A stretch of DNA of 64,000 nucleotides from an uncultured Thermotogaceae bacterium (GTDB taxonomy: Bacteria; Thermotogota; Thermotogae; MWEM01), in contig CAZMHO010000001.1 in NCBI GenBank assembly GCA_964566085.1, positions 3,887 to 67,886 on the forward strand. Reading direction: 5' to 3'. This document shows positions 1-64,000 of this stretch, piece after piece. Within the stretch, counting starts at the first letter, position 1; each line of letters opens with the position of its first letter. The position numbers were made by a program, and so were the translations under genes. A model generated the notes under the pieces. That model had not been told where the DNA came from. It made no database searches and saw only the letters and a program-made list of their open reading frames with translations.

Positions 1-706
1 AGTTCACGAGGATGCTGCCACCGGATTTCCGTACGTCCTTCACCGTGAGAGAAGGCTATATTTTCCTTCAAAGGCAACTTCCAATCTGGTTCAAAAAATG
101 TATAGCGGGTTACTTCTCGAACAGCACGCGATGAGCCCACACCGATACTTCTCTGATGCTTTTTTTCCGATGGGCGCAGACACCCTTCTGGACATCGGGG
201 CGGCAGAAGGGTTAATCTCCCTGGAATGGGTGGAAAGGGTTCGAGCGGTTATCCTCTTTGAACCCGACCCAATTTGGCGCGAGCCGCTGACGCTCACGTT
301 CGAACCCTGGAAAGACAAGGTAACCCTCATCCCGAAGGCCGCTTCCTCGCTTGATAACGATCTTTGTCAAACGGTAGATTCCGTTTTGCGAGAGCATCAC
401 GGTCCTATCCTGCTAAAAATCGATGTGGAAGGGGCAGAGGCAGTCGTTCTGAAAGGCGCCGAGAAAACGCTCCAAAAGCCGGAAACTCGGGTTGTTTGCT
501 GCGTATATCATCGAAAAGAGGACGCGGGGGATTTCGAACGATTCTTCTCAGAACGCGGGTACCGGACGGAAATCACAGACGGGTTTATACTCCCTTCGGT
601 CAAAGAGATGCAGAGCCCTCCCTATTTCCGCCGTGGAGTGATACGGGCCTGGAAGCCGTATCAAAACGAGGAACGGACTGATCACATAGAGAGAGATGAA
701 AAATAG
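1..706 (+). CDS. FkbM-family SAM-dependent methyltransferase (5' partial; frame open to window start)
   Basis: The ORF at 98..706 contains LLDIGAAEG (SAM-binding loop) and VLKGAEKTL, typical of Methyltransf_21/FkbM. The same frame has no stop back to nt 2, and the conserved motif lies too close to the annotated Met, so the gene probably starts upstream of the window. Confidence 0.55.
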   Translation, partial: VHEDAATGFPYVLHRERRLYFPSKATSNLVQKMYSGLLLEQHAMSPHRYFSDAFFPMGADTLLDIGAAEGLISLEWVERVRAVILFEPDPIWREPLTLTFEPWKDKVTLIPKAASSLDNDLCQTVDSVLREHHGPILLKIDVEGAEAVVLKGAEKTLQKPETRVVCCVYHRKEDAGDFERFFSERGYRTEITDGFILPSVKEMQSPPYFRRGVIRAWKPYQNEERTDHIERDEK

Positions 707-708
707 AG

Positions 709-1788
709 ATGGAATGGAAACCGGCTAAGATCAGCGTCATCCTCCCCATTTACAAAGCGGAACGCACACTCGAACGCTGTCTCGACAGCGTGATCGGGCA
801 AACCTACGCAAATCTCGAGATGATTCTCGTCGATGACGGTTCTCCGGATCGTTGCCCAGAGATTTGCGACAGGTACGCGCAAAAAGACGATCGTATCCGT
901 GTCGTCCATCAAACAAACGCGGGAGTCGGCGCGGCAAGAAACACCGGGATGTTCCGAATGACAGGAGATTACCTGTTTTTTGTCGATGCGGATGATTTTA
1001 TCATTCCGGACGCGATTGCGACGTTATCCGCCCAAGCCGCGAGGACCGAAGCGGATATCACGATCGGCAATGTCTGTGAATCCCGCGGAGGCAATCATTT
1101 CAAGAACGCCCCTTCTTTCTCGCGCGAGAAGATTGCGGCGGATGAGCATACCCTCCCGCAAGTGCGCTATGAACTCTTCTATGATCCTGGTTATGGAGTG
1201 ACCGTCTGGAACAAACTATACCGGACCGATCTTTTGCGGAAATACCGGATTGTCTTTGAGGAACAGTTCACGTTTTGCGAAGACCGCTTATTCAACACGC
1301 GGTGCTTTATCCGTCACCCCCACATCCAATTGGTAAACGCGTACACTTACTACTATTGCACGGAAGCCTCAACGATCACGAGATCAAAGATTCAAACCCC
1401 CATTGAGAAGAGCATAAAGACGGTTCATGATATTCGAGGTTATCTTGTGTCGAATCACGTTTTGGATAAGAACAAAGTTCTATTGGCGTGTTTTGTTTCC
1501 GGGCGAACAAACAAATTCGCTCGAAATTTTTCGATTCATAGCGAGCACGCTTTCCGGGAAATTCGGGAGTTTTTAGTCGCGTACAAAAAAAACGGAATCG
1601 TTACGCGATATCTCGGCGAAATCAGTTCGGGAAAGCATTTGGATGGCGCTAATCGAGAATCGTGGAAACGGTATGCGAGACACATATCGGGGTTATTGAG
1701 CCGAGGCGCTTACACGGCCGCGACGTCCATCTTGTTGCTTCGTTTCAAGACGCAAGAGAGGGGTAAAAACCGAACTGGGCCCAACTAA
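709..1788 (+). CDS. Family 2 glycosyltransferase
   Basis: The N-terminus ISVILPIYKAERTLERCLDSVIGQTY...ILVDDGSPD...FVDADD is the classic GT-A GT2 signature with a DxD motif. An RBS-like GAGAGATG precedes the start. Confidence 0.75.
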   Translation: MEWKPAKISVILPIYKAERTLERCLDSVIGQTYANLEMILVDDGSPDRCPEICDRYAQKDDRIRVVHQTNAGVGAARNTGMFRMTGDYLFFVDADDFIIPDAIATLSAQAARTEADITIGNVCESRGGNHFKNAPSFSREKIAADEHTLPQVRYELFYDPGYGVTVWNKLYRTDLLRKYRIVFEEQFTFCEDRLFNTRCFIRHPHIQLVNAYTYYYCTEASTITRSKIQTPIEKSIKTVHDIRGYLVSNHVLDKNKVLLACFVSGRTNKFARNFSIHSEHAFREIREFLVAYKKNGIVTRYLGEISSGKHLDGANRESWKRYARHISGLLSRGAYTAATSILLLRFKTQERGKNRTGPN

Positions 1789-1876
1789 AGTTGGGCGCTC
1801 CAATACCGGTGCCGAGGCGCTCCATAGAGTCGGTTCGTAAAAACTCTTGCCGCGGGAACCCCTTTTCAGAGTAACA

Positions 1877-1923
1877 AAAAAACATCTATTTCGAAAACAG
1901 GTTTCGTCAATAGATGTTTTTGT
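1877..1923. terminator. Bidirectional intrinsic terminator (for the GT2 gene on + and ssrA on -)
   Basis: A-run, then hairpin AACATCTATT–loop–AATAGATGTT, then T-run; reads as a stem followed by a U-tract in both orientations, immediately 3' of the tmRNA CCA end. Confidence 0.55.
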
Positions 1924-1925
1924 CC

Positions 1926-2277
1926 TGGTGGAGGCGGGGGGAATTGAACCCCCGTCCGAAAACGGTTCATAACAGGTTTCTACGTGTGTATCGCCTGATC
2001 ATTGTCGGGTTCCTTCAGTACAGGCGCAAACTGCAAAAACCCCAATCCCGTAGATGTCCTCGGATTCCCCGGGAGAGAAACCTGAGTGAGCCCGAATTGC
2101 TCACGCCCTTACGAAATGTCTCGAGCTAAACGTTTCGCAGGACGGCAACTTACATTAAGCTGCTAACGCAAATTCTGGTTCGACATTTGTCGATGTTCCG
2201 CCTTTTTAATGAGGCATGCGGAGACCTCAACACGCTTCCCGTTAATCTTCCGTCCCCGTCGAACCCTTTTCGCCCCC
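1926..2277 (-). ncRNA. ssrA: tmRNA (SsrA), about 352 nt
   Basis: Minus-strand 5' end GGGGGCGAAAAGGGTTCGACGGGGA matches the tmRNA acceptor/D-like start. An internal tag ORF ends ...GAA TTT GCG TTA GCA GCT TAA (…EFALAA-stop). The 3' end GGACGGGGGTTCAATTCCCCCCGCCTCCACCA is a T-arm plus acceptor with encoded CCA. Confidence 0.85.
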
Positions 2278-2889
2278 ATATGCGTATATACCGACTCCGC
2301 GCAAGAATTCCGAGAGTGACTCGGGGCTATGAAACTGGTGGCATAGTATACCATACATTTCGGCTATTTCTAAGTTTTCTGGACGATCGTCGATATAGAT
2401 CGTCTCTTTCGGGTTTAATCGGTATCTATCCAAGAGCAGGTCGTAGATCTGTTTCTCTGGTTTGACGGTTTTGACTTCGTAAGAAACGATCTTGCCGTCA
2501 ATCTTACCAAAGAAAGAGTACTCTTTCGAAATCTTTAGAAACCCTCGTTTCCCAAAATTGGATAACAAGTAGATACAATACCCGGACTCTTTGAGCGCGG
2601 AAAGGATATCACTCGTCCCTTCGATGAGAGAAAACACTTCGTGAATCCAATGATCGGAGATATAGGCGATTCCAGCACGAAGCTCGGGATGCTTTTCGGA
2701 TAGATGCCTAAAAACGGTTTCTTCTTCGATCGTCCCCCGGTCTAGCTCTATCCATTGCTCCGCATCGAAAACACGACGAACGAGTTCGCCTTTTTGATCT
2801 GAAAACGGGCTCCGATCAAGAAACCCTACCGGATCATACCGAACTAGGACATTTCCTATGTCAAAGACGATGTTTTTGTACCGTTTCAT
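2242..2889 (-). CDS. HAD-superfamily hydrolase
   Basis: N-terminal IVFDIGNVL (DxG motif I) and later YLLSNFGK / IDDRPEN motifs. The last ~12 codons overlap the tmRNA 5' end. Confidence 0.65.
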   Translation of the reverse strand: MKRYKNIVFDIGNVLVRYDPVGFLDRSPFSDQKGELVRRVFDAEQWIELDRGTIEEETVFRHLSEKHPELRAGIAYISDHWIHEVFSLIEGTSDILSALKESGYCIYLLSNFGKRGFLKISKEYSFFGKIDGKIVSYEVKTVKPEKQIYDLLLDRYRLNPKETIYIDDRPENLEIAEMYGILCHQFHSPESLSEFLRGVGIYAYGGEKGSTGTED

Positions 2890-3356
2890 AGCGCCCGTTT
2901 CTCCTCCGATGAGAATTTTTTCGCGATGACGTCCAAAATGCCGTTTACGAATTTTCCGCTTTTATCTGTTCCGTAGGCTTTGGCGATCTCAACGGCCTCA
3001 TTGAGAGTAACCTCTATCGGAACGAATTCTTCAAAGAGGAGCTCATAGGTTGCCAAACGCAAGATGTTTTTATCTACCGCCAATAATCGTTCCCACGACC
3101 AATTCAGGATGTTGGCTTTAATGATGCCATCGATCTCTTCCAAGTGCGCGTAGATGCGATCGACATAGTGCGTAATTTCCTTCTCCAAACCCGTGAACTG
3201 ACCCGGCTCCTCTTCGGATATGCTCGACAGGATCATCCCGATCTCTTCCGTCTTGCTGCGGTTACCGAAATCGATAGAAAAAAGCACTTTGAACACGGCT
3301 TCTCTCAGCTTTCTTCTACCAGCGCTTCTTTGTTTCTCCTGCCGATCATTCTCCAT
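2886..3356 (-). CDS. nusB: Transcription antitermination factor NusB
   Basis: REAVFKVLFSIDF...ATYELLFEEF...AKAYG are NusB family motifs; ATGA overlap with the downstream gene. Confidence 0.85.
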   Translation of the reverse strand: MENDRQEKQRSAGRRKLREAVFKVLFSIDFGNRSKTEEIGMILSSISEEEPGQFTGLEKEITHYVDRIYAHLEEIDGIIKANILNWSWERLLAVDKNILRLATYELLFEEFVPIEVTLNEAVEIAKAYGTDKSGKFVNGILDVIAKKFSSEEKRAL

Positions 3357-3357
3357 T

Positions 3358-3864
3358 TTATCCCTTAACCTCGAATCCCCTAACTTTAATAGACGGGTGT
3401 ATCCCGGTCATCTCACCGATGTTTTCTTTAATCGACGTTTCGATTTTCGAGCGGATCTCCTTCAATAGTTCCGACAACGAGAAGGGATCGTTGACGTCCA
3501 ACTCAACGATTAAGTCCGTTATACCCGCGAATTTCGACTTTTTGAAGGTTACTTTCTCTAATCTGACGCCGTCAAATCCTTCGAGTATCTTGTTAACAAG
3601 CTTCTTAAACACATCGGCGGAGACAAAGGCATCCAAGTCTTCCGCTTGGAAAACCGACAGAAAACGTTCTCGTTTCGTCCGCCCCCACCAAACCAGAGCG
3701 ATCCCGCCCGCAGTAAGCGCAACACGAAAAAGCGCGCTTGCCCAATGGTTTTCTGCGAACCATTTTGCCCAACCAAAGGGGAAGGAAACGATCCAGAAGC
3801 CGCAACTGATGAAAACAATCGCCATTCCCGCTATCGTCACCCATCTCACGATAACTCTGTTCAT
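3358..3864 (-). CDS. Asp23-associated membrane protein (AmaP-like), two TM helices
   Basis: TM segments IAGMAIVFISCGFWIV and ALTAGGIALVWWG, then a soluble domain. Sits directly downstream of the Asp23 gene. Likely start is the ATG at 3864 (RBS AAGGA); the track ORF extends to 3906. Confidence 0.4.
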   Translation of the reverse strand: MNRVIVRWVTIAGMAIVFISCGFWIVSFPFGWAKWFAENHWASALFRVALTAGGIALVWWGRTKRERFLSVFQAEDLDAFVSADVFKKLVNKILEGFDGVRLEKVTFKKSKFAGITDLIVELDVNDPFSLSELLKEIRSKIETSIKENIGEMTGIHPSIKVRGFEVKG

Positions 3865-3868
3865 CGCG

Positions 3869-4312
3869 TTATCCTTTGTTTTCGGGTTGCTCACCGGGTT
3901 CGTCATCGGAGAAAGTGGGTATCTGAGAATCCTCTTTTAGCATCAACTCCACATCCAAAACGGTGATCATAACCTTTTCGACTTTAATCAAACCGGTCAT
4001 GCCTTCCACTTCTTCCTTGATCGTCCTTTGGATTTTTTCCGCCACCTCTCGAATGCTTTTATTCAGCAGGAGCTTTGTGCTGACTGAGATCGAGACGGTG
4101 TTCTCGTTGCCTTTTCTATCCATCGAGACGGCTTTTTTCTCTTTCTTCTGGTCTTTGACGATTTCTTCTATCTTACCTAGAGCGACATTTATCAAATCCA
4201 GTATAACGGAGTCCGCGATTTCTATGGTTCCGTACTGCGTCTGTTTACCGGGCAACGTTTGTGGCTCTTCTTTCACCGGTGAAGGGGATACTGGCATTTT
4301 TTCTTCTTCCAT
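3869..4312 (-). CDS. Asp23/Gls24-family alkaline-shock/envelope-stress protein
   Basis: GTIEIADSVILDLINVALGKIEEIV and later EVEGMTGL resemble Asp23/YqhY. Its position upstream of nusB mirrors B. subtilis yqhY-nusB. Confidence 0.6.
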   Translation of the reverse strand: MEEEKMPVSPSPVKEEPQTLPGKQTQYGTIEIADSVILDLINVALGKIEEIVKDQKKEKKAVSMDRKGNENTVSISVSTKLLLNKSIREVAEKIQRTIKEEVEGMTGLIKVEKVMITVLDVELMLKEDSQIPTFSDDEPGEQPENKG

Positions 4313-4342
4313 TTTAACACCTCCGTATTTTATTCGCTTGTT

Positions 4343-5431
4343 TCACACGATGATAAAGTCGGTCGGAAAATTGGTTAAGACTTCGGTGGCTTCCTCTCCA
4401 AGAAAAACGTCGTTTTCTATACGAACGCCAAAACGATTGGGCAAGTAGACGCCCGGTTCGATCGTAACGATTGAACCTGCGGGTAACGGATTCTGATTCG
4501 CTTGCGAGACACGCGGCTCCTCGTGCACATCCAGTCCGATGCCATGGCCTAAACCATGCCCGAAGTACTCCCCATACCCCTTATCTGAGATGATCTCGCG
4601 GGCGATCGTATCGATGTCCTTTCCACTCATTCCGGCTTTGGCGGCGCGTTCCGAACGGTTTTGCGCTTCTTTGACGATATGATAGACGGAGATCATCTCT
4701 TCGCTGGGTTTTCCAAAAGCAATCGTCCGGGTGATATCCGAGCAATACCCGTCTAAGTAGCAACCGAAATCGAATACGATGAGTTCTCCTTTTTCGATCT
4801 TCTTTTCCGAAGCGACGCCGTGAGGCAACGCGCCTCTCCATCCGGAGGCGACAATCGTGCCGAAGGCTTTGTCTTCGGCGCCCAGTTTCATCATTCGAAA
4901 CTCCAAAGTCGTCGCCACTTCTTTTTCGGTCATCCCTTCCCGCAATTCTCCGATGACTTCACGGAAGGCGGCGATCGCGATTTTATTTGCTTCGACGACT
5001 TTTTTCTTCTCCGTATCGGACTTAGAGCAACGAATCGATGAGATCAGACCGTCGACGGGTACCCATTCCGTTTCCGGCGGTAAATCGGTTTTTAATGCGT
5101 CGAAAAAGTCTACCGTGACGGCCTTCGATTCAAACCCGACTCTCTGATAGCCCTGAAAGTAGCGCGCCACAAAGGACCTCGCGTTCGATTCCTTAATCTT
5201 TTCGAAGGTAAGCGGCGACTGAGCTTGAGTTTGTTCCCAATAACGAGAATCCGTAAAGATTATCTGTCTGTCGCGGGCGATCAACACATAACCGGCGGAG
5301 CCGGAAAAATTGCTGAAATAGCGCACGTTTTTTGTAGAATGTTCTTCCGTCGCCAACATCACGGCGTCGATCGATTGCTCTTTCATCGACGCCAACAGCT
5401 TGCTTACGCGAATTTCTATCTCTTCTTTCAT
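4343..5431 (-). CDS. Xaa-Pro aminopeptidase / M24B metallopeptidase
   Basis: The pita-bread fold metal ligands HGLGHGIGLDVHE and IEPGVY, plus an N-terminal creatinase-like domain. Confidence 0.8.
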   Translation of the reverse strand: MKEEIEIRVSKLLASMKEQSIDAVMLATEEHSTKNVRYFSNFSGSAGYVLIARDRQIIFTDSRYWEQTQAQSPLTFEKIKESNARSFVARYFQGYQRVGFESKAVTVDFFDALKTDLPPETEWVPVDGLISSIRCSKSDTEKKKVVEANKIAIAAFREVIGELREGMTEKEVATTLEFRMMKLGAEDKAFGTIVASGWRGALPHGVASEKKIEKGELIVFDFGCYLDGYCSDITRTIAFGKPSEEMISVYHIVKEAQNRSERAAKAGMSGKDIDTIAREIISDKGYGEYFGHGLGHGIGLDVHEEPRVSQANQNPLPAGSIVTIEPGVYLPNRFGVRIENDVFLGEEATEVLTNFPTDFIIV

Positions 5432-5461
5432 CTCTATCCTCCGTTCATTGCATTATAAAGA

Positions 5462-6070
5462 TTATAACACATCTTGATCCAGCGTTGAATGCGGTCCATC
5501 CTTTTCAAGCCCGCCTTCCTCGCTCTCTGATTCATCTGGAGGCGCCTCACTCTCTGCTTCGGCAATCTCTTCGTCCGGGGGCAGTTTATACACGTTGAGT
5601 TCTTCATCCGACAGATGGAACAGATCGTAGAACAACTCCGTAATACTGTAAGCGAATGGTCTCCCGGGTCCTTTCGCCCGCTTTCGCCGTACCAACCCCA
5701 TGGCGAGAAGCTCGACGACCTGGTTATCAGATCCCTTCCCGCGAATTTCGTCGACCTGCGATTTTTTAACCGGCCCTTTCTTCGCGATGACCGCGAGGAC
5801 TTCCAATTGACTTGGCGTCAACTTTTCCATCGGACGTATCACCAGTTTGGCGACGGATTCCGCATACTCCGGTTTCGTGTAGAACGAATAGAGTTTTCCG
5901 ACGCGCTCCAGTTTCACCCCGTGCTCTTCATGAGCGAATTTTTCTCGTAGCTCTTCGAGCAGGCTTTGTGTTTCCGACTTTGCGCTTTCGGAAATCTGAG
6001 AGAGCTGATTTAAATCGATCCCTTTCTTTGAGGCAAAAAGAAGGGCCTCGATCATGGCAACTTTGTTCAT
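5462..6070 (-). CDS. scpB: Segregation and condensation protein B
   Basis: MIEALLFASKKGIDLNQL...LEVLAVIA winged-helix repeats and an acidic C-terminal tail. Start overlaps the rnfB stop (ATGA). Confidence 0.8.
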   Translation of the reverse strand: MNKVAMIEALLFASKKGIDLNQLSQISESAKSETQSLLEELREKFAHEEHGVKLERVGKLYSFYTKPEYAESVAKLVIRPMEKLTPSQLEVLAVIAKKGPVKKSQVDEIRGKGSDNQVVELLAMGLVRRKRAKGPGRPFAYSITELFYDLFHLSDEELNVYKLPPDEEIAEAESEAPPDESESEEGGLEKDGPHSTLDQDVL

Positions 6071-6357
6071 TTCGGTCGGCTATCGAGGATGGCCTTTACT
6101 TTCTCCGGAACGCCGGATTTTCGGCCAGGCACGCATCCATCGGCCTTGGCTGTTCCTTTGATGATTTCTTTAGCGAACCCTTCGCACCCCGGAAAACCGC
6201 AAGCGCCGCAATTCGCGCCCGGAAGGGCGGCGGTCACTTCTTTCACTAAAGGATCTTCTTTCACTTCGAATTTTTTCGCCGCGAAGGCTAAAAAAATCCC
6301 GGAAGAAAAACTGATCACTCCGAGGAGGATGATGGTGTATAAGAAGACTGTCATCAC
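6067..6357 (-). CDS. rnfB: Rnf complex subunit B, minimal form (TM anchor plus one Cys cluster, no polyferredoxin domain)
   Basis: N-terminal TM helix, then CGACGFPGCEGF...C, the RnfB N-terminal Fe-S motif. Only 96 aa, ending where scpB starts. Confidence 0.6.
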   Translation of the reverse strand: MMTVFLYTIILLGVISFSSGIFLAFAAKKFEVKEDPLVKEVTAALPGANCGACGFPGCEGFAKEIIKGTAKADGCVPGRKSGVPEKVKAILDSRPK

Positions 6358-6365
6358 GAATCACC

Positions 6366-6941
6366 TCACAACTTGATCATGCCGCTGAACCCCATAAAGG
6401 CCATCGACATGAGTCCCGCCGTAACCAAAGCGCCGGAAAACCCTTTGAAAGGTTCCGGAATTTCCGCCAAGTCCATTTGCTCCCGAATACCTGCGAAAAG
6501 AATCATGGACATTCCATACCCAACACCGGCTCCCAACGAGTTAAAAACCGTTTCAAGCAGCGAATAATGGCTCTGTACGTTAATGAGGGCCAGACCGAGG
6601 ATGGCGCAGTTCGTGGTAATGAGCGGCAGATAGATACCTAAAGCTTGATACAAAGCCGGCGAGCTTTTCTTCAAGAATATTTCCACGAACTGAACCAGGA
6701 CGGCGATGACGAGGATAAAGACGATGGTGGTTAAAAAACCGATTCCCAAAGCCAACAATAACCCGTTCAGCAACCAGGTGATAATGCTGGCCAGCATCAT
6801 GACGAAGATGACTGCCATTGTCATACCTGCCGCCGTGTCTATCTTTTTCGTGACACCTAAGAACGGGCAGATTCCCAGGAATTTTTGGAGCACGAAATTA
6901 TTAACAAGAATGGCCGCGAAGAAGATCATAAAGACTTTCAT
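6366..6941 (-). CDS. rnfA: Rnf electron-transport complex subunit A
   Basis: Polytopic membrane protein; ILVNNFVLQKFLGICPFLGV is the RnfA/NqrE signature. Confidence 0.85.
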   Translation of the reverse strand: MKVFMIFFAAILVNNFVLQKFLGICPFLGVTKKIDTAAGMTMAVIFVMMLASIITWLLNGLLLALGIGFLTTIVFILVIAVLVQFVEIFLKKSSPALYQALGIYLPLITTNCAILGLALINVQSHYSLLETVFNSLGAGVGYGMSMILFAGIREQMDLAEIPEPFKGFSGALVTAGLMSMAFMGFSGMIKL

Positions 6942-7624
6942 GCTTTCTCACCCGCCTGAACCGCTTTTAACGCTTCGGCTCTCTTTTTCTCCGCTTTCCT
7001 TCTTTCGATCCCGATCCAGTTAAAGAGCGCAAGTAAAAGACCCAGCGTTATGAAAGCGCCGGGAGGAAGGATCACAAGGAAAATTCGAAAGGCTTCTCCC
7101 CAAACGGTCACGCCGAAGACCGTTCCATTACCCAACAGTTCTCGGATCGATCCGACGAGTACTAACGCGCCGATGAATCCGATACCGTTTCCGATGCCAT
7201 CCAAAACGGAGTCGGCGACTTTGTTCTTGCTGGCGAACTGCTCCGCGCGCGCCATAATGATGCAGTTGACGACGATCAGCGGAATAAAGATACCGAGCGT
7301 TTTCCAAAGTTCGTAGGTGAAGGCATGCATCAATAGATCGATGATCGTGACAAAGCCGGCGATGATGATGACAAAAACGGGAATCCGGATTTTATCTGGG
7401 ATCCATTTCCTTACCAGGGATAACATAACATTTGACATCACTAAAACGAAGAGCGTGGCGACGCCCATTCCCAACCCGTTTATCGCGCTGGTCGTCGTCG
7501 CCAGCGTCGGACACATGCCGATTACTTGGATAAAGACCGGATTGTTCGCTATAACGCCGTCGGTGAAGACAGAAAAGTCAACGGTTTTTTTTCGCGGCGC
7601 GGAATTCAACGTTTTGTCTGCCAT
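6938..7624 (-). CDS. rnfE: Rnf complex subunit E
   Basis: ANNPVFIQVIGMCPTLATT is the RnfE/NqrD signature. Probable start is MADKT (ATG overlapping the rnfG stop as TAATG). Confidence 0.85.
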   Translation of the reverse strand: MADKTLNSAPRKKTVDFSVFTDGVIANNPVFIQVIGMCPTLATTTSAINGLGMGVATLFVLVMSNVMLSLVRKWIPDKIRIPVFVIIIAGFVTIIDLLMHAFTYELWKTLGIFIPLIVVNCIIMARAEQFASKNKVADSVLDGIGNGIGFIGALVLVGSIRELLGNGTVFGVTVWGEAFRIFLVILPPGAFITLGLLLALFNWIGIERRKAEKKRAEALKAVQAGEKA

Positions 7625-8340
7625 TATTCGACACCCCATTCTGCGTTTAGGTACTCGGTCATTGTATTAATCGCGTTCGCTACGGCGCGGGGCGTGATGG
7701 TTGCGCCGGTCATCAGATCGCTAACATAGACGACCCCGTCTTTTTTTGACCCGATTATCGCCTCTGGAGAAGATAGGGAACCGATTCCCGCGTCTTTATC
7801 CACTTTCAGCCCCTTGATCAGACTATCGGAAGAAAAGTCGAAGAACCGTTCTTTAACTCTTTGTTCGGAGATTTTCGCGCCTAAGCCTGGCGTCTCTTGT
7901 GAATAGTCCATGACCTCTAATCGGAAAAGATCAAATCCATCCCCCTCTTTTATAAAAGACGCCAGGATCTTCACGTTACCCCCGTATCCGGAAGCCGCGC
8001 CGGATACAATCGCGATCTCCTTGCCCTCGTTTGAAAGGATATGGTAGATCGGATTATAGATGAGCCCTTTCCAATCGGAAGAGGAAAACATCGTTTCCTT
8101 ATCGGTCTTTCGCCAAACCAATTTTTGCAACTGGGCTGTCGATGTCGGGATTTCCGGTTCCGGAACGATGTATTGCCCCGTGTCCGGATCGGTTAAAACC
8201 GTTTTCATCGCTCTCAACTGGTTGCTCAGATCGGCTTTTTCTATAGGAGCTTTCGTCAGTACGTAGATACCGGCTAACAGCACGCCAACGACCAGCGTAA
8301 AGGCCATCAACGTGAGACCGGTTTTGACGTAGTTACCCAT
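7624..8340 (-). CDS. rnfG: Rnf complex subunit G (FMN-binding)
   Basis: An N-terminal TM anchor and a SGATITPRAV-type covalent-FMN threonine motif (TGATITPRAV). Confidence 0.8.
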   Translation of the reverse strand: MGNYVKTGLTLMAFTLVVGVLLAGIYVLTKAPIEKADLSNQLRAMKTVLTDPDTGQYIVPEPEIPTSTAQLQKLVWRKTDKETMFSSSDWKGLIYNPIYHILSNEGKEIAIVSGAASGYGGNVKILASFIKEGDGFDLFRLEVMDYSQETPGLGAKISEQRVKERFFDFSSDSLIKGLKVDKDAGIGSLSSPEAIIGSKKDGVVYVSDLMTGATITPRAVANAINTMTEYLNAEWGVE

Positions 8341-9319
8341 TCTTCTTCACCTCCGGAGCGACGTAACCAAAAGGTTTCGGTCTGGAAATCCTGTCAATCA
8401 ACGGTTTGCATGCGTTCATGATGAGTATGGAAAAAGATACGCCTTCGGGCAGAGCGCCAAAAAACCGGATGAGCATCGTTATGATCCCACACCCGATCCC
8501 GTAGATGAAAGCGCCTTTCATCGTAGCGGGGGAAGTGACCATGTCGGTGGCCATAAACAGCGCGCCGAGGATAAGCCCTCCGCCTAACAGGTGGAAAACT
8601 GGAGAACCGAATTGGCTCGGGTTGATCAGGAAGAATAAGAAAGAGAAGAGCAAAACCGTTCCGATGTACGCAATCGGAATGATCGGATTCACGCGTTTTC
8701 TCCACAAAAGAAAGGCGAAACCGATGATTAACGCCAAAGCGCTGACTTCTCCCAGGCAGCCCTGTGTGTTCCCGATGAACATATCCAGCAATGACACCTG
8801 TTTGGCAGCTTCTTCAAAGCCTCTCTGTTTAAGGATACTCAGTGGCGTCGCGGAGGTAATCACCGTGGATACGGCGTTGTTCAGCGGAGCCCAAACCGAC
8901 ATCTGAACGGGAAAAGAGATAACAAGGAAGACGCGCCCGATGAGCGCCGGGTTGAAGGGGTTGTTTCCGATACCGCCATAGGTATGCTTCGCGATTCCGA
9001 TCGCCACGAGAACGCCGATGATCAGCAAGTACCAGGGAAAGGAAGCGCTGACGTTCATCGCCAGTAACAAACCGGTCACCGCGGCGCTGCCGTCCGGGCG
9101 GAAGTCCGTTTTTTTTCTCAAAAACCGCATAATCCCGTACTCTATCAGCTCTGCGCTTAACGCCCCGATCACACAGAGCCACAAAGCGTTCCACCCGAAG
9201 GCGTATACGGCGAAGACGACGGCTGGGATCAGAGCGATTAAAACGTCTCGCATGATTTTCGGAACCGTATCTTTGACGCGAATATGAGGCGCAGGAGAAG
9301 TGCTCAGAAACGTGGCCAT
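8333..9319 (-). CDS. rnfD: Rnf complex subunit D
   Basis: NqrB/RnfD-like polytopic membrane protein with an FMN-binding motif (GGG...ATDMVTSP). Start taken at MATFL (ATGA overlap with the rnfC stop). Confidence 0.85.
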   Translation of the reverse strand: MATFLSTSPAPHIRVKDTVPKIMRDVLIALIPAVVFAVYAFGWNALWLCVIGALSAELIEYGIMRFLRKKTDFRPDGSAAVTGLLLAMNVSASFPWYLLIIGVLVAIGIAKHTYGGIGNNPFNPALIGRVFLVISFPVQMSVWAPLNNAVSTVITSATPLSILKQRGFEEAAKQVSLLDMFIGNTQGCLGEVSALALIIGFAFLLWRKRVNPIIPIAYIGTVLLFSFLFFLINPSQFGSPVFHLLGGGLILGALFMATDMVTSPATMKGAFIYGIGCGIITMLIRFFGALPEGVSFSILIMNACKPLIDRISRPKPFGYVAPEVKKNG

Positions 9320-10647
9320 TATTTCTTCCCTCCCTTTAACGTGGCATGGAGTTTTTTCGCCAGTTTGAAATGCTTCACGTGTTCGATCTTCGACGGGCAG
9401 ACGTATGCGCAGCTTCCGCATTCGCAACAATTGAGCACCCCTTGCTCATAAGCCTCGTCGAACTTCTTGGCTTTGACCAGTTTCACCAGGCGATTCGGCT
9501 CCAGCCTGAGCGAGCAGGCCATAATACACCTTCCGCAATTGATACACGTCATCTCTTTGATCTCTGACACCATCTTCCCGGGTAGGGCCAGGATGCCGGA
9601 AGTCCCTTTCATCACCGGAATTGTTAAGTCCTTAACGGGAATACCCATCATCGGTCCTCCGAGAATCACCTTCCCGCCCCCTTCTTTTAGTCCGCCCGCG
9701 AGATCGATAATGCTTTGGATCGGGGTGCCGATTCGGACCCAATAGTTCCCAGGATGAGAGATTCCTTCCCCTGTGATCGTGAGGCCGCGTTCATAAAGCG
9801 GTTTCCCTTTCACAACCGCTTCATAGATCGCGTAAGCGGTCGCGACGTTATGGACGATTACTCCGATATGAATCGGGAATCCGCCGACTGGAACCTTTCG
9901 TCGAGTGATCGCATAGACCAGTTGTTTTTCTCCGCCTTGGGGGTATTTGGTTTTCAACAGGACCGGTTCGATCCGATCATTTTGGAACTTCTTTAGGGAT
10001 TCATAGGCTTCGATTTTATTGTCTTCGATTCCGATATACCCTTTTTGCGCGCCACAGACTTTCAAAAGGATTTCAAGACCGGCGACGACCTCTGCCGCGC
10101 GCTCGAGCATCAACCGGCCGTCGATTGTGAGGTAAGGCTCGCATTCCGCACCATTGAGGATGACATAATCGACGGCCTTCTTCATGGCTTCGACATATTT
10201 GAAGTGAGAAGGGAAGGTCGCGCCCCCCAATCCGACGATTCCGGCTTCTTTGATGCGTTCATACAAAAGCGTTTGGCTTTTTTCTTTATCGTAAGCCCTC
10301 CAATCGGTCAGAGGTTTGAGAAAATCGATTTGGTCCGTTTCGCTTTCGATAACGAACAATTCTTCAGGTTTCTGAGTGATCGGGTGCATCACCTTTTTGA
10401 TATCCGAGACAATACCCGTTACGGGCGAATGAAGCGGTACAGAGATAGGGTCCTGCGCTTCGGCGATCTTTTGTCCCGTTTTTACCGAATCGCCTTTTTT
10501 CACCAAAGCGGCGGGGGGTTTTCCGGTGTTTTGGTTAACGAACAGGTAAATGGTTTTCGGAACTGAAATTTCTTGAATAGGCTGGTTTTTCGCCAATTCT
10601 TTACGTTCAGGAGGATGTATTCCTCCGCTGAAAGATAGAATTGCCAA
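9319..10647 (-). CDS. rnfC: Rnf complex subunit C (NADH-binding, 2x[4Fe-4S])
   Basis: Two CxxCxxCxxxCP ferredoxin motifs (CINCGRCIMAC, CCECGSCAYVCP) and a SLBB/NADH-binding N-terminal region. Confidence 0.85.
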   Translation of the reverse strand: MAILSFSGGIHPPERKELAKNQPIQEISVPKTIYLFVNQNTGKPPAALVKKGDSVKTGQKIAEAQDPISVPLHSPVTGIVSDIKKVMHPITQKPEELFVIESETDQIDFLKPLTDWRAYDKEKSQTLLYERIKEAGIVGLGGATFPSHFKYVEAMKKAVDYVILNGAECEPYLTIDGRLMLERAAEVVAGLEILLKVCGAQKGYIGIEDNKIEAYESLKKFQNDRIEPVLLKTKYPQGGEKQLVYAITRRKVPVGGFPIHIGVIVHNVATAYAIYEAVVKGKPLYERGLTITGEGISHPGNYWVRIGTPIQSIIDLAGGLKEGGGKVILGGPMMGIPVKDLTIPVMKGTSGILALPGKMVSEIKEMTCINCGRCIMACSLRLEPNRLVKLVKAKKFDEAYEQGVLNCCECGSCAYVCPSKIEHVKHFKLAKKLHATLKGGKK

Positions 10648-10669
10648 GATATCTTCTCCCTTCGTTCTA

Positions 10670-11695
10670 CTATTTCAAGAATTTGCTTGTGAATGAATGG
10701 ACCATTATCTGGTATTTCTCCAAATTGAAAGCGGTAAACTCGGCATTATGGCTTTGGAAATCGATTTTTTTAAGCTCCGACAGTGCTCCCCAAACTTCCA
10801 TGCGATTGAAATCGCTATAAAAGGCCCGGTACGTTTTAAAATCCCGCAAAAACGCCTTCGCCTTGAAACTCGAGCGCGTGACAAAGGGTATCCCGAAATA
10901 CGAAGCCACGATGACTCCGTGCAGTCGTTCCGTGATGATGAGCGAACACGAGGCGATATCATCGATCAACTGGCCCCCTGCCGTTTGCGGAATGCGCACA
11001 GTAAAATACTTGGACAGAGCCGAAGCGTTCTGTTCCGCCAGTCTCAACTCTTCTTTGGGAAAGGAAACAAGCAGGTCGATCGCCTTGAACCCCTCGATCC
11101 TTAACGGTTCGATGAATTCCTCGATCGCTTTGACCGGGTATTTGAGCATCATACCGATCTTTTGAGGGTTTGCTCGGATTTTCTCTCGGCTGGAAAGAAT
11201 ACCGTAAGCCAAATCGGATCCTCTGGAATGACGGCTCGAAAAATGGGCTGCGTACCGAGCGGAAACGGCATCCCGAAAGTAACCGGTGCAGAGGGGGTGC
11301 GCCAATAGCTTCCGAATACGGCGATAATGAGACTGGCTGTGGATACCACCGATCCCATGCCCGAGCAGATAAACGGGTTTTCTATACCGAAATGCCGTCG
11401 AGACTAGAAAATCATAGTAAGAAAAGCTCTTCCCGCTGCTCTCGTCTTGAAATATCCCGCCTCCCCCGCCGATCACGATGTCACACGCCTTTAGGGCATG
11501 TAGGATGCTTAATAGCGAATTTCTTGGGATTTGTTTGATTCTTAATCCGAATACTTTACGAGAGCCTTTTTGAGGGAACAGCATATCGATGCGATCAACG
11601 GGAAGATCTTTTAGAAGCTTTTGCGCGCTTCTCAACAAGAGTTCGTCCCCGAAGTTCTCAAACCCGTAGTAACCGAATAAAAATACCCGAACCAA
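10670..11695 (-). CDS. Polysaccharide pyruvyl transferase (CsaB-like)
   Basis: YYGFENFGDELLL at the N-terminus and GGGGIFQD are PS_pyruv_trans motifs. TTG start with a strong RBS GAGGGGGAG. Confidence 0.6.
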   Translation of the reverse strand: MVRVFLFGYYGFENFGDELLLRSAQKLLKDLPVDRIDMLFPQKGSRKVFGLRIKQIPRNSLLSILHALKACDIVIGGGGGIFQDESSGKSFSYYDFLVSTAFRYRKPVYLLGHGIGGIHSQSHYRRIRKLLAHPLCTGYFRDAVSARYAAHFSSRHSRGSDLAYGILSSREKIRANPQKIGMMLKYPVKAIEEFIEPLRIEGFKAIDLLVSFPKEELRLAEQNASALSKYFTVRIPQTAGGQLIDDIASCSLIITERLHGVIVASYFGIPFVTRSSFKAKAFLRDFKTYRAFYSDFNRMEVWGALSELKKIDFQSHNAEFTAFNLEKYQIMVHSFTSKFLK

Positions 11696-11725
11696 AAAAT
11701 GTCTCCCCCTCTTTTTTCAGCGGAG

Positions 11726-11735
11726 ATTATAACAC
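11726..11735 (-). promoter_or_regulatory. Extended -10 promoter element (TGTTATAAT on minus strand)
   Basis: Plus-strand ATTATAACAC is GTGTTATAAT on the minus strand, about 30 nt upstream of the pyruvyl transferase start. Confidence 0.4.
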
Positions 11736-11928
11736 GTTTATCGGTAAATATCGGCGGTTCGGATGGCAGGACGATAGCCAACCTGGGATCATTCTGCTCC
11801 GTAACGGTCTATTATAAGCGCCGAATGCCGATTATTGTGCGCGTGAAACGGCGTCAACGGATGCGGGCAAGTGTTGAAACCGCTTCGCGAGCGGTTTTTC
11901 TTCGTCAAGCGCCCGTTTTAGGAACCTT

Positions 11929-13491
11929 TTATAGCTTTACCGGCATACGGCCTTTTGGCGTCCAATCGCCGGATAAGACTTGCATCAAACCTTTCAAATG
12001 ATACGGTGAGAGGCCGAAGGTTGCCAAGGCTGTCTTTGAGCGTGTGATCACGCTGATATCGTACGGGTCTCTCCCGCTGACGTGTAGGTTGTCCGGAAAC
12101 CAATCGCAGAGAGTGTTCAACAGATTTTGTATGCTCTGGGCAGGGTTTCGGCCCCTGGTTCGCGTGATGAGGATCATACGCGCCTCTTTTCCCTTGACGC
12201 GGTCTAAAATCTCTTTCGCGGACTCCGCGTAGGGCAAAGCATAATAGTCGAAGCGGTTAAAGCGTTCTCCAAAGGCTGTTTTCATATCGGAAGTCGTCGC
12301 GTTCTCTTCTCCGATTCCGGTGATGAACGGCATGAAGTCGAAAATAGTGATCTCTTCCTCTTTCTTATAGGGGTTTATCTCACCGTGATGCAGGACCATG
12401 CTCTCTCGAACCAGTTTCATGTCCAACTTTTCCGTTTTGCCCTCGAAGAAGTCCACGACTTGGCCAAAGGAGTAAGGTTGCCCCAGGCGCGACCCTTGCC
12501 CGGTGAGGCGGCTTCTGGTCCGTTCGATGCGTTCCAGGCTTTCCTGAACCCGCCGATAAGGGATCTCTCCTGTTTCAACAGCGGCGACGAACGCTTCCAT
12601 CGCTTTTCTTTGCCATTCCGGCGAGTGGCTGATGAGGATCAAATCCATCCCGGCATTGAAGGAACGGACCGTAGCCTGTTCCACTCCAAACCGTTCTTTC
12701 ATCGCGTTCATTTCCATACAGTCCGTGATCGTTAGCCCTTCGAATCCGATCTCGTTCCGGATGATATCGGTAATAAAGGCTTTCGATAATGTCGCAGGTT
12801 CAGCGCTTATCTGTGGATAGAGGATGTGCGCGCTCATGATCATATCCAATAAACCTTCTTGGACCAAAGCGGCGAATGGTCGCAGATGCTCTTCGATCTC
12901 TTCTCGGGGCCGATCGACGACAGGAAGGTCCAAATGGGAGTCCACTGTAGCGGCGCCATGACCCGGAAAATGTTTTCCCGCAGTCAGCAGGCCGGATAGC
13001 CTAAACCCTAACGCGTAAGGCTTTGCATATTCGATCACTTCATCGGCTCGGTCAGAAAAGGCCCTTGAGCCGATGATCGGGTTTCCCGTTTCGCTGTTGA
13101 CGTCCAGCACAGGACTCAAGACGGTATTGATCCCCACCGTGCGGAGTTCGTCTCCGATCGTTTGGGTCATGCGCCGCGCACTCTCGGGATTTCCCGTCGC
13201 CGCCAGACCCATGGCGTTGATCCCTCTCGTAACGCCTACCGTCAAGCGTTTGATGTCTCCGCCCTCTTCGTCTGACATAATGAAGGGTTCAAAGGGGAAG
13301 AGCTCTCGGACCAGTCGGGTGAGGTTCCATACCTGTAGGGGTTCTATGAGGTTCCGACCGAAGAAGATTATCCCCGAAACCCCTTTTCGTGACCATTCCA
13401 GGAGTTCAGGCGGAATCGCGCCCTTTTCAGCGTTCGCGCCAGCACCGAAAACAAAAAAACGACCTACGATTTCTCGAATTCCTTTTCTCAC
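11929..13491 (-). CDS. Glycoside hydrolase family 3 (beta-N-acetylhexosaminidase/beta-glucosidase-like)
   Basis: GH3 N-terminal domain motifs GINTVLSPVLDV...GSRAFSD and KHFPGHG, with the catalytic Asp region. Confidence 0.75.
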   Translation of the reverse strand: MRKGIREIVGRFFVFGAGANAEKGAIPPELLEWSRKGVSGIIFFGRNLIEPLQVWNLTRLVRELFPFEPFIMSDEEGGDIKRLTVGVTRGINAMGLAATGNPESARRMTQTIGDELRTVGINTVLSPVLDVNSETGNPIIGSRAFSDRADEVIEYAKPYALGFRLSGLLTAGKHFPGHGAATVDSHLDLPVVDRPREEIEEHLRPFAALVQEGLLDMIMSAHILYPQISAEPATLSKAFITDIIRNEIGFEGLTITDCMEMNAMKERFGVEQATVRSFNAGMDLILISHSPEWQRKAMEAFVAAVETGEIPYRRVQESLERIERTRSRLTGQGSRLGQPYSFGQVVDFFEGKTEKLDMKLVRESMVLHHGEINPYKKEEEITIFDFMPFITGIGEENATTSDMKTAFGERFNRFDYYALPYAESAKEILDRVKGKEARMILITRTRGRNPAQSIQNLLNTLCDWFPDNLHVSGRDPYDISVITRSKTALATFGLSPYHLKGLMQVLSGDWTPKGRMPVKL

Positions 13492-13557
13492 CGATCTCCC
13501 TCCTAAAGAAAGAGACGCGACAACGCGCGTCTCCGATCGATCGCATTTTTGGCCGCG

Positions 13558-14070
13558 CTATTCGGCTTCGAAGGCGATGAACTTGCTCCCCGGCACGCCG
13601 CAGACCGGACATTTATCGGGGACACCGTCTTCAGTGGTATGTCCGCAGACGGGGCAAATGTACACCTTTGCAGCCGTGTAGTCTTTTCCTTCGATAACGA
13701 GCGCTTTCGCTTTTTCATACATTTTTTGGTGGATCTTTTCCGCTTCTATGGCGTAATAATTGCTACGGATGGCTTCTTTCTCTCCTTGCAGCTTGGCGGC
13801 TTCCAAATAGACCGGGTACATTTCGCTGACCTCAAAGCTTTCCCCTTCGATCCCTGTTTGAAGGTTCTGTTCCATCGCGCCTAAGTATCCCAAGGCCATG
13901 AAGTGATTCTTCGCGTGGATGTATTCGGCTTTCGCGATCGCCCGAAATAGATTCGCCAGCTTCGGAAGGCCTTTCTTGACCGCTTCCTCCGCGAATATCG
14001 CGTACTTCATGTGCGCTTGGGATTCTCCCGCGAAGGCATCCATCAAAAATCTTTTGGTCATTTCTTTCAT
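13558..14070 (-). CDS. Rubrerythrin
   Basis: A di-iron ferritin-like domain (E...EXXH pairs) plus a C-terminal rubredoxin CPVCGH...CPVCG. RBS GGAGGA. Confidence 0.85.
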   Translation of the reverse strand: MKEMTKRFLMDAFAGESQAHMKYAIFAEEAVKKGLPKLANLFRAIAKAEYIHAKNHFMALGYLGAMEQNLQTGIEGESFEVSEMYPVYLEAAKLQGEKEAIRSNYYAIEAEKIHQKMYEKAKALVIEGKDYTAAKVYICPVCGHTTEDGVPDKCPVCGVPGSKFIAFEAE

Positions 14071-14154
14071 ATCTGATCCTCCTCACACTCGATATCGTTC
14101 GGCGCGTTTATTGCTACGCGCACGCCTCCGATTATATCACGACTTTTCATTCAG

Positions 14155-14168
14155 AGGTCATATGACCT
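14155..14168. promoter_or_regulatory. Perfect 14-bp palindrome AGGTCATATGACCT (candidate operator)
   Basis: Seen directly in the sequence. A half-site TGACCTT repeats 7 nt downstream. Lies in the divergent rubrerythrin/marR spacer. Confidence 0.3.
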
Positions 14169-14278
14169 TTATCTGACCTTTATCACTTAAAAACCGCATC
14201 TGTTTTTGATAGGATAGGAATGACGTGTTCAAACTCATTCATTCGCGCGTTTATGTAGTATCCTTATCGATTGTGGGA

Positions 14279-14306
14279 GAAGACCCTTTCGGGTCTTTTT
14301 TTTTTT
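14279..14306 (+). terminator. Orphan intrinsic terminator (GAAGACCC-TTTC-GGGTCTT + T10)
   Basis: A 7–8 bp GC-containing stem, a tetraloop, then 10 T. Oriented for the + strand, but no + strand gene lies upstream. Confidence 0.5.
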
Positions 14307-14315
14307 CGCTTTCTG

Positions 14316-14324
14316 TGCTATAAT
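14316..14324 (+). promoter_or_regulatory. Extended -10 (TGcTATAAT), probable marR promoter
   Basis: TGCTATAAT lies about 100 nt upstream of the marR ATG; the -35 is weak and T-rich. Confidence 0.4.
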
Positions 14325-14347
14325 GTCGCGTCTACAGTGCTGATCAA

Positions 14348-14380
14348 GTGTTGGAAAGGTTTTTAATGGTCTTTCAACAC
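14348..14380. promoter_or_regulatory. Inverted repeat GTGTTGGAAAG-N12-CTTTCAACAC (candidate MarR operator)
   Basis: 10/11-bp arms between the -10 element and the marR RBS. Confidence 0.35.
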
Positions 14381-14427
14381 GAATGTCAGGCCGAAGTGCC
14401 GAGCCGCTTTTTTGAAGGAGGAATGAG

Positions 14428-14892
14428 ATGACGGATCCTTACGAGAGGAACGATGTGCTGGCGACTCCCGTCGTTTTCGAAAGCCTCTTCGATATCGTCA
14501 GTTATTTCGCCGATTATTTTAAGCCGGCCGTTCAAATCAGAAACCTGAGAACTTCCGAACTCTTTCTTCTGCTTTACCTTTTTCTAAAAGGGCCCAAAAA
14601 CATGAATCAGCTCTCCCGTTTTCTCCATACGACGAAAAGTAATATGACCGCCTTGATCGACCATATGGAACGCCAGGATCTATTGAAGCGGGAGCATTCC
14701 AAAGCGGATCGGCGCGTTATCGATGTTTCGCTGAAAACAAAAGGCAAACAGATCTGCGAAGACGCCTCGGACGGTTTCAACATTTTGGTTCAGGAGTTCT
14801 TCAAAAAAGTAAAAAAAGAAGACCTACCTGTCATCTCTCACGGGTTTTTATGTCTTCATCAGTTGGCGACTCAGGGAAACGCGGAGGAATAA
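14428..14892 (+). CDS. MarR-family transcriptional regulator
   Basis: A winged-HTH ...MNQLSRFLHTTKSNMTALIDHMERQDLLKREHSKADRRVIDVSLTKKG; RBS GAAGGAGG. Confidence 0.75.
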   Translation: MTDPYERNDVLATPVVFESLFDIVSYFADYFKPAVQIRNLRTSELFLLLYLFLKGPKNMNQLSRFLHTTKSNMTALIDHMERQDLLKREHSKADRRVIDVSLKTKGKQICEDASDGFNILVQEFFKKVKKEDLPVISHGFLCLHQLATQGNAEE

Positions 14893-15900
14893 ATGAGGGA
14901 ATTGGCTTATATCGATTGCGGAACCTCCCAATTGCGCATCTTCTCATCCACGAAGGGAATCGTATGCGATGTCCCTTCTTACTTGGCGATCGAAAACAAC
15001 CGTATCGTTGCCTACGGAGAAGATGCAAAGGCGCTTTCAGGGAAAACGGGAAACGCCTTTGGGCTTTCTCCGATGTCCTTTATCGCCCAACCCGTTCAGA
15101 AGGGAAGCCTTTTTTACGACGGGCTGTTGGCTTCTTGGCTCGAGATTCTTCTCCAGAAAGAAGGGATTTTAGGTCCTTTCAGAAAACCGGTCGTGGTCTT
15201 TTCCGTCTCGCCGTTCATCAATACCGTAGAAAAGCGGGCGTTTATGAACATCGCCCATTCGATGCGGATACCCGGCATCTTCCTCTTACCCCACGCCTAC
15301 GCGATATATGGGGGCTTTCAAATCGATTTTCGTGAGAATAAAGCCCGCCTGATCATCGACGTCGGAGCCGGAAAGGTGGACGCCGCGGTTCTAAGCTCCG
15401 GCCGGATCATCGCGGGGAAAACAAAGAAAGGGCTCCTGGAAGAGAAACAGTCTTCTTTAGTGAGCGAGTTGAAAAAGAAGTATGAGATCGATATGGGAGA
15501 ACGGTCCCTATCGATGCTCGAACGATTTTTCACCCCGCGGGAAGAGGCCGATACGATCCTCTTGAACGGGAAAAGCAAAATAACCGGGCTTCCGGTCTCG
15601 ATCACAGTGGAAAAAACCGAAGCCGAACAATATCTCAACGAGTATGTCGAAGAAATTATCCAGCTCATTAAATCCGTAATCCAACCACTATCGCCGGAAA
15701 TTATCTCCGAACTCTTCGAAAGCAAAATCCTTCTAAGCGGCGGGGGCGTGTCTCACCGGAAGCTTCAGGAAGCGATACGCTCCGTCTTAAAATTGGATGC
15801 TTTGTCTCAAGAAAGCCCGGAAAACATCCCTTTGCTCGGTTTCTCTTTCCTCGATCAGATCGGTTGGCCGATCGTCAAACCTTTCTCGGAAAAACCATGA
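14893..15900 (+). CDS. Divergent MreB/Mbl-like actin-fold protein
   Basis: IDCGTS (phosphate-1-like), IIDVGAGKVD (phosphate-2) and LLSGGG (adenosine motif). Position directly upstream of flgF/flgG as in B. subtilis mbl-flhO-flhP. Start overlaps the marR stop. Confidence 0.55.
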   Translation: MRELAYIDCGTSQLRIFSSTKGIVCDVPSYLAIENNRIVAYGEDAKALSGKTGNAFGLSPMSFIAQPVQKGSLFYDGLLASWLEILLQKEGILGPFRKPVVVFSVSPFINTVEKRAFMNIAHSMRIPGIFLLPHAYAIYGGFQIDFRENKARLIIDVGAGKVDAAVLSSGRIIAGKTKKGLLEEKQSSLVSELKKKYEIDMGERSLSMLERFFTPREEADTILLNGKSKITGLPVSITVEKTEAEQYLNEYVEEIIQLIKSVIQPLSPEIISELFESKILLSGGGVSHRKLQEAIRSVLKLDALSQESPENIPLLGFSFLDQIGWPIVKPFSEKP

Positions 15901-16015
15901 AATCCCTCGCGTAGGATTTTCGATTCCCCTTAGCGAATAATGCATCAGGGAGCGATTAAAAGGCGTTCCCAATATTCGTTTTATCGCTATTTTCGGAGAT
16001 ACCGGGAGGAAGAAC

Positions 16016-16783
16016 GTGGTCAGAGGAATCTATACAGCCGTTATGGGAATGCTTGTCGATCAGGCAATCGTGGATAACGCCTCCAACAATCTTGCCAACG
16101 TGGATACAACCGGTTTCAAACGGGACACCCAAGCTTTCCGGTCTTATCTTCAGCACGAAATCCTACGGATCGAAGCGGAAGACGGCCGCCAAAAACGGAC
16201 GCCTCTTGGAACGCTCGAACGCGGCGTGACCTTGGACGAAGTCCGTACCGATCAGTCCCAAGGCGCTGTCGACATGACCGAAGTGAATACCGACTTCGCG
16301 ATCGACGGAGAAGGTTTCTTCGCGATTCGAAGGCCGAACGGGGAGGTTTACTATACTCGAAATGGGAACGCTAAAATCAACGTGCAGGGAATCCTTGTAA
16401 ACCATAATAACGATCCATTCCTGAATGATGCCGGAGAAACGATTCCGTTTACCGCGTTCTCCCTTGTCGACAATCAAGGCAATATCCTCCAGGACGGCGT
16501 GATCCAAGGGAGATTAGGCCTCTATTCTTTTGAATCCGCCCGTCACCTTGAGAAAGTAGGATACACCCTATATAAACCCACCCCGCGCTCCGGGGAACCG
16601 CAGGCGGATTTTGAAAGCGCGGTTTATCAAGGATACCAGGAAAAGGCCACCGTCAACGCCATAAGCGAAATGGTCACGTTAATCGCCGCGCAACGGCACT
16701 TCGATATCGCCCAAAAGGTGATCACGACGGAAGATCAACTTCTGGACGCGGCGATTAACAAGGTCGGGACGACCCGTTCTTAG
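16016..16783 (+). CDS. Flagellar basal-body rod protein (FlgF/FlhO-like)
   Basis: N-terminal IYTAVMGM...NNLANVDTTGFK and C-terminal ISEMVTLIAAQRHFDIAQKVITTEDQLLD are flagellar rod family motifs. GTG start with RBS GGGAGGA. Confidence 0.75.
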   Translation: MVRGIYTAVMGMLVDQAIVDNASNNLANVDTTGFKRDTQAFRSYLQHEILRIEAEDGRQKRTPLGTLERGVTLDEVRTDQSQGAVDMTEVNTDFAIDGEGFFAIRRPNGEVYYTRNGNAKINVQGILVNHNNDPFLNDAGETIPFTAFSLVDNQGNILQDGVIQGRLGLYSFESARHLEKVGYTLYKPTPRSGEPQADFESAVYQGYQEKATVNAISEMVTLIAAQRHFDIAQKVITTEDQLLDAAINKVGTTRS

Positions 16784-16838
16784 AGCTGAACGGAACTGAG
16801 TTAGAAATAAGGAATAAATATCTGAAAGAGGTGAGATT

Positions 16839-17633
16839 ATGATAACAGCCTTGTACAGCGGCGCGACCGGAATGACCGGTCAACAGCACAAGCTCGATAC
16901 GATCTCCAACAATCTGGCCAATACGGATACGACCGGTTTCAAGCGGGTGCGGACGGAGTTCGTCGATCTGTTTTATCAGTATTCTCAGAACGCGGGAGTT
17001 CCGGTGCTGGCGCAAACCTCTTCGTTGCCTTCCGGGGTGTACACCGGTTTGGGATCACGAGTAGCGGCGACGACCCGTATCTTTACGGAAGGGAACATCG
17101 AAGAGACGGGCAGCCAACTCGATGTGGCGATTTCGGGTGACGGGTTTATGCAAGTTCAGCTTCAGGACGGAACGACGGCATATACCCGCGACGGCGCGTT
17201 TAAGCTTGACAACGAAGGCGTTCTCGTACTCAATACCGGTTATCCGATCATCAACGAAACGATTATCGTTCCGACGGAAGCTGTAGCGATACAAGTCGCT
17301 TCCGACGGCACCGTTGCGGCAGTCTTCGCTGACGATACACTCGAGGTCTTAGGCCAGATACAACTCGTTAGATTTATCAACCCGACGGGCCTCGATGCGC
17401 TCGGGAATAACTTATACCGCGCGACTCCCGCTTCCGGAGAACCTCAGGAAGGTATCGCCAATCAGGATGGATTCGGGTCGTTCATACAGGGATATTTGGA
17501 AAAGTCGAATGTGAACGCTGTACGGGAAATGGTCAGTATGATCACTTCGCAACGCGCGTACGAGCTCAACTCCCGCTCTATCCAAACCGCGGATGATATG
17601 TTGAGAACGGTGTACGGATTGAAACGGAGCTAA
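16839..17633 (+). CDS. flgG: Flagellar basal-body rod protein FlgG (FlhP-like)
   Basis: ALYSGATGMTGQQ...SNNLANTDTTGFK and C-terminal NVNAVREMVSMITSQRAYELNSRSIQTADDML; RBS GAGGTGAG. Confidence 0.8.
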   Translation: MITALYSGATGMTGQQHKLDTISNNLANTDTTGFKRVRTEFVDLFYQYSQNAGVPVLAQTSSLPSGVYTGLGSRVAATTRIFTEGNIEETGSQLDVAISGDGFMQVQLQDGTTAYTRDGAFKLDNEGVLVLNTGYPIINETIIVPTEAVAIQVASDGTVAAVFADDTLEVLGQIQLVRFINPTGLDALGNNLYRATPASGEPQEGIANQDGFGSFIQGYLEKSNVNAVREMVSMITSQRAYELNSRSIQTADDMLRTVYGLKRS

Positions 17634-17673
17634 AGCGTGAAGTTTAGCTTCTAAAGCCCCTTTTAAGGAGTGG

Positions 17674-19401
17674 ATGAATATGATCGGAGCTTTGTACAGC
17701 GGATTAAGCGGACTGCTCAACTTTCAGAAAGCGATAGACGTAACCAGCAATAATTCCGCCAACGTCGATACGATTGCTTACAAATACTCGCGGGTGACGT
17801 TCAAAACCGCGATCGAGTATATGTTAACAGGTTCTTCCAGCGCGAAAATCGGGACGGGTACCATGCTGAATACGATCGACCGGAACATGGCGCAGGGCCC
17901 GATCGAAAACACGGGACGATACAGCGATTTGGCGATTGCAGGGAGCGGCTTCTTCGCAGCGGCGGATTTTCGGAGGAATACTATCGGCGATCTCGTAAAG
18001 ATGAACAGCTACCTCACACGGGTGGGCAAGTTCGAAGTGCTTTCGAATCTCAACCTCGTCCAGGGAGACGTAGGGTTGCACATCTTGGGTATTCCTTCAA
18101 CAATCGTTAACGGAGATATTACGAAAGGTTCGATTCCCGATCCTGAAACGATGATTGGGATGAGTCCGGAAGAAAAAGCCGCATTCTTCGACAGCCTGGA
18201 GCTCATTGACCTGACCGATTTCAGATCGATGAGCGGAAAAGCGACCAGCGCATTCGAAATCTTCGGAACAATAGCGACGGAAGTAGGCCCCCAACCGCAC
18301 GTGTTTGAACTCTCATCAGCCGCCGATCCGCGTATCACCTATAAAGTGAGGATGACCTTCGATCGTCTGGCGGATGATCTATCCACGGTATTCGGAGATG
18401 AAAAGGCTTTCCATTGGCGCTTGGAAGTGATCGAATGGTCGCAAGGTGGGAACGAGCGGCCGCCAATCACGGGTGACAATGGTACGATCGCCTTCAATAA
18501 AGCCGGCAACATCTCTCTCTTGAACGGCGGAGCCGGAGAGATTCTATCCTTCGACATCAGCGGAGAGACCTTCAAGTTTTCTAAAGCCGAATTACTCAAT
18601 GCGGTTAACTATAAAGACCCGTCCGCACAAGTCGTCGATACCTTCTACAACGGTTCTGGAGAGGTTGTCAAAGACGGAATCATCTTCGAAAAACTTTCGC
18701 GAGGGACCTGGCTCTTTCGTCCGGCGCAAAGCGACGCGAAGATAGCGGCGACTTCCTTCATCGGTGAAAGCGGCGCGGAGTACGCTTTTGAAGATGAAGA
18801 ACTGAACCTGTTGGGGGGCATCCTCAAGTTCGACGAAAACGGCAGATATGAAAGCCTTTCGCTGATGAGATCGGACGGGACTCTGATTCCGGATGTTCCG
18901 AAGCAGATACAGTGGTCGCTTTTGGACGGAACCCAGCAGTCGATGACGATCAACTTCCGCAATATTCTATCTGGCGGCGGCGTCCAAAACGATCTGCAGC
19001 TTCTCCAAGACGGCGGGCGGGCTACCGGGAGTCTCCGGGGCTTGGAGTTCGACAACTCGGGATATCTCATCGGCTCCTACTCGAATCAAAAAACCGCAAC
19101 CTTAGCGGTTCTCCCGCTTATTCAGATGCGCGTGCCGGAAGCCCTATCCGTTTCGAATCTTTACAGCACGGCTTATAATTTCGATCCTGGTATCCAAGCG
19201 AACAACTTCACAGGCGTCTTTGAAGCGGGAAACGGCGGAACCGGTCTTATCGAACCTTACTCTCTGGAGTATTCAAATGTGGAGACCGCGAAAGAGATGA
19301 CCCGCCTGATTATTTATCAAAGGGCGCTACAACTCAATGCCCGTTCGGTTACGACAGCGGATGCGATCTTGCAGCAAGCCTATGAACTCAAACGCTCTTA
19401 A
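17674..19401 (+). CDS. Flagellar hook-family protein (FlgE-like, 575 aa)
   Basis: N-terminal ALYSGLSGLLNFQKAIDVTSNNSANVDT and C-terminal NVETAKEMTRLIIYQRALQLNARSVTTADAILQ flagellar hook/rod termini, with a long central domain. FlgE versus FlgK cannot be settled by eye. Confidence 0.6.
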   Translation: MNMIGALYSGLSGLLNFQKAIDVTSNNSANVDTIAYKYSRVTFKTAIEYMLTGSSSAKIGTGTMLNTIDRNMAQGPIENTGRYSDLAIAGSGFFAAADFRRNTIGDLVKMNSYLTRVGKFEVLSNLNLVQGDVGLHILGIPSTIVNGDITKGSIPDPETMIGMSPEEKAAFFDSLELIDLTDFRSMSGKATSAFEIFGTIATEVGPQPHVFELSSAADPRITYKVRMTFDRLADDLSTVFGDEKAFHWRLEVIEWSQGGNERPPITGDNGTIAFNKAGNISLLNGGAGEILSFDISGETFKFSKAELLNAVNYKDPSAQVVDTFYNGSGEVVKDGIIFEKLSRGTWLFRPAQSDAKIAATSFIGESGAEYAFEDEELNLLGGILKFDENGRYESLSLMRSDGTLIPDVPKQIQWSLLDGTQQSMTINFRNILSGGGVQNDLQLLQDGGRATGSLRGLEFDNSGYLIGSYSNQKTATLAVLPLIQMRVPEALSVSNLYSTAYNFDPGIQANNFTGVFEAGNGGTGLIEPYSLEYSNVETAKEMTRLIIYQRALQLNARSVTTADAILQQAYELKRS

Positions 19402-19423
19402 GGATAATCAAAGCGCATTCCGT

Positions 19424-19455
19424 ATAAAAAAACGCCCGAAAGGGCGTTTTTTTTT
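19424..19455. terminator. Bidirectional intrinsic terminator
   Basis: A7-AACGCCC-GAAA-GGGCGTT-T9 serves the flagellar operon (+) and tRNA-Ser (-). Confidence 0.7.
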
Positions 19456-19543
19456 GGCGGAGAGAGTGGGATTTGAACCCACGTACGGGGTTAGCGTAAC
19501 ACACTCTCCAGGCGTGCGCCTTAGACCGCTCGGCCATCTCTCC
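19455..19543 (-). tRNA. tRNA-Ser (anticodon GGA), CCA encoded
   Basis: Minus-strand GGAGAGATGGCCGAGCGGTCTAAGGCGCACGCCTGGAGAGTGTG…GTGGGTTCAAATCCCACTCTCTCCGCCA. Anticodon loop CT-GGA-GA, long variable arm, T-arm GGTTCAAATCC. Confidence 0.85.
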
Positions 19544-19554
19544 GATGCGCGTGA

Positions 19555-19563
19555 ATTATAACA
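19555..19563 (-). promoter_or_regulatory. Extended -10 promoter (TGTTATAAT) for tRNA-Ser
   Basis: The minus-strand reading of plus-strand ATTATAACA lies just upstream (minus-strand sense) of the tRNA 5' end. Confidence 0.45.
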
Positions 19564-19802
19564 CATCTCCTTCTTCCGGTCAAGCGGAAGACCCTCGCGG
19601 CGGTGTCGGATTTCCTATCGTTATTGTAGGTATCCTCAGTCATTCTGGCGAACTGTATGAAAGTCAGTATCGGCCGATTTACGGCGAACTTTCCTCTCCC
19701 TTTCGCATGTCGTTTTCTTTAAAAACAACCCAAGCCCGTCGCAACAAATGACGCGTTTAGTGGTATGATATTTGTAGATCGACCGTCGCACGAGGAGGGA
19801 AT

Positions 19803-20256
19803 ATGAACAAGAATGAAGCCTTTGAGCCGTAAACCAAATACCGGAAAAAGAAGATAGGATTGGCGATATCGGCTCGCTTATTCACTGGGATATGGAAGTG
19901 AAGAAGCCGGAAAAAGGGATAGCAAATCGCGCGGAATCAAACCCCCCGATCGGTATGGAGTCAAATCGCGAGCAGACGTCTCCAGATACCGCCGAGGCGA
20001 TCGCGGCCTTAATGACTCCTGAGATCTACGTGACCCTATCTTCTCCCGAACAACGAATGATCGATCTTTACTCGCACGAAACGTTCAAAAAAAATTGATA
20101 CCGCTAGATTTGTTTAAGAGTTTCGTACAAATGACGAGTCTGGCTCAAAAATCCTGGGAACGAGCGAAGACCGCCTCCGATTTTTCGATCTTCCAACCGG
20201 ACCTTGAGGAGTTAAAGGACAAATATACGGAGATCAACGCATTGTAGGCCTCGCCG
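19803..20256 (+). pseudogene. Degraded N-terminal remnant of an M32 (Taq-type) carboxypeptidase
   Basis: Three short ORF pieces in different frames (MNKNEAFEP*, …SLIHWDMEVKKPEKGIANRAE…, …SLAQKSWERAKTASDFSIFQPDLEELKDKYTEINAL*). They resemble the start of Thermus carboxypeptidase Taq (…AWDQRTMIPKKGHEHRA… / …ESFWEEARPRDDW…). The remaining ~350 codons of the family are absent. Confidence 0.45.
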
Positions 20257-20344
20257 CCTGATGTGTCGGCGGTGTCTGCGGGTCTACGTCCGTCTTTACC
20301 GGGCGATCGATCGACGAGATCGCCCGTTTCTGTGAGGTGAAACG

Positions 20345-21733
20345 GTGGCGGAATCAATCATTGATTTGACACGAACCTTGGCGATTGTTATGGTCGCGGC
20401 ATATGGCGTTTTTCATACGGGGATATCGGCGGCGATCTTCAATGGGAAGGCTTCGCTCAAGTACCGGGTTATCTATATCCTCATATTCGGCCTTTTCTCG
20501 ATTTACGGAACGATCGGAGGCGTCAGGATCGGAGACGCGTACAGCAACGTACGCGATCTGGGGCCTTTGATCGCTGGGCTTCTGGCGGGTCCCGTCGTCG
20601 GTTTAGGCGCCGGATTGATAGGCGGGATACATCGGTTGTCTCTCGGCGGTTTCACCGCCTTGCCATGTGGGCTTTCGACGGTTGTCGCGGGTCTTTTAGG
20701 CGGGGTGGTCTTTCTGGCGATGAAGAAGCGGTTTTTACCGGTCCTCCCGGCGGTGTTTCTGGCTGCCGCAATGGAACTGATCCATATGGGGATTACGCTT
20801 CTTGTGGCGAAGCCCTTCGAAAAGGCTCTCGAACTGGTTTCGATCGTCATTATCCCGATGGTGCTGACAAACGCGTTAGGGATCGGTATTTTCGGATTCA
20901 TCTTCTTTAACCTGAAAAAAGAACGGGATAATCTGGCGAATCGGGAACGGTTGGCCGGAGAACTGGAGATCGCGCGGCACATCCAGATGAGTATGATTCC
21001 AGAAACCTTGCCCTCGCGACCGGGCGACCATGCGCGGAACATCGACGCGTTCGCCTTAATCCACCCGGCTCTGGAAGTTGGAGGAGACGTCTACGACTGG
21101 CTATACCTCGACGAAGACAGGTTCGCGTTCTTAATCGGGGACGCCGCGGGTAAAGGGATTCCGGCTTCATTATTCATGGCCGTCGCCCGGACATTGATCC
21201 GCAGTCACTGTAAAATCGGAAAAACGACCGGAGAGATACTGGCGGGCGTGAATGACGAGTTATGCCGAGACAACGAGATGGCGATGTTCATCACGCTGTT
21301 CATGGGGGTGTTGCATATCCCGAGCGGAGAGTTGACCTACACAAACGCGGGGCATCCTTCTCCCTACATCGTATCGGCAACCGGGAATGTGCAATCGCTT
21401 CCAACGGCGAAATCGCCCGCGTTAGGGGTCATCCAAAACATCGTGTACGGAACCTCTTCGTTCCGTTTGGAACCCGGCGACGTTTTATTCGCTTACACGG
21501 ACGGGGTAACCGAAGCGACTGACAAACGAGCGGATTTCTATACGCCTGGCCGGTTGGAAGGCGCCTTGCGCGCCATGCCACGCTCGACGGGCTTATCCAC
21601 GAAAGCCCTTTGCCACCACGTATTAGCGGATTTGCGAACGTTTGTCGGCGAAGCCTCTCAAGCGGACGATATCACGATGATCGCCGTCGCGGGGCCGGAT
21701 GCCTCAGAGGCCGAATCGGCTTTCAGCGCGTAA
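20345..21733 (+). CDS. Membrane-bound PP2C-type Ser/Thr phosphatase (5TMR-LYT sensor plus SpoIIE/RsbU-like domain)
   Basis: A Gly-rich N-terminal multi-TM domain, then GDVYDW…FLIGDAAGKGIPASLFMA…YTDGVTEA (PP2C/SpoIIE metal-binding motifs). Confidence 0.7.
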   Translation: MAESIIDLTRTLAIVMVAAYGVFHTGISAAIFNGKASLKYRVIYILIFGLFSIYGTIGGVRIGDAYSNVRDLGPLIAGLLAGPVVGLGAGLIGGIHRLSLGGFTALPCGLSTVVAGLLGGVVFLAMKKRFLPVLPAVFLAAAMELIHMGITLLVAKPFEKALELVSIVIIPMVLTNALGIGIFGFIFFNLKKERDNLANRERLAGELEIARHIQMSMIPETLPSRPGDHARNIDAFALIHPALEVGGDVYDWLYLDEDRFAFLIGDAAGKGIPASLFMAVARTLIRSHCKIGKTTGEILAGVNDELCRDNEMAMFITLFMGVLHIPSGELTYTNAGHPSPYIVSATGNVQSLPTAKSPALGVIQNIVYGTSSFRLEPGDVLFAYTDGVTEATDKRADFYTPGRLEGALRAMPRSTGLSTKALCHHVLADLRTFVGEASQADDITMIAVAGPDASEAESAFSA

Positions 21734-21736
21734 GAA

Positions 21737-23389
21737 CTAAAACAATCCGGTGATTTCCCCGCTGTTGTCTACGTCAATCTTCATCGCCGACGGTTGGGCG
21801 GGCAATCCCGGCATCACCATAATATCCCCCGCATAGACGACGATAAAGCCGGCGCCTGTCGATAAAGAAAGGTCCTTTACCGTAAACTCGTAACCGGAAG
21901 GCGCGTTCAGCTTTTCCGGGTCATCAGAGATCGAGTATTGGGTTTTCGCGATGAGAATCGGCAAAGACTCGAACTCTTTCGAGTAGAGCCGAATCTTTTT
22001 CTCGGCGTCCAGGGTATAGTTGATTTTTCCGGCATGATAGATTTCTTTTGCGACTCGTTCTATCTTTGTTTTGATCGGTTCATTCCAATAGTAGATGCGT
22101 TGAGGATTCGGCGATTTTTCACATTGCGCGATAACGGTTTGGGCCAACATCAAACCGCCCTCCGCTCCCTTCTCATACACCTCGCTCAATGCGATTTCCG
22201 CGCCCGTTTTGGCGCATTCTTCTAAGACCCAGTCGATCTCGCTGGGATAGTCCTTGTAAAAACGGTTCAACGCGATGACTACTGGCACGCGGAACTTTTG
22301 TAGATTTGAGAGGTGGGCTTTTAAGTTCTCGATCCCTTTTTTGACGGCGGGCAAGTCTTCCTGGTCCAACTCCTTTTTCGAAGCGCCGCCGTGAAGCTTC
22401 AACGCTCTCGTCGACGCCACCAGGACGACGGCGTCCGGCCAATAGTCCCCGACCTTCGTTACGAAGTCCAGGAACTTTTCCCCGCCTAAGTCGGCGGCGA
22501 ACCCGGATTCTACGATCGCGTAGTCTCCGAAATTGAGCGAAATGTTGGTCGCCACGATACTGTTGGTTCCGTGCGCGATATTGGCGAACGGCCCCCCGTG
22601 GATGATCGCAGGCGATCCGTCTGTTGTTTGGACGAGATTGGGATTAAGGGCGTGTTTCAATAATGCCGTCATCGCTCCTTGCGCCGACAGGTCTTTCGCT
22701 TGCACGTAACGCTTGGCTTTACTTCTGCCGATGGTGATATTCCCCAGCCGTTCTTTCAGGTCCTGGAGGTTTTTGGACAAGCAGAGAATAGCCATCACTT
22801 CCGAAGCGGCCGTGATCCGGAAGGAATCTTCTCTCGGTATGCCGTTTCCGGAACCGCCAAGTCCTACGATGATCTCCCGAAGAGACCGGTCGTTCATATC
22901 CATGACTCTGGGCCAGTAGATGGAACCCGGAAGCAGTTCCGGTTCTGTATCGAAGTGAATATGCGCATCGATCATCGCTGAAAGCAAATTATGGGCCGTC
23001 GTCACCGCGTGGATATCGCCTGTGAAGTGGAGGTTGATCTCATCCATCGGCAAAACTTGAGAGGCCCCCCCGCCCGTTGCGCCGCCTTTTACGCCAAATA
23101 CCGGGCCTAAGGATGGCTCGCGCAGCGTTACGATCGCGTTTTTTCCGAGCCGGTTCATGGCCTGTCCGAGTCCGATAACCGTTGTCGTCTTACCTTCTCC
23201 TGCAGCGGTCGGGGTGATCGCGGTCACCAGAACAAGCTTTCCTCTTTTAGCTGGGCGTTTTTCAGAAAGGGTATACGGGATTTTCGCGATCGTATCGCCG
23301 TAAAAGTAGCACGGTTCCTGTATGCCGATCCGCTCGATAATTGTCCGGATGGGGTATCGAGGCTTAGGATTTCGATTCTCGATCATCAC
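21737..23389 (-). CDS. fhs: Formate--tetrahydrofolate ligase
   Basis: PTAAGEGKTTTVIGL P-loop and the FTHFS family signature throughout. Convergent with the PP2C gene across a 3-nt gap. Confidence 0.9.
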   Translation of the reverse strand: MMIENRNPKPRYPIRTIIERIGIQEPCYFYGDTIAKIPYTLSEKRPAKRGKLVLVTAITPTAAGEGKTTTVIGLGQAMNRLGKNAIVTLREPSLGPVFGVKGGATGGGASQVLPMDEINLHFTGDIHAVTTAHNLLSAMIDAHIHFDTEPELLPGSIYWPRVMDMNDRSLREIIVGLGGSGNGIPREDSFRITAASEVMAILCLSKNLQDLKERLGNITIGRSKAKRYVQAKDLSAQGAMTALLKHALNPNLVQTTDGSPAIIHGGPFANIAHGTNSIVATNISLNFGDYAIVESGFAADLGGEKFLDFVTKVGDYWPDAVVLVASTRALKLHGGASKKELDQEDLPAVKKGIENLKAHLSNLQKFRVPVVIALNRFYKDYPSEIDWVLEECAKTGAEIALSEVYEKGAEGGLMLAQTVIAQCEKSPNPQRIYYWNEPIKTKIERVAKEIYHAGKINYTLDAEKKIRLYSKEFESLPILIAKTQYSISDDPEKLNAPSGYEFTVKDLSLSTGAGFIVVYAGDIMVMPGLPAQPSAMKIDVDNSGEITGLF

Positions 23390-23451
23390 TTTTCCCTCCT
23401 AAAACAAAAAGAAATTGCTCGAGTATAGCACAAAAATCACGCTTATCTTCT

Positions 23452-24150
23452 TTATGCCTTTCTCAAAGCGGTCTTTCCAGCCTCTTCCGAATAGATGCCC
23501 TTTTCTAGCTTGATGATCTCCAACGCGGCTAAAAAGGTTACGATGAGGTCGATACGGTCTTCGGCTTCCGTAAAAAGATCCTCTAGCCAAAGCGTCTGTC
23601 CTTCTGAAAGCCAGATAAGAAATTGCTCAACGCGTTTGGAAAGGGAGTATTTTTCTCCTTTCACGCGATAGACTTTTTCTCGTAGTTTGAGTTCTTGGTA
23701 TGCTTGTTTGAAGACATCGTACAATCGATTGGGGATATCCCGGTTCAGCAAGCGCTGCGCGTTCTCTTTTTTTGCCCTCGTGGGGAAGGTTTTCGCCGCT
23801 TCTTCCTCTTTCCTCTCCAGAAAGGCCGTGAAATCCTTCAGGCGTTCGTACTCCTCGATCTGATGGACCAATTGCTTGCGCGCGGTTTCCGCTTCCTCCG
23901 CCCTTCCTTCGTCTTGGGCCAATAATGTTTTCGATTTCAATTCCATCAGCGAGGAAGCCATCACAAGAAAATCCGACGTGACCGAAAAATCCATTCTTTT
24001 AAGCGAATCCAGGTAGGTGATGAAATCGTCCGCGATGACGGCGATCTGGATATCGCGGATATTCATCTCCCGCTTTTTGACGAGAAACAGAAGGAGATCC
24101 AAAGAGCCTTCAAACTTCGGGAGTTTAAACGTGAATTCTTCCGGGCACAT
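23452..24150 (-). CDS. scpA: Segregation and condensation protein A
   Basis: FEGSLDLLLFLVKKREMNIRDIQIAVIADDFITYL and a C-terminal winged helix. Confidence 0.8.
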   Translation of the reverse strand: MCPEEFTFKLPKFEGSLDLLLFLVKKREMNIRDIQIAVIADDFITYLDSLKRMDFSVTSDFLVMASSLMELKSKTLLAQDEGRAEEAETARKQLVHQIEEYERLKDFTAFLERKEEEAAKTFPTRAKKENAQRLLNRDIPNRLYDVFKQAYQELKLREKVYRVKGEKYSLSKRVEQFLIWLSEGQTLWLEDLFTEAEDRIDLIVTFLAALEIIKLEKGIYSEEAGKTALRKA

Positions 24151-24167
24151 CGGAGGTTCAGGCTATT

Positions 24168-25160
24168 CTAAAAAAGAAGATTGACGGCCGATCGAACCTT
24201 TTCCATAGTCGACTGGGCAATCCGGCGCGCCTTGTCGTTTCCGTCGAAGATGATTTGTTCGACGTAGCCGGGGCTTTGGTCGATCAGACGGATTTTCTCC
24301 CATACCGGTGCGAAAATCGTAACCATATTCTTGATCAAGAGGCGTTTGCATTCGACACACCCGATCTTGGCATGCGTGCATCCGTCGGTAATCATCGCTT
24401 TTTGTTCTTCCGACGCTCCGAAAGCTTCATGATAATCCCATACTGGGCACACTTCAGGATTGCCCGGGTCCGTTTTGCGTTTTCGGGCGGGATCGGTGAT
24501 CATCGGCAAGATCTGTTCGGAAAGTTGCTTCTCGTTGTTGTCGATGAGGATGATATTGCCATAACTTTTGGACATCTTGCGCCCGTCGCTTCCAAGCAAC
24601 TTCGGAAACTTCGAAAGCAACGATTGCGGTTCCGGAAAAAGCTCACAGCTGTAGATATAGTTGAATCGGCGCGCGATTTCTCTGGTCAGTTCGACGTGAC
24701 TCAACTGATCCTCCCCCACCGGCACACCGCCGGCCAGATACATCAAGATATCCGCGGCTTGCAGGACCGGATATAAGAGAAACCCGGAAGTATTGATGTC
24801 CGTCGCTCCTTGAAGTTGCTCCCGCATCTCTTTATGGGTGGGGATTCTCTCCAAGCGCGGAACGGAAGTGATCATCGATAAAATGAGACAGAGTTCCGCG
24901 TGTTCTTTGACCGCGGATTGAACGAAGAGGATAGATTTTTCCGGATCCAACCCTACGGCTACGAAGATTTTTATGAGCTCTTTCGACAGTTGCGCCAGTT
25001 CGCCCGTTTTGTCGTAAGCGGTTGTGAGGACGTGCCAGTCCGCGACAAAAAAGCACGTCTCATGTCCTTCGTTCTGTAGTTTTACCCAGTTTTGCAGCGC
25101 TCCGACGTAGTTTCCGATATGCAGATGACCCGTCGGCCTACTGCCGCTTAGTATTCTCAT
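24168..25160 (-). CDS. trpS: Tryptophan--tRNA ligase
   Basis: The class I HIGH motif (TGHLHIGN) and KMSKS, with TrpS-specific GALQNW. Confidence 0.9.
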   Translation of the reverse strand: MRILSGSRPTGHLHIGNYVGALQNWVKLQNEGHETCFFVADWHVLTTAYDKTGELAQLSKELIKIFVAVGLDPEKSILFVQSAVKEHAELCLILSMITSVPRLERIPTHKEMREQLQGATDINTSGFLLYPVLQAADILMYLAGGVPVGEDQLSHVELTREIARRFNYIYSCELFPEPQSLLSKFPKLLGSDGRKMSKSYGNIILIDNNEKQLSEQILPMITDPARKRKTDPGNPEVCPVWDYHEAFGASEEQKAMITDGCTHAKIGCVECKRLLIKNMVTIFAPVWEKIRLIDQSPGYVEQIIFDGNDKARRIAQSTMEKVRSAVNLLF

Positions 25161-25340
25161 ACTTTCCCCCTTCTTCCATGTTTATCTGCCCTGATTCTAC
25201 CATACCAAAGGCTATTGAAGATACCTTGACGCCAAGTTTCTTCTCGGTATCGCGGGTTTATCTGTTGAAGGCGGCTTCTGCGTCAAAAGGAATATTGCCC
25301 GCTTATCACGATTCAACCGACTACCCTTCACTTTCCCGGG

Positions 25341-25368
25341 TTGCAATTCGCTCGATTTATGTTATAAT
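25341..25368 (+). promoter_or_regulatory. Sigma-A-type promoter of the rpsF-ssb-rpsR operon (TTGCAA-16-TGTTATAAT)
   Basis: -35 TTGCAA, a 16-nt spacer, then the extended -10 TGTTATAAT. Confidence 0.55.
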
Positions 25369-25372
25369 CCGC

Positions 25373-25436
25373 GAATGGAAGGAATTTCCTTCCAATACAT
25401 CCTGTCTCGTTCGAGAAACGAGACCATTTTTTATGC
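25373..25436 (+). promoter_or_regulatory. Structured rpsF 5' leader (two hairpins, the second followed by a U-tract); candidate S6:S18 autoregulatory element
   Basis: Palindrome GGAAGGAATTTCCTTCC, then GTCTCGTT-CGAGAA-ACGAGAC + CATTTTTTAT immediately before the RBS AGGAGG. Confidence 0.4.
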
Positions 25437-25451
25437 CCGTAGGAGGTTAAC

Positions 25452-25889
25452 GTGAGAATTTACGAAATTATGTTCATCGCCGATCCCCGAGTCGATGAAG
25501 AAGGCCGCGAAGCGTTAGTGGAGAAGGTCAAGAAGGTCATTACCGAAAAAGCGGCCGGTACGATCGAAAAAGTGGATCGATGGGGAATCCGAAAACTGGC
25601 TTACAAGTTACCCAGAACGAAACTCACAGAAGGAGATTACACCGTCGTTTTATTCCGCTCAATCGGAGAGCAGCTGAAGGACATCGATGTGCTGTTCCAA
25701 GTCACCCCCGAATTGATCCGAAAGCAAATCGTGCGTCGGGAAGATTTAGAAAAGAAAGAACGGAAAGAATGGCTCAAAACGAGGGACAACCCGGTTGAAG
25801 AGATGAGTGTCACCGATGATCCCTCTTCCGGTATGAAGGAAGAGACCGTCGAACCCGTGTTCGAAGTGCAGGGCGAAGCGCAGTCATGA
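25452..25889 (+). CDS. rpsF: 30S ribosomal protein S6 (acidic C-terminal extension)
   Basis: MRIYEIMFIADPRV...WGIRKLAY; GTG start. Confidence 0.9.
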   Translation: MRIYEIMFIADPRVDEEGREALVEKVKKVITEKAAGTIEKVDRWGIRKLAYKLPRTKLTEGDYTVVLFRSIGEQLKDIDVLFQVTPELIRKQIVRREDLEKKERKEWLKTRDNPVEEMSVTDDPSSGMKEETVEPVFEVQGEAQS

Positions 25890-26371
25890 GTATCAGCTAC
25901 AACCGGGTAGTGCTCGTCGGAAGATTGACGCGTGATCCGGAAAGCAAGTACACCACATCGGGCTCTCACATCGCGAAGTTTTCGATCGCGGTTGATCGTA
26001 TACCGACTGCATCCCAAGCGGAACCGGGAACGGACTTTATCCCCATAACGGCATTTGGAAAAACGGCTGATTTCGCGGCGAATTACTTGTCCAAAGGACG
26101 CTTGATCCTCGTTGAAGGCCGTCTACACATCAACAAATACCAAGGCCAGGATGGCACAAACAAGACGTTTACCGATGTGATCGCGGATACGATCCGTTTT
26201 ATGGAAACGAAAGGGACTTCTCAGAAGGACTCTTATCGGCAATCCCGACCGGAAGAGCCAGCGGAGGGCGATATCCCTCCCAATCCGATGAACAACGAGT
26301 TTAGCGAAACGACGCTCACGCCTTCCGAAAGCGAAGACGCTGTGAGCAACGACGATGAAATACCATTCTAA
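25886..26371 (+). CDS. ssb: Single-stranded DNA-binding protein
   Basis: [16 protein letters not shown]-fold and the acidic C-terminal tip DDEIPF. Confidence 0.9.
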
Positions 26372-26385
26372 AGGAGGAATACGTA

Positions 26386-26658
26386 ATGGGTAAGGTAACC
26401 AGAGGCGGTTCTAGAAATAGTTCCGACATGAAAAATAAGAAATTCAGAAGAAGGAAAGTGAAGAAGTGTCAACTGTGTGTCAAAAAAATCGATTTTGTCG
26501 ATTATAAGGATGTCAATTTTTTAAAAGAATATATGAACGATAAAGGAAAGATTCTTCCGAAGAGAATCAACGGGAATTGCGCCAAACATCAGCGTTTTGT
26601 TAAAGATGCCATCAAACGCGCCCGTCAAATGGCTTTAGTTCCGTTCACGAAAGACTGA
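26386..26658 (+). CDS. rpsR: 30S ribosomal protein S18
   Basis: [36 protein letters not shown]…ALVPF. Confidence 0.9.
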
Positions 26659-26743
26659 AATGATTTTCCGAACTTTCGCACGCTGACACCGCGCGCGGTA
26701 TAGAGAATAACTGAATATTAGGGTAGAGAGAGAGAGCGCCCGA

Positions 26744-26795
26744 GGAACATTCCACGAATCTGATTCGGGGATGTCCGGGGCGCTTTTTAATTGGA
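26744..26795 (+). terminator. Intrinsic terminator of the rpsR operon
   Basis: AGCGCCCG…CGGGGCGCT followed by TTTTT. Confidence 0.45.
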
Positions 26796-26798
26796 GGA

Positions 26799-28262
26799 AT
26801 GATGGATAGATTACTGAAGGTTGCTGTGATTGGGGCGGGCGTCGTGGGGTCTTTAATTGCGCGTCAGTTAACGCGATACCGGTGTGACGTGCACGTGTTT
26901 GAAAAAGAGGAGGATGTGGGTTGGGGAGTAACAAAAGCCAACTCGGCGGTGATACACGGGGGGTACGACGATCTTCCCGGGACTGTTCGCTCGCGCTTCT
27001 GCGCCAAAGGGAATGCTATGTATTCCTCGCTTTCAGAAGAGCTCGGTTTCGAGTTGAAACGCATCGGTTCTTTCGTTTTGGCGCAGAATCAAGAAGACTT
27101 CGCTTATCTCGAAACGTTGCGAAAGCATGCCATAGAAAACGGGTTGACCGGTTGCGCCATCCTTCCGGCTCAAAAGCTGAGAGAGATGGAACCGCAACTC
27201 TCCGATACGGTCATCGCTGGTTTTTGGTGCCCGACAGCGGGGATCACCGAACCGTGGATGGTTGCGATCGGGGCGGTCGAAAACGCCGTCAAAAACGGCG
27301 CGCGCTTGCACTTGGCAGAAGAGGTGACAGGGTTTACGATCGATGAAAGACAAGGAGCGCGGCGTATCGTAGCGATCAAAACGGACCGTCGCGATTACCC
27401 GATCGATATCGTCGTGAACGCGGCCGGTCTGTGGGCGGACGAACTCTCCGAGCGCGCCGGAACCTCTTGCCCGCCCTTGCATCCCCGAAAAGGAGAGTAC
27501 TTACTGCTCGATAAATTCGAACCGCCAATCGTTCGATCCGTTCTATTCCCGATTCCTTCTTCCATTTCGAAGGGTATTTTGGTTTTACCGACCGTCGATG
27601 GCGGGTTGTTGCTGGGTCCGACGGCAACCGATCTTCCTAAGGAAGAGAAGCGGGAAACGAGTACAACGAAAGAAGGGTTATCGGAAGTCCTCCTGTCTGC
27701 GCGGACGCTTGTTCCATCCCTCGATCCCCAGTGGACTGTGAAGTCTTTCGCAGGATTGAGGCCCGAGAGTCCGCAAAAGGATTTCGTCGTCGGAAAAACA
27801 GAAGTCGAAGGGTTTTTCCAGGCGGCGGCGATGCGGTCTCCCGGGCTTACCGCCGCGCCAGCGATCGCGGAATACCTTGTTGAGGATGTGATTCGGCGCG
27901 GATGTGAATACCCTTTGGAACTGAATCCCACCTTCTCACCCGTAAACCCGCCCTATCAAAACGTCAGTCATCTGTCGTTAGCCGAATGGGAAAAGAAGAT
28001 AGAAGCAGACCCGCTCTATGGAAAGATGGCCTGCGTGTGCAACAAAGTGACGGAAGGGGACATCCGGGACGCCGTCCGAAGGGGCGCGACGACCGTGGAT
28101 GGCGTCAAGTTCCGGACACGGGCGTCATTCGGGCGCTGTCAGGGTGGGTTTTGCTTGGCGAAAATAGCGGAGGTATTGTCGCGGGAATCGGGACGATCGC
28201 TTGGTGAGATTAAGATGCGCTCGGGAAAAACGGAGATCCTCAGAGGAATGGTGAGAGAATGA
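26799..28262 (+). CDS. FAD-dependent oxidoreductase, GlpA-like, with a C-terminal BFD-like [2Fe-2S] domain (putative glycerol-3-phosphate dehydrogenase catalytic subunit)
   Basis: VAVIGAGVVGSLIA dinucleotide fold, a DAO family body, and C-terminal CVCNKVTEGDIRDAV…GRCQGGFC. Confidence 0.7.
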   Translation: MMDRLLKVAVIGAGVVGSLIARQLTRYRCDVHVFEKEEDVGWGVTKANSAVIHGGYDDLPGTVRSRFCAKGNAMYSSLSEELGFELKRIGSFVLAQNQEDFAYLETLRKHAIENGLTGCAILPAQKLREMEPQLSDTVIAGFWCPTAGITEPWMVAIGAVENAVKNGARLHLAEEVTGFTIDERQGARRIVAIKTDRRDYPIDIVVNAAGLWADELSERAGTSCPPLHPRKGEYLLLDKFEPPIVRSVLFPIPSSISKGILVLPTVDGGLLLGPTATDLPKEEKRETSTTKEGLSEVLLSARTLVPSLDPQWTVKSFAGLRPESPQKDFVVGKTEVEGFFQAAAMRSPGLTAAPAIAEYLVEDVIRRGCEYPLELNPTFSPVNPPYQNVSHLSLAEWEKKIEADPLYGKMACVCNKVTEGDIRDAVRRGATTVDGVKFRTRASFGRCQGGFCLAKIAEVLSRESGRSLGEIKMRSGKTEILRGMVRE

Positions 28263-29515
28263 AAGAGATCATAACGGACGCGCTTGTCATCGGCGGCGGA
28301 GCGGCAGGAATGGCCGCCGCGGTGGAATGCGTCGAAAGGGGTTGCCGAACGGTTCTTGTCGAAAGAGAAGGGAGCATCGGCGGTGTCTTGAATCAGTGCA
28401 TTCACAACGGATTTGGCCTTCACGTCTTCAAAGAGGAACTGACCGGCCCCGAATACGCGCAGCTTTTTAAGGCTCAAATCCGTCAAAAAGGTGTCGAAAC
28501 GCATTCGGACCTTTTTGTTGTCAACGTTGATCCAAAACGCCGCGAAGTGGTGACGATGGGGAAATGCGGGTGCATTGTCTATCGGCCACAAGCGTTGATC
28601 ATGACGACGGGGGCGAGCGAACGGTCTTTCAACAGTCTGCGGATTCCGGGGACGAGGCCGGCGGGAATCTTTACGGCCGGGGTCGCTCAGCGATTTGTCA
28701 ATCTTTACAATCGATTGCCCGGAGAGCGGGCTTTTGTCTTAGGGTCCGGAGATATCGGTTTGATTATGGCGCGCCGTTTGACACTGGAAGGTATGATGGT
28801 GCTCGGTGTTGCCGAATTAATGCCCCACCCCGGGGGGTTAGCCCGGAACATATCTCAGTGCCTTCACGATTTTAATATTCCCTTGCGCTTGTCGACCAGC
28901 GTCGTGGAAGTACACGGACGCGAGCGTCTGGAAGGGATTACTCTCGCGAAGTTCGACCCCGTGACCTTCCAAAGGATATCGGGCACGGAAGAGAGGATTG
29001 CCTGCGATACACTGATCTTGTCGGTGGGACTCCTTCCTCAGAACGAGCTGATCGAATCCTTTGTCGAGACCGATCCGGTCAACCGCGGCATCAAGGTCGA
29101 CTCTTTTATGAGGACGACACATCCTTGGATCTTTGCGGCCGGAAACAACGTGGGCATCTATGACCTGGTCGATTTCGTCACGCTGGATGGAAAGATCGCC
29201 GGTCAAAGCGCCGCGAAGATGATCCGAGATGGGTTTCTTCCTGAAAAGCGTATCCCCTTGACGCGCGGAGAGCAAATCAGCACGCTGATTCCGTCACTCT
29301 GTTGCTTAGAGGGGAACCCGTTCACGATTTACTGCCGATCGAAAAAGATGATGAAGAAATCGCGTATTTCGATCGGGCCGGGTCTCTTCGAAACGGTCCG
29401 GATGGGGATAAAACCAAGCGAGATGGTCGATATCCCGTTCACGGTGAAGCATTTAGAGAAGCTCAGGCAATTAGGGTTAACAAAGATCGAAGTCTCCATC
29501 AAGGAGGTCTTGTAA
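28259..29515 (+). CDS. NAD(P)/FAD-dependent pyridine-nucleotide-disulfide oxidoreductase (NOX-like subunit)
   Basis: ALVIGGGAAGMAAA and a second Rossmann motif VLGSGDIGL; ATGA-coupled to the upstream gene. Confidence 0.7.
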   Translation: MKEIITDALVIGGGAAGMAAAVECVERGCRTVLVEREGSIGGVLNQCIHNGFGLHVFKEELTGPEYAQLFKAQIRQKGVETHSDLFVVNVDPKRREVVTMGKCGCIVYRPQALIMTTGASERSFNSLRIPGTRPAGIFTAGVAQRFVNLYNRLPGERAFVLGSGDIGLIMARRLTLEGMMVLGVAELMPHPGGLARNISQCLHDFNIPLRLSTSVVEVHGRERLEGITLAKFDPVTFQRISGTEERIACDTLILSVGLLPQNELIESFVETDPVNRGIKVDSFMRTTHPWIFAAGNNVGIYDLVDFVTLDGKIAGQSAAKMIRDGFLPEKRIPLTRGEQISTLIPSLCCLEGNPFTIYCRSKKMMKKSRISIGPGLFETVRMGIKPSEMVDIPFTVKHLEKLRQLGLTKIEVSIKEVL

Positions 29516-29889
29516 TGACAAAGAGAACGCTCACGTGTATTTCCTGTCCTTTGGGATGCGATCTGGAAGCGGAAGTCTCAGGGGATACGGTAGCGGTGAC
29601 CGGCAACCGGTGCGAGAAAGGCATCGCTTACGCCAAAGCCGAGATCCTGAACCCGCAAAGAGTGGTTACGTCGAATGTCCTCGTTGACGGAGGTCTTTGC
29701 CCGTTAGTATCCGTCAAAACGAGCGCGCCGATTCCGAAAGGCTTGATCGCGAAGATGATACAAGAGCTGAAAAATATAAAAATCGAAGCGCCGATTCGAA
29801 TAGGTCAGGTTCTTATCCGCAATTTACTGGACACCGGGATCGACGTTATCGCGACACGAGAGGTTGGACTCTGTCCCGCGGAGGAGTGA
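29515..29889 (+). CDS. DUF1667-family Cys-rich small subunit
   Basis: MTKRTLTCISCPLGCDLEAEV…GNRCEKG. Starts at TAATG with RBS AAGGAGG; the track ORF 29302..29889 is an in-frame read-through artefact. Confidence 0.6.
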   Translation: MTKRTLTCISCPLGCDLEAEVSGDTVAVTGNRCEKGIAYAKAEILNPQRVVTSNVLVDGGLCPLVSVKTSAPIPKGLIAKMIQELKNIKIEAPIRIGQVLIRNLLDTGIDVIATREVGLCPAEE

Positions 29890-29907
29890 TCGAAGGCTTC
29901 GACATCC

Positions 29908-29940
29908 CGGATCGACTTAGATCCGGTTTTTTTTATATAA
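29908..29940 (+). terminator. Intrinsic terminator
   Basis: CCGGATCGACTTAGATCCGG followed by TTTTTTTTAT. Confidence 0.5.
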
Positions 29941-29957
29941 GCCGGATTATAGTATAA

Positions 29958-31385
29958 TTGGCCAGCATCATTTCTAAAAATGATAACGGAAAGGGGGTCG
30001 CTATGCAAGCGATTGATTTGACGAAGTACCGCGATCTGTTTCGGAGTCATACCGAGCTGCGGGTACAGGAAAGCGCGGAATCGGTTTATACGATTACGAA
30101 CGGCAAGGTCGAACAAAACACTGAAAATTCGAACAGCGGCATCAGCGCAAGGGTCTATAACAAGGGGGTATGGGGGTTTGCGTCGACGCCCGTTATCAGT
30201 AACGGCTCTGTCGGCGAAGTCGTCTGCGCCGCGACCGCGAACGCCGAGATCTTTCAAAGGATGTCGATGGCTGATAAACCTTCTCTCGAAGCGATCATCT
30301 CGCATTCTTCCTTCTCAAAAAACCGCGTTAAAAGCCCCTGTTCCAAAAAAGAGAAGCTCGATCGGCTTCTGGCCATAGATGATTATGTCGCGAAGAAATT
30401 CCCTGATTTAAAATCGAGAACGCTTTTCTCACGGAGTCAACAGATAGAAAAACGTTGGGTCACTTCTTTCGGTTCTGAGGCTTATTCCTTATATCCCCGG
30501 GCCCATCTGTACGTCAGCTTGACTTATGAGAAAGAAGGCGAATCACTCGAAAACATAGAGATCTTCGGTGGATTCGGCTACTTCGAAGAGCTATTCGACG
30601 ACCTGCCCGGCATACACGCGAAGATCGACGCCTTGTACGATCACCTCAGGAAGAAGGTAGAGGGAGACTACCCGAAACCGGGGTTTCAAGAGGTGATCAT
30701 TTGCCCGTCTCTCGGCGGGATATTGGCGCACGAAGCGGTCGGCCACACGGTCGAAGCCGATTTCGTAAAGAACGGCTCTATCGCCAAAGATGTCCTGAAT
30801 GAGAAAGTGGCGGCCGATATCGTGACGATGGTCGACTTTGCCCATCATTATCAGGGCGAGTTGTTGCCCGTTCCGGTGTTCACCGATGACGAAGGGACCG
30901 AAGCGGTCGACGCGCTCTTGATCGATCGCGGCGTCTTGAAAGGGTATATGCACAACTTGGAGTCGGCCCAAGAGCTGGGAAGCGCGCCCACAGGAAACGC
31001 AAGGGGATTCGCTTTTTCCGACGAACCGTTGATACGTATGCGAAACACCGCGATTTTGCCGGGAGACAGTACGATCTCTGACATGATCGCGTCGATAGAT
31101 GACGGGTATTACCTGATGAAAACGATGAACGGTCAGGCGGACGCGACCAGTGAATTTATGTTCGGCATCACGCAGGCCTATGAGATTAAGAACGGAAAAC
31201 TTGGGCAAGCGCTGAAAGACTTTACAGTATCCGGCGTCGCTTTCGATATGCTCAAGACGATCACCATGCTCTCTTCCGACATGGAGTGGGAAAACTCGGG
31301 GTACTGCGGAAAAAAACAGCCGATGATCGTATCCTGCGGGTCGCCTGCCATTAAGTGCAAAATGCTGATAGGAGGGAGAGAATAA
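29958..31385 (+). CDS. tldD: TldD-family metalloprotease
   Basis: The HEAVGH zinc motif and GxC glycine-rich C-terminal region of the TldD/PmbA (PF01523) fold. Confidence 0.8.
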   Translation: MASIISKNDNGKGVAMQAIDLTKYRDLFRSHTELRVQESAESVYTITNGKVEQNTENSNSGISARVYNKGVWGFASTPVISNGSVGEVVCAATANAEIFQRMSMADKPSLEAIISHSSFSKNRVKSPCSKKEKLDRLLAIDDYVAKKFPDLKSRTLFSRSQQIEKRWVTSFGSEAYSLYPRAHLYVSLTYEKEGESLENIEIFGGFGYFEELFDDLPGIHAKIDALYDHLRKKVEGDYPKPGFQEVIICPSLGGILAHEAVGHTVEADFVKNGSIAKDVLNEKVAADIVTMVDFAHHYQGELLPVPVFTDDEGTEAVDALLIDRGVLKGYMHNLESAQELGSAPTGNARGFAFSDEPLIRMRNTAILPGDSTISDMIASIDDGYYLMKTMNGQADATSEFMFGITQAYEIKNGKLGQALKDFTVSGVAFDMLKTITMLSSDMEWENSGYCGKKQPMIVSCGSPAIKCKMLIGGRE

Positions 31386-32686
31386 TGGGTCGCGCCGAAT
31401 CGAAAGGGATCGTCGAAAAGACGTTGCGCCTGTTAAAAAACGCGGGAGCCACCCAGGCGGAAGTGAAACTGGCCCTGTCAAGCAAGCAAGAGCTGAATCT
31501 GGCGGACAATAGAATGAGCCTTTATCGCACCACACGCGATATCTCTTTAGAACTGGTCGCTTTCAGCGGATATAGAAAGGGCACGAAACGGATTAACCAG
31601 ATAGGGGACTGCCAGATTGAAAGCGCTGTATGCGCGGTTATGGAAGCGGCGAAGGACTCCCAAGAGGACGAAGCGAACGCGATTGCGGGCTATCAACCCG
31701 CGAACAGGTTTCAATCAGGTCCCGATTCCTGCGATTTCGAAAACGTCTACCGGAAACTGGATAGCTTCATTAAGCATGCGAAACAAGAGGCGCCTTCCGT
31801 AAATCTCATGGAAGGGGGGGCGGAGTTCAATACGAAGGAGTTCTACCACGTAAATTCCAACGGATTGGACAATTATTCCAGAACGGCCTATTATGAGTTC
31901 GGGATCGTTTTTATGGCGGTGAAAGAGAAGAAACGTTCTTCTTTCAATTATTCCGGCATTCTTCAGGAGGAACCGAATCAAGAGTTCTACGAAGCGGGAT
32001 CGATCATGGAGCTGATGAAGCAGTGCGAACAGCAGATGGACCCGAAAAGCGTACCGGGGAATTTCGTCGGCGATGTCATTTTCACGCCCGACTGTCTCGG
32101 CGATGTCCTGGAAGTCATCACCGAAAACTTGAAAGACCGGAGTATCCACACCGGGACATCCATCTTTACGAATAAACTCCATCGGTCGGTCGCCCATCCC
32201 AGTTTTACCCTCTTCGCGAACCCGGTCGGCGATGAGATGCCGAACAAATCTTATTTCACAGAAAACGGATACTTGGCGAAGAACAAAGCGATCATCGAAA
32301 ACGGCGTATTAAATACCTACCTCCTCAGCCTGTACGGCGCGAGGAAGACTGGTTTAGCCCGGTCGGAGACGATCGGGAAGAACTTTTCGGTCGCTCCCGG
32401 CACGATTCTAAAAGAGGATATGATCAAAGGGATCCAGAAAGGCATCCTTTTAGGAAGGTTTTCGGGTGGAGAACCGGCGCCGAACGGAGATTTTTCGGGC
32501 GTCGCTAAAAACAGTTTCTATATAGAAGACGGGGAAATCAAACATGCCGTCAAGGAGACCATGATTTCGGGCAACATGCGGAAACTTTTGTTCGACATTA
32601 AAGGGGTCTCCGCTGACCGCTGCCGTTTCGGTTTTGCTACACTTCCGTGGTTGCACGTTGACGGAATCAATGTCGTTACCGCCTGA
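31385..32686 (+). CDS. pmbA: PmbA/TldE-family protein (TldD partner)
   Basis: The same fold but without the HExxxH motif. TAATG-coupled to tldD, start MGRAESKG. Confidence 0.7.
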   Translation: MGRAESKGIVEKTLRLLKNAGATQAEVKLALSSKQELNLADNRMSLYRTTRDISLELVAFSGYRKGTKRINQIGDCQIESAVCAVMEAAKDSQEDEANAIAGYQPANRFQSGPDSCDFENVYRKLDSFIKHAKQEAPSVNLMEGGAEFNTKEFYHVNSNGLDNYSRTAYYEFGIVFMAVKEKKRSSFNYSGILQEEPNQEFYEAGSIMELMKQCEQQMDPKSVPGNFVGDVIFTPDCLGDVLEVITENLKDRSIHTGTSIFTNKLHRSVAHPSFTLFANPVGDEMPNKSYFTENGYLAKNKAIIENGVLNTYLLSLYGARKTGLARSETIGKNFSVAPGTILKEDMIKGIQKGILLGRFSGGEPAPNGDFSGVAKNSFYIEDGEIKHAVKETMISGNMRKLLFDIKGVSADRCRFGFATLPWLHVDGINVVTA

Positions 32687-32807
32687 CATGCCGGGTAACC
32701 GCGTAACCCGCGCGGTATAGACAGAGAGGTCTTTCCTGAGCGATATCGGGGTTTGAAGGACGTCGATAGGAGAAAGAACAATCACCCTGTTTTTCAGAGG
32801 ATAAGAG

Positions 32808-33764
32808 ATGAAAAAAAACCCAATAACGAAGGGTATTTTGATAATCAATATCTTTATGTTCGTTTTGAGCGCCATTTCAAGCGGCGGCGCTTTTTTGACT
32901 TCGCTTTGGAGCGGGGGAAACGTGCAAACGCTTCTCAAATCAGGCGCGTCCTTGGGTATCTACGTGCAACAAGGGCAAATTTACCGCTTGGTTTCTTCGC
33001 TCTTTCTGCACGCCGGGTTAATACACCTGATCTTCAATTCCTATGCGCTCTACATGTTTGGAACCATCGTAGAATCCATCTTCGGTTCCAGGCGCTTTAC
33101 CGTCATCTACTTAGCGGCGGGTTTGGTTGGCGCCCTGTTGACACAATTTTTTTACCCCGGTGTCGTATCTGTCGGCGCAAGCGGCGCGATCTTCGGCCTC
33201 ATCGGGTTGTTGTTTGCCTTAGGATTGAGAAAGGATACGCCGAGACGGTTGACGCCTGTGACCGGAACGGCATTGTTGCCTATGATCATTATCAACCTCC
33301 TGCTCGGGTTCACGGTGCCAGGCATCAACAATTTGGCGCATATCGGGGGCTTGGCAACCGGTTTTCTTTTCGGGTTGGTTCTCACCCCTTTCAAAATCGT
33401 AATGAAGCAATGGTCGTTTCTTTGGACCGTTCTCGCCATCGTTTGTGTTGTCGTTTCGCTGGTTTGTATCAGTTACATCTTCCTCTTTCCAGAACCCGAT
33501 ATCGAACAGATCATCAGTTTTGCCAATCAATACGCCGAAGTGTTGTCTCTGCTTTCAGGGGCTCGAAATTTTCAGCGGTACAGCTACTACTATGAGCTGT
33601 TACGTCCATTTGACGCGGCTACGCAGGTCTTGAAAGAAGACATCCAAAGGTATATTGACTCAAGTGGGAGCAGTGAAAGGCTCAACGATCTTCAACTCCG
33701 GTACAAAAACTGGCAGGACGACATACTCAAACGGTATGGATCTTGGATAAAGATAGCGCCATGA
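32808..33764 (+). CDS. Rhomboid-family intramembrane serine protease with a C-terminal soluble extension
   Basis: GASGAIFGLIG (catalytic Ser) and AHIGGLATGFLFG (catalytic His), six TM helices. Confidence 0.8.
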   Translation: MKKNPITKGILIINIFMFVLSAISSGGAFLTSLWSGGNVQTLLKSGASLGIYVQQGQIYRLVSSLFLHAGLIHLIFNSYALYMFGTIVESIFGSRRFTVIYLAAGLVGALLTQFFYPGVVSVGASGAIFGLIGLLFALGLRKDTPRRLTPVTGTALLPMIIINLLLGFTVPGINNLAHIGGLATGFLFGLVLTPFKIVMKQWSFLWTVLAIVCVVVSLVCISYIFLFPEPDIEQIISFANQYAEVLSLLSGARNFQRYSYYYELLRPFDAATQVLKEDIQRYIDSSGSSERLNDLQLRYKNWQDDILKRYGSWIKIAP

Positions 33765-34843
33765 GAGTTCGGTTGATCGATATCCTTTTCCTCTTTGCTT
33801 TCTTCGGATCGGTTTTCTCCGGCGAAGCATCCGTACTGAACCTTCTATCGGAAGTGGCATTAGAGGGGAAATGCGTTCAGCTTTTTATTGATGAAGCGTA
33901 TCAGCGCGCGTTCGTGATCGATTATCTGAACCACGTCGTGCATGCTGTCGACTTGAAAACGAATCGCATCAGCCATCGTATCTCACAATCGGCTTATCCT
34001 GTCTATATCCTTTTTCACGCCGATCGCCTCTATATCTCGGATTTTTGGGGGCATAAGGTGGATGTTTACGATCGCGAAAGTCTCCTGCGCGTTGCTTCGA
34101 TACCGTGTAAACGCGGACCGGGATATATGATCGAGAGAGGCGGCCTGCTCTATGTCGCGAGTCAATTGGAGCCGGTTTTGCAGGTTTTCTATCTTCCGAC
34201 CGGCGAAGAGTTGTATGCCTTTCCGCTGGAAGGCCGCGTACCGAAATTCTTTCTGCTGGACGATTTAGTCATTCTTCCGTACTATGACAACTACCATACT
34301 TGGTCTCGCGACTTCGAGATGGTCGATTCGGTGGCCTTCCTGAACCCGACTACCTTTTCGAGGTGGGACATCGAAGGGAAGATAAAGAAGCCTCTCCATA
34401 TCCTCCGTATCGAGTCTGGCAAGTATTTGGTCGTCGGGTATCTAGATAATGCCATCTGGAGAGTGGATTGGGGCCAAAAAGAAGTCACGGAGTTTGTTTC
34501 TTGGAAAGGACACAGCCACATCATGGATGTCGCCATGTTCGCCGGGTATATCGCGATCTCTTCGATGAGCGAAGACGACCTCTTTTATTTAAGCCTTCCC
34601 TCCAAAGACCTACACCGGATCACGCTTGGGGGAGGCCTTATCGATCTTGAGCCTTATCAAGATCGATACTTGTTTGCAGCCGGTAACTTTGACAACACCT
34701 TATATGTTCTCGACGCTCAATATAGGCTGGTCGAAACCTGGCCGTTGAAAGATTATCCCATCGCGATGAAAGCCTATCATAACCGATTGGCCATACTCAA
34801 CATGGATAACCCTGTGCTAGCGATCTACGAAATAGGAAGGTAA
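33743..34843 (+). CDS. Secreted beta-propeller-like hypothetical protein
   Basis: A signal peptide (MRVRLIDILFLFAFFGSVFSG), then repeated about 40-aa aromatic/Gly units (YVxx, LYxA) suggestive of NHL/YVTN blades. Confidence 0.35.
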   Translation: MDKDSAMRVRLIDILFLFAFFGSVFSGEASVLNLLSEVALEGKCVQLFIDEAYQRAFVIDYLNHVVHAVDLKTNRISHRISQSAYPVYILFHADRLYISDFWGHKVDVYDRESLLRVASIPCKRGPGYMIERGGLLYVASQLEPVLQVFYLPTGEELYAFPLEGRVPKFFLLDDLVILPYYDNYHTWSRDFEMVDSVAFLNPTTFSRWDIEGKIKKPLHILRIESGKYLVVGYLDNAIWRVDWGQKEVTEFVSWKGHSHIMDVAMFAGYIAISSMSEDDLFYLSLPSKDLHRITLGGGLIDLEPYQDRYLFAAGNFDNTLYVLDAQYRLVETWPLKDYPIAMKAYHNRLAILNMDNPVLAIYEIGR

Positions 34844-34848
34844 AACAC

Positions 34849-35409
34849 ATGGAAGAAAACACGGACCGATCGAAGTCGAGATCGGCGACCACGAGTCCGG
34901 TACACGCCGTTTATCTGTCGCTCGGAAGCAACGTCGGCGATCGCAGAAACCATATCCGATGCGCTTTGCAGACTCTTGAGAAGAAGGGGGTGCGTTCTAT
35001 CCTAAAATCGAATCTGTATCTTTCAAAAGCATACGGGTATGAGGATCAGGATGATTTTTACAATATGGCTGTCGGGGTTTTAACCTCTTTACCGCCGTTC
35101 TCCTTGCTGAAAATGCTAAAAGAATCGGAGCGGGAGTGCGGTAGAAGCCCTACCTTCCAGTGGGGGCCGAGAGAAATCGATATCGATATTATTCTTTACG
35201 GGAATCTGGTTCTATCCGATGTCGACTTAGCCATCCCGCATCCGGATTTTCGCAATCGCGACTTCGTTTTGCGCCCGTTGTTGGATATTGGTCGCATGAT
35301 CATCGACCCGATTACGGGAAGAACTGTAGAGGGTCTCTATGGACTCTTGAGCAAAGATACCTGCATCTGCATCGGTCCGCTGGATGAGGTGGAAGAGGTG
35401 TCCGAATGA
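34849..35409 (+). CDS. folK: 2-amino-4-hydroxy-6-hydroxymethyldihydropteridine diphosphokinase
   Basis: VYLSLGSNVGDR…REIDIDIILYG are HPPK motifs. Confidence 0.85.
   Translation: MEENTDRSKSRSATTSPVHAVYLSLGSNVGDRRNHIRCALQTLEKKGVRSILKSNLYLSKAYGYEDQDDFYNMAVGVLTSLPPFSLLKMLKESERECGRSPTFQWGPREIDIDIILYGNLVLSDVDLAIPHPDFRNRDFVLRPLLDIGRMIIDPITGRTVEGLYGLLSKDTCICIGPLDEVEEVSE
34866..34886. repeat. 21-nt hairpin-capable repeat copy 1 (CCGATCGAAGTCGAGATCGGC)
   Basis: Exact 21-mer with inverted 6-nt ends CCGATC/GATCGG, at folK codons 6-12. Confidence 0.7.
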
Positions 35410-36827
35410 TACGCTTACGATTTGCCCCGAGCCCAACCGGATTTCTCCACGTCGGTGGCGTTCGCACCGCTCTGTTCAACTGGCTTTTCGCTCGGAAATC
35501 TGGCGGCAAGTTTATCTTGCGCATAGAGGATACGGATCAAGAACGTTCGACGAAAGCTTCGGAACAAGAAATATTCGAATCTCTTCATTGGTGCGGCCTT
35601 ATATGGGATGAAGGCCCGGATGTCGGAGGGGAATATGGTCCCTATCGTCAAATGGAACGACATGAGAAAGGTTTCTATCGCGACGCGGTCCGTATGCTGT
35701 TGGAGACAAAGCGCGCCTACTATTCGGTTGCGAAAATCACCGACCCCAAGACCGAAGTGCTCCGTTCGGATCATTATCCGGAGGGGTATTCGGAACAGGA
35801 GTACTTAATTGCCGTAAAGTTCGCGGTACCTCACGGTACGACGCATTTTTACGATCTCCTGAAAGGGGAGCTCCAGTTTGAGAATCAAACGATAGACGAC
35901 TTCGTCATCCTGAAATCAAGCGGAGTCCCGGTCTATAACTTCGCTGTCGTGGTCGACGATGCGATGATGCGGATTACGCACGTGATAAGGGGGGAGGATC
36001 ATATCTCGAATACACCAAGGCAGATCATGCTCTATCAAGCGTTGGGGTTGGATCTACCGGTCTTCATGCATCTTCCGTTAATTTTAGGCTCGGATAAGAC
36101 CCCTCTGAGCAAGCGCCACGGGGGAACTTCGGTAGAATTCTTCCGAAAGGAAGGGTATCTGTCGGAAGGGTTGATGAACTACCTGGCTTTGCTCGGTTGG
36201 AACGTAAAGCAAGAGGTCTTTCATCCTTTACGAGAGTTAGAAGGTTTTTCCTTGGAGAATATTTCAAACAAATCCGTTGTTTTCGATTATAAGAAGTTGG
36301 AATGGATCAACGGGAAACACGTCCATGCTTTGCCATTCTCGTCATACTTCGAGTTGTTTAAAGAGTGGAGCTCGCGTTATCGCGATGGCTATCCGGAGTT
36401 TTCCGAGCTCCTATCCCGTTATCCCCAAGGACGCATCGAACGGCTTTTGAAGGTGAGTCAAGAAAAAGCGAATACCTTCGTTCAATTGTTGCCGCTCTTG
36501 CGGCCTCTTCTCTTCGGCGCGGACGAACTGCTCTTCGACGAGAAATGGATCGATAAATACTTGAAGAAACCCGAAGCGCTTGGGTTCCTCGAAAAATCCG
36601 AAGAAGCGTTCGCCAAAAAACCGTTGGATACCTATGACGAGATAAAGTCCATTTTTGATGTGCTTATTGAAAACAGCGGATTATCTACGAACCAAGTCTA
36701 CCAAACCCTGCGCGGCGCGCTCACGGGCTCGCTGGTTTCACTGGGACTCATCGAAACCGTCGATTTTTTAGGGCGCGATGAAGTGGTCAAGAGGATTCAG
36801 AAAGCCACAGCGCGTCTTCTTCCTTAG
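35406..36827 (+). CDS. gltX: Glutamate--tRNA ligase
   Basis: RFAPSPTGFLHVGGVRTALFN (HIGH-class) and a KMSK-like LSKRHG. Confidence 0.9.
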   Translation: MIRLRFAPSPTGFLHVGGVRTALFNWLFARKSGGKFILRIEDTDQERSTKASEQEIFESLHWCGLIWDEGPDVGGEYGPYRQMERHEKGFYRDAVRMLLETKRAYYSVAKITDPKTEVLRSDHYPEGYSEQEYLIAVKFAVPHGTTHFYDLLKGELQFENQTIDDFVILKSSGVPVYNFAVVVDDAMMRITHVIRGEDHISNTPRQIMLYQALGLDLPVFMHLPLILGSDKTPLSKRHGGTSVEFFRKEGYLSEGLMNYLALLGWNVKQEVFHPLRELEGFSLENISNKSVVFDYKKLEWINGKHVHALPFSSYFELFKEWSSRYRDGYPEFSELLSRYPQGRIERLLKVSQEKANTFVQLLPLLRPLLFGADELLFDEKWIDKYLKKPEALGFLEKSEEAFAKKPLDTYDEIKSIFDVLIENSGLSTNQVYQTLRGALTGSLVSLGLIETVDFLGRDEVVKRIQKATARLLP

Positions 36828-36857
36828 AGGCGTATCGGTACCGGAGAGGGCGAAGGG

Positions 36858-37874
36858 ATGGAGGAAAGAAAGATCGAGACAACCAATCGAATCGGGTTTG
36901 CGGAGTATCGTTATCTCATTCGGCCATCGGAATCGGAACGCTTTCCGATCGACTGGGCATCGGAGTTTCGCAACGACAATCCAATCGAAGTCGAGATCGG
37001 CTTCGGGTACGGAGAATTTCTGAGAGAAATCGCTCAAGACCGGCTTCACAATAATTTTGTCGGCATCGAGACGTCGATCTTCTCCGCGGCGAAAGCGCAA
37101 AGAAAGTTCGCGGCTTCCGGTCTCGAAAACATCCGTTTGATCATCCTGGATGCCCGTTTTGCGTTGAGAAATCTATTCGGATCCGCTTCGGTAGCGAAAG
37201 TCTATTTGAACTTTCCGGTTCCTTGGTCGAAGAACCGGCATGCGGAACGTCGCGTGATCGTTCCGGAGTTCTTTACGACCTTGACCGATATCTTGTACGA
37301 CAAGGGGATTTTCGAATTGTCTACGGATGTGGCCACTTACGCGCAAGAGGCGGTTTTACTGGGGCAATCGGCCGGTTTCGGCGTATTGACCCAGGAGATA
37401 AACCCGGACCGCGAATCCATGACCCGTTTCGAGCGCAAATGGAAACGCTTTGATCGAGACATACACTTCGTCCGGCTGCAAAAACAGAAAACCGGGAGAG
37501 TTGAAAGGGCTTTAGAGGGGATGGTACCGATACCGCATCAATTTATCAAACACGACGAAATAGATATCTCAGGATTACGGGAGATCTTGGATAAGACCTT
37601 CAAGTCCGACGACGGGAAACAGATTTGCGTCTATAAATCCATATTTAAAGACCTCGCGTGGGATCAATACCTGGTTAAAACGGTTGCGAGCGACGAAGGG
37701 TTCATCCAACAGTGTATCCTCGTGTTAGTCCGAAGAGAACAGAATTGGTTGGTAAAACTGGACGGCGCCACGAATCCCTATCGCACACCCGCCGTAAAGT
37801 TTGCAGTAAAGCAACTCGCGCAAGCCCTGACGCGAAAGAGCGACCCGATCGAAGTCGAGATCGGCTCCCCATAG
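36858..37874 (+). CDS. trmB: tRNA (guanine46-N7)-methyltransferase with a ~110-aa C-terminal extension
   Basis: IEVEIGFGYGEF (SAM loop) and LNFPVPWSK are TrmB motifs. Confidence 0.8.
   Translation: MEERKIETTNRIGFAEYRYLIRPSESERFPIDWASEFRNDNPIEVEIGFGYGEFLREIAQDRLHNNFVGIETSIFSAAKAQRKFAASGLENIRLIILDARFALRNLFGSASVAKVYLNFPVPWSKNRHAERRVIVPEFFTTLTDILYDKGIFELSTDVATYAQEAVLLGQSAGFGVLTQEINPDRESMTRFERKWKRFDRDIHFVRLQKQKTGRVERALEGMVPIPHQFIKHDEIDISGLREILDKTFKSDDGKQICVYKSIFKDLAWDQYLVKTVASDEGFIQQCILVLVRREQNWLVKLDGATNPYRTPAVKFAVKQLAQALTRKSDPIEVEIGSP
36981..37001. repeat. Repeat copy 2 (CCAATCGAAGTCGAGATCGGC)
   Basis: 20/21 identical to copy 1; encodes PIEVEIG of the TrmB SAM loop. Confidence 0.7.
37845..37865. 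repeat. Repeat copy 3 (CCGATCGAAGTCGAGATCGGC)
   Basis: 21/21 identical to copy 1; encodes the last residues (PIEVEIG-SP*) of trmB. Confidence 0.7.
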
Positions 37875-37897
37875 CCATTGCCGGGAGAGAGGATCGT

Positions 37898-38626
37898 TTA
37901 TCGTTTCTTCCGCTTGAGTGGCGTCGCGTGCGGGATGTTCTGAGGGGTGGGAAGCTTCCTCTTCTTCTTCGTGGGGGTGGGGCTGTGCGGACTGACGGTT
38001 CTCTTCTTTATCAGAACGGGGTTTGTTGTGGTAAAGGTTTGCTTTTGATTTTTGAAGAGTATTTCCGCATTCAAGTACCGTGTGAATAACTTCTTTTCCT
38101 TCCGATATCCGGGCTTCGCAAAGAAGAACCCTAAGATGCCCTGCCATTCCAACACCCAACCCCAAATCGAAATCCCTTCGATAGCGGCGCGATAAAAGAT
38201 ATTCTCAAACTCGAATCCCATGAGGTAGTAGGCGGTAAACAAAAAGAAGAAGGCGAAGACCATTTCCGCGATGGCCAATGTGTTTGACTTGCCGATCTCT
38301 TTGTTGAGTTGGAAGATATCCATGCGGATATTGTTGCGAAAGCCTTGTTCAACCATCTTTTCGGCCGTCGCGTTTCGTTTATCCTCCGGGACTTCGATCG
38401 AGATGCGAATCGGATACTTAAGGGGTATCTCTTTCGAGCAATAGTCCAAATAGTCTGTCAAATCCGGGTGTAGATCGCGCCGGCGAAAGGGAGAAGGATC
38501 CCATTCGTTGAAGATTTCGTCGTAGTGGTCGATGGTGATTTCTATGGTAAAGGTTCCGCTTTCCGGGTCATAGGGGAAGATGGAACGCAGGTAGTTTAAG
38601 TCTTTGGAAACACGAATAAAAGCCAA
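37898..38626 (-). CDS. Hypothetical membrane protein (soluble N-terminal domain, 2 TM, poly-basic C-terminal tail)
   Basis: TM helices LAIAEMVFAFFFLFTAYYLMGF and ISIWGWVLEWQGILGFFF, and a tail KKKRKLPTPQNIPHATPLKRKKR. No recognised family. Confidence 0.35.
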   Translation of the reverse strand: MAFIRVSKDLNYLRSIFPYDPESGTFTIEITIDHYDEIFNEWDPSPFRRRDLHPDLTDYLDYCSKEIPLKYPIRISIEVPEDKRNATAEKMVEQGFRNNIRMDIFQLNKEIGKSNTLAIAEMVFAFFFLFTAYYLMGFEFENIFYRAAIEGISIWGWVLEWQGILGFFFAKPGYRKEKKLFTRYLNAEILFKNQKQTFTTTNPVLIKKRTVSPHSPTPTKKKRKLPTPQNIPHATPLKRKKR

Positions 38627-38631
38627 CTCCT

Positions 38632-39102
38632 TCAGTGAATCAGATGATGCCGATACACCCTAACATCTCTTACCGACATGGTGTCTTCCGGGATAAAAAA
38701 CGTAAATAGCCAATCGACCTTTCGGAATAACGGAAGAACGTTTTCCGGCCATTCGATGAAAACGATCGCCTCTTCCGTGGAAAGGTCAAAAAACCCGATA
38801 TTTTCCAAGGCCACAGAGTCGATTCGGTAACAATCGAGGTGGAAAAGGACATTCCGGCTTTTCCCCCCCGCTTCTTTCGTCTCGTATCGGTTGATCAGTG
38901 TAAAGGTTGGGCTGCGCACCGTTCTTTGATCGAGACCGTAAGCGCCGGCCACCGCTTTCATGAAGGTGGTTTTTCCGCTGCCGAGATCCCCAGACAAGAA
39001 TACGACATCGCCTGTTTTTACCCTGGCCGCAACCGATTGCGCGAGTCCCTGAAGTTCTTTTTCGCTGATATGGTAATAGAGAGACTCTAATCGCAAACCC
39101 AA
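38632..39102 (-). CDS. tsaE: tRNA threonylcarbamoyladenosine biosynthesis ATPase TsaE
   Basis: The LSGDLGSGKTTF P-loop and YjeE family size; overlaps the glpK stop. Confidence 0.8.
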   Translation of the reverse strand: MGLRLESLYYHISEKELQGLAQSVAARVKTGDVVFLSGDLGSGKTTFMKAVAGAYGLDQRTVRSPTFTLINRYETKEAGGKSRNVLFHLDCYRIDSVALENIGFFDLSTEEAIVFIEWPENVLPLFRKVDWLFTFFIPEDTMSVRDVRVYRHHLIH

Positions 39103-40559
39103 TCGAGCGATCGCGTCACTGCCTTTTTCCAGTTCACGTATTGTCGTTCTACCTCCGCTTCTTTTTGACGATGAACTTGCCTATCTATCTCCCATAATTC
39201 TCGGAGCTCAGCCCGATCCTTCCAAAAGCCGACCGCCAATCCGGCTAAGCAGGCCGCTCCGGTTGCCGTTGTTTCGGTATTTTTCGGACGGAGAACCGGA
39301 AGTCCCAAAACGGTCGATTGATAGTTGTGCAAAAATGTATTCCTGCTGACGCCCCCATCGATTTTGAGTTCCTTGAGGGGAATTCCGCAATCGGTTGCGA
39401 TCGTGTCAGAAAGGTCGCGCACGCTATAGGCGATGCCTTCTAAGACAGAGCGAACGAGATGGTTTTTGTTCGTGGCTTGGGTCATACCGATCCATAAACC
39501 GCGCGCTTGCGGATCCCAATAGGGCGCGCCCAGACCAGACAAAGCCGGGACGAAGTATACGCCCCCGTTGTCCCGCACATTGTACGACATCTGTTCGGTG
39601 CTGGCCGGAGTCGGGGCCAACCGCAACTCATTGACGAGCCAATCGATAGAAGCGCCGCAGATGAAAACGCTCCCTTCCATCGCATAAACGAGTTCCTCGC
39701 CCATCTGCCAGGCGATCGTCGTGAGCAAATGATTTGCGGAAAACTTCGGGGCGGTTCCCAAATTCATAAGCAAGAAGGCTCCTGTCCCGTAAGTGCACTT
39801 CGCCTGTCCGGGTTCGAAACACATCTGTCCGAACAAAGCGCCTTGCTGGTCTCCAATCATCGCCGCTATCGGAATCCCGTTCGTCGAGTATCCCACGACT
39901 TCGGATGAAGTTGTCACCTTCGGCAGCGTCTCCTGACGGATACCGAACAGCGAAAGACAGTCCTCGTCCCAAGAGGTTTGACGAATGTTCAACAGCATGG
40001 TTCGCGAGGCATTGGAAACGTCCGTGACGTAGGCTTTTCCGCCGGTTAAGTGATATACGAGCCAGGAGTCTATCGTTCCGAAGGATAAGGCGCCGTTTTC
40101 CGCAGCGATTTTTACTTTTGGTACCCGCTTCATCAGCCATTCCATCTTGGTGGCGGAGAAGTACGGGTCGAGAACGAGGCCGGTTATGTCGTGAAGGATT
40201 TTTTGCTCTTGAACAAGCGCTTCGCACCGATCGGCGGTTCTTCTATCCTGCCAAACGATTGCGGGGTATAAAGACTCTCCCGTCATTCGATTCCAAGCGA
40301 TTGTCGTTTCCCGTTGATTGGTTATCCCGATCGCCGCGATATCCCTTTCTCGCAGACCAGCTTTTTCCATCGCCTGAGCCATCGTATTGTCCGCTGTGGA
40401 CAGTATCTCGGATGGGTTTTGCTCTACCCAACCGTCTTTTGGATAGCTCTGCTTCGTCGCTTGCTGAGAAAGCGATACGATCCGCAAATGATGATCGAAG
40501 ATGATTGCGCGGGTGCTCGTTGTCCCTTGGTCTAATGCAAGAATATAGCGCTCCGACAT
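39087..40559 (-). CDS. glpK: Glycerol kinase
   Basis: ILALDQGTTSTRAIIFD and FGTIDSWLVYHLTGG are FGGY/GlpK signatures. Confidence 0.9.
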   Translation of the reverse strand: MSERYILALDQGTTSTRAIIFDHHLRIVSLSQQATKQSYPKDGWVEQNPSEILSTADNTMAQAMEKAGLRERDIAAIGITNQRETTIAWNRMTGESLYPAIVWQDRRTADRCEALVQEQKILHDITGLVLDPYFSATKMEWLMKRVPKVKIAAENGALSFGTIDSWLVYHLTGGKAYVTDVSNASRTMLLNIRQTSWDEDCLSLFGIRQETLPKVTTSSEVVGYSTNGIPIAAMIGDQQGALFGQMCFEPGQAKCTYGTGAFLLMNLGTAPKFSANHLLTTIAWQMGEELVYAMEGSVFICGASIDWLVNELRLAPTPASTEQMSYNVRDNGGVYFVPALSGLGAPYWDPQARGLWIGMTQATNKNHLVRSVLEGIAYSVRDLSDTIATDCGIPLKELKIDGGVSRNTFLHNYQSTVLGLPVLRPKNTETTATGAACLAGLAVGFWKDRAELRELWEIDRQVHRQKEAEVERQYVNWKKAVTRSLDWVCD

Positions 40560-40580
40560 AAAGTCCCTCCGTTTCTGAGT

Positions 40581-40590
40581 ATTATAACAC
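40581..40590 (-). promoter_or_regulatory. Extended -10 promoter (TGTTATAAT) for glpK
   Basis: Minus-strand GTGTTATAAT lies about 20 nt upstream of the RBS GGAGGG. Confidence 0.4.
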
Positions 40591-40691
40591 GCAAAAGGGG
40601 GAATCCTCTCCGAACAAGAGGACTTTCGGAACTTGGGGGTTCATCGCGGGGTTTTTCCGTCTACGGGCACTTTCCTTAAGACTCTCCACAC

Positions 40692-40745
40692 TGGCACCCA
40701 AAAAGCGTTTCCACCCCGATGGAAACGGAAGGGGCAGGAACGCTT
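40692..40745 (-). terminator. Intrinsic terminator downstream of the AraC-family gene
   Basis: Minus-strand CGTTTCCATCGGGGTGGAAACG followed by CTTTTTGGG. Confidence 0.4.
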
Positions 40746-40765
40746 TTCCGTCTGTCTTTGATTCT

Positions 40766-41689
40766 TTACGAACGGGTTCTCTTTCTTACCGGGCGCGCTT
40801 CCATATACCCCCGAGCTCCGATGGGAGCCGATTGCACCCTCGGCCCGTCTTCATTCGCCCATTGATATCCGAAAACCTCGGGATGAAACCGTTCGATCGC
40901 CTCTTCGATTTCTCCGATCGCTTCTCTGAACTCTTCATCTGGGAAAGGGGGCCCCTGAAACATCATCATTTTACAACCGGGAAGGACGATGGTTTCATAC
41001 CCCTCGGGGAGAGTTCCCGCGTACGGCATCGGCACTTCCACCCCTTGCATATACTCGGAGGTTCCGGCGCTCCGGAACTGATCGGGCAACCACAGTCCCA
41101 AGGGTTCTTCGATCGCGTCTTCAATTCCGAGCAGCGCCTCCCACACGTCGCAACCCACTTCTTCGCAGTATTCGAAGTATTCGGCCGCTTTTTTGCCCTT
41201 TTTCACGGTAAACTTCCTTTCCGCTTTTTCGACGACGTGGACAAAGACAGTATTCGTTTTTCTTTCCTCTCTCATGGGTGTTCCGCCACCTTTCTGATCG
41301 ATTTTTGGTTTTCCCGGGTTAAGCCCCGGAATGAATAATCTGATCGGCATATCTTCTTTCTGGAAGCGGCTCGGGGTTGTTCCAAACGCTTTCGAAAAGG
41401 CTCTTGTGAAACCTTCATGACTGTCGAAAGACGAATCGAAGGCGGCTTCTACGATTTTCACACGCTCTTCCCGAATTTTGACCGCGGCGATCGTCAGTCT
41501 GAGACTGCGAATATACTCTGATGGCGTCTTTCCCGTAATTTCTTTGAACAAGATCGTCGCATATCTGTGAGAATAGCCGGAGACTCCCGACAGTTCGCTG
41601 AGAGTGATTGGCTGATCGATATGTGTTTCTATGTACCGACACATGTTTTCGACTGCTTCCGTGCGTTCCTTTCCCTCCGTTTCGATCAC
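40766..41689 (-). CDS. AraC-family transcriptional regulator with a GyrI-like effector domain
   Basis: N-terminal dual HTH (…LSELSGVSGYSHRYATILFKEITGKTPSEYIR…) and a C-terminal SRPBCC/GyrI-like region. Confidence 0.7.
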   Translation of the reverse strand: MIETEGKERTEAVENMCRYIETHIDQPITLSELSGVSGYSHRYATILFKEITGKTPSEYIRSLRLTIAAVKIREERVKIVEAAFDSSFDSHEGFTRAFSKAFGTTPSRFQKEDMPIRLFIPGLNPGKPKIDQKGGGTPMREERKTNTVFVHVVEKAERKFTVKKGKKAAEYFEYCEEVGCDVWEALLGIEDAIEEPLGLWLPDQFRSAGTSEYMQGVEVPMPYAGTLPEGYETIVLPGCKMMMFQGPPFPDEEFREAIGEIEEAIERFHPEVFGYQWANEDGPRVQSAPIGARGYMEARPVRKRTRS

Positions 41690-41783
41690 CTCCGACCAAA
41701 GGATAACACAAGCCGGTTGACATTTCTTGACTAAAAACGACGAAAAACCGGCTTTCGCCGGTTTCTATACGTGTCTTCTATGA

Positions 41784-42341
41784 TTAGCCTTCGAATTCTA
41801 TAAGTCCGATACGACCATTCTTCCGTTTATAGACGAGGTTGATTTCATCGGTGGCGTCATTCTTGAAAACGAAGAAGTCGTGGTCTAACATATCCATCTG
41901 CATAATCGCTTCTTCCACGCCCATCGGTTTTAAGAAGAAACGTTTCGTTCGGACGACCTCGAAGTCTTTTTCCTTCTCTTCATCTTTTTCGATGAGCGGA
42001 GGGGTCATCTTCGCGTATTCTTCACCGATACCAATGACTCCCGCCTTATGCCGCAGCTGCTTTTTTTCTTTGTACTTTTTCAATTTGGTTTCCATTGCAT
42101 CGACCGCTTTGTCGATCGAAGCATAAACATCCGCGGTTTTTTCCTGGACCCGTAGGGTGCCTCCCCGAATCAAGACGGTGATCTCCGCCGTAAAATTTTC
42201 TCTTTCTTTTTGTAGGCGCATATCCACTTTCACATGGTCGCCTTCCGGTAGGGTTTTGTCCAATTTTGAGATTTTTTTGTCCGCATACTCTTGAATCGAG
42301 TCACTGGGACTAAAACCTCTCGTGATTAGCCGATTATCCAT
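41784..42341 (-). CDS. hpf: Ribosome hibernation promoting factor (long form)
   Basis: The S30AE domain (ITRGFSPSDSIQEYADKKISKL…FTAEITV) plus a C-terminal dimerisation domain; a terminator hairpin lies downstream. Confidence 0.85.
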   Translation of the reverse strand: MDNRLITRGFSPSDSIQEYADKKISKLDKTLPEGDHVKVDMRLQKERENFTAEITVLIRGGTLRVQEKTADVYASIDKAVDAMETKLKKYKEKKQLRHKAGVIGIGEEYAKMTPPLIEKDEEKEKDFEVVRTKRFFLKPMGVEEAIMQMDMLDHDFFVFKNDATDEINLVYKRKNGRIGLIEFEG

Positions 42342-42357
42342 ACTACCACTCCTTTCT

Positions 42358-43389
42358 TCATTTTTTTTCAGCTTCTGTGACCTCGAATAGATCGAAAACC
42401 GGATTTGATGGTAAACGCCTTTTTAACTCTTGCCTCATTCGATCATTCTTAAAACTTCTTTTCGCGCCGAAACTATTGACGTAAATCCCGATTACCGGTA
42501 TCGGGTATAAAACGGCCAGACGTAGCCCGCCTGCCTGCATTTTCCGGAAGAGGCCGATATCCACCTGAAGGCACGTGCCATCGCGTACGATCATCTCGGT
42601 TTCGATCCTTTCCTGAATGAGTTTCTCCGCGATCCCCTGGGTGAGCGCCCCTTCCAAGTACACGGCTTTTGCACGGTCCAACTGCTTTATGATCTGAGGG
42701 TTTTGCAGTAACGTCCCTGCATAGGAGATCGTTTTTCCCTCTTCGTAGAACAAGATCACAGGTGAAAATGCATCCCTACGCTCTTCAATCCTCTTCGCAC
42801 ATTCCGGTTCGCACGAGAGTCTCTCCAACCGCTCGACCAAATAAACGGTTCGCTCTATGATCTCTTCAAAGGTTCCTTGAGATTCGGCGCCTGTCACCAC
42901 TAAGACGTAATCGGCAACCGTTTTCTGAGCATGGCTTAAACGGTTGAACGCGCCATCCACCAACACCCGGTCGCACAACCCGTGACCCAAGAAACGATCG
43001 GCTATCTCAGTCAAGTGATCCAAACCGCCTGGGTTGATGAGCTCGACGGTCGTGTCCTCGAGCGCTTTCACGATGATCGGTCTGCCGGCGGCGGTTTCAA
43101 AAGGGAAAACCTCGGCTGCTTCCAAAAGGGCTGACGCTTTGAGCGCCCGTTCTCCTGTCAGCGCATAGTTACCCTTATGGAGTATGATCTTCGGTTTGGC
43201 GCGGGCGTCTAGTACGTCCACCTCTTCCCCGTCTCTTCCGATGCTTAAAAGGAAGGTCGATTGAGAACTTTGCGACCAGATACGTGACAGCCAGTTTAGT
43301 ACGGTCGTTTTTCCGATATTTTTTTCGAGTCCTAAGATCGCATACCGCTTATGAAGCGGAAAGCTTATTGCGAATGCTTCTTTTTCCAC
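42358..43389 (-). CDS. Hypothetical ATP-binding protein (DTBS/CobQ-like P-loop near the N-terminus)
   Basis: ILGLEKNIGKTTVLNWL is a Walker-A-like motif, with VLVDGAFNRL…LVVTGAESQG downstream. The start overlaps the kamA stop by 25 nt. The family is not identified. Confidence 0.35.
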   Translation of the reverse strand: MEKEAFAISFPLHKRYAILGLEKNIGKTTVLNWLSRIWSQSSQSTFLLSIGRDGEEVDVLDARAKPKIILHKGNYALTGERALKASALLEAAEVFPFETAAGRPIIVKALEDTTVELINPGGLDHLTEIADRFLGHGLCDRVLVDGAFNRLSHAQKTVADYVLVVTGAESQGTFEEIIERTVYLVERLERLSCEPECAKRIEERRDAFSPVILFYEEGKTISYAGTLLQNPQIIKQLDRAKAVYLEGALTQGIAEKLIQERIETEMIVRDGTCLQVDIGLFRKMQAGGLRLAVLYPIPVIGIYVNSFGAKRSFKNDRMRQELKRRLPSNPVFDLFEVTEAEKK

Positions 43390-44717
43390 TCTTCGACACG
43401 GTGCAGACGGGTTGTTTCCGACGAAACTAAGCTCTTTTTGTCGCCGCTGAGCATCAGGGCCAGTCCATTCGTGCTTTTACGGTTCTGTTCCAATAGGTCA
43501 TTCGGTTTTGCGGAGGAATGATAGTCCCGGGGCTCGTCGTAGACGAACAACCCCCCTTCATAGTTCCGTAAGAGGACTTTGTTCTCCCCGATCGAAAGAA
43601 GGTATTGGGGCATCACGGGAATTTTTCCGCCACCGTAAGGCGCGTCGATCACGTAGGTGGGGACGGCTAACCCCGACGTGTGGCCCCGCAAATACTCCAT
43701 GATCTCCAAGCCCTTCGCAACGGTGGTCCGGAAGTGATAAAGTCCCTTTGAGAGGTCGCATTGGTAAATATAATAAGGGCGAACGCGATTCTTTACCAAA
43801 AGATGCACCAGTTTCTTCATAATCTCCGGGTGGTCATTGACGCCTCGTAAAAGCACCGATTGATTTCCCAGGGGAATCCCGCCGTCCGCGAGAAGGGCTA
43901 ACGCTTTTTCAGAAGCGGCGGTCATCTCATTTGGGTGGTTAAAATGCGTGTTCACCCATATGGGATGGTATTTTTTCAACATCGAAACGAGCGCTTCATC
44001 GATCCTCTGAGGCAGGACAACCGGAATGCGCGAACCAATTCGGATCATTTCGACGGAAGGCACCGCTTTGATCCTTTGGATGATTTTTTCCAAATACGCA
44101 GTGGTCAGCGTAAAGGGGTCTCCTCCGGAAAGAAGCACGTCTCGCACTTCGGAATGCTCTTTCAGATACTCAACGGCTGCATCCACGTGAGCTAAGGGTA
44201 ACGCACTATCCGTTTCCCCGGCCCTACGACGTCTGGTACAGTGCCGACAATACATGGAACACATATCGGTCAGCAGGAGCAGTACGCGGTCCGGATATCG
44301 GTGGGTGAGTCCCGGGACGGGGGAATCGATATCTTCGTGCAGCGGATCGAGCATATCTTCTTTTTGCACTTCTAGTTCGTTCAAGGTCGGTACCGCCTGG
44401 ATGCGAATCGGGTCCAACGGGTCCCGGGGATCGATTAAGGATGCGTAATAGGGGGTTATCGCCATTCTCAAGCTGTCAAGGCTGCGGGCAATGGCCATTT
44501 TCTCTGATTCCGAGAGCGGCAGCACTTTTTCCAAGGTAGCCACGTCCATTATCCGGTTCTGTATCTGCCAAGTCCAGCTGTTCCACTGTTCAGGGGTTAC
44601 GTTGTTCCAAAGTTCGATCGATTTATAATCTCTCAAAACTGAAAACCTCCTGTTTAATATTCTGTTTGATTCTCTATCTTTCGAAGGATCTCCCGCTTGA
44701 CAGACTCCGGAACCCAC
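43365..44717 (-). CDS. kamA: KamA-family radical-SAM aminomutase (lysine 2,3-aminomutase-like)
   Basis: CSMYCRHCTRRR (CxxxCxxC), a PLP-binding region, and N-terminal WNxVTPEQWNSWTWQIQNRI. The annotated 5' end overlaps coaD by 64 nt, so the true start is probably an internal TTG/GTG near 44650. Confidence 0.75.
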   Translation of the reverse strand: MGSGVCQAGDPSKDRESNRILNRRFSVLRDYKSIELWNNVTPEQWNSWTWQIQNRIMDVATLEKVLPLSESEKMAIARSLDSLRMAITPYYASLIDPRDPLDPIRIQAVPTLNELEVQKEDMLDPLHEDIDSPVPGLTHRYPDRVLLLLTDMCSMYCRHCTRRRRAGETDSALPLAHVDAAVEYLKEHSEVRDVLLSGGDPFTLTTAYLEKIIQRIKAVPSVEMIRIGSRIPVVLPQRIDEALVSMLKKYHPIWVNTHFNHPNEMTAASEKALALLADGGIPLGNQSVLLRGVNDHPEIMKKLVHLLVKNRVRPYYIYQCDLSKGLYHFRTTVAKGLEIMEYLRGHTSGLAVPTYVIDAPYGGGKIPVMPQYLLSIGENKVLLRNYEGGLFVYDEPRDYHSSAKPNDLLEQNRKSTNGLALMLSGDKKSLVSSETTRLHRVEEWKKKHSQ

Positions 44718-45148
44718 GGTTCTATCTTTCCGCCATTGAGCGCGATTTCTTTTACCAAACTCGAAGAGATAAAGGAGTATTTTGTGTCGGTCATTAAAAA
44801 AAACGTATCGAAGGGATCGAACATGCGACGATTAGCGGCGGCCATTTGCATCTCATACTCAAAGTCCGACACGGCCCTTAACCCCCGAATAATGACGTTA
44901 TGTCCCGTTGAACGGGCATAATCGACCAAAAGTCCGTGATAGCTACTGACGCGAATACTGGGTATATTTGTAAACACGTTCCGGATCATGCTGACGCGTT
45001 CTTCAACGCTAAACATCGTATGGGCTTTGGCGCGATTGTTCATCACCAGCACAATCAACTCCGAAAACACTTTCGCGGCCCTTTCGGCAACATCGATATG
45101 GCCGTATGTGATTGGATCGAAAGTCCCCGGGTACACTGCGATCGACAC
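44654..45148 (-). CDS. coaD: Phosphopantetheine adenylyltransferase
   Basis: AVYPGTFDPITYGHIDV (H/T-x-G-H nucleotidyltransferase motif). Confidence 0.9.
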   Translation of the reverse strand: MSIAVYPGTFDPITYGHIDVAERAAKVFSELIVLVMNNRAKAHTMFSVEERVSMIRNVFTNIPSIRVSSYHGLLVDYARSTGHNVIIRGLRAVSDFEYEMQMAAANRRMFDPFDTFFLMTDTKYSFISSSLVKEIALNGGKIEPWVPESVKREILRKIENQTEY

Positions 45149-45166
45149 GTCTTCTCCTTTCGAAGA

Positions 45167-47422
45167 TCACTGGACGATATGAATCTTCCAGTTCTCCGCT
45201 TCAGTTTGGTTTTCCGTTGTGCAGTTCTTCTCCGTTTGGGTTATCGTAAAGTAAGTCCGAAAGGACGTCGTCGCCCCGAATGAGGTTGCGGGGATGAGGC
45301 CGGTGCGGAATAAAACCTTTCCGTCGTACCGATAAACCTCCTCCAACGGATAGGATGTGGCGCCGGTCTGACCTTCTACGGTCACTTCGCCGATTAATAC
45401 CACACCCGGACGCCATTCTTCCACTTCCGATTCGATAATCACGTAATGAGTCGGGGAGATGTAAAGCTCATTGCCGGGGGGTACTTGAAGGAGGCCGTTT
45501 CCGCGGTGATCTGTAATGATCAGGTTTCTCCCTCTCATAATCGGTAAGAGAAACCCGTAGTTGAAATCGACCGGTTCTTCCTTTCCAAGAAGCAATACCC
45601 GAGCGCCTATCTGTTTAGAGGCGTCCGAAACCCGCACAGGAAGATAGCAGCGGATGGAACTTTCGTCTTCGAAACAGAGGCCGCCTTTTTCCGCTATCGT
45701 CTGCTCGGTCAAGTATTCTTCGCCGAGGACCATCCAAAAACGGTCGATCGCTTCCCGGTCGAGAAATCCAAAATTGATCGTTGCGCCAGAAGAATCCAAA
45801 GGTCTATCCGGCTGGTATGAGCCGTTTACGACGTTTCCGCCTCGATCCAACTTGAGCAACTGTTTGGCGGGGAGTTGATCGACGCTCATCAATCGGTTCA
45901 GAAATGCGGTCCAACCCGTTTCTTGCGCAAAAGCCAAGCGATCGTATTTATCTTTTCCGTAAACATTCCACAACCCGCCTTTTACCGAGAGCGGATACCA
46001 GAAGCTTAATCCTTTCATCTGAGCGGTATTCTTTTTTCCCATTTTCTTTCCATTTTCAAGGATATCTTCACAGAAACCGTAATGATCATTCCGAAGTACG
46101 GCTTCCCGTAATCGCTCCTCCGCTTCGCTGATGAACCCCAATAGCTGCTGAAGCATCGGCTCTTGAAGATCGTAGACGTACCCTTCTTCTCTGCTTTTGA
46201 CTTTATAGTTGTCGGTGAAGAGCGAACCGTTCAAACAGTTTTTCAAGACGGTCAACCAGGAATGTGCATCCTTGTAGTCACAGTAATCGAAGGCCAGCGT
46301 ATTCCAGTCCAGCGTAAAACCCAGGTCTTTTTTTACCGCTTCTTTCAAGAAAGCTTCGGTCAGGAGCAATGTAAGCTGATCGAAGACCTTCTTTAACGAT
46401 AGACTGAGAGACTCAAGCCGATACATTTCGATCACGGAACACCCCATCCCTTTTTGCTCCTGGATTAGGTCTTCCTCCATTCCCGCCATGGCGGCGCAGA
46501 AAAAGTCATAAGACTCTTCGGCAAAGGTCATGACATCCGGAGTGGGAAGGTTCTTCAGACACGAGAATAGCAGACCCAGTTCTGGGTAGCCGGTAGGGCT
46601 CAAGCCCTCGAATACGACAGCGGTGTCGAAATGGTCTTTCACTTGGAAGAGGTTTTCAAGCAACCCGCCGTAGGAGCCCGCAGACAGAAGCAAATCCATC
46701 TTTCTGCCTTCCAGCATCCCGTCGAATTCTAAAATAGAGGTCGTTTGGTCATAGAAAACATCTTCCGGATAAGTACCCCGGGCATCCAAGCGCCATCCGT
46801 GCGCGTCATCGATGAGGTATAAAACCATATTTTCGGACGGAAAGGCTTTCGAAGTAACTTCTAAAGCTTTTTTTACGCCTTCCGAAAAGTCAGGAGCGAA
46901 GGGACGATAGAAGGGGCGAACCGTATCTTCGGCAAGGTAATAACTCTCGAAATTTCCGGAGTCATTTTTTTGCATAAAGACCATCTCGATCGAATGGATC
47001 GGCGCGAAGTAAACGGCTAACTCCGCTTCCGTCATCGGATCGGAAAAAGAAAGCACGGTCAGATTCCAAGGCCGATCATCGAAGGGAACAACTTCCAGCG
47101 GAAGCTCCTTAAAGAAGCCGGCGTTGGCCGTAAACGTTCCTTCGTATGAGAAAGCGAGGTAATGAGGCTCAGCGTACTCGGCTTTTATTCCCCAGTCGCC
47201 GACCGACAACCCTTCCAGGCGAAAAAAACCCTCGCTATCCGTCAGCGACTCTTTGCGCACTTCCGGACTCGCGAGATTCCAAGCCGTTACGATGATATTC
47301 GGAACCGACTCTCCCAAGAGGCTAACTTTACCTTCTAAGGTGTAAAGAGAGATTACCGTACAATTTGTTAATGAAAACACGAACATCAGGACAAGGAAAA
47401 CTCCACCGATCAGTCTTTTCAT
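45167..47422 (-). CDS. Large lipoprotein (751 aa) with an N-terminal CarbopepD_reg-like domain and a possible clostripain (C11)-like peptidase core
   Basis: A lipobox (…FSLTNC), a GKVSLLG…SEGFFRLEGL beta-sandwich, and LYLIDDAHGW (His) and YDFFCAAMAG (Cys) resembling the C11 catalytic dyad contexts. The family assignment is tentative. Confidence 0.3.
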   Translation of the reverse strand: MKRLIGGVFLVLMFVFSLTNCTVISLYTLEGKVSLLGESVPNIIVTAWNLASPEVRKESLTDSEGFFRLEGLSVGDWGIKAEYAEPHYLAFSYEGTFTANAGFFKELPLEVVPFDDRPWNLTVLSFSDPMTEAELAVYFAPIHSIEMVFMQKNDSGNFESYYLAEDTVRPFYRPFAPDFSEGVKKALEVTSKAFPSENMVLYLIDDAHGWRLDARGTYPEDVFYDQTTSILEFDGMLEGRKMDLLLSAGSYGGLLENLFQVKDHFDTAVVFEGLSPTGYPELGLLFSCLKNLPTPDVMTFAEESYDFFCAAMAGMEEDLIQEQKGMGCSVIEMYRLESLSLSLKKVFDQLTLLLTEAFLKEAVKKDLGFTLDWNTLAFDYCDYKDAHSWLTVLKNCLNGSLFTDNYKVKSREEGYVYDLQEPMLQQLLGFISEAEERLREAVLRNDHYGFCEDILENGKKMGKKNTAQMKGLSFWYPLSVKGGLWNVYGKDKYDRLAFAQETGWTAFLNRLMSVDQLPAKQLLKLDRGGNVVNGSYQPDRPLDSSGATINFGFLDREAIDRFWMVLGEEYLTEQTIAEKGGLCFEDESSIRCYLPVRVSDASKQIGARVLLLGKEEPVDFNYGFLLPIMRGRNLIITDHRGNGLLQVPPGNELYISPTHYVIIESEVEEWRPGVVLIGEVTVEGQTGATSYPLEEVYRYDGKVLFRTGLIPATSFGATTSFRTYFTITQTEKNCTTENQTEAENWKIHIVQ

Positions 47423-47463
47423 TTTTTACCCCCCCACTTCATATACACAATCACATAGAAGAA

Positions 47464-48552
47464 TCAAAAAAATATAATTTTGTTGTGATCTCCGGCAATA
47501 ATCTGCATACCGCCGGCATCAGGATAAGTCGCGCTCCATTCAAAATCGCTACCGATAATACTCTCTTTCATTCTGACCGACAGATTGCTCAGACGCACTC
47601 TGTCCATGAGTATGCTGTTTTCTAGCTCGATATGTTCCAGCGCGCAGTCATTACCGATAGCGCAATAAGGTCCGACATAGACGTTTTGAAGTCGCGCGTT
47701 GTTTCCGATCACCGTCGGCCCTTCTATTCGGCAATTTGAAAAGGCGCAGTTCTCGCCCACGGAGACGTCTTCCCCTAAAAAGCTATGCTCAAGTTCTATC
47801 TGACCTGCTTTTTCTATGGGTTTGGAGGAGAGAATCCGGCGATTTGCGTCCAAAAGATCCGGCACTTTCCCGGTATCCTTCCACCAACCCTTTAGGAAAT
47901 GATAGTTCACGACATGCCCTTCCGTTATCAGCATGGATATGGCGTCGGTAATCTCGTATTCACCGCGCCAAGAGGGTTTTAACCGGCGGATGACATCAAA
48001 GACGTGCGAATCAAAAAAATACAAACCCAGCACGGCGTTGCGGCTTTCCGGTTCTTTCGGTTTCTCCACGAGGCGAACGATCCGCTCGTTTTGAAGCGTC
48101 GCGACTCCGAAAGCCCGCGGGTCTTCAACTTCCTTCAACAAGAGGGTAGCTTGCGCCTGCGTGCTTAAAAAAAGCGATTTCATCGTTTCGAGATTTTCCT
48201 CCAGCAGATTGTCGCCCAAGTATAGTAGAAACTTTTCACCTGCTGCCCAACCCTCGCAAAGGCTCAGGGCGTGGGCTATCCCTTTTGCGTTTTCCTGTAA
48301 AACATAGGTGATGCGCACTCCAAAGGCGCTCCCGTCTTTCAGCGTCTGTTCAAAAATATTCCGATTATAATGGTTGACGACCAAGCAAACCTCTTTGATG
48401 CCACCGCTTTTAACCGCGTCGATGACATAGGCGATGAGGATTCGGTTCGCCAGCGGGAGGAGCTGCTTCGGGCGACTAAAGGTGAACGGTTTCAACCGGG
48501 TGCCTTCCCCGCCACACAGAATGATCGCTTTCGTAAAACCCACTCCTTTCAC
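47464..48552 (-). CDS. Sugar-phosphate nucleotidyltransferase with a C-terminal left-handed beta-helix (bifunctional GlmU/RmlA-like)
   Basis: AIILCGGEGTRLKPFT…KQLLP (nucleotidyltransferase G-loop) and hexapeptide repeats at the C-terminus. Confidence 0.7.
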   Translation of the reverse strand: MKGVGFTKAIILCGGEGTRLKPFTFSRPKQLLPLANRILIAYVIDAVKSGGIKEVCLVVNHYNRNIFEQTLKDGSAFGVRITYVLQENAKGIAHALSLCEGWAAGEKFLLYLGDNLLEENLETMKSLFLSTQAQATLLLKEVEDPRAFGVATLQNERIVRLVEKPKEPESRNAVLGLYFFDSHVFDVIRRLKPSWRGEYEITDAISMLITEGHVVNYHFLKGWWKDTGKVPDLLDANRRILSSKPIEKAGQIELEHSFLGEDVSVGENCAFSNCRIEGPTVIGNNARLQNVYVGPYCAIGNDCALEHIELENSILMDRVRLSNLSVRMKESIIGSDFEWSATYPDAGGMQIIAGDHNKIIFF

Positions 48553-48567
48553 GAACGGCTGAATCGA

Positions 48568-49599
48568 TTATACCAATTCCGCGATTTTTTCGGCCAATCG
48601 ATAGGAAGGAAGGACATAATCGGAGTATCCTTCTTGGACCACGGACTTTGGCATACCGTACACGACACAGGTTTCTTCCGATTCGGCCACGACGACGCCT
48701 TTATAATGCTTAATTTTAAAGGACCCTTTTGTACCGTCTCTTCCCATACCGGTCATAACCACGCCGATCGTTTTCTCTTTGTAGAGCTCCGCCGCGTGCT
48801 CGAAGGTAAAGTCGGCCGCGGGTCTGACGCCGTTTATTTTCGGGCTTTGATCCAAAAAAACTCGGATTTCGCCAGATTCTGCGCGAAGCCCGAGGTGGTA
48901 GTCTCCCGGGGCAACGTAAACGGTTCCCTCTTTGATAACTTCTCCCGCTTTCGCCTCTTTAACCGTAATCTCGGAGATGCGATCCAATCGTTGGGCCAAT
49001 GACGCGGTGAATCCCGCCGGCATATGCTGCACGAGCAGCACCGGAGCCGGTAGGTTTTTTGGCAAGGCGGGAATCACTTGGTCCAACGACTTCGGCCCTC
49101 CGGTGGAAGAGGCGACGACGACTATCTTCCCTCTGGCCGTGAAGGATCGGGTTGATTTCTTAGCGACAGAAAGCGGGCGATACTGTATTCTTGACGGGTC
49201 TATCAACGCTGCCTCCCGAATTTTTGAAAGCAGGGCGTTGCCCATAATCCTAAAGTTTGTCGAGATCGAACCGGACGGTTTCGGGACAAAATCGACGGCG
49301 CCGTTCTGCAAGGCCTCGATGGTTATATTCGCGCCTTCTTGAGTCAGGCTGCTGACCATGATCACTCTCGTCTGTATTTTTTTCGTAATCAGTTTTAACG
49401 CTTCCAACCCGTTAAGTTTGGGCATCTCCACATCCATCGTGATCACGTCCGGTTTCAGTTGGACCGCTTTTTCGATGGCTTCCATTCCGTCACGGGCTTG
49501 GCTGATGATCTCAATGTCTCCTTGGCCTTCAAGGATATCCTTGATAACCATACGCATGAAAGCCGAATCATCACAGACGAGAACGCGAATTTTTCCCAT
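48568..49599 (-). CDS. cheB: Chemotaxis response regulator protein-glutamate methylesterase
   Basis: A REC domain (VLVCDDSAFMR…DVEMPKLNG) plus the CheB methylesterase catalytic region (…ASTGGP…HMPAGFT). Confidence 0.85.
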   Translation of the reverse strand: MGKIRVLVCDDSAFMRMVIKDILEGQGDIEIISQARDGMEAIEKAVQLKPDVITMDVEMPKLNGLEALKLITKKIQTRVIMVSSLTQEGANITIEALQNGAVDFVPKPSGSISTNFRIMGNALLSKIREAALIDPSRIQYRPLSVAKKSTRSFTARGKIVVVASSTGGPKSLDQVIPALPKNLPAPVLLVQHMPAGFTASLAQRLDRISEITVKEAKAGEVIKEGTVYVAPGDYHLGLRAESGEIRVFLDQSPKINGVRPAADFTFEHAAELYKEKTIGVVMTGMGRDGTKGSFKIKHYKGVVVAESEETCVVYGMPKSVVQEGYSDYVLPSYRLAEKIAELV

Positions 49600-50038
49600 G
49601 AGTCATCCCCTTTCCAATTAGGAGTAGTAGCGTAACCAGAAATAAGAAAAAGGCGAATAAGCCGATTAGGTCGGGAAGTTGAAACAAGTGCTTACCGAAG
49701 ATAACCAACCCGACGGAAACGGCGAATACGGCGGTCACTAGAACGATTCCCGCTGATAAATCCTTCGCTTTCTTTACTTCATCATGAAAAAACGGGTAAA
49801 ATAAATCCAATAAACTCTCGATCAAAGAGTTCAACATTTCGAAAACAATCACGAGAAAAACCGAGAACAACACCCACAGGGTCTCAAAGGTGCTGAGCGG
49901 TAGAATAAACGTCAAAAATAAAACCAAACCTCCCACAAAAAAATCGATCCGGAGGTTTTGCTGCTTCCTTAAGGCTTGAATAATACCGCTTAAGGCGTAA
50001 TAAAAACTCGAACCCAGTTTTATAAACGCGTTTTTCAT
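49571..50038 (-). CDS. dgkA: Diacylglycerol/undecaprenol kinase DgkA family
   Basis: Three TM helices, and E…N motifs VFEMLNSLIESLLD. Confidence 0.7.
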   Translation of the reverse strand: MKNAFIKLGSSFYYALSGIIQALRKQQNLRIDFFVGGLVLFLTFILPLSTFETLWVLFSVFLVIVFEMLNSLIESLLDLFYPFFHDEVKKAKDLSAGIVLVTAVFAVSVGLVIFGKHLFQLPDLIGLFAFFLFLVTLLLLIGKGMTHGKNSRSRL

Positions 50039-50101
50039 GGTTGTCTTACGGGTTTCTACGTGAAAAAGCTGTCGGGGACACCCGCCTGTATGCTACTCCG
50101 A

Positions 50102-50710
50102 TCATTCAAAGGACACTTTTGTGAATAGCTTTTCGTCCTTCAAAGAATACTCTTTGTCGCTTAGGGTTATACCGAACTCAATGGCTTGCATATTCATCTC
50201 GTAGTACTTTTTTGATACTTCCTCAGAGACGGTCTTTTGGAGGTTTTCTTTCGAAATGATCCCGGTGATCTTATAGATTAACCCTAAACCCGCGACGTTG
50301 GACACGACCGGCGTCCCGAACTTCTCGACGCACATCTGGGTGATCGGCAACGCAATCACCTTTCTGGTTAACCTTTTGATGAAATTCGGTATCTTTTTTA
50401 TCGTTGTCGTGTCACAGATTAATACGCCGTTTGGTTTGAGCAGATTTATGAAACTGTCGAGCGGTTTCTGATCCATCATATAAATCATGTTGAACGTATA
50501 GGCTTTTGGAAAATCAATCGGATCCTGCGCGAATAAAACGTCGCTGTAGGCGACTCCTCCGCGTACCTGCGCCCCGTAATGCTGTGATTGCACGACCCAT
50601 TTGCGGTCGTATGTCAGCGTCTTCGCCAACATCAACCCCATCTTGATATTGCCTTGCCCGCCGATTCCGCCGATACGGACCGATAAAGGTTTCGATTCAA
50701 TAGTATCCAT
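50102..50710 (-). CDS. 2-oxoacid:ferredoxin oxidoreductase gamma subunit
   Basis: IRIGGIGGQGNIKMGLMLAKT is the POR/KOR gamma (PF01558) signature. Confidence 0.8.
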   Translation of the reverse strand: MDTIESKPLSVRIGGIGGQGNIKMGLMLAKTLTYDRKWVVQSQHYGAQVRGGVAYSDVLFAQDPIDFPKAYTFNMIYMMDQKPLDSFINLLKPNGVLICDTTTIKKIPNFIKRLTRKVIALPITQMCVEKFGTPVVSNVAGLGLIYKITGIISKENLQKTVSEEVSKKYYEMNMQAIEFGITLSDKEYSLKDEKLFTKVSFE

Positions 50711-50729
50711 ATCTATTCACCGCCATCTC

Positions 50730-51617
50730 TTATGATTCTTGTGTGGACATCGCTTTTTGGACGATCTTTTGATATTCCGAGATATAGCCCGGTTTCTTTT
50801 GGTTGATGAACTCTCCGATGATGATCCGTCCCGGATTATTGCGTTGGGCTTCCTGTAACCGGACGATCGGGTCATTGAGGATGTTCTCTTCTTCGTTTTT
50901 TCCATTTTCGGAAACTTTCGGTTTCGGCAGATTGAAAGCCTTCTCTTTAAAGTATAGCATCATTTGAGGAGCGGTCCCGATACCGGCGTAACGGCCAAGA
51001 TAAGTCGGACACTGGGTTACCACTTCGATGAAAGAAAACCCCTCGTTTTCCAGGCCGTGTTTGATATAGGTTTGGGTCGGTAAAAAATGATAGGCTGTCG
51101 AGCGCGCGACATAAGAGGCGCCTGCGGCGATCGCCAGACGGGAAAGATCGAAAGAGTTTTCCATATTGCCGTAGGGTGAGGTCGTCGCATAGGATTGCTG
51201 GGGAGTGGTGGGCGAATATTGCCCCCCCGTCATCCCGTAGATGTTGTTATTGAAGCAAACCACTGTCAGATCAATATTCCGACGGGCCGCGTGAATGAAA
51301 TGATTGCCCCCGATAGCGGCAAGATCGCCATCTCCGGTGATGACGATCACTTTGATCTCCGGACGGGCCAGCTTAACACCCGATGCGAAAGCGACCGCTC
51401 TTCCGTGGAGCGTATGCAACGTGTTGAAGTTTAAATACCCTGTCGCTCGCGAAGAACAACCTATTCCGGATACCACGGCTACTTTATTCGGATCCAATTG
51501 AAGCTCGTCAATTGCGCCCACAATCGCTTTTAAAGCGATGCCGTTCCCACAACCGGGGCACCAAACATGAGGCAAGCGATCCGTACGCAAGTACTTGAGG
51601 TATTTTTCTAAGGACAT
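50730..51617 (-). CDS. 2-oxoacid:ferredoxin oxidoreductase beta subunit (TPP-binding)
   Basis: WCPGCGNG (Cys cluster) and GDGD…IGGNH (TPP-Mg motif); RBS GGAGGAAAAAT. Confidence 0.85.
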   Translation of the reverse strand: MSLEKYLKYLRTDRLPHVWCPGCGNGIALKAIVGAIDELQLDPNKVAVVSGIGCSSRATGYLNFNTLHTLHGRAVAFASGVKLARPEIKVIVITGDGDLAAIGGNHFIHAARRNIDLTVVCFNNNIYGMTGGQYSPTTPQQSYATTSPYGNMENSFDLSRLAIAAGASYVARSTAYHFLPTQTYIKHGLENEGFSFIEVVTQCPTYLGRYAGIGTAPQMMLYFKEKAFNLPKPKVSENGKNEEENILNDPIVRLQEAQRNNPGRIIIGEFINQKKPGYISEYQKIVQKAMSTQES

Positions 51618-51755
51618 ATTTTTCCTCCGGCTACTTTGATATTTATTAAAAAATTATACCACGAACGATGAAGAAAACAATCAATCACAATTTCGCGTTT
51701 TTTATGATATTATAGCCTGGGCGCTTGATTATACGTAAAATGGGGGAGTACGCGA

Positions 51756-53147
51756 ATGACATACGATCTAATCGTAATCGGTTCGGGACCGGCAGGGTAT
51801 GTGGGGGCGATTCGCGCCAAACAGCTGGGTCTGCAAACCGCTATCGTTGAAATGGATAAGCCGGGCGGCGTCTGCCTTAACGTCGGGTGCATTCCGACGA
51901 AAGCCCTTATTCATAAAGCCAAAGAGTTCCGGGCGGTCGAAAGCCTAAAAAAGCTTGGGATCCAGGTGGATATGGCTCAATTCGATTTTTCGGGAGTAAC
52001 CCAGTACGCGAAAACGGTATCGTCCAAACTTTCCAAAAGCGTCGGGTTCTTATTGAAAAAGGCCGGCGTGGACGTGATCTTGGGGACTGCCAAATTCTTG
52101 TCCCCGACAACCCTTGAAGTGGTCAGCGGGGAGGAAAAAGAAATCCTCGCGGGCAAGCATTTCCTTATCGCGACGGGTTCGAGGCCAAAAAACCTTCCCG
52201 ATCTTTCGATCGATGAAGAGAGTATTCTCTCTTCAACCGGCGCCTTATTTTTGAAGCGTCTACCGAAGGCGATCGCCATCATCGGAGCCGGCGCGATCGG
52301 GGTGGAGTTTGCCTATATCTACCGTTCCTTCGGTTCCGAGGTCTATGTGATCGAAGTGATGCCAAGAATCCTGCCTCTGGAAGACAGCGAAGCGGTTGAA
52401 ATCCTCACGAAACAGTATATTAAACAGGGCATTCGGGTGCTCACCTCGACGAAAGTTTTGTCGGCGGAGAAGGGGGCCGAAGGTGTCCGACTTCGTATCC
52501 AGAAATCGGATGGCGATCCAGAATCACTGATGGTCGACAAAGTCTTGTTGTCTGTCGGAAGAACGATCAATACGGACCATCTGGGTTTGGAGTCCATCCC
52601 GTTAACAACCGAGAGAGGCTTTCTGAGCGTCAACGCGCGCTATCAAACCGCCATGCCGCACATTTATGCGGCGGGAGACGTCATCCCGACGCCTTTGTTG
52701 GCACACGTCGCCTCAGAAGAGGCGATAATAGCCGTCGAGTCGATTGCGAACCCCCTGAAGGAACCGGAAGACTTCTCCGGTCTCATACCCTCTTGTATCT
52801 ATTCGGAACCGGAATTGGCGAGCTTCGGAGAGCAGGAAGCGCATTTGGTGAACACGAACCGGCTATTCAAAAAATCGGTCTTTCCTTACCGCGGGATCGG
52901 AAAATCAGTCGCGACAGACCAACCGGAAGGTTTCATCAAGTTGCTGAGCGATCCGGAAACCGAACGGGTTTTAGGCGTTACCATTGTTGGCGCGCAAGCT
53001 ACCGAACTGATCCACGAATGCATGTTGCTAAAAAAAACGGGGCAATCGATTCGGACGCTCGCGCACATGATTCACGCCCACCCCACGTTTTCCGAAGGGT
53101 TGATGGAGGTGGCAAAATTAGCGCTTGGAGAGTCGATCAATCTATAG
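51756..53147 (+). CDS. lpdA: Dihydrolipoyl dehydrogenase
   Basis: GSGPAGY…GGVCLNVGCIPTK (redox-active disulfide) and the C-terminal HAHPTFSE dimer-interface His. Confidence 0.9.
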   Translation: MTYDLIVIGSGPAGYVGAIRAKQLGLQTAIVEMDKPGGVCLNVGCIPTKALIHKAKEFRAVESLKKLGIQVDMAQFDFSGVTQYAKTVSSKLSKSVGFLLKKAGVDVILGTAKFLSPTTLEVVSGEEKEILAGKHFLIATGSRPKNLPDLSIDEESILSSTGALFLKRLPKAIAIIGAGAIGVEFAYIYRSFGSEVYVIEVMPRILPLEDSEAVEILTKQYIKQGIRVLTSTKVLSAEKGAEGVRLRIQKSDGDPESLMVDKVLLSVGRTINTDHLGLESIPLTTERGFLSVNARYQTAMPHIYAAGDVIPTPLLAHVASEEAIIAVESIANPLKEPEDFSGLIPSCIYSEPELASFGEQEAHLVNTNRLFKKSVFPYRGIGKSVATDQPEGFIKLLSDPETERVLGVTIVGAQATELIHECMLLKKTGQSIRTLAHMIHAHPTFSEGLMEVAKLALGESINL

Positions 53148-53164
53148 CGGTGCGGAAATGCCGG

Positions 53165-53548
53165 ATGCGTTTCTGGAGCCTTTTGCTTGTATTCTTTCTC
53201 TTGGCCGTTTTTGCCGGGGCATGGACAACGGACCTTAAAGAGATAAAAACGCGATACACTCAAGAACAGATTGTCGAGTCGTTTGAAAAGGCCCGGCGGC
53301 ACGAATGGCTTGAAGAGTATCAGGAGAAAGACAACGCAATCTACCTTCTTACGAGCAAATTCAAGTACCGGACCCGGCTTCTTGACGACCAAACCCTTGT
53401 CTTCGACCAAGTTCAAAGCCGTTACGACTATGATATGCAATTCCCTTTTTGGACGATCATACTCTTGTTCATCATATCGGGGGCGGTTTTGATACTCATT
53501 TTCTTCCTGCCTTCTGATTTCAAGTTTAGAAAGAGAAAATCGCGATGA
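53165..53548 (+). CDS. Small bitopic membrane protein (127 aa)
   Basis: An N-terminal signal/anchor (MRFWSLLLVFFLLAVFAGA), a C-terminal TM, and a basic tail (FRKRKSR). Lies directly upstream of the export-protein gene. Confidence 0.35.
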   Translation: MRFWSLLLVFFLLAVFAGAWTTDLKEIKTRYTQEQIVESFEKARRHEWLEEYQEKDNAIYLLTSKFKYRTRLLDDQTLVFDQVQSRYDYDMQFPFWTIILLFIISGAVLILIFFLPSDFKFRKRKSR

Positions 53549-53606
53549 ATCAGCAGTAAAACCGTAAGACAATCGAAAGCGATTCGTGATAAAAGAGGAG
53601 AACCTT

Positions 53607-56429
53607 ATGAATAAGAGGCTTTTGGTTAGCATGTGTTTCTTCGCCATCTTTCTTTCGATTTCTGTAGGTCAGTATGCGCTCAAGCCTGGAGACCAGATCG
53701 AGGTGTACAATTATACCTACCCGGAACTCAATCAACCGGCTTTGGTGGGAAAGGATGGCTTTATCCAGCTAAAGCTGATCGGCTCTGTGAAAGCGGAGGG
53801 TATGAGCTTGGAAGAGCTGGCTGCGTTCACGAAGAGCAAACTGACGCCGTTCGCGCCGGAATCCCGGGTGACGATCCTATTGACGCAAATCTACCCGGTC
53901 AAGGCCTATATTATCGGCGAAGTGAACCAAGCGACGATTATCGATTTGACATATGAAGAGAACCCGACCCTTCTGCAGGCATTGAGTTTTTGCGGCGGAG
54001 TGAAGACGTCGGCCGATTTGAAAAATATCCTCCTTCGGCACGAGGATGGCTCCTTCGATACCGTCGATATTTCCGGAACGCTCGAATTCGGTCTTTGCGA
54101 GGACATAATCGCGATTCGCCCCGGGGATGTCATCGTGGTTCCCAGAAAATACGAACGTCGGGTTTATGTGTTCGGAAGTCTGGAGCAATCGGGAGTCATC
54201 TATTTTGAAGAAAAGGAACCGATGGTTTTGGAGGTTCTGTTATCCAAGGTTAAGTACGATCTGCGCACTTCGGAACCCACGATCTCTTTGATTCGCGACG
54301 GATACGAAACGCCCTTAACGCTTGAGGGTACCCGTTCCGTCGTAAAAAAAACCGAACTCCGAAGCAACGATATTTTGCTGATCCGTAAACTGCAGCCGAA
54401 GTATTTGTACGTGACCGGTCTATCGACCGCGAGCCGTATTGATTTCGAAAGAGAGGAAGAGATGACGCTGCAAACGTTGTTCGGAAAATTGGGGTTTGCG
54501 CCGCTCTCCGCTCTGGAGATTCGCATCACTCCGGCAAATGGGCAAGCAAGGACGTTATCTATCAACCGTTCGATACCGGTTTATCGATTCGGATCGGGAG
54601 ATATCGTCGAGTTTCCCCCTCAGAACTACGTTTACGTGAGTGGAAACGTAAGCAAAACAGGAAAGATAGATTTCTCCTACTCAGAACCGTTTACCTTGGA
54701 AACGCTTCTGGCTCTAGTGGGAGTGGGCGAAGAAGAAAGCGTCCAACTGACGGTGATCAATCCTGACGGCCGTCGTTTTCTATACCAATATCCCGAACGG
54801 AGAGAGACGCTCACACCCCTCGAACGAGGCGCTTTCGTTCAGTTCCCGTACAAACGGTACGTCTTTCTGGCCGGTTCGATTTCCGAAGGCAACGAGCGGC
54901 AACTGTATTTTCCGAACGAAGAAGAGATGACATTAAAACGCGCCTTAGCCAAAGCAAGCATCGATCTGTCCCAAAACAACTACGGCGTCACGGTGATCCG
55001 CAGTCAGGACCAATACCCGTTCGATCTGAAAAGCGCCCTTCTCTCCGAGGGGAATTTTTTGTTGGAAACGGGCGATATCCTGTTTTTTGAGAAAGAGACC
55101 GATCGGTACGTTCATCTCGTCGTTTCCGAAGGCGATAGCCGAAAGTTGCATTTCGCGCCCGAAGACCCTTTAGACCTATTCACCGTTCTCGTCAAATATG
55201 AGAAAACGGGGGAACTGACCGGTGATCAGATCAAGATCATCGATCCGTCTGGCCGCATTTTTTTGAGTTCGGTCAAAGCGGTTTTGAATCAGGAGGAAAA
55301 CTACTCCCTGTCTCCCAAAAGCCTTGTCGTAATCAACGCTAACGAACGGCGCGTTTTTGTCTTAGGAAACGTGGAGCATAGCGGAGAGATACTCTTCGGT
55401 CAAGACGAACCCTTTACCTTGACCACGCTCGTCGCCAAATGCAACCCCATCCTGAACGAAAAAACCGAGAACATCCTGGTTAAGCGTCGCGCCGGCGTAA
55501 CTGTTTTGGATCTTCAGGATGTCTTGGACGTTTCAACGGTATTCGCGTTGGAAAAAGACGCGGTCGTGTACTTTAAACCGTACGAACCAAAAGTCGTGAC
55601 GATCTTCGGACAGGTAAAAATCCCCGGACTTTTATCCTTCGGCAAACTTGAACCGCTGAATCTGATGACCGTTTTGTCTAAGGCCGGAGGGTTGCTTTCC
55701 GATGCCAGCCAACGCATCAAAGTGGTCGGGGCTGACGGCAAAAGCACTATCTATAACCTGATTTCTGAACCGAATCCGGAAAGGCTCTCGATCGCTCCCG
55801 GCAGTTATGTTGTGGTAGAGAACAATCAGGGGCAGTATATCGCCATTTTGGGAGACGTGAAGAACCCGGGGCTTCATTACCTAAAAAAAGACGAACTCTC
55901 GCTATTGGAATTGCTGAGCGCGCAAGGGGGGGTCAGCGATTGGACCCTAAACACGACATTGGAACTTACCCGCTCGTCGGGAGAGAAAGAGCTCATAAAT
56001 ATCGATCTGGACCCCTCGTCGCTAAACAAGACGAAGGTACGGCCGGGAGATACGGTTTTCGTATACCCGAGCAGCCGCTTGAAAGTCTACGTGTTCGGAG
56101 CCGTGGTGAATCCGGGCATCGTCCCCTATCGATCGAAGATGACGCTATTAGAGTCTTTGCTCTATTGTAGAGGGCCTTCTTCTTCCGCATACATGAAGAA
56201 AATTATGGTCTTCCCCGGGGGTGTCGACGCGAATCCGATCCTGTTGGACTATTCCGGATTCAGGAACGAGCGAGGCGTCGCAGACTACTTCCTGGAGCCG
56301 GGAGACGTCGTTTACGTGCCCCAAAACGCATTAGTGGAGATTAAAGATGTCGCCGGATTTCTGGGTACCATGCTGACGCTCGTGAATTCTGGGTTCACGT
56401 TAATGGATAAGCTGCAAAATTTACCGTAA
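53607..56429 (+). CDS. Wza/KpsD-like polysaccharide export protein with about 10 tandem SLBB (beta-grasp) repeats
   Basis: An N-terminal signal peptide plus a Poly_export (PES) motif LKPGDQIEV…DGFIQLKLIGSVKAEG. Repeated about 85-aa units of the form [RK]xYVxGxVxxxGxxxFxxxEPxTLxxLLxxxGG recur about 10 times. The ATG at 53607 has a strong RBS AGAGGAG; the track ORF begins at a GTG inside that RBS. Confidence 0.7.
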   Translation: MNKRLLVSMCFFAIFLSISVGQYALKPGDQIEVYNYTYPELNQPALVGKDGFIQLKLIGSVKAEGMSLEELAAFTKSKLTPFAPESRVTILLTQIYPVKAYIIGEVNQATIIDLTYEENPTLLQALSFCGGVKTSADLKNILLRHEDGSFDTVDISGTLEFGLCEDIIAIRPGDVIVVPRKYERRVYVFGSLEQSGVIYFEEKEPMVLEVLLSKVKYDLRTSEPTISLIRDGYETPLTLEGTRSVVKKTELRSNDILLIRKLQPKYLYVTGLSTASRIDFEREEEMTLQTLFGKLGFAPLSALEIRITPANGQARTLSINRSIPVYRFGSGDIVEFPPQNYVYVSGNVSKTGKIDFSYSEPFTLETLLALVGVGEEESVQLTVINPDGRRFLYQYPERRETLTPLERGAFVQFPYKRYVFLAGSISEGNERQLYFPNEEEMTLKRALAKASIDLSQNNYGVTVIRSQDQYPFDLKSALLSEGNFLLETGDILFFEKETDRYVHLVVSEGDSRKLHFAPEDPLDLFTVLVKYEKTGELTGDQIKIIDPSGRIFLSSVKAVLNQEENYSLSPKSLVVINANERRVFVLGNVEHSGEILFGQDEPFTLTTLVAKCNPILNEKTENILVKRRAGVTVLDLQDVLDVSTVFALEKDAVVYFKPYEPKVVTIFGQVKIPGLLSFGKLEPLNLMTVLSKAGGLLSDASQRIKVVGADGKSTIYNLISEPNPERLSIAPGSYVVVENNQGQYIAILGDVKNPGLHYLKKDELSLLELLSAQGGVSDWTLNTTLELTRSSGEKELINIDLDPSSLNKTKVRPGDTVFVYPSSRLKVYVFGAVVNPGIVPYRSKMTLLESLLYCRGPSSSAYMKKIMVFPGGVDANPILLDYSGFRNERGVADYFLEPGDVVYVPQNALVEIKDVAGFLGTMLTLVNSGFTLMDKLQNLP

Positions 56430-56453
56430 AAGCCGAAAAAATGGGGGGATTTC

Positions 56454-58622
56454 GTGCCTTCGTCCGAGCGCGATGAGATCTACGAAAAAGAACCGAACGA
56501 GTTAACGATAAACGATCTGTTCCGCATGTTCAAAAGGCGGATTGTGTGGTTTTTACTCGTCGTGGTCCTTACCGTTATCGCCACGATCCTCTATGCCTTC
56601 ATCTCTCCGCGGGTCTACGAGTCGAGCGTGACGATAAAACTGTCGGCCGCCTCTTCTTCCGGCATCTCTGGTTTCTTGCAGGATCTTCCTTTTGGAATCG
56701 GCGGATCTTCGAGCGGTGGCAGCATTTTAACGGAGATAGAGATGATCACGAGCAAAGGCAACATCGAAAAGGTGATCCGAAATATCGGTTTGTTGGATAT
56801 TCTGATACCGGCGGAGAAAAGAAAACCTGGAGAAGCGGAGCAGGCAATGTTCTCGCGCGCCGTAAGCGCCTTGGCGGAACAGATCAGCGTGAACCCGGTT
56901 AAGAACACCAATATCGTCAAGATTACCGTTGCCTTATCAGAAGGGGATCTCGCAGCGCGTATCGCCAATGAGTTGGCTTCGGTATACAACGAAAGTTTGT
57001 ACGATATCAACAAAACGCAAGCGAATGAAAAGCTGTCGTTCATTGAGAAGCAGCTGCCTGTGAGTAAAGCCGCTCTTGACTTCTCTATACGGAAGGTGAG
57101 AGAGTATAAGGAAGCGAAACAGATCTTTCTGATATCCGAAGAAGCGAAGGCTTTGTTAGAGGTAATCGCGGACTTCGACAAGCAGTTGAATGCAAAAAAA
57201 ATGGAATTGCGAACGACTCAGGCAGGGATTGCGGCGATCCGGGAAAAACTCTCCGCAACAAACGAAAAATTGATCTCCTCGGAAACGATCACGATCAATC
57301 CGCTTGTCAGCGAATTGCGGAGCAAGTTAACGAATCTGAATATCGAATTGGCCGCTTTGGAGAAACTCTATCCGGCCACCGATCCTCGAGTTCTACAAAA
57401 AAGGAAGTCGATCGAAGAGACTCAGAAAGAGCTATCGAAACAAGTCGTCAATATTGTCACGTCTCAGCAAAAAACAGACAACCCGATTTACGCGACGCTT
57501 ATGGGAGAGTTGGTCATGAAAGAGATCGACTATCAACTCTACGCCGCGACGATTGAAGCTATTGAAAATACCCGCAAGGAATACGACCAAAAAATGAGAC
57601 AGCTCCCCGCTCTCGAGCAGGAACTCACCGAGCTGCTCCGAGAGGAGAGCATCAACGAGCAGGTCTATGTCGCCCTCTACAAGAGTTATATCGACGCCCA
57701 GATTTCCGAAGCCGGGATCGTCAACCAAACCTATATCGTGGACGCAGCGGAACCCCCTTTGAATGCCGCGAAACCTCAAAAAAAACTCATCGTGGCGATA
57801 GGCGGGGTTTTGGGAGTATTCCTGGGCATCCTGTTCGTATTCGTTCTCGAATACCTTGAAAAACGGATTATGGATACCGAGGAGCTCGCGAAGATGACGG
57901 GGGACGCGGTCCCGATCTTCGGCTTTTTCCCGAAAACCAAAACCGGCCTTCTTCCGATTAATCCCCAGAATCCCGATCGCCTCCTCTCCGAAGCGGCTGA
58001 GACAGCCTATACGCGATTCCATTTAAGAAAACATGAACGCCCTTCGAAAGTTATCGCGATTACGAGTTCCGAGAGCAACACCGGGAGTTCTACACTTGCC
58101 TTCTACCTTGCGCAAACAATTGCTCGAAGCAGGGAACGCGTTCTCCTGATCGACGGGGCGCTACGATATACCAACCTCACGAAACGCATCGGATTGCCGA
58201 ATCACCAGACCGGCTTTTCTCAAGCCATTTCGGAGGGCTTCTCCGAACGGGTTCCTGTGGTTTCGCTACAACCTTATCTGGACTTTCTGCCGGCCGGAAA
58301 GCACGACGCGCATCCGTTGGCCCTGTTCCGAGGAAAACGGTTTGAAGAGTGGATAACCGCCATGGCGAAAGAATACGATCGAATTCTCATCGATACGCCG
58401 GCGATGAACCGGGATGTGGATACGTCCATGCTTATCGCGAGAACGGAAGGCGTTTTTTTGGTGGTCACGATTGGAAAAACCGGGAAACGCGCTTTTAGAA
58501 AGGCGCTGAACGATATTGGTTACGCGCAAATCCCTTTGTTGGGCCTTTTGGTCAATAAATGCCAAATCGGTAAAGATTTCTCCCTTCGAAAAAATGAAAA
58601 TCGATCCGAGATTCAAGCCTAA
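56454..58622 (+). CDS. Wzc/GumC-like polysaccharide co-polymerase with a degenerate BY-kinase-like ATPase domain
   Basis: A Wzz N-terminal TM, a long coiled-coil periplasmic region, a second TM (LIVAIGGVLGVFLGILFVFVL), then a CapB-like domain. The Walker A position reads ITSSESNTGSST (no Lys) and there is no C-terminal Tyr cluster. Confidence 0.65.
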   Translation: MPSSERDEIYEKEPNELTINDLFRMFKRRIVWFLLVVVLTVIATILYAFISPRVYESSVTIKLSAASSSGISGFLQDLPFGIGGSSSGGSILTEIEMITSKGNIEKVIRNIGLLDILIPAEKRKPGEAEQAMFSRAVSALAEQISVNPVKNTNIVKITVALSEGDLAARIANELASVYNESLYDINKTQANEKLSFIEKQLPVSKAALDFSIRKVREYKEAKQIFLISEEAKALLEVIADFDKQLNAKKMELRTTQAGIAAIREKLSATNEKLISSETITINPLVSELRSKLTNLNIELAALEKLYPATDPRVLQKRKSIEETQKELSKQVVNIVTSQQKTDNPIYATLMGELVMKEIDYQLYAATIEAIENTRKEYDQKMRQLPALEQELTELLREESINEQVYVALYKSYIDAQISEAGIVNQTYIVDAAEPPLNAAKPQKKLIVAIGGVLGVFLGILFVFVLEYLEKRIMDTEELAKMTGDAVPIFGFFPKTKTGLLPINPQNPDRLLSEAAETAYTRFHLRKHERPSKVIAITSSESNTGSSTLAFYLAQTIARSRERVLLIDGALRYTNLTKRIGLPNHQTGFSQAISEGFSERVPVVSLQPYLDFLPAGKHDAHPLALFRGKRFEEWITAMAKEYDRILIDTPAMNRDVDTSMLIARTEGVFLVVTIGKTGKRAFRKALNDIGYAQIPLLGLLVNKCQIGKDFSLRKNENRSEIQA

Positions 58623-58631
58623 AGGTTTCCG

Positions 58632-60146
58632 ATGAAAGCGATCATCCTTGACGGTTATGTGGACGAACCGGCGCTGTTTGGAGTCCCTCCGTTCGTTTCC
58701 ACGTACGTTCGATACGCCTGGGGCGCGTATCGTCATTTCGGAGTAGATCCAGAGTATTGGACAATCGACCAGATCAGGAAAGAGAACTCATGGGACGACC
58801 TCAATCAGGCCGATCATTTGGTGATCATCGGAGGCGTCAGCGTTCCAGGGAAGTACGCGGGAGGCGCGCCGCTTTCTTTCAACGAGCTCTCTAAGATCGC
58901 CGAAGGCTGCCCCGCTCCGCTGAAGATTCTATTCGGTGCTTTCACCTACCGTACTGAATCCGAAAAACGCAAAAACGAAAGGAAATCCGGAAAGTCCCGG
59001 ACAACTCAGAATAACCCTCTGAGAGCTATCGAATGCATCGTATCAGGAAACCTCGAGACCTATCTGTACTATCTTCTATCGGGTAAGAACCCGCCCGAGG
59101 ATATCGGAAAAGAGACGGATAAAACCGAACTGTGCGCCTTGGCCGGCGCGGGGTTAGTCAACCGGCATCCGAACTATCCGAATCTCATCTGCGAGCTCGA
59201 AGTGTCTTCCGGTTGCGAACGACGGTCTCATTGCAGTTTTTGTAGCGAACCCCTCTTTCATAAGCGCTTCTCGTCGCGAGACCCGGAAGCGTTGTTATCG
59301 GAAGCGGCTGCTTTGGGAGAACATGGGGTGAAACACTTTCGTTTGGGTCGTACAGCCAATATAAGCGCCTATGGCGAACGCGGCGACGGTCCCGATCCCG
59401 TGGCCCTGCGCAGAGTTTATCAAGGGTTTCGAGAACGGGTGCCCGGTCTGCGCACCTTGCATACTGACAACGCCAATCCCCAATACATCGCCGAGCACCC
59501 GACCGAGTCCGCCAAGATCCTCGAGACGATTGCGGAGTATAACACGTCCGGCGACATCCTGTCTTTCGGTGTCGAGTCTTTCGACGAAACCGTCATCCGT
59601 TCCAATAACCTTGGTACGCGGGTGGAAACGATCTATCAAGCCATCAAATTGGTCAACGAGATCGGGGGGCTCCGAAAAGAAGGGGTTCCAGCGCTCCTTC
59701 CGGGAATTAACCTCATCGCCGGATTGATCGGCGAGACGAAAAGTACTTTTTCGAAGAACCTCGAAGCGTTGAAGACGATCGTGGGAAACGGATGGCTCTT
59801 ACGCCGCATCAACCTCCGGCAGGTGATGGTTTTTCCAGAGACCCCTTTATGGATTTACCGTCAGTCCCATTACCTCCCTTTTCATCACTTGGAGTTCCAG
59901 CATTTCAAAGAGAAGGTCCGGAAGGAAATCGACCGCCCGATGCTTCAACAGGTCTTCCCGGCCGGAACGGTCATTCGGGACGTCGTGATGGAGTACCACG
60001 AAGGCAATAACACTTTCGGAAGGCCCTTGTGGACCTACGGGATCTTGATCGGTATCCGGGAAAGGCTTCCTATCGGCGAAAAGGTATCCGTTATCGTTAC
60101 AGAACACGGCTATCGATCGCTCACAGGCCAAAAGATTCCCGCTTAA
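58632..60146 (+). CDS. Radical-SAM-like Fe-S enzyme with an N-terminal Rossmann/B12-binding-like domain and a non-canonical Cys motif
   Basis: SSGCERRSHCSFCSE (C-x5-C-x2-C, not CxxxCxxC), with a TIM-barrel-length body. The N-terminal ~110 aa (KAIILDGYVDEP…LVIIGGVS) resemble flavodoxin/B12-binding folds. Confidence 0.55.
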   Translation: MKAIILDGYVDEPALFGVPPFVSTYVRYAWGAYRHFGVDPEYWTIDQIRKENSWDDLNQADHLVIIGGVSVPGKYAGGAPLSFNELSKIAEGCPAPLKILFGAFTYRTESEKRKNERKSGKSRTTQNNPLRAIECIVSGNLETYLYYLLSGKNPPEDIGKETDKTELCALAGAGLVNRHPNYPNLICELEVSSGCERRSHCSFCSEPLFHKRFSSRDPEALLSEAAALGEHGVKHFRLGRTANISAYGERGDGPDPVALRRVYQGFRERVPGLRTLHTDNANPQYIAEHPTESAKILETIAEYNTSGDILSFGVESFDETVIRSNNLGTRVETIYQAIKLVNEIGGLRKEGVPALLPGINLIAGLIGETKSTFSKNLEALKTIVGNGWLLRRINLRQVMVFPETPLWIYRQSHYLPFHHLEFQHFKEKVRKEIDRPMLQQVFPAGTVIRDVVMEYHEGNNTFGRPLWTYGILIGIRERLPIGEKVSVIVTEHGYRSLTGQKIPA

Positions 60147-60178
60147 GGCGCTTAAGCGAAGACGCTGAGCATTTTTGC

Positions 60179-60982
60179 TTAAGCTTCATTGCCTTGAGCT
60201 CCATCATCCTTCGATTTGTAAGTTCCAACCCCGATATGCGCGGCATCTAAGGCTTCCCGCAACGCTTTTGCGAAGGCTCCTGCGCGGGGGGTGTCCGAGT
60301 GAAGGCATAAGGTGTCGCATTCGCAAGGGATTAGAATCCCTTCAGCGCTCACGACTTCGCGCTTCCGGATCATACGGATGGTGCGAGGAACGAGTTCCTT
60401 TTCGGGAACGAAAGCGCCGGGTTCTCTCCGGGAAACCAGACTGCCGTCGGTGTGGAGTTGGCGGTCGATGAAAGCTTCCCTGGCGAAACGAATGCCTTGT
60501 TCCTCCGCGACCCGATGGACCGCCGATCGAGCAAGACCGACGAGCACTAAAGAAGGGTCATAGGCTTTAACGGCTTCGACGAGCGGGATTGCGACGGCTT
60601 CATCACGCGCCGCAATCGTGTAAAGCGCCCCGTGGGGTTTCACGTGAGCTAAGTGAAGTCCTCGGACTCTTAGAAAGGCATCCAAGGCTCCCAGTTGGTA
60701 GAGGATATCGGTTCGAATTTCGTTCGCGGGAAGGTTCAACTCGCGCCGCCCGAAACCCCGAAGATCATAGAACCCTGGATGGGCGCCTATTTGCAGGCCG
60801 AGATTCGCTGCCATCCTTACGGTTTTCTCTATGGTAATTGGATCCCCTGCATGGAAACCGCACGCGATATTTACGGAGGACACATACCGAAAAATCCGTT
60901 CGTCGTCTCCCATCGGATAGACTCCGAAACTTTCGCCGGCATCGCAATTGATATCAATGGTATCGGCGGCATTTCGCCACAA
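60179..60982 (-). CDS. pxpA: 5-oxoprolinase subunit A (LamB/YcsF family)
   Basis: IDINCDAGESFG…NIACGFHAGDP are LamB/YcsF motifs. Confidence 0.8.
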   Translation of the reverse strand: MWRNAADTIDINCDAGESFGVYPMGDDERIFRYVSSVNIACGFHAGDPITIEKTVRMAANLGLQIGAHPGFYDLRGFGRRELNLPANEIRTDILYQLGALDAFLRVRGLHLAHVKPHGALYTIAARDEAVAIPLVEAVKAYDPSLVLVGLARSAVHRVAEEQGIRFAREAFIDRQLHTDGSLVSRREPGAFVPEKELVPRTIRMIRKREVVSAEGILIPCECDTLCLHSDTPRAGAFAKALREALDAAHIGVGTYKSKDDGAQGNEA

Positions 60983-61100
60983 AGTATCACCTCATTTTCG
61001 AAAAAATATCGTATAATCATATCATACGTTCAATTCTCTAGTTCGGTTAAGAAAACACATCATTGCAACCGCTGAAGACAGGCGTTAAGGAAGGTGCACT

Positions 61101-61814
61101 ATGGGAGAAGAGATTCTATTCTTCGAAATCGAGAGGAAATATCTGTTTTTGTCGCTGGATAAAGCGAAGCGGTTTATCAACGCACCGCGTTTCCGATGGC
61201 AAAAGATCGGTATCCTCCAATGGTATCTGGACGAGAAAGATGAACCGGGGGTATCGGTTCGTATACGATTGATGATAGAGGAGACGGCAGAAGGGTTTTC
61301 GGAACGATGGGTGATCGGAAGCAAAAAACCCGTTGATGGCAATCCCGAAAAAAGGGTGGAGGTGGAGACCCCCTTCTCGCCCGCGAGCGTGTGGCCCGAT
61401 CTACCTTACCTAACGGAGGCTTTTCGAAATCGAATCGCGTCGCGTAACTTCGATCGGTATCCCGTTGTTGCCAAGATACGGCACTTATTAGTCGATCCCG
61501 CGGACATTGCTCAAGAGGCAAATGTCGTCTTAGATTACTTTTTATACCCAAAGAAGAAGAAAGGGGAACGGGTTTACCTCGAGATCGAACTGAAAAACAG
61601 CGATTCGCCGTATCGCGATGAGGAGCGGTTCGAAAAGCTCTTTCAAAGTCTCGAACTATCTTCTTTCGTTCGCGATATCACCGACAAGAAGAATATGACG
61701 AACCGAAGTTTAGCCGAAAATGCTTTTAAGAAGACGGAAAAGAAGTACGGGATGGAAAAGGGAGTTTCGGAGATACGACACGCGCTCCCGCAATCGGAGT
61801 GCTTTAGCCATTGA
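61101..61814 (+). CDS. CYTH-domain protein (triphosphate tunnel metalloenzyme)
   Basis: The EIERKYL start motif and later ExE/K-rich beta-barrel segments (LEIELK). Precise substrate is unknown. Confidence 0.55.
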   Translation: MGEEILFFEIERKYLFLSLDKAKRFINAPRFRWQKIGILQWYLDEKDEPGVSVRIRLMIEETAEGFSERWVIGSKKPVDGNPEKRVEVETPFSPASVWPDLPYLTEAFRNRIASRNFDRYPVVAKIRHLLVDPADIAQEANVVLDYFLYPKKKKGERVYLEIELKNSDSPYRDEERFEKLFQSLELSSFVRDITDKKNMTNRSLAENAFKKTEKKYGMEKGVSEIRHALPQSECFSH

Positions 61815-62418
61815 GGTCGGAGGGCCCGTCGATATCTTTAATCGAGTCGGAATCGTCTGTTTCAATCCAACGCTGGTACTCCGACAACGGTTTTATAATC
61901 GATTTAAGCCCCTGATCGCCGGTAATCGTCAATCCAAGCTCAAAAAAGGGCGAAGGGAAGTAGAGGGGGAAGCCGGGGATTCCTTGGTAACGCGGACGAA
62001 TAATCCTCTCCGGTTCTTGATCCGCTTTTGAAAAAACGGACCGGATCGTTTCTTCAGAGATAAACGGCATATCTCCCAGAAACAAAAAAATCCCCTCCGC
62101 TTCTCGGCGAAGGGCTTCCTTTATCCCCAATTTTACAGACTGCGAGATTCCTTCGCAATAGCGCGCGTTGAAAAAAATCTCGACGCCTTCGGTCAGGTGG
62201 ATCAATCGCGCGTTAACAGGATTCGCTATGACCAGGACGGGCCAAGGGTCTTTTAAACCTCCGCGCTCGCCCGCGTGTCGGGCTTTTTCGATCACTTGCG
62301 CGATAACCGTTCGGCCACTACCCGGTAAAAGCGCGGCGAGCTTGTTTCCGCCAAAGCGTTTTCCTTCGCCCGCCGCGAGAACAATCGAGAGAAACCGATT
62401 AGTCTTTGAACCGATAAT
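61804..62418 (-). CDS. MobA-like NTP transferase (molybdenum-cofactor nucleotidyltransferase family) without a canonical start codon
   Basis: The frame translates …FLSIVLAAGEGKRFGGNKLAALLPG… (G-rich NTP loop) upstream of the track's GTG start at 62295. A TGA at 62419-62421 closes the frame, and no ATG/GTG/TTG lies between that stop and the conserved loop. Confidence 0.45.
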   Translation of the reverse strand: MIGSKTNRFLSIVLAAGEGKRFGGNKLAALLPGSGRTVIAQVIEKARHAGERGGLKDPWPVLVIANPVNARLIHLTEGVEIFFNARYCEGISQSVKLGIKEALRREAEGIFLFLGDMPFISEETIRSVFSKADQEPERIIRPRYQGIPGFPLYFPSPFFELGLTITGDQGLKSIIKPLSEYQRWIETDDSDSIKDIDGPSDLNG

Positions 62419-64000
62419 TCACACCATCCCACTGTATCTTAATATTCGAACCTAAACTAAGAAAGTTCTTCAATTCCGGCACGCGAACGATGAGGTCGAA
62501 ATAGTCGTCGCTAAAGGCAATGACTTCGACAACTGCCTCCTCTACAAAGTCCGTATCCACCCAGGTATTCTCTTTTTCGTCCAAGAGGAACATTTTTCCG
62601 TTGAGGTTCCGGTAGCCTTTGGCGCTTTCGTCCGTGTCATAGGCCTTTTCCAATTCCTCCATCGTCATCGATTGAACCATCATATTTTGCATCTTCGAGG
62701 CCTCGAAGGCGCCTTGCCCGGTTTGGCTCAGCGACGGAGCCGGAGCGGCAGAAGTGCGTGTCTGCATATCAAGTTTTAACGTTGCGAACGTATCGACGAC
62801 GGCCCCTGGATCTTTATCTTGCCTGGCGATTCCATCCAGAATCAGATACGAGGTATAGGGTGTGGGGATTCCGTATTTTTTACTGAGCCGGATGATTTCC
62901 TCTCGGACTTCCCTCGTTTCTCCGATCAGCTTTATTTGATTCAGAAGCTCGCTGATTCGCCTGGATGCCCAAAGTTTAGAGATGTACGGGTTATCCTGTT
63001 CGCCAAGCATCACCGAATACACATGTTCGTAGAGGATCGGGCCGCTACCGTCCGGAGCGGCGATTTTTCCGCTTATTTTTATCTGCACCTCGCCGTTACC
63101 GGAGTAATGCCCGAAAAGTTTCAAAGGAAAGTCTTTGTAGATCGTCAAATTCTTCGAAGGCAGCACGTCCGAAATGTGCGCGTTTTCACCCACGATTTCC
63201 ACGCGGATGTCTGTCATCAAGGGGTTCGAGACGTTCGCGAACAGTTGGCTGACCTTTGTTTCGACGTTTTCATTTTCATCGACGTAAAAAGCCATCCCGC
63301 CCGATTCCTGAGCCAGTAAATCCAGCATGCCCGTGTTCACATCGTAACCGACCCCGAAGATAAACATTTTCGTTCCGGTGCCCCTCGCCCAGGCGATCGC
63401 ATCGGAAACGATTTTCGAGATGTTTGTGATACCGGACGTCGGCTGGCCGTCAGTTAGGAAGATGACGTAATTATTTTCGTTCTCGTGGTTCGCGAGCGCC
63501 GAAATCATCGCGCGCTGCAAGGCTCCGTAGATATTGGTTCCGCCATCGGCTGCCGAGCCATCGAGCCATCTTGACGCGCCTTCGGCTTCACTTTGATCGT
63601 ACAGTAATCTCAGAAGGTTTTTACGAAATTCCGAAACCATGTCGTTAAATAACACGAGACCAAATCGATCATCCTTGTTGAGCCTCGCCAAAACAAACTG
63701 GGCGGCAGCGACCGCTTGTCGATATTTTTGGCCGTACATGCTTCCCGATTTATCCAAGACGACGATCACGTTTTTCTGCATCGTTCCAACGTCCGGATAG
63801 TAAGGAAGGATATCCAGCATAAAGGTCCCTTTTCCCGGTTCTTCTTCGTCGTTTACGAAATAGGCTTCGTACTGCCGTTCTCCGTAACCGATAAAGAGGA
63901 CGAAATCTTGAGAGGGGAACAGATTCTCTTCCGCATAAACGAAAGAGACTGCTTCTTGAGGATGCGGAGTGAAGGCGATCGTATGCGTCGGCGAGTTGAC
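62399..64000 (-). CDS. VIT-plus-VWA-domain protein (5' partial; continues past the window end)
   Basis: The VWA MIDAS motif VVLDKSGSM…, with a frame open for 60 more codons upstream to nt 64000 (…FTPHPQEAVSFVYAEE… VIT-like). Confidence 0.65.
   Translation of the reverse strand, partial: VNSPTHTIAFTPHPQEAVSFVYAEENLFPSQDFVLFIGYGERQYEAYFVNDEEEPGKGTFMLDILPYYPDVGTMQKNVIVVLDKSGSMYGQKYRQAVAAAQFVLARLNKDDRFGLVLFNDMVSEFRKNLLRLLYDQSEAEGASRWLDGSAADGGTNIYGALQRAMISALANHENENNYVIFLTDGQPTSGITNISKIVSDAIAWARGTGTKMFIFGVGYDVNTGMLDLLAQESGGMAFYVDENENVETKVSQLFANVSNPLMTDIRVEIVGENAHISDVLPSKNLTIYKDFPLKLFGHYSGNGEVQIKISGKIAAPDGSGPILYEHVYSVMLGEQDNPYISKLWASRRISELLNQIKLIGETREVREEIIRLSKKYGIPTPYTSYLILDGIARQDKDPGAVVDTFATLKLDMQTRTSAAPAPSLSQTGQGAFEASKMQNMMVQSMTMEELEKAYDTDESAKGYRNLNGKMFLLDEKENTWVDTDFVEEAVVEVIAFSDDYFDLIVRVPELKNFLSLGSNIKIQWDGVNYRFKD

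Follow-up and report, generated by a model that had tools for sequence, protein, structure and literature searches.

The 64,000-nucleotide stretch of DNA analyzed here (the window) carries a gene for a protein of 940 residues in which ten SLBB domains follow a polysaccharide export (PES) domain. Its product is an OPX (Wza-family) protein, probably the outer-envelope part of a polysaccharide secretion system coupled to a Wzc-like protein in a Thermotogota bacterium. The annotation itself is routine, since a published survey lists the type and public databases already have a name for it; the protein is an additional member of an already known, uncharacterized type of exporter. An earlier note on this DNA had described a Wza-like exporter with about ten SLBB beta-grasp repeats in a toga-bearing host. 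These points stand: Poly_export, SLBB and a polysaccharide co-polymerase (PCP) partner place the protein in the OPX family, leave-one-out profile testing yields ten genuine SLBB domains in an uninterrupted row, and the organism is a toga-bearing Thermotogota bacterium, the window deriving from a MAG. The features of the locus are as follows.

53165..53548, + strand: small two-TM protein, 127 aa, with a LapA-type domain (PF06305, E 1.3e-6)
53595..53600, + strand: ribosome-binding site GAGGAG, 6 nt 5' of ATG 53607, read from sequence
53607..56429, + strand: OPX (Wza-family) polysaccharide export gene, ORF of 940 aa
53607..53669, + strand: predicted signal peptide, residues 1-21 (MNKR, hydrophobic core, SVG/Q), no lipobox
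53670..53894, + strand: Poly_export / PES domain (PF02563), residues 22-96, aligns with Wza D1
53898..54152, + strand: SLBB repeat 1, residues 98-182, leave-one-out E 1.5e-12, aligns with Wza D2
54156..54395, + strand: SLBB repeat 2, residues 184-263, leave-one-out E 3e-17
54399..54626, + strand: SLBB repeat 3, residues 265-340, leave-one-out E 1.5e-9
54624..54854, + strand: SLBB repeat 4, residues 340-416, leave-one-out E 1.1e-17
54855..55100, + strand: SLBB repeat 5, residues 417-498, leave-one-out E 3.3e-13
55104..55346, + strand: SLBB repeat 6, residues 500-580, leave-one-out E 5.8e-11
55347..55586, + strand: SLBB repeat 7, residues 581-660, leave-one-out E 4e-17
55590..55829, + strand: SLBB repeat 8, residues 662-741, leave-one-out E 3.9e-16
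55833..56075, + strand: SLBB repeat 9, residues 743-823, among the best conserved
56079..56330, + strand: SLBB repeat 10, residues 825-908, leave-one-out E 1.4e-8, among the best conserved
56340..56417, + strand: C-terminal amphipathic helix, residues 912-937, placed like the Wza D4 / Wza_C outer-membrane helix
56454..58622, + strand: Wzc-like PCP, 722 aa, with Wzz, GNVR and P-loop domains, the kinase domain degenerate

The spacing of GAGGAG, 6 nt from the ATG at 53607, favors this codon as the start over the GTG at 53586. The protein is predicted to be exported to the periplasm via a Sec-type signal peptide, which is its sole hydrophobic segment (hydrophobic core of 16 residues) and is covered by helix 3-20 in the predicted model. 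No lipobox was found at the N terminus: the VSMC of residues 7-10 does not fit [LVI][ASTVI][GAS]C, and Cys10 is not conserved in orthologues, being absent even from one that is 81% identical. Pfam identifies Poly_export, SLBB_2 and SLBB on the protein, with the PF02563 match at residues 22-91 reaching E 4.9e-15 and 55.9 bits (gathering score 28), and NCBIfam polysaccharide export models match as well. The gene is under strong purifying selection (dN/dS against orthologues 0.07-0.08).

Self-BLASTP of the protein returned zero internal matches, because the repeat units are too diverged (22% identity). The repeats were thus delimited by HMM with leave-one-out testing, in place of pairwise BLASTP. 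They belong to the SLBB superfamily, a beta-grasp fold related to Nqo1/RnfC, ComEA and the transcobalamin C-terminal domains (Burroughs et al. 2007), whose members are soluble-ligand/sugar-binding modules (PMC1796856). The linkers between units are only 0-2 residues long, which suggests a rigid, tightly packed array. The PES domain and repeats 9 and 10 are the best conserved parts of the protein, and the middle repeats are less so. Repeat 6 is the most diverged unit and has the lowest conservation among orthologues (28%). Repeat 10 is 47% identical to distant orthologues, and in other Thermotogota OPX proteins it always matches the final repeat best.

The earlier note had also implied that ten repeats are rare among Wza homologues; this was not borne out, arrays of at least ten being common within the Thermotogota lineage. 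Within the protein's own group, ten repeats are retained by each of the nine full-length relatives (36-92% identical). Both the number and the order of the repeats are fixed among orthologues, with one-to-one positional orthology still evident at 36-39% identity. Between lineages the number differs, from about 9 to 20: Kosmotoga- and Mesotoga-type relatives have 17-20 repeats, and at least ten are found in 33 of the best 150 cluster representatives (50%-identity clusters). Where the source of a very long array is named, it is mostly a diderm member of the Terrabacteria that has OmpM-type tethers (Kosmotoga, Limnochordia, Armatimonadota). One very-long-array cluster bears the name of Acidobacteriota, which lie outside this group. 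Close relatives are called "SLBB domain-containing protein" at NCBI, and a published survey describes architectures of Poly_export followed by 1-14 SLBB domains, with proteins of Thermotoga, Kosmotoga and Mesotoga among its entries (Saidi et al. 2022, PMC9603273). The ten-SLBB architecture is thus normal and already catalogued in Thermotogota.

The catalogued Thermotogota proteins with multiple SLBB domains (Saidi et al. 2022, Table S2, PMC9603273) include those of Thermotoga naphthophila/petrophila (992 aa), T. profunda (937 aa), Kosmotoga olearia (1189 aa), K. pacifica (1728 aa) and Mesotoga prima/infera (about 1575 aa); no experimental study of them turned up in the searched literature. They come from the same phylum and share with our protein the Poly_export domain, the long unbroken SLBB array and a short C-terminal helix that is conserved; the two final repeats, like the tail, are homologous. 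However, our protein is only 23-29% identical to the named Thermotogota proteins and falls in a separate clade of ten-repeat proteins for which MAGs are the only source. It also lacks the GfcC-type (PF06251) region that precomputed domains record for the 1575-aa Mesotoga-type proteins.

The PCP gene begins 24 nt past the OPX stop, and since so little separates them the two genes are likely cotranscribed; the pairing is syntenic in relatives. The PCP has TM segments at 25-43 and 446-464. Its Walker A motif reads GSS, its Walker A' motif DGALR, and there is no Tyr in its last 30 residues, compared with GKT, DCDMR and six Tyr in E. coli Wzc, and with GKT, DLDMR and YYYYY in a 37%-identical Thermotogota relative. 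It thus lacks the GK[ST], DxDxR and C-terminal tyrosine cluster that define the PCP-2a / BY-kinase (Wzc) type, and its kinase domain is predicted from these motifs to be inactive. A tyrosine-phosphorylation cycle is thought to drive Wza-Wzc systems; with the tyrosine cluster gone and Walker A without its lysine, Wzc-type regulation cannot operate here as it does in E. coli. The periplasmic domain of the PCP measures ~395 aa versus ~373 aa in E. coli Wzc and is thus not enlarged, so that the extra length resides in the OPX protein only. Directly upstream of the OPX gene, the two-TM LapA-type gene is syntenic in relatives and is possibly part of the operon. None of the genes neighboring the OPX-PCP pair encodes a glycosyltransferase, Wzx flippase, Wzy polymerase or beta-barrel; they have housekeeping functions, and the closest genes related to sugars lie 5-50 kb off.

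Four features by which the OPX family is recognized are present: a PES domain, at least one SLBB domain after it, a predicted signal peptide and pairing with a PCP. The closest parallel among characterized systems is with E. coli Wza (PDB 2J58; Wza-Wzc complex 9R60-9R69), the Class-1 prototype, which resembles our protein in its PES and SLBB domains (phmmer E 6e-15 over residues 18-224; Foldseek E 2e-16), in its Wzc-like PCP partner and in a C-terminal amphipathic helix of similar length after the last beta-strand. It differs in having two SLBB domains rather than ten, an acylated N terminus serving as lipid anchor, a Pfam Wza_C domain and a PCP partner whose kinase domain is not predicted to be inactive. 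The protein has neither the lipobox of Class 1 nor the GfcC region of Class 2 (KpsD type; no PF06251 Caps_synth_GfcC match at E <= 1), and its PCP partner is Wzc-type, not KpsE-type. Nor does it show the Class-3 combination of no C-terminal membrane element and a nearby 18-stranded beta-barrel porin, as judged from the neighboring genes only, a distant porin being possible. Myxococcus xanthus WzaB (Class 3, PDB 9N9A) is a lipoprotein with one SLBB domain that works with an adjacent beta-barrel porin, whereas our protein has ten SLBB domains, a C-terminal helix, no lipobox and no adjacent barrel gene.

The C-terminal helix (26 residues) is present in both AF2 models, and the tail is conserved across Thermotogota OPX proteins, with a hydrophobic moment of 0.36 versus 0.34 for the Wza tail. 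Sequence comparison with Wza is less clear. Pfam gives no Wza_C (PF18412) match at E <= 1; hhalign of the tail only against the Wza C terminus is co-linear but weak (P 0.003, probability 10%); when the last repeat and the tail are aligned together by global hhalign, the repeat pairs with D2 of E. coli Wza, not with D3-D4; and the tail profile found only chance helical matches among PDB sequences (PDCD10, PsbK). HHpred nevertheless assigned Wza_C to Thermotoga, Kosmotoga and Mesotoga homologues (Saidi et al. 2022, PMC9603273). Relative domain placement is undefined in the full-length monomer AF2 model, because its pTM is 0.36. A fragment of two repeats plus the helix superposes on Wza over ~106 residues, about one domain and short of the D2-D3-D4 arrangement.

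D1 (PES), D2 and D3 (both SLBB) of E. coli Wza each form one ring of an octamer. By analogy, eight copies of our protein would assemble with one ring per SLBB domain, the PES ring docking onto the tip of a PCP octamer, the ten SLBB rings stacking as a tube that guides the nascent glycan, and the C-terminal helices being anchored in, or penetrating, the toga. Since the periplasmic domain of the PCP is not enlarged, the extra rings may serve as spacers, the channel bridging a periplasm whose width is several times that in E. coli; the synthesis genes (Wzx/Wzy, glycosyltransferases) would lie elsewhere in the genome. We put forward, tentatively and as a minority bet, that in diderm Terrabacteria whose Omp-alpha/OmpM tethers are long (Thermotogota, Limnochordia, Armatimonadota) the SLBB copy number could be a molecular ruler. 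Spacer rings, 10 here and up to at least 20, would separate the PCP-docking PES ring from a toga-proximal unit of repeats 9 and 10 and the helix, giving an octameric glycan conduit of 35-70 nm that matches envelope width, in the present case with a kinase-dead PCP and no tyrosine-phosphorylation cycle.

Such an envelope-spanning conduit is dimensionally plausible by comparison with known channels. The length was estimated from published Wza/WzaB dimensions: WzaEc (3 rings) projects by ~100 Å and WzaB (2 rings) by ~62 Å (PMC12819527), so that one further ring would add ~31-38 Å and eleven rings would reach ~34-40 nm. The entire Wza-Wzc channel of E. coli is 360 Å long (PMC12881504). In T. maritima the lateral periplasm measures 70 +/- 10 nm, Omp-alpha reaches across ~50 nm, and pilus/T2SS-like tubes ~80 nm long also cross the periplasm (PMC10160955). 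Including PCP and membranes, our estimate of ~60-66 nm lies at the lower limit of the T. maritima range, which may not be the width in this organism.

The wider value of these proteins is as a natural experiment on how trans-envelope machines scale with envelope width. If the rings stack, they would form the longest known periplasmic glycan conduits, and the width of the periplasm in uncultured diderms could be gauged from sequence by counting repeats. To our knowledge, structural knowledge of OPX channels comes entirely from proteins with one or two SLBB rings, and why Thermotogota and other OmpM-tethered diderms have 10-20 SLBB domains has apparently never been asked. A further question, raised by the predicted kinase-dead PCP, is how gating is achieved in such a system.

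A tube that ends below the toga would account for part of the evidence. The SLBB stack would still be a spacer, but the conduit would be purely periplasmic and Class-3-like, the helix would not cross the toga, and the polymer would exit by a separate beta-barrel porin encoded elsewhere. The missing Pfam Wza_C match and lipobox and the weak tail alignment point this way, as do the lack of an outer-membrane-spanning helix in most OPX proteins, which use Wzp-type barrels instead (PMC9603273), and the composition of the toga, mainly a lattice of beta-barrel trimers with small lipid patches (PMC10160955). We regard it as unlikely, given that the conserved amphipathic helix follows the last SLBB exactly at the position of Wza D4, that the HHpred survey gave Wza_C to the homologues, and that no neighboring gene encodes a barrel.

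The array might instead form no closed tube at all, its units being independent glycan-binding modules on a flexible chain that would retain, organize or chaperone the polysaccharide, either at the toga or within the periplasm. The ligand-binding nature of SLBB domains, the low pTM (hence no fixed inter-domain geometry) and the lower conservation of the middle repeats are compatible with this. A putatively related "beta-grasp domain containing protein" is enriched in T. maritima toga fractions, a protein that the preprint of the toga proteomics study does not mention. Against it, the short linkers suggest rigid packing, repeat number is strictly conserved among orthologues, and a PES domain with a PCP partner is the hallmark of a channel-forming family with SLBB rings, which makes a flexible chain quite improbable. 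Compared with both, the stacked channel remains the reading that we prefer. That the repeats are neutral or decaying sequence, an assembly artifact or an over-called ORF finds a hint only in repeats 3, 6 and 10, which depart from the consensus. An intact reading frame with a ribosome-binding site speaks against it, and the recurrence of the architecture on many independent contigs and MAGs, together with a dN/dS of about 0.07, effectively refutes this explanation. A defense-system or mobile-element origin was likewise rejected, the context of the genes being chromosomal and syntenic in relatives.

At 53607-56429 the window encodes a Wza-family polysaccharide export (OPX) protein, which stands between two other genes on the same strand:

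53165-53548 (+): small protein of 127 aa that has two TM segments and matches a LapA-type domain (PF06305, E 1.3e-6), immediately upstream of the exporter
53595-53600 (+): ribosome-binding site GAGGAG, 5' of the ATG at 53607
53607-56429 (+): exporter, intact ORF of 940 aa from ATG 53607 to TAA 56427-56429, as the earlier note had placed it
56454-58622 (+): Wzc-like polysaccharide co-polymerase (PCP), 722 aa, 24 nt past the exporter stop, with Wzz, GNVR and P-loop domains

We favour the ATG at 53607 over the in-frame GTG at 53586, the start used by some gene callers, because of the GAGGAG at 53595-53600. The earlier note had read the product as Wza-like, and domain and structure searches agree. 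Pfam identifies Poly_export (PES, PF02563) at residues 22-91 (E 4.9e-15), six stretches of SLBB_2 (PF22461, E 6e-38) and four of SLBB (PF10531, E 5e-24); Wza proteins are the top PDB sequence matches (residues 18-224, that is, D1 + D2) and Wza is also first in Foldseek against the PDB (E 2e-16). The next Foldseek hits are all tandem beta-grasp proteins: linear tetra- and di-ubiquitin chains, USP7 UBL arrays and GfcC. Several NCBIfam polysaccharide-export equivalogs match partially, all inside the first ~260 residues. The protein thus combines what defines the OPX family: PES, SLBB, a signal peptide and a PCP partner.

After the PES domain, inspection by eye and alignment both show ten units of 76-85 aa with linkers of 0-2 residues; they align in register with a mean pairwise identity of 22%. 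HMMs trained on each set of nine units all recover the one left out (E 1.4e-8 to 1.1e-17), so that every unit is significant individually, and the count of about ten SLBB repeats proposed from the sequence stands. Self-BLASTP of the exporter and Tandem Repeats Finder detected no internal repeats, as expected for old, diverged copies. The AlphaFold2 monomer (11-sequence alignment; mean pLDDT 72.5, pTM 0.36) shows a beta-beta-alpha-beta-beta-(alpha)-beta unit ten times over, then a helix at 912-937; this pTM leaves the inter-domain geometry undefined.

What did not hold inside Thermotogota was the implied rarity of ten repeats, which the same note had made conditional on ten-repeat homologues being uncommon. 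Exactly ten units occur in nine of nine full-length proteins of the exporter's own group (P0001-P0003, P0005, P0036-P0039 and the window protein; 36-92% identity), with each repeat orthologous 1:1, by position, to one in the window protein. Other Thermotogota proteins, including those of Thermosipho, Pseudothermotoga and Marinitoga, have about 9-13 units at first count (7-12 at a stricter cut-off), and Kosmotoga- and Mesotoga-type proteins (1575-1727 aa) have 17-20. HMMER, run exhaustively against 1.84 billion representatives, returned 12,396 relatives; the best 150 include 33 with ten or more units and six with 15 or more, counts that are lower bounds because the HMM was trained on the window's repeats. 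The longest proteins trace to these named sources: Kosmotoga, Limnochordia (2040-2047 aa), an anaerobic-digester Firmicutes bin (2313 aa), Armatimonadota/Acidobacteriota (~1540 aa) and a JGI protein (2563 aa). The longest multi-SLBB relatives (P0043, P0045, P0215; 2040-2563 aa) come not from Thermotogota but from Limnochordia and further diderm Firmicutes bins.

In the literature, polysaccharide export proteins are noted as having 1-8 SLBB repeats (Burroughs et al. 2007, PMC1796856), and Class-1 OPX proteins, by definition, as having the architecture Poly_export-SLBB(1-14)-Wza_C (Saidi et al. 2022, PMC9603273). In the available part of Table S2 of the latter, which spans 3,662 representative genomes, Thermotoga proteins of 937-992 aa have 6-7 SLBB detected by Pfam, those of Kosmotoga have 11 and 14, and those of Mesotoga 13-14; at this level of detection, that part holds at least four stretches with ten SLBB or more in a row, from Fimbriimonas, two Kosmotoga and one more that should be Mesotoga infera. 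Given the relatives' counts and the few such runs in this table, runs of at least ten are rare across bacteria overall, yet typical of Thermotogota. The string 'Thermotog' is absent from the main text of Saidi et al. (PMC9603273), where such long arrays are undiscussed, and our literature search found no paper that studies an OPX protein with ten or more SLBB. The architecture is already catalogued, and its kind is uncharacterised.

Against distant orthologues, the most conserved segments are PES (40% identity), R9 (49%) and R10 (47%), versus 28-39% for R1-R8. In other Thermotogota OPX proteins, the final two repeats are in every case the best match to R9 and R10, and the internal repeat number varies between lineages. 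Beyond the last beta-strand lies a conserved amphipathic helix of ~26 residues, at the position of Wza D4 and with a similar hydrophobic moment (0.36 versus 0.34 in Wza). By analogy, this anatomy is consistent with a tube whose ends are conserved and whose spacer varies. In crystal and cryo-EM structures of the Wza octamer, D1 (PES), D2 and D3 (both SLBB) form one ring each, D1 docks onto the tip of Wzc, and the outer-membrane pore is made up of D4 helices (PMC12819527, PMC12881504). WzaEc, with three rings, projects ~100 A and WzaB, with two, ~62 A (PMC12819527), hence 31-38 A per ring. Eleven stacked rings would span ~34-40 nm; in place of the 10 nm that Wza contributes to the 36-nm E. coli Wza-Wzc channel (PMC12881504), they would bring the total to ~60-66 nm. 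The periplasmic domain of the PCP is not enlarged (~395 aa versus ~373 aa in E. coli Wzc), so any extra reach must come from the OPX protein. In T. maritima, cryo-ET puts the lateral periplasm at 70 +/- 10 nm, the Omp-alpha rods at ~50 nm and further tubes that cross the periplasm at ~80 nm (PMC10160955). The envelope-spanning conduit suggested earlier is thus plausible by analogy, with an envelope width that is T. maritima's and may not be the host's; a model of a fragment of two repeats plus the helix superposes on Wza across only about one domain. A possible link of SLBB number to envelope width in OmpM/Omp-alpha-tethered diderms would be of interest.

We tentatively file the protein as Class-1-like, following the HHpred-based assignment of its Thermotoga relatives in Saidi et al. 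(PMC9603273). Its C-terminal helix sits where Wza_C would, yet Pfam gives no match to Wza_C and profile alignment of the tail to it is weak (P 0.003, probability 10%). We found no lipobox and, with Pfam, no GfcC module, and no porin gene is adjacent to the exporter.

Among rival readings, a conduit confined to the periplasm and using a separate porin is unlikely in our view. Somewhat less probable still is a flexible lectin string instead of a stacked tube. An artefact or decaying sequence is effectively excluded by a dN/dS of 0.07-0.08 (against orthologues at 81% and 74% identity), by the presence of the protein on many independent contigs and by orthologues in Thermotogota/Thermotogaceae MAGs; such MAGs, from anaerobic digesters, are also the closest genomic matches (81%, 74% and 36-38% identity).

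The partner of this putative conduit, the PCP, has two TM segments, and its P-loop domain is C-terminal. Its Walker A reads GSS rather than GK[ST] and its Walker A' DGALR rather than DxDxR, and its C-terminus has no tyrosine cluster. The orthologues L001 and L003, at 85% and 79% identity, share these losses; L006, a Thermotogota relative at 37% identity, retains GKT, DLDMR and the tail YYYYY. The motifs indicate that the PCP is a lineage-specific pseudokinase, and a predicted kinase-dead partner of the exporter would be of interest. The trio of 127-aa protein, exporter and PCP is syntenic in one relative, and the LapA-type protein might belong to the operon as its third gene. Next to the exporter and PCP there is no gene for a glycosyltransferase, flippase, polymerase or beta-barrel.

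Elsewhere the 64-kb window carries housekeeping genes, such as those for the Rnf complex, the flagellar rod and tRNA synthetases. RnfC (9319-10647, -), in the Rnf complex operon at 6938-10647, has one SLBB domain, the same fold in its other, redox-enzyme context. Two FlgF/FlgG-like rod genes (16016-17633) are followed directly by the gene for a 575-aa protein (17674-19401, +), whose sole recognised domain is Flg_bbr_C, a C-terminal flagellar rod/hook motif; the protein could be a hook or, in an organism of wide periplasm, an elongated component of the rod. A 751-aa ORF (45167-47422, -) has no Pfam match at E <= 0.001, and in its syntenic L001 orthologue the sole signal is a faint one for Peptidase_C11. 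The product of 10670-11695 (-), a polysaccharide pyruvyl transferase (PF04230), is possibly CsaB-like; CsaB pyruvylates wall polymers for SLH-domain tethers, Omp-alpha/OmpM among them, in diderm Terrabacteria. Toga fractions of T. maritima are reportedly enriched in a 'beta-grasp domain containing protein' (PMC10160955), which could be the T. maritima orthologue of the exporter.

Follow-up and report, generated by a model that had tools for sequence, protein, structure and literature searches.

This locus raises the question of which function is left to a BY-kinase domain that is maintained on a polysaccharide co-polymerase although its catalytic residues have been replaced. The window, i.e., the whole analyzed stretch of 64,000 nucleotides (64 kb) from an uncultured member of the Thermotogota, contains a gene whose product is a co-polymerase of the PCP-2a (Wzc) type: two transmembrane helices flank a periplasmic Wzz/GNVR part, and a P-loop domain follows C-terminally on the same polypeptide (Table 1). 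The gene starts with GTG, 4 nt downstream of the ribosome-binding site GGGGGGA. Pfam matches were obtained for Wzz (residues 15-110), GNVR (387-464) and a P-loop of the AAA_31/CBP_BcsQ/ParA type (532-702). In a sequence search of the PDB Wzc ranked first (E 1e-31), followed by CapAB, VpsO, BceF and Etk, and the periplasmic part aligned with Wzc and PslE. With 90.1 bits the protein stays below the cut-off of the NCBIfam model TIGR01007 (tyrosine autokinase domain, 108.05), and it reaches 124 against a cut-off of 1068 for the Wzc equivalog model. The Pfam matches to CBP_BcsQ, ParA and CbiA made a SIMIBI ATPase of the MinD/ParA/BcsQ type a candidate as well. This assignment was rejected because BY-kinases rank far higher in sequence and fold; the MinD and FleN structures in the PDB matched with E-values of just 1e-4 to 1e-3 and represent superfamily-level cross-hits. 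The deviant Walker A motif KGGxGK[ST] of these ATPases was absent in a motif scan of the co-polymerase.

Table 1. Features of the co-polymerase locus, with positions counted from the first nucleotide of the window.
Feature	Position	Strand	Evidence or remark
Gene of small membrane protein, 126 aa, ahead of the OPX gene; conserved in L006/L007	53168..53548	+	Pfam (borderline LapA_dom match), locus comparison
Gene of OPX/Wza-like outer-membrane polysaccharide export protein, 947 aa, Poly_export domain and many SLBB repeats	53586..56429	+	Pfam
Spacer between OPX and PCP genes, 24 bp	56430..56453	+	L011 has a 249-aa CpsB/CapC phosphatase gene at this position
Gene of PCP-2a (Wzc-like) polysaccharide co-polymerase, 722 aa, with fused predicted BY-pseudokinase domain	56454..58622	+	ORF; Pfam Wzz, GNVR and P-loop; Wzc E 1e-31
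TM helix 1 (residues 30-50)	56541..56603	+	Hydropathy scan; inside Wzz domain match
GNVR domain (residues 387-464), merging into TM helix 2	57612..57845	+	Pfam PF13807, 4.6e-15; hydropathy
TM helix 2 (residues 445-465)	57786..57848	+	Hydropathy
Remnant of ExxRxxR oligomerization (O-) motif, EAAETAYTR (513-521), reading ExxExxY	57990..58016	+	Alignment with canonical BY-kinases
Cytoplasmic domain with BY-kinase fold (residues about 521-705), subject to purifying selection	58014..58568	+	AlphaFold; Foldseek; dN/dS 0.09-0.11
Degenerate Walker A, SSESNTGSST (538-547); S545 in place of catalytic Lys; E540 clade-invariant	58065..58094	+	Alignments
Degenerate Walker A', VLLIDGALR (563-571), with Ala for the second Asp of DxDxR	58140..58166	+	Alignments
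Loop AGKHDAHPLAL (614-624), where BY-kinases have conserved G-x-PPNP-x-ELL	58293..58325	+	Alignment
Walker B, RILIDTPA (643-650); Asp647 kept; last Pro of DxxP is Ala	58380..58403	+	Alignments
IGKTGK (673-678), with the sole GK[ST] tripeptide (674-676); not a P-loop; homologous to AGKT/SEKT of relatives with a true Walker A	58470..58487	+	Alignment, motif scan
C-terminal tail (703-722), Tyr-free, fast-evolving, disordered in the model	58560..58619	+	dN/dS 0.26-0.48; pLDDT <50

A preliminary description of the locus had assigned the BY-kinase fold to the C-terminal domain, and in addition to the first rank of Wzc in the sequence search this is borne out by structure prediction. The AlphaFold model of residues 481-722 (pLDDT 88, pTM 0.87) was compared with the PDB by Foldseek, and the best 50 matches were all BY-kinase domains with TM-scores of 0.73-0.82; the model aligns with Wzc and CapB over about 220-250 columns.

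The motifs by which BYKdb defines BY-kinases include Walker A GX5GK[ST], Walker A' hhhhDxDxR, Walker B hhhhDxxP, a tyrosine cluster at the C-terminus and ExxRxxR on helix alpha2. Within this fold six hallmarks of BY-kinases are altered in register: ExxRxxR to ExxExxY, GK[ST] to GS[ST], DxDxR to DGALR, PPNP to DAHP and DTPP to DTPA, while the tyrosine cluster is absent. The replacement of the Walker A lysine, read as GSST in the preliminary description, was reproduced by HMMER, which paired the query viaitssesntgsstlaf with vlmisgaspsag[K540M]tfiss of Wzc so that S545 falls on the Lys and S546 on the Ser/Thr; the register was identical in independent MAFFT alignments with 18-32 relatives. Neither lysine nor arginine occurs between residues 533 and 557, and inside the P-loop E540 occupies a position at which the canonical Thermotogota relatives have Gly. 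A shifted register with a canonical GK[ST], which would speak against the degenerate reading, was sought with the patterns GK[ST] and [AG]xxxxGx[ST] over the full length of the protein, and no rescuing register was found: ahead of Walker B there is no GK[ST], and the lone GKT follows the Walker B Asp by 27 residues, a position where canonical relatives with a true P-loop carry GKT, EKT or NKT. The strings VLLIDGALR and ILIDTP (644-649), quoted for the remaining motifs, are present; across the clade of lysine-less relatives described below the Walker B Asp is invariant and the final Pro is replaced by Ala or Ser. The final tyrosine is Y690, so that the last 32 residues contain none, in agreement with the reported lack of a tyrosine-rich tail, whereas the tyrosine cluster of the canonical Thermotogota relatives is a run of six to ten Tyr. 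The same lysine-less P-loop is found in dozens of independent assemblies (NCBI, JGI, ENA, Logan) and is therefore not a sequencing error.

In most BY-kinases tested, mutation of residues in Walker A (the Lys among them), or of the Walker A' Asp residues, lowers or abolishes activity (PMC9800525, Table 2), and the exchange K547Q in the Walker A motif of Acinetobacter baumannii Wzc is tabulated as leaving kinase activity unaffected (PMC9800525). The proposed pseudokinase is nevertheless supported beyond the lysine, as four hallmarks that the preliminary description had not listed are degraded too, namely the second Walker A' Asp, the ExxRxxR O-motif (as defined in PMC9800525), the PPNP loop and the Pro at the end of Walker B. 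Judged from its sequence, the kinase-fold domain is thus predicted to be catalytically inactive. The O-motif is already variant (ExxKxxx) in the canonical Thermotogota relatives, and its alteration makes the formation of a Wzc-type ring uncertain.

The lysine-less forms come from uncultured Thermotogota and together make up a small monophyletic clade. In the phylogenetic tree five lysine-less lineages form one clade (bootstrap 100) that is sister to the canonical Thermotogota PCP-BYKs (bootstrap 93), a topology suggesting that the loss took place once and started from a functional ancestor. The closest relatives are those canonical proteins with CpsB/CapC genes (P0006, P0007, P0011-P0013; loci L005, L012, L013) and P0008 of locus L011, with 35-42% identity, while proteins of other phyla reach 28% or less. 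The canonical relatives and P0008 have kept GK[ST], DTPP and the adjoining gene of a PHP-type phosphatase, and most of them also DxDxR and the poly-Tyr tail; P0008 has NLDMR and a tail without Tyr. Locus L011 resembles the window in being a solitary OPX-PCP module amid housekeeping genes.

PCP-2a co-polymerases work with an OPX protein whose gene usually lies next to theirs. Comparison of the flanking sequences showed that the OPX gene adjoins the PCP gene in all loci of the degenerate clade, down to 40% identity (L001-L004, L006, L007 and the window). The OPX of the window is 38% identical to that of L011, and its 947 aa compare with the 380 positions of the NCBIfam OPX subfamily model that it matched. 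The gene order in L011 is OPX-CpsB-PCP; in the window the OPX gene is followed by the short spacer and then by the PCP gene. An adjacent CpsB_CapC phosphatase gene was present in four of four lysine-retaining relatives examined (L005, L013, L012, L011) and in none of the seven loci of the degenerate clade, three of which (L001-L003) are syntenic with the window and 85% identical. For a further search of the window, two BYK domains from canonical Thermotogota and two CpsB proteins served as tblastn queries, all six frames were scanned for CX5R[ST], and 33 ORFs were analyzed with Pfam; the 64 kb yielded neither an LMW-PTP signature nor a PHP phosphatase resembling CpsB, and a second BY-kinase domain was likewise absent. 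The absence of a nearby phosphatase gene claimed in the preliminary description hence holds within the window, although Wzb, the type named there, has to be exchanged for the CpsB/CapC PHP type as the relevant one in this lineage. An intact second BY-kinase next door, which would have contradicted that description, was found neither in the window nor on the 10 kb that follow the loci of the syntenic relatives, where phosphatases were missing as well. The OPX-PCP pair is not accompanied by a cluster of Wzx, Wzy or glycosyltransferase genes.

The explanation we consider clearly the most probable is a Wzc-type PCP-2a with a BY-pseudokinase scaffold domain, which together with the upstream OPX builds an export conduit whose assembly is independent of phosphorylation. 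The co-polymerase would form the inner-membrane and periplasmic half of this polysaccharide export conduit, and its partner is most likely the giant multi-SLBB OPX encoded directly upstream. The cytoplasmic domain keeps the BY-kinase fold but is predicted to be unable to pass phosphate to tyrosine, and it lacks a tyrosine tail that could accept phosphate. The conserved dead domain may rather hold or organize the oligomer as a cytoplasmic scaffold, provided that oligomerization continues. If it acts as a scaffold, assembly would thus not depend on a cycle of kinase and phosphatase as in Wzc/Wzb or CapB/CapC.

The domain could alternatively serve as a nucleotide-binding switch, in which ATP or ADP is held by the P-loop backbone, S546/T547 and the Walker B D647, and binding or slow hydrolysis drives oligomeric changes. 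Nucleotide binding is still conceivable with Walker B Asp, P-loop Gly and Ser/Thr in place; G544, S546, T547, D567, R571 and D647 have all been retained and most are invariant in the clade, the solved structures of lysine-less Wzc K540M hold MgADP according to the titles of 9exo, 9i2q and 9exq, and selection on the domain is strong. We nonetheless regard such a switch as unlikely: the lysine contacting the beta and gamma phosphates is gone and neither Lys nor Arg is left around its position, the invariant E540 stands in the P-loop in place of Gly, and the second Walker A' Asp as well as the PPNP loop are lost.

Even less probable, to our estimation, is a rebuilt P-loop which constitutes a new ligand- or nucleotide-sensing site and replaces tyrosine phosphorylation as the switch for assembly with the long multi-SLBB OPX. 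Relatives down to 42% identity all share the remodeled P-loop S-x-E-x-x-x-G-[ST]-S-T; this conservation, with the invariant Glu and with the Walker B Asp and Walker A' Arg still present, is the reason why it could be such a site; if so, Wzc-type export in a toga-bearing phylum would follow a different regulatory logic.

Tyrosine phosphorylation in trans by an intact BY-kinase, with its phosphatase, from another genomic locus, e.g., on Y641 or Y690, or a pairing as in eukaryotic pseudokinase/kinase heterodimers, is very improbable. Intact PCP-BYK/CpsB pairs do exist in other Thermotogota, Y641 is invariant in the clade, and of this genome our search covered the 64-kb window. Against this stand the absence of kinase and phosphatase genes from the window and from the flanks of the syntenic relatives' loci, the missing tyrosine cluster, the altered O-motif for docking of a neighboring kinase domain, and published data on EcpK which speak against a dependence on active BYKs (PMC12004946). 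The possibility that the C-terminal domain is a functionless remnant in decay, or an artifact of assembly or sequencing, as the lost catalytic motifs and an evolution about twice as fast as that of the periplasmic domain (dN/dS 0.09-0.11 vs. 0.04-0.06, rough values because dS of 1.2-1.9 is near saturation) might suggest, is effectively refuted by a dN/dS of about 0.1, which is far from neutral and shows that the domain is maintained, by an intact frame with 31-81% domain identity across five lineages, by identical motifs in the independent assemblies and by the confidently predicted fold.

Returning to the scaffold as the preferred reading, several known systems are comparable. Fused PCP-2/BY-pseudokinase variants are Sinorhizobium meliloti SMc01795, Mesorhizobium Mlr8439, Vibrio vulnificus VV1_2305 and Brucella ceti BCETI_6000729 (Cuthbertson et al., 2009, as summarized in PMC12004946), and Rhizobium leguminosarum PssP2 is a fused PCP without Walker motifs or Y-cluster that nevertheless affects the EPS chain length (PMC4182512, 2014). 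By their published descriptions they combine, like the co-polymerase studied here, a Wzc-like transmembrane/periplasmic part and a kinase-like cytoplasmic domain without catalytic Walker residues and Tyr-rich tail on one polypeptide; those proteins are from Proteobacteria, whereas the present clade belongs to the Thermotogota. PssP2 lacks all three Walker motifs, while our protein retains the Walker B Asp and a recognizable P-loop shape. Because the nearest relatives of the clade are canonical Thermotogota proteins and the identity to other phyla is much lower, the catalytic loss most likely occurred independently of the proteobacterial fused variants.

The stand-alone BY pseudokinases EcpK of Myxococcus xanthus and HfsB of Caulobacter crescentus have the PCP-2 partners EpsV and HfsA, and experiments support the phosphorylation-independent scaffold model put forward for both pairs (PMC12004946). 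They share with the domain described here a BY-kinase fold without the catalytic residues of Walker A and A' and without a Tyr tail; structural homology to BYKs combined with missing catalytic residues and a missing Tyr-rich tail is part of what defines a BY pseudokinase in PMC12004946 (Blocher et al., 2025), and this combination is found in the present domain. The definition further asks for a role in polysaccharide synthesis or export that is exerted by contact between proteins, for which the purifying selection on the domain gives indirect support. In contrast to the fused domain, EcpK and HfsB are separate proteins binding the C-terminus of a kinase-less PCP, and EcpK has lost several secondary-structure elements, whereas our model aligns with Wzc and CapB at the TM-scores given above. 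With the Wzc/Wzb/Wza system of Escherichia coli the window has the architecture, the neighboring OPX gene, the cytoplasmic fold and the Walker B Asp in common; it differs by the missing Walker A Lys, DxDxR, ExxRxxR, Y-cluster and phosphatase and by the length of the OPX with its many SLBB repeats. The pseudokinase reading of the preliminary description is supported, but the conclusion drawn there, a regulation unlike that of Wzc/Wzb, is not new and restates a published model (PMC12004946, PMC4182512).

Fused and stand-alone BY-pseudokinase co-polymerases being already described, the Thermotogota case is a further example of limited novelty. It provides a natural experiment within one phylum, where a canonical kinase with poly-Tyr tail and CpsB can be compared with a sister clade without catalytic residues, tail and phosphatase gene. 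This joint loss, with the domain still under purifying selection, supports the published view that the structural role of the BY-kinase fold is separable from phosphorylation, and the clade is a compact family for probing the function of the fold without catalysis.

A scan for promoters and terminators between 51.5 and 61.2 kb yielded no more sites than shuffled sequence. A radical SAM gene located 10 bp downstream of the co-polymerase gene was considered as a functional partner and rejected: it is conserved solely where the whole neighborhood is syntenic and does not follow the PCP gene in L004, L011, L005 and L012, and its proximity is treated as incidental. The label “polysaccharide biosynthesis tyrosine autokinase”, which the NCBI pipeline assigns to the lysine-less proteins, is probably wrong.

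The 722-aa product of the gene next to the large OPX gene (a Wza-like outer-membrane polysaccharide export protein) is a PCP-2a, i.e., a Wzc-type polysaccharide co-polymerase (PCP), carrying a domain with the fold of bacterial tyrosine autokinases (BY-kinases). This assignment follows from domain, sequence and fold matches. Pfam matches comprise Wzz (residues 15-110), GNVR (387-464) and a MinD/ParA-superfamily P-loop region (532-702; AAA_31, CBP_BcsQ, ParA, CbiA), and two hydrophobic helices (30-50 and 445-465) lie on either side of the periplasmic part. Chain-length-determinant and Wzc/Etk/eps_fam models ranked top among the NCBIfam models, every score being below its curated cut-off; the tyrosine-autokinase domain model TIGR01007 reached 90.1 against a cut-off of 108.05. 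In the PDB sequence search full-length Wzc was the best match (E 1e-31), followed by CapAB, VpsO, BceF and Etk, and MinD and FleN appeared at just 1e-4 to 1e-3. AlphaFold modelled residues 481-722 with confidence (pLDDT 88, pTM 0.87), the final 15 residues being disordered, and the best 50 PDB matches to this model were BY-kinase domains only (CapA2B2, Wzc, BceF, Etk; TM 0.73-0.82).

Six BY-kinase hallmarks are altered in this protein: the O-motif (EAAETAY for ExxRxxR), Walker A (GSS for GK[ST]), Walker A' (DGALR for DxDxR), the conserved loop (DAHP for PPNP), Walker B (DTPA for DTPP, with the Asp kept) and the Tyr cluster, which is absent, the last Tyr being Y690. HMMER pairs VIAITSSESNTGSSTLAF of the PCP with VLMISGASPSAG[K540M]TFIS of Wzc, so that S545 takes the place of the lysine and S546 that of the Mg-binding Ser/Thr; aligning 32 and, separately, 18 relatives with MAFFT reproduces this register. 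The replaced Walker A lysine and the missing Tyr-rich tail claimed in the preliminary description are thereby borne out. A shifted register exposing a canonical GKS/T was not found: the sole GK[ST] is G674-K-T, 27 residues past the Walker B Asp, a site at which AGKT, SEKT or NKT also occurs in canonical relatives that possess a true P-loop of their own.

In most BY-kinases tested, substituting Walker A residues, the Lys among them, or the Walker A' Asp residues lowers or abolishes activity, with A. baumannii Wzc K547Q as a tabulated exception of unaffected kinase activity; the second Walker A' Asp is the proposed recogniser of the substrate tyrosine, and ExxRxxR is the motif that forms the octameric ring, the site of trans-phosphorylation (PMC9800525). 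Because the Walker A Lys, the second Walker A' Asp, ExxRxxR and the substrate tail are all gone, tyrosine autophosphorylation by the PCP is very unlikely. The evidence fits best with a PCP-2 that works independently of phosphorylation, in which the conserved pseudokinase domain would serve as a cytoplasmic scaffold for a co-polymerase acting together with the OPX encoded beside it. Less well supported is a pocket that can still bind nucleotide, as the Walker B Asp, the P-loop Gly and Ser/Thr are retained and, according to PDB entry titles, Wzc-K540M structures hold MgADP; however, an invariant Glu now lies within the P-loop and residues 533-557 contain no Lys or Arg.

A word-indexed search retrieved 33 relatives. 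In each of the five closest, at 100, 85, 78, 64 and 42% identity, Walker A reads G[ST]ST, Walker A' is broken and the Tyr cluster is missing. The next tier (34-42% identity, including Marinitoga) comprises P0006, P0007 and P0011-P0013, which carry GK[ST], DxDxR, D[TL]PP and tails with six to ten consecutive Tyr. Cluster members occur in numerous independent assemblies (NCBI, JGI, ENA and Logan) of uncultured Thermotogota, all with the identical lysine-less motif, and this excludes sequencing error as its source. A neighbour-joining tree unites the five degenerate, i.e., lysine-less, lineages with bootstrap 100 and places the canonical Thermotogota clade as their sister (bootstrap 93), which indicates a single loss from a functional ancestor. 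Among 1.84 billion 50%-identity representatives a domain search gave E <=1e-30 for the window's own cluster only, followed by P0005 (6e-25), which makes this a very small clade. About 7% of the 150 nearest representatives, fused and stand-alone, are also without the lysine (GT[ST] or GS[ST]); BY-kinase-like domains without this residue are thus a recurrent feature of other lineages too.

The kinase-like domain is maintained and not decaying. Nei-Gojobori dN/dS among the window, L001 and L007 (loci of close relatives) was 0.09-0.11 for this domain, 0.04-0.06 for the periplasmic domain and 0.26-0.48 for the C-terminal tail, values which are rough because dS (1.2-1.9) is near saturation. The remodelled P-loop S538-x-E540-x-x-x-G544-x-S546-T547, D567 and D647 are invariant in all five degenerate lineages.

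The BY-kinase-like domains of P0089, P0156, P0159, P0164, P0174 and P0192, both stand-alone and fused, have GT[ST]/GS[ST] for GK[ST] and often DxNxR for DxDxR, a pattern that resembles repeated, convergent loss in lineages unrelated to one another. A second Thermotogota PCP, P0015 (Thermosipho, 670 aa), is separately degraded, with P-loop GTFEEKD, Walker B INLPE and neither Walker A' nor Tyr cluster. P0008 keeps GKT and DTPP, but has NLDMR as Walker A' and a C-terminus without Tyr (one C-terminal Tyr in its cluster variant P0069); it may represent an intermediate, or else act as a kinase on some other substrate.

The window shares with L001-L003 (85%), L006 and L007 (79%) the gene order lipoamide dehydrogenase, 126-aa membrane protein, OPX, PCP, radical SAM protein, LamB/YcsF and CYTH; in L004 (42%) the OPX gene also precedes the PCP gene, with a gap of 22 bp. 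Every lysine-retaining relative examined has an adjacent gene for a CpsB_CapC (PHP-type) tyrosine phosphatase, in the order CpsB-PCP in L005 (P0007) and L013 (P0006), PCP-CpsB within a glycosyltransferase cluster in L012 (P0011, Marinitoga), and OPX-CpsB-PCP among housekeeping genes in L011 (P0008). The OPX of L011 (964 aa) and that of the window are 38% identical over their full length, and a 24-bp spacer takes the position of cpsB in the window. Neither CpsB, LMW-PTP nor a second BY-kinase was detectable within the whole 64 kb. The initial remark that no Wzb is nearby holds for this LMW-PTP type, but the phosphatase relevant to the lineage is CpsB/CapC. Since the lysine-retaining relatives have CpsB and the window does not, phosphatase, catalytic residues and tyrosine tail were lost together. 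Trans-phosphorylation of the PCP by a kinase encoded elsewhere in the genome, outside the window, is a remote possibility. The predicted pseudo-kinase is supported.

This interpretation is not new, as fused BY-pseudokinase co-polymerases are a known kind. BY pseudokinases are defined by the BY-kinase fold without Walker catalytic residues and Tyr tail; EcpK was shown to bind EpsV, a kinase-less PCP, and HfsB/HfsA were discussed (Blocher et al., 2025, PMC12004946). By computation the PCP falls within this definition and outside that of BY-kinases. The fused variants SMc01795, BCETI_6000729, Mlr8439 and VV1_2305 had already been identified by Cuthbertson et al. (2009), as cited in PMC12004946. 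In R. leguminosarum, PssP2, a fused PCP that has neither Walker motifs nor Y-cluster, alters EPS chain length, and PssP lacks the Y-cluster alone (PMC4182512). The Thermotogota clade is probably of independent origin, and it adds a case in which catalytic residues, tyrosine tail and phosphatase show correlated loss inside a single phylum, together with a likely misannotation in public records. Cluster members are named "polysaccharide biosynthesis tyrosine autokinase" by the NCBI pipeline. P0034-P0060 bear this name or "CpsD/CapB family tyrosine-protein kinase", a probable systematic misannotation of lysine-less, tyrosine-less proteins.

Positions of the genes discussed, in the window unless L011 is named
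Feature	Position	Strand	Remarks
PCP gene	56454-58622	+	GTG start; Shine-Dalgarno GGGGGGA 4 nt upstream
OPX gene	53586-56429	+	947 aa, unusually large; Poly_export domain, then many SLBB/SLBB_2 repeats
126-aa membrane protein gene	53168-53548	+	just upstream of OPX; LapA_dom borderline (28.2 bits, cut-off 28)
Radical SAM gene	58632-60146	+	504 aa; start 10 bp past PCP stop
cpsB (L011)	7218-7967		
P0008 gene (L011)	8001-10127		
FkbM-type methyltransferase, GT2 glycosyltransferase (left edge), polysaccharide pyruvyl transferase genes	98-1788; 10670-11695	+; -	
tmRNA gene	1926-2277	-	tag peptide VEPEFALAA
tRNA-Ser(GGA) gene	19455-19543	-	
751-aa protein gene	45167-47422	-	predicted secreted or lipoprotein-like; no Pfam match
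Sugar-nucleotidyltransferase gene	47464-48552		

OPX homologues beside a PCP occur in L011 and in L004 (40% identity), and the length of such a conduit may have to do with the toga or wide periplasm found in Thermotogota. The 126-aa membrane protein is 76-80% identical in L006 and L007. The radical SAM protein has an unusual CX5CX2C-like cluster (CERRSHCSFC) and is distant from all NCBIfam models (best TIGR04013, 44 bits, cut-off 251); its gene adjoins that of the PCP in closely syntenic relatives only, and no such gene follows the PCP in L004, L005, L011 and L012. No Wzx or Wzy was seen in the 64-kb window, and the only glycan-related genes elsewhere in it are the three tabulated, all at least 45 kb from the OPX-PCP pair. 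The 751-aa protein, whose gene adjoins the sugar-nucleotidyltransferase gene, is kept in L001/L002.

Follow-up and report, generated by a model that had tools for sequence, protein, structure and literature searches.

The window, the whole 64,000-nucleotide stretch analysed here from an uncultured Thermotogaceae bacterium (assembly GCA_964566085.1, contig CAZMHO010000001.1, positions 3,887 to 67,886), contains a radical-SAM (rSAM) enzyme gene that stands last in a same-strand run after a Wza-like and a Wzc-like gene (Table 1). The TAA of the Wzc-like ORF ends at 58622, and 9 nt later, at 58632 and on the same strand, lies the ATG of the rSAM gene, which is the spacing given in a preliminary description of this DNA. 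The translation and a count of its seven cysteines (residues 93, 135, 168, 187, 195, 201 and 204) bear out the open reading frame of that description and its CX5CX2C motif, GCERRSHCSFC (C195-x5-C201-x2-C204, nt 59211-59252), which is the sole candidate for a three-Cys cluster motif because the protein has just those seven. A promoter and terminator scan of positions 51000-61200 returns terminator-like and other matches that are not above shuffle expectation. An identical protein is present on JGI contig Ga0207193_1000274.

Table 1. Features of the rSAM locus, in window coordinates
Feature	Position	Strand	Remarks
Wza-like protein (Poly_export + several SLBB domains)	53586..56429	+	Pfam
Wzc/PCP-like protein (Wzz + GNVR + P-loop-like domain)	56454..58622	+	Pfam; upstream neighbour in this lineage only
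9-nt spacer, Wzc-like stop to rSAM start	58623..58631	+	aggtttccg; AAGG overlapping the stop, possible weak SD
Radical-SAM enzyme gene, HhH-less subclade	58632..60146	+	ATG start, 504 aa plus stop; PF04055 44.1 bits
N-terminal Rossmann/flavodoxin-like domain	58632..59171	+	residues ~1-180
Lys/Arg-rich low-confidence insertion	58947..59015	+	residues ~106-128; pLDDT <50 at 118-126; from alignment
Radical-SAM partial (beta/alpha) barrel core	59184..59891	+	residues ~185-420
[4Fe-4S]/SAM cluster loop GCERRSHCSFCSEP	59211..59252	+	from translation; C195, C201, C204
C-terminal five-stranded beta-barrel	59964..60137	+	residues ~445-502; occupies the TRAM position of methylthiotransferases
Palindromic hairpin between convergent rSAM and LamB/YcsF genes	60138..60160		terminator-like on the minus strand by scan

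A radical-SAM core with a variable cluster loop

We find that C195, C201 and C204 are invariant in 98 of 98 aligned homologues, and that the Pfam Radical_SAM profile (PF04055) matches residues 190-373 at 44.1 bits against a gathering cutoff of 29.5; for these two reasons GCERRSHCSFC is, as judged by comparison of sequences, not a chance match, and both checks fall on the side of the rSAM assignment first proposed. The GGE and ribose motifs named in the preliminary description have their equivalents in the barrel core, a partial TIM-barrel fold with SAM-binding motifs (GGE position, ribose motif and GxIxGxxE) in which we recognise LGRxAN at the GGE position, HTDNANP, SFGVESFD at the ribose-motif position, GLIGET and RRINxR; these counterparts of the SAM motifs can be aligned with MiaB, RimO and MgmA. 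The window gene almost certainly encodes a genuine rSAM enzyme of the COG1031-type family described below.

Across this family the CX2C part of the motif is constant and the spacing between the first two cysteines runs from 3 to 9. At genomic loci the motif is CX3 in 46 of 46 from Halobacteria, CX5 in 12 of 12 from Methanosarcinales, CX7 in both of those from Methanomicrobiales, and CX5 (16 loci) or CX6 (2 loci) in Thermotogota, while representatives of 50%-identity clusters comprise 47 with CX5, 42 with CX7, 9 with CX4, 7 with CX6, 2 with CX3, and 1 each with CX8 and CX9. The loop of the window protein is two residues longer than CX3CX2C, in which it differs from the methylthiotransferases MiaB, MtaB and RimO, and it aligns to GCDRG--CTFC of RimO. 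Because orthologues carry CX3, CX4, CX6 and CX7, the odd spacing is a loop-length variant inside the family.

An ancient family shared by Archaea and Thermotogota

The window protein has 2729 homologues, several of which JGI names 'radical SAM superfamily enzyme with C-terminal helix-hairpin-helix motif'; the proteins so named match it down to E 1e-221 with query coverage of 99-100%, and theirs is a family that, going by COG names, we take to be COG1031. Genomic relatives number at least 539 and come from Thermotogota, Halobacteria, Methanosarcinales and Methanomicrobiales; their identity over the full length is 39-47%. Compared with the named family over its full length, the window protein is 42-82% identical to the members from Thermotogota and about 40% identical to those from Archaea. 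Common to the protein and the family are the N-domain motifs (DGYVDEPAxxGVPP, RY and VPGKYxGGxP), the GC...CSFCxEP context of the cluster loop, the core motifs and the C-terminal barrel. A neighbour-joining (NJ) tree follows taxonomy and places the window clade within Thermotogota, and the gene is the Thermotogota orthologue of an ancient rSAM family common to Archaea and Thermotogota. A 2008 study of signature genes (PMC2464742) places COG1031 among the archaeal ones that T. maritima shares. A literature search for COG1031 gives a single incidental mention, the searchable sources name no specific function for it or for the JGI-named family, a literature search combining 'C-terminal helix-hairpin-helix motif' with 'radical SAM' returns no match, and public annotation of the members reads just "radical SAM protein".

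Helix-hairpin-helix (HhH) tails of 50-66 residues, with HHH_3/HHH matches, are carried at nearly all archaeal and Thermotogota loci, and HhH is the only extra Pfam domain found in the longest family members. The window protein has no such tail and stops 5 residues past the barrel; the ~55-65 residues that give the family its name are absent throughout its clade (497-513 aa), and the NJ tree supports what would be a secondary loss. In the same subclade a basic insertion at residues ~106-128 stands in place of the conserved GYxxxGGxxA loop of the family, and because the tail has gone and this loop has been swapped, the function of the window clade may have drifted from that of the rest of the family. 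Another protein that joins an rSAM core to a C-terminal HhH domain (bioRxiv 10.64898/2026.08.19.745780) resembles most family orthologues in that combination, but has a Fer4_12-type core, a canonical CX3CX2C and no Rossmann N-domain, and no Fer4_12-type rSAM-HhH model appears in the NCBIfam scan of the window protein.

Methylthiotransferase-like layout without auxiliary-cluster cysteines

The N-terminal B12/flavodoxin-like domain of the preliminary description does have a Rossmann-type fold. When the AlphaFold model of the protein (pLDDT 92.6, pTM 0.91) is compared with known structures, the top Foldseek matches are MiaB, MtaB and RimO, with E values of about 1e-19 to 4e-17; these three-domain methylthiotransferases, together with the B12-dependent MgmA, are the best fold matches, and the structural alignment covers 400 of 421 RimO residues and 404 of 444 MiaB residues. 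The likeness to MiaB, MtaB and RimO (PDB 7mjv, 9a6d and 4jc0; TIGR00089) is one of fold only, and consists of a Rossmann-like N-domain, an rSAM barrel and a small C-terminal beta-barrel. At the sequence level, the window protein scores 36.9 bits with TIGR00089 against a cutoff of 251, and 19-29 bits with the MiaB, RimO and MtaB equivalogs against cutoffs of 315-606; UPF0004 is not detected in the isolated N-domain, TRAM is not recognisable in the isolated C-domain, and hhalign of the C-domain profile with haloarchaeal TRAM proteins gives a probability of 0.4%. TRAM-type barrels are able to bind protein too, as in RimO. The canonical archaeal methylthiotransferases MJ0867 and MA1153, MtaB-family enzymes that make ms2t6A and ms2hn6A (PMC10702137), are rejected as counterparts, as the window protein lies far under the MtaB equivalog cutoffs.

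In methylthiotransferases, three cysteines of the UPF0004 domain ligate an auxiliary [4Fe-4S] cluster, whereas the N-domain of the window protein has no conserved cysteine: residues 93, 135 and 168 are variable, and the homologue alignment holds no conserved Cys column before residue 187. Because of this, an auxiliary cluster is predicted to be unlikely, and because no such cluster is expected, a role as a sulfur-inserting methylthiotransferase is unlikely as well.

Alternative functions and the export genes

The missing ligands bear equally on a RimO-like protein modifier, in which the C-terminal barrel would be the docking site for a protein, ribosomal or not, in place of a nucleic acid: methylthiolation is unlikely with such an N-domain, the HhH tails of most orthologues favour a nucleic-acid ligand, and we consider this reading quite improbable. 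A class B cobalamin-dependent rSAM methyltransferase, with an N-domain that would bind cobalamin and a C-methylating activity on an unactivated carbon of protein, RNA or a small molecule, is unlikely. In its favour, the fold resembles that of MgmA/QCMT (9ccb), TsrM and TokK, CysS and OxsB are also among the fold neighbours, and the top NCBIfam match is TIGR04013, a B12-binding/rSAM family. Corrinoid supply in the host groups also favours it: methanogens and haloarchaea synthesise these cofactors, and among Thermotogota some either synthesise or salvage them. Non-canonical spacing occurs in the class B group as well, OxsB carrying CX4CX2C (PMC9204698). Against this, the profile searches proposed in the preliminary description give no match to B12-binding (PF02310) at E <= 1-10, the isolated N-domain included, and TIGR04013 itself reaches only 44 bits against a cutoff of 251. 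The fold is no guide to the cofactor, since AprD4 has an N-domain of the same kind yet is reported not to depend on cobalamin. The match to RimO and MiaB is just as good and extends over the C-terminal barrel, which the class B enzymes (MgmA/QCMT, TsrM, TokK and OxsB) and AprD4 leave unaccounted for along with the HhH tail. The CX5CX2C spacing had further suggested an analogy with HmdB, a published example of that motif (PMC9431491), and motif spacing alone speaks for an HmdB/HcgA-like cofactor maturase. The analogy fails: no HmdB or BioB/HydE-type model is among the NCBIfam matches with E <= 1, no homology to HmdB is found beyond the Cys spacing, the likeness to this BioB/HydE-like subgroup is that of a generic rSAM barrel only, the fold neighbours being RimO, MiaB and MgmA, and the resemblance in spacing is superficial because the first Cys spacing differs among orthologues, which do not keep CX5. 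The family also occurs in haloarchaea and Thermotogota, neither of which is known to have [Fe]-hydrogenase, and an HmdB-like maturase is effectively refuted.

The gene had also been described as coupled to polysaccharide export, with sugar C-methylation or epimerisation as possible chemistries. An rSAM enzyme that tailors polysaccharide as a sugar C-methylase, epimerase or dehydratase, and whose expression and function are both linked to the Wza/Wzc-like genes, would fit the shared strand, the 9-nt gap, the lack of a convincing terminator between the Wzc-like and rSAM genes and the loss of the HhH tail in the window clade, and the arrangement is kept in relatives at 82%, 77% and 65% identity, the 9-nt spacing included. 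However, general synteny explains this persistence, because the relatives at 65-82%, to which Wza/Wzc-like neighbours are confined, share the whole ~17-kb gene order, with unrelated DLD, LamB/YcsF, VWA and helicase genes. At 47-55% identity, members of the HhH-less clade lie beside different genes (Glucosamine_iso/CorA, flavodoxin/FGE-sulfatase, an ABC ATPase or another rSAM gene), the family is conserved across Archaea beside yet other genes, unrelated neighbours likewise surround the orthologue in other Thermotogota, and the 559 ORFs that flank the family gene at 77 loci, when clustered de novo, yield no conserved operon partner, only lineage-specific neighbours. The single cross-domain neighbour cluster among these ORFs consists of generic ABC ATPases. 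The Wza-like and Wzc-like genes are the only export genes adjoining the rSAM gene, with no glycosyltransferase, Wzx or Wzy seen there. The rSAM gene is probably co-transcribed with them in this organism, as its same-strand, 9-nt adjacency suggests, and that much of the proposed coupling stands; the functional part does not, and we are fairly confident that the coupling is not functional. The position behind the export genes looks like lineage-specific gene order, a local accident. Nothing points to sugar C-methylation or epimerisation, whereas the methylthiotransferase-like architecture and the HhH tails point to nucleic acid or ribonucleoprotein; a polysaccharide-tailoring role is quite unlikely, and, with the 9-nt gap kept down to 65% identity, a local cell-envelope role may exist.

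Discussion

The best explanation overall, to which we assign a probability of roughly 0.55, is that the gene encodes an rSAM enzyme of an ancient family, with a methylthiotransferase-like layout and a macromolecular substrate, and that its place beside the exporter genes is lineage-specific. In such an enzyme a single [4Fe-4S] cluster would bind SAM and cleave it reductively, and the resulting 5'-deoxyadenosyl radical would take a hydrogen from a macromolecular substrate gripped by the C-terminal barrel and, in most orthologues, by the HhH tail as well. The conserved acidic and aromatic N-domain motifs DGYVDEP, RY and VPGKY probably replace the auxiliary-cluster site, and may bind the substrate or a second cofactor, possibly cobalamin. 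The substrate would most likely be RNA, DNA or a ribonucleoprotein, and the HHH_3/HHH domains on orthologues are a hint of nucleic acid. A TRAM-domain gene adjoins the orthologue in 24 haloarchaeal loci, a weak hint in the same direction because in half of these loci the two genes face opposite ways. The substrate class is read from domain architecture only, because the family has no characterised homologue, and on that basis we give a stand-alone enzyme acting on nucleic acid or ribonucleoprotein slightly less than even odds.

More tentatively, and with the odds against it, the family, which is widespread in Archaea, could be a still-unrecognised class of rSAM enzymes that modify nucleic acids or ribonucleoproteins, in which the methylthiotransferase scaffold has been reused, the auxiliary Fe-S site has given way to the acidic/aromatic site (DGYVDEP/RY/VPGKY) and the cluster loop is free to vary between 3 and 9 residues. 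Such enzymes would install a modification that has yet to be assigned to an enzyme, and the history would include an ancient transfer to or from Thermotogota, with the window clade, its HhH tail gone, a derived form.

For the window itself the importance is small, since the gene is one more member of a catalogued, functionally unstudied family and the export link is not upheld. The family is worth targeting: Thermotogota and several archaeal orders share it at ~40% identity, COG1031 figures in the 2008 set of archaeal signature genes, and its methylthiotransferase architecture comes without the auxiliary-cluster ligands. Its orthologues in the genomes of Haloferax, Methanosarcina and Thermotoga offer tractable hosts. 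The series of spacings from 3 to 9 is a natural set for asking how much slack the cluster loop of an rSAM enzyme tolerates.

A predicted radical-SAM enzyme of an uncharacterised family

We find that the ORF, CX5CX2C triplet and 9-nt start spacing of the preliminary description are all reproduced from the window sequence. The stop codon of the upstream ORF is followed by 'aggtttccg' and then by the rSAM ATG, and three antisense or out-of-frame ORFs inside the gene are shadow ORFs, the rSAM gene itself being well supported. Since the whole protein contains just seven cysteines (93, 135, 168, 187, 195, 201 and 204), the loop GCERRSHCSFCSEP, translated as Cys195-x5-Cys201-x2-Cys204, is the sole candidate cluster motif.

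Features of the rSAM gene and its surroundings (window coordinates)
Feature	Position	Strand	Remarks
Dihydrolipoyl-dehydrogenase-like gene	51756-53147	+	first of run
Small LapA-domain protein	53165-53548	+	
Wza-like	53586-56429	+	Poly_export, multi-SLBB; 947 aa
Wzc-like	56454-58622	+	Wzz, GNVR, P-loop-like; 722 aa; directly upstream of rSAM gene
Upstream stop codon	58620-58622		TAA
rSAM ORF	58632-60146	+	504 residues
Lys/Arg-rich insertion	58947-59015		rSAM residues ~106-128
Cys187 codon	59190-59192		
Cluster loop	59211-59252		
Shadow ORF	59295-59639	-	within rSAM gene
Shadow ORF	59371-59727	+	within rSAM gene
Shadow ORF	59847-60131	-	within rSAM gene
Palindromic hairpin	60138-60160		10 bp; overlaps rSAM stop codon
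LamB/YcsF gene	60179-60982		next downstream; convergent with rSAM gene

Pfam Radical_SAM matches residues 190-373 with 44.1 bits (gathering score 29.5), and the three cluster cysteines are invariant in a 98-sequence alignment, in which LGRxAN, HTDNANP, SFGVESFD, LLPGxN..GLxGE and RRxNxR are invariant or nearly so. Alignment to solved enzymes pairs LGR-tAN with LGQ--NV of MiaB, GLIGET with GFPGET of RimO, and SFGVESFD with YGIESGS of MgmA, and places these motifs at the usual SAM-binding positions. With the cysteines conserved and the SAM motifs present, the radical-SAM identity first proposed stands, and the sequence argues for a real radical-SAM enzyme. A fourth cysteine, Cys187, lies eight residues before the cluster loop in strand beta-1 (LICELEV) and is kept in 78 of the 98 homologues and in ~78% of a set combining archaeal and Thermotogota sequences.

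All NCBIfam models stay below their cutoffs, the highest-scoring being TIGR04013 (B12-binding/rSAM, 44 bits) and TIGR00089 (MiaB/RimO subfamily, 37 bits), both with a cutoff of 251; no HmdB-type model is found among matches at E <= 1. A protein database search returned 2729 homologues, the closest being Thermotogota proteins labelled merely 'radical SAM protein' by NCBI; several homologues bear the JGI name 'radical SAM superfamily enzyme with C-terminal helix-hairpin-helix motif', which we take to be that of COG1031 and by which we assign the family. Scanning genomes at one per species gives at least 539 relatives; the top 80 belong to Thermotogota, Halobacteria, Methanosarcinales and Methanomicrobiales and are 39-47% identical over the whole length. 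A 2008 list of archaeal signature genes that also occur in Thermotoga maritima includes COG1031 (PMC2464742). The family is compact: of 1.8 billion cluster representatives in a 50%-identity library, 154 match at E <= 1e-30 and 476 at E <= 1e-3. A neighbour-joining tree follows taxonomy; the window protein belongs to a monophyletic clade that lies inside Thermotogota, in keeping with orthology and not with recent acquisition as an accessory gene. In Natronorubrum bangense JCM 10635 an orthologue is present both on the chromosome (NZ_CP031305.1) and on an 828-kb plasmid (NZ_CP031306.1); the two copies do not differ in their C-terminal tails and share the TRAM neighbour. Our literature search found no paper characterising the family, and the window protein adds a further member to a family that is catalogued but functionally uncharacterised.

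The cluster loop varies in length among orthologues

Our most informative result is that the first cysteine spacing is not fixed within one orthologous family. Among genomic loci, CX3CX2C (GC[AP]YRCSFC) is found at 46/46 in Halobacteria, CX5 at 12/12 in Methanosarcinales, CX7 (GCSRAVxGGCSFC) at 2/2 in Methanomicrobiales, and CX5 (16) or CX6 (2) in Thermotogota; 50%-cluster representatives of all groups that contain the loop have CX5 (47), CX7 (42), CX4 (9), CX6 (7), CX3 (2), CX8 (1) or CX9 (1). Because the spacing varies in this way, and because profile alignment to RimO reveals a two-residue insertion in the window loop (GCErktfCsfC versus GCDRG--CTFC), CX5CX2C is real and clade-conserved, but a loop-length variant. 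The non-canonical loop noted earlier is thereby borne out, while its parallel with HmdB falls away: with spacings of 3-9 residues among orthologues, CX5CX2C is not a signature common to both. RadicalSAM.org has a CX5CX2C group within Megacluster-4, which corresponds to the biotin and thiazole synthase subgroup of SFLD; we infer that the CX5CX2C group is HmdB-like and not COG1031. OxsB, with CX4CX2C, offers a longer-loop precedent in the same structural neighbourhood (PMC9204698). No description of the 3-9-residue variation was found in the searchable literature.

A methylthiotransferase-like scaffold

An AlphaFold2 model built on the 98-sequence alignment (pLDDT 92.6, pTM 0.91, disorder confined to residues 118-126) comprises a Rossmann-like N-domain (~1-180), a central rSAM barrel and a C-terminal five-stranded barrel (447-501). 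The top Foldseek matches in the PDB are the methylthiotransferases (MTTases) MiaB, MtaB and RimO (E about 1e-19 to 4e-17, TM 0.62-0.74), followed by MgmA, TsrM, AprD4 and OxsB; the B12/flavodoxin-type Rossmann domain suggested earlier is therefore correct at fold level. The predicted layout resembles that of MTTases, but the auxiliary [4Fe-4S] cluster that defines them could not be ligated in their manner, since the N-domain has no conserved cysteine. Its conserved residues are acidic, aromatic or Pro/Gly loops after beta-strands (DGYVDEPAxxGVPP, RY, VPGKYxGGxP), which may fill the auxiliary-cluster site. By sequence the C-terminal barrel does not register as the TRAM of an MTTase: Pfam detects none, and the hhalign probability is 0.4%.

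Nearly all Thermotogota and archaeal orthologues have 50-66 more residues beyond this barrel, with the pattern 'P.PLD.N.A....L..IPGIG...A..I...RP', scoring as HHH_3, HHH or HHH_5. The window protein, L002-L004 and the homologues P0002-P0022 (497-513 aa) end directly behind the barrel, and the window clade has lost the helix-hairpin-helix (HhH) domain that gives the family its name. A Lys/Arg-rich, low-pLDDT insertion, YRTESEKRKNERKSGKSRTTQNN, limited to the window protein and P0002-P0004, stands in place of a GYxxxGGxxA loop conserved elsewhere in the family, and might either make up for the lost tail or be a sign of functional drift.

Genomic neighbourhood

Intergenic gaps in the plus-strand run are small, and no terminator rises above chance, so co-transcription of the rSAM gene with the upstream run is plausible in the window organism. 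The hairpin at the junction of the convergent rSAM and LamB/YcsF genes might act as a terminator in both directions, although this region has no more terminator-like hits than chance would give. The Wzc-like protein, with its P-loop-like C-terminal domain, is without a canonical Walker A (GxxxxGK[ST]), the corresponding stretch being AITSSESNTGSSTL, nor does it end in a Tyr-rich tail; activity as a BY-kinase is improbable. The Wza-like gene, a single ORF in the window, is called as two (630 + 287 aa) on L001 (4923-7779), a JGI contig encoding an identical rSAM protein, and its tblastn match there breaks at residue 621, so that a frameshift or indel separates the two sequences.

The window gene order recurs on L001, at L002 (77% identical) and at the P0004 loci (65%), in all cases with the whole ~17-kb region syntenic, including unrelated genes (POR, DLD, LamB/YcsF, CYTH-like, MobA-like, VIT-VWA, NosD-like, MscS, helicase); this recurrence is genome-wide synteny of related organisms, not selective retention of a gene pair. 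Elsewhere the neighbours are different: Glucosamine_iso upstream and CorA downstream of P0005 (55% identity); flavodoxin-like/FMN reductase upstream and FGE-sulfatase downstream of P0022 (47%); an uncharacterised protein and another rSAM downstream at L003 and L004; ComM-like upstream, Dxr and RseP downstream in Mesoaciditogales; and IlvD, a membrane protein and a nucleotidyltransferase in Methanosarcinales. The proposed coupling to the exporter operon thus survives as shared strand, short gaps and plausible co-transcription, but not as functional coupling.

At L005-L013 (Thermotogaceae and Fervidobacteriaceae; e.g. L005 4831-6640), the orthologue directly follows three genes, which encode an ECF-type sigma factor, a putative anti-sigma factor and a protein of 246-277 aa (for example 256 aa) that has a hydrophobic segment near its N-terminus and no Pfam match. 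The flavodoxin-like/FMN-reductase gene, seen in the P0022 lineage only, lies 53 nt upstream on the same strand (L085 7358-7948; L086 3516-4106) and could encode the physiological reductant. One recurrent archaeal neighbour, a small TRAM-domain protein (PF01938, 59.7 bits), adjoins the orthologue at 24 haloarchaeal loci within L020-L080 (e.g. L027 10134-10313, L028 9765-9944), 150-620 nt downstream or, in two, about 2-2.5 kb; with 12 on the same strand and 12 on the opposite one, adjacency is kept despite inversion, a weak functional hint.

Possible function

The vertical-looking phylogeny, a compact family without a conserved operon partner, the MTTase-like scaffold and the HhH tail of most members suggest a stand-alone, probably housekeeping enzyme that would act on a macromolecule, with a nucleic acid or ribonucleoprotein as the likeliest candidate. 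Sulfur insertion is unlikely, as auxiliary-cluster ligands are lacking. Cobalamin-dependent methylation is possible given the fold likeness to MgmA, TsrM and TokK; the sequence gives no evidence of a B12-binding domain. Tailoring of polysaccharides would accord with the tight spacing to the Wzc-like gene, the lost HhH tail and the sugar-modifying fold neighbour AprD4, and we assign it a low probability.

At the family level, a cluster-less MTTase fold, together with a cluster loop of 3-9 residues among orthologues, is of moderate specialist interest.
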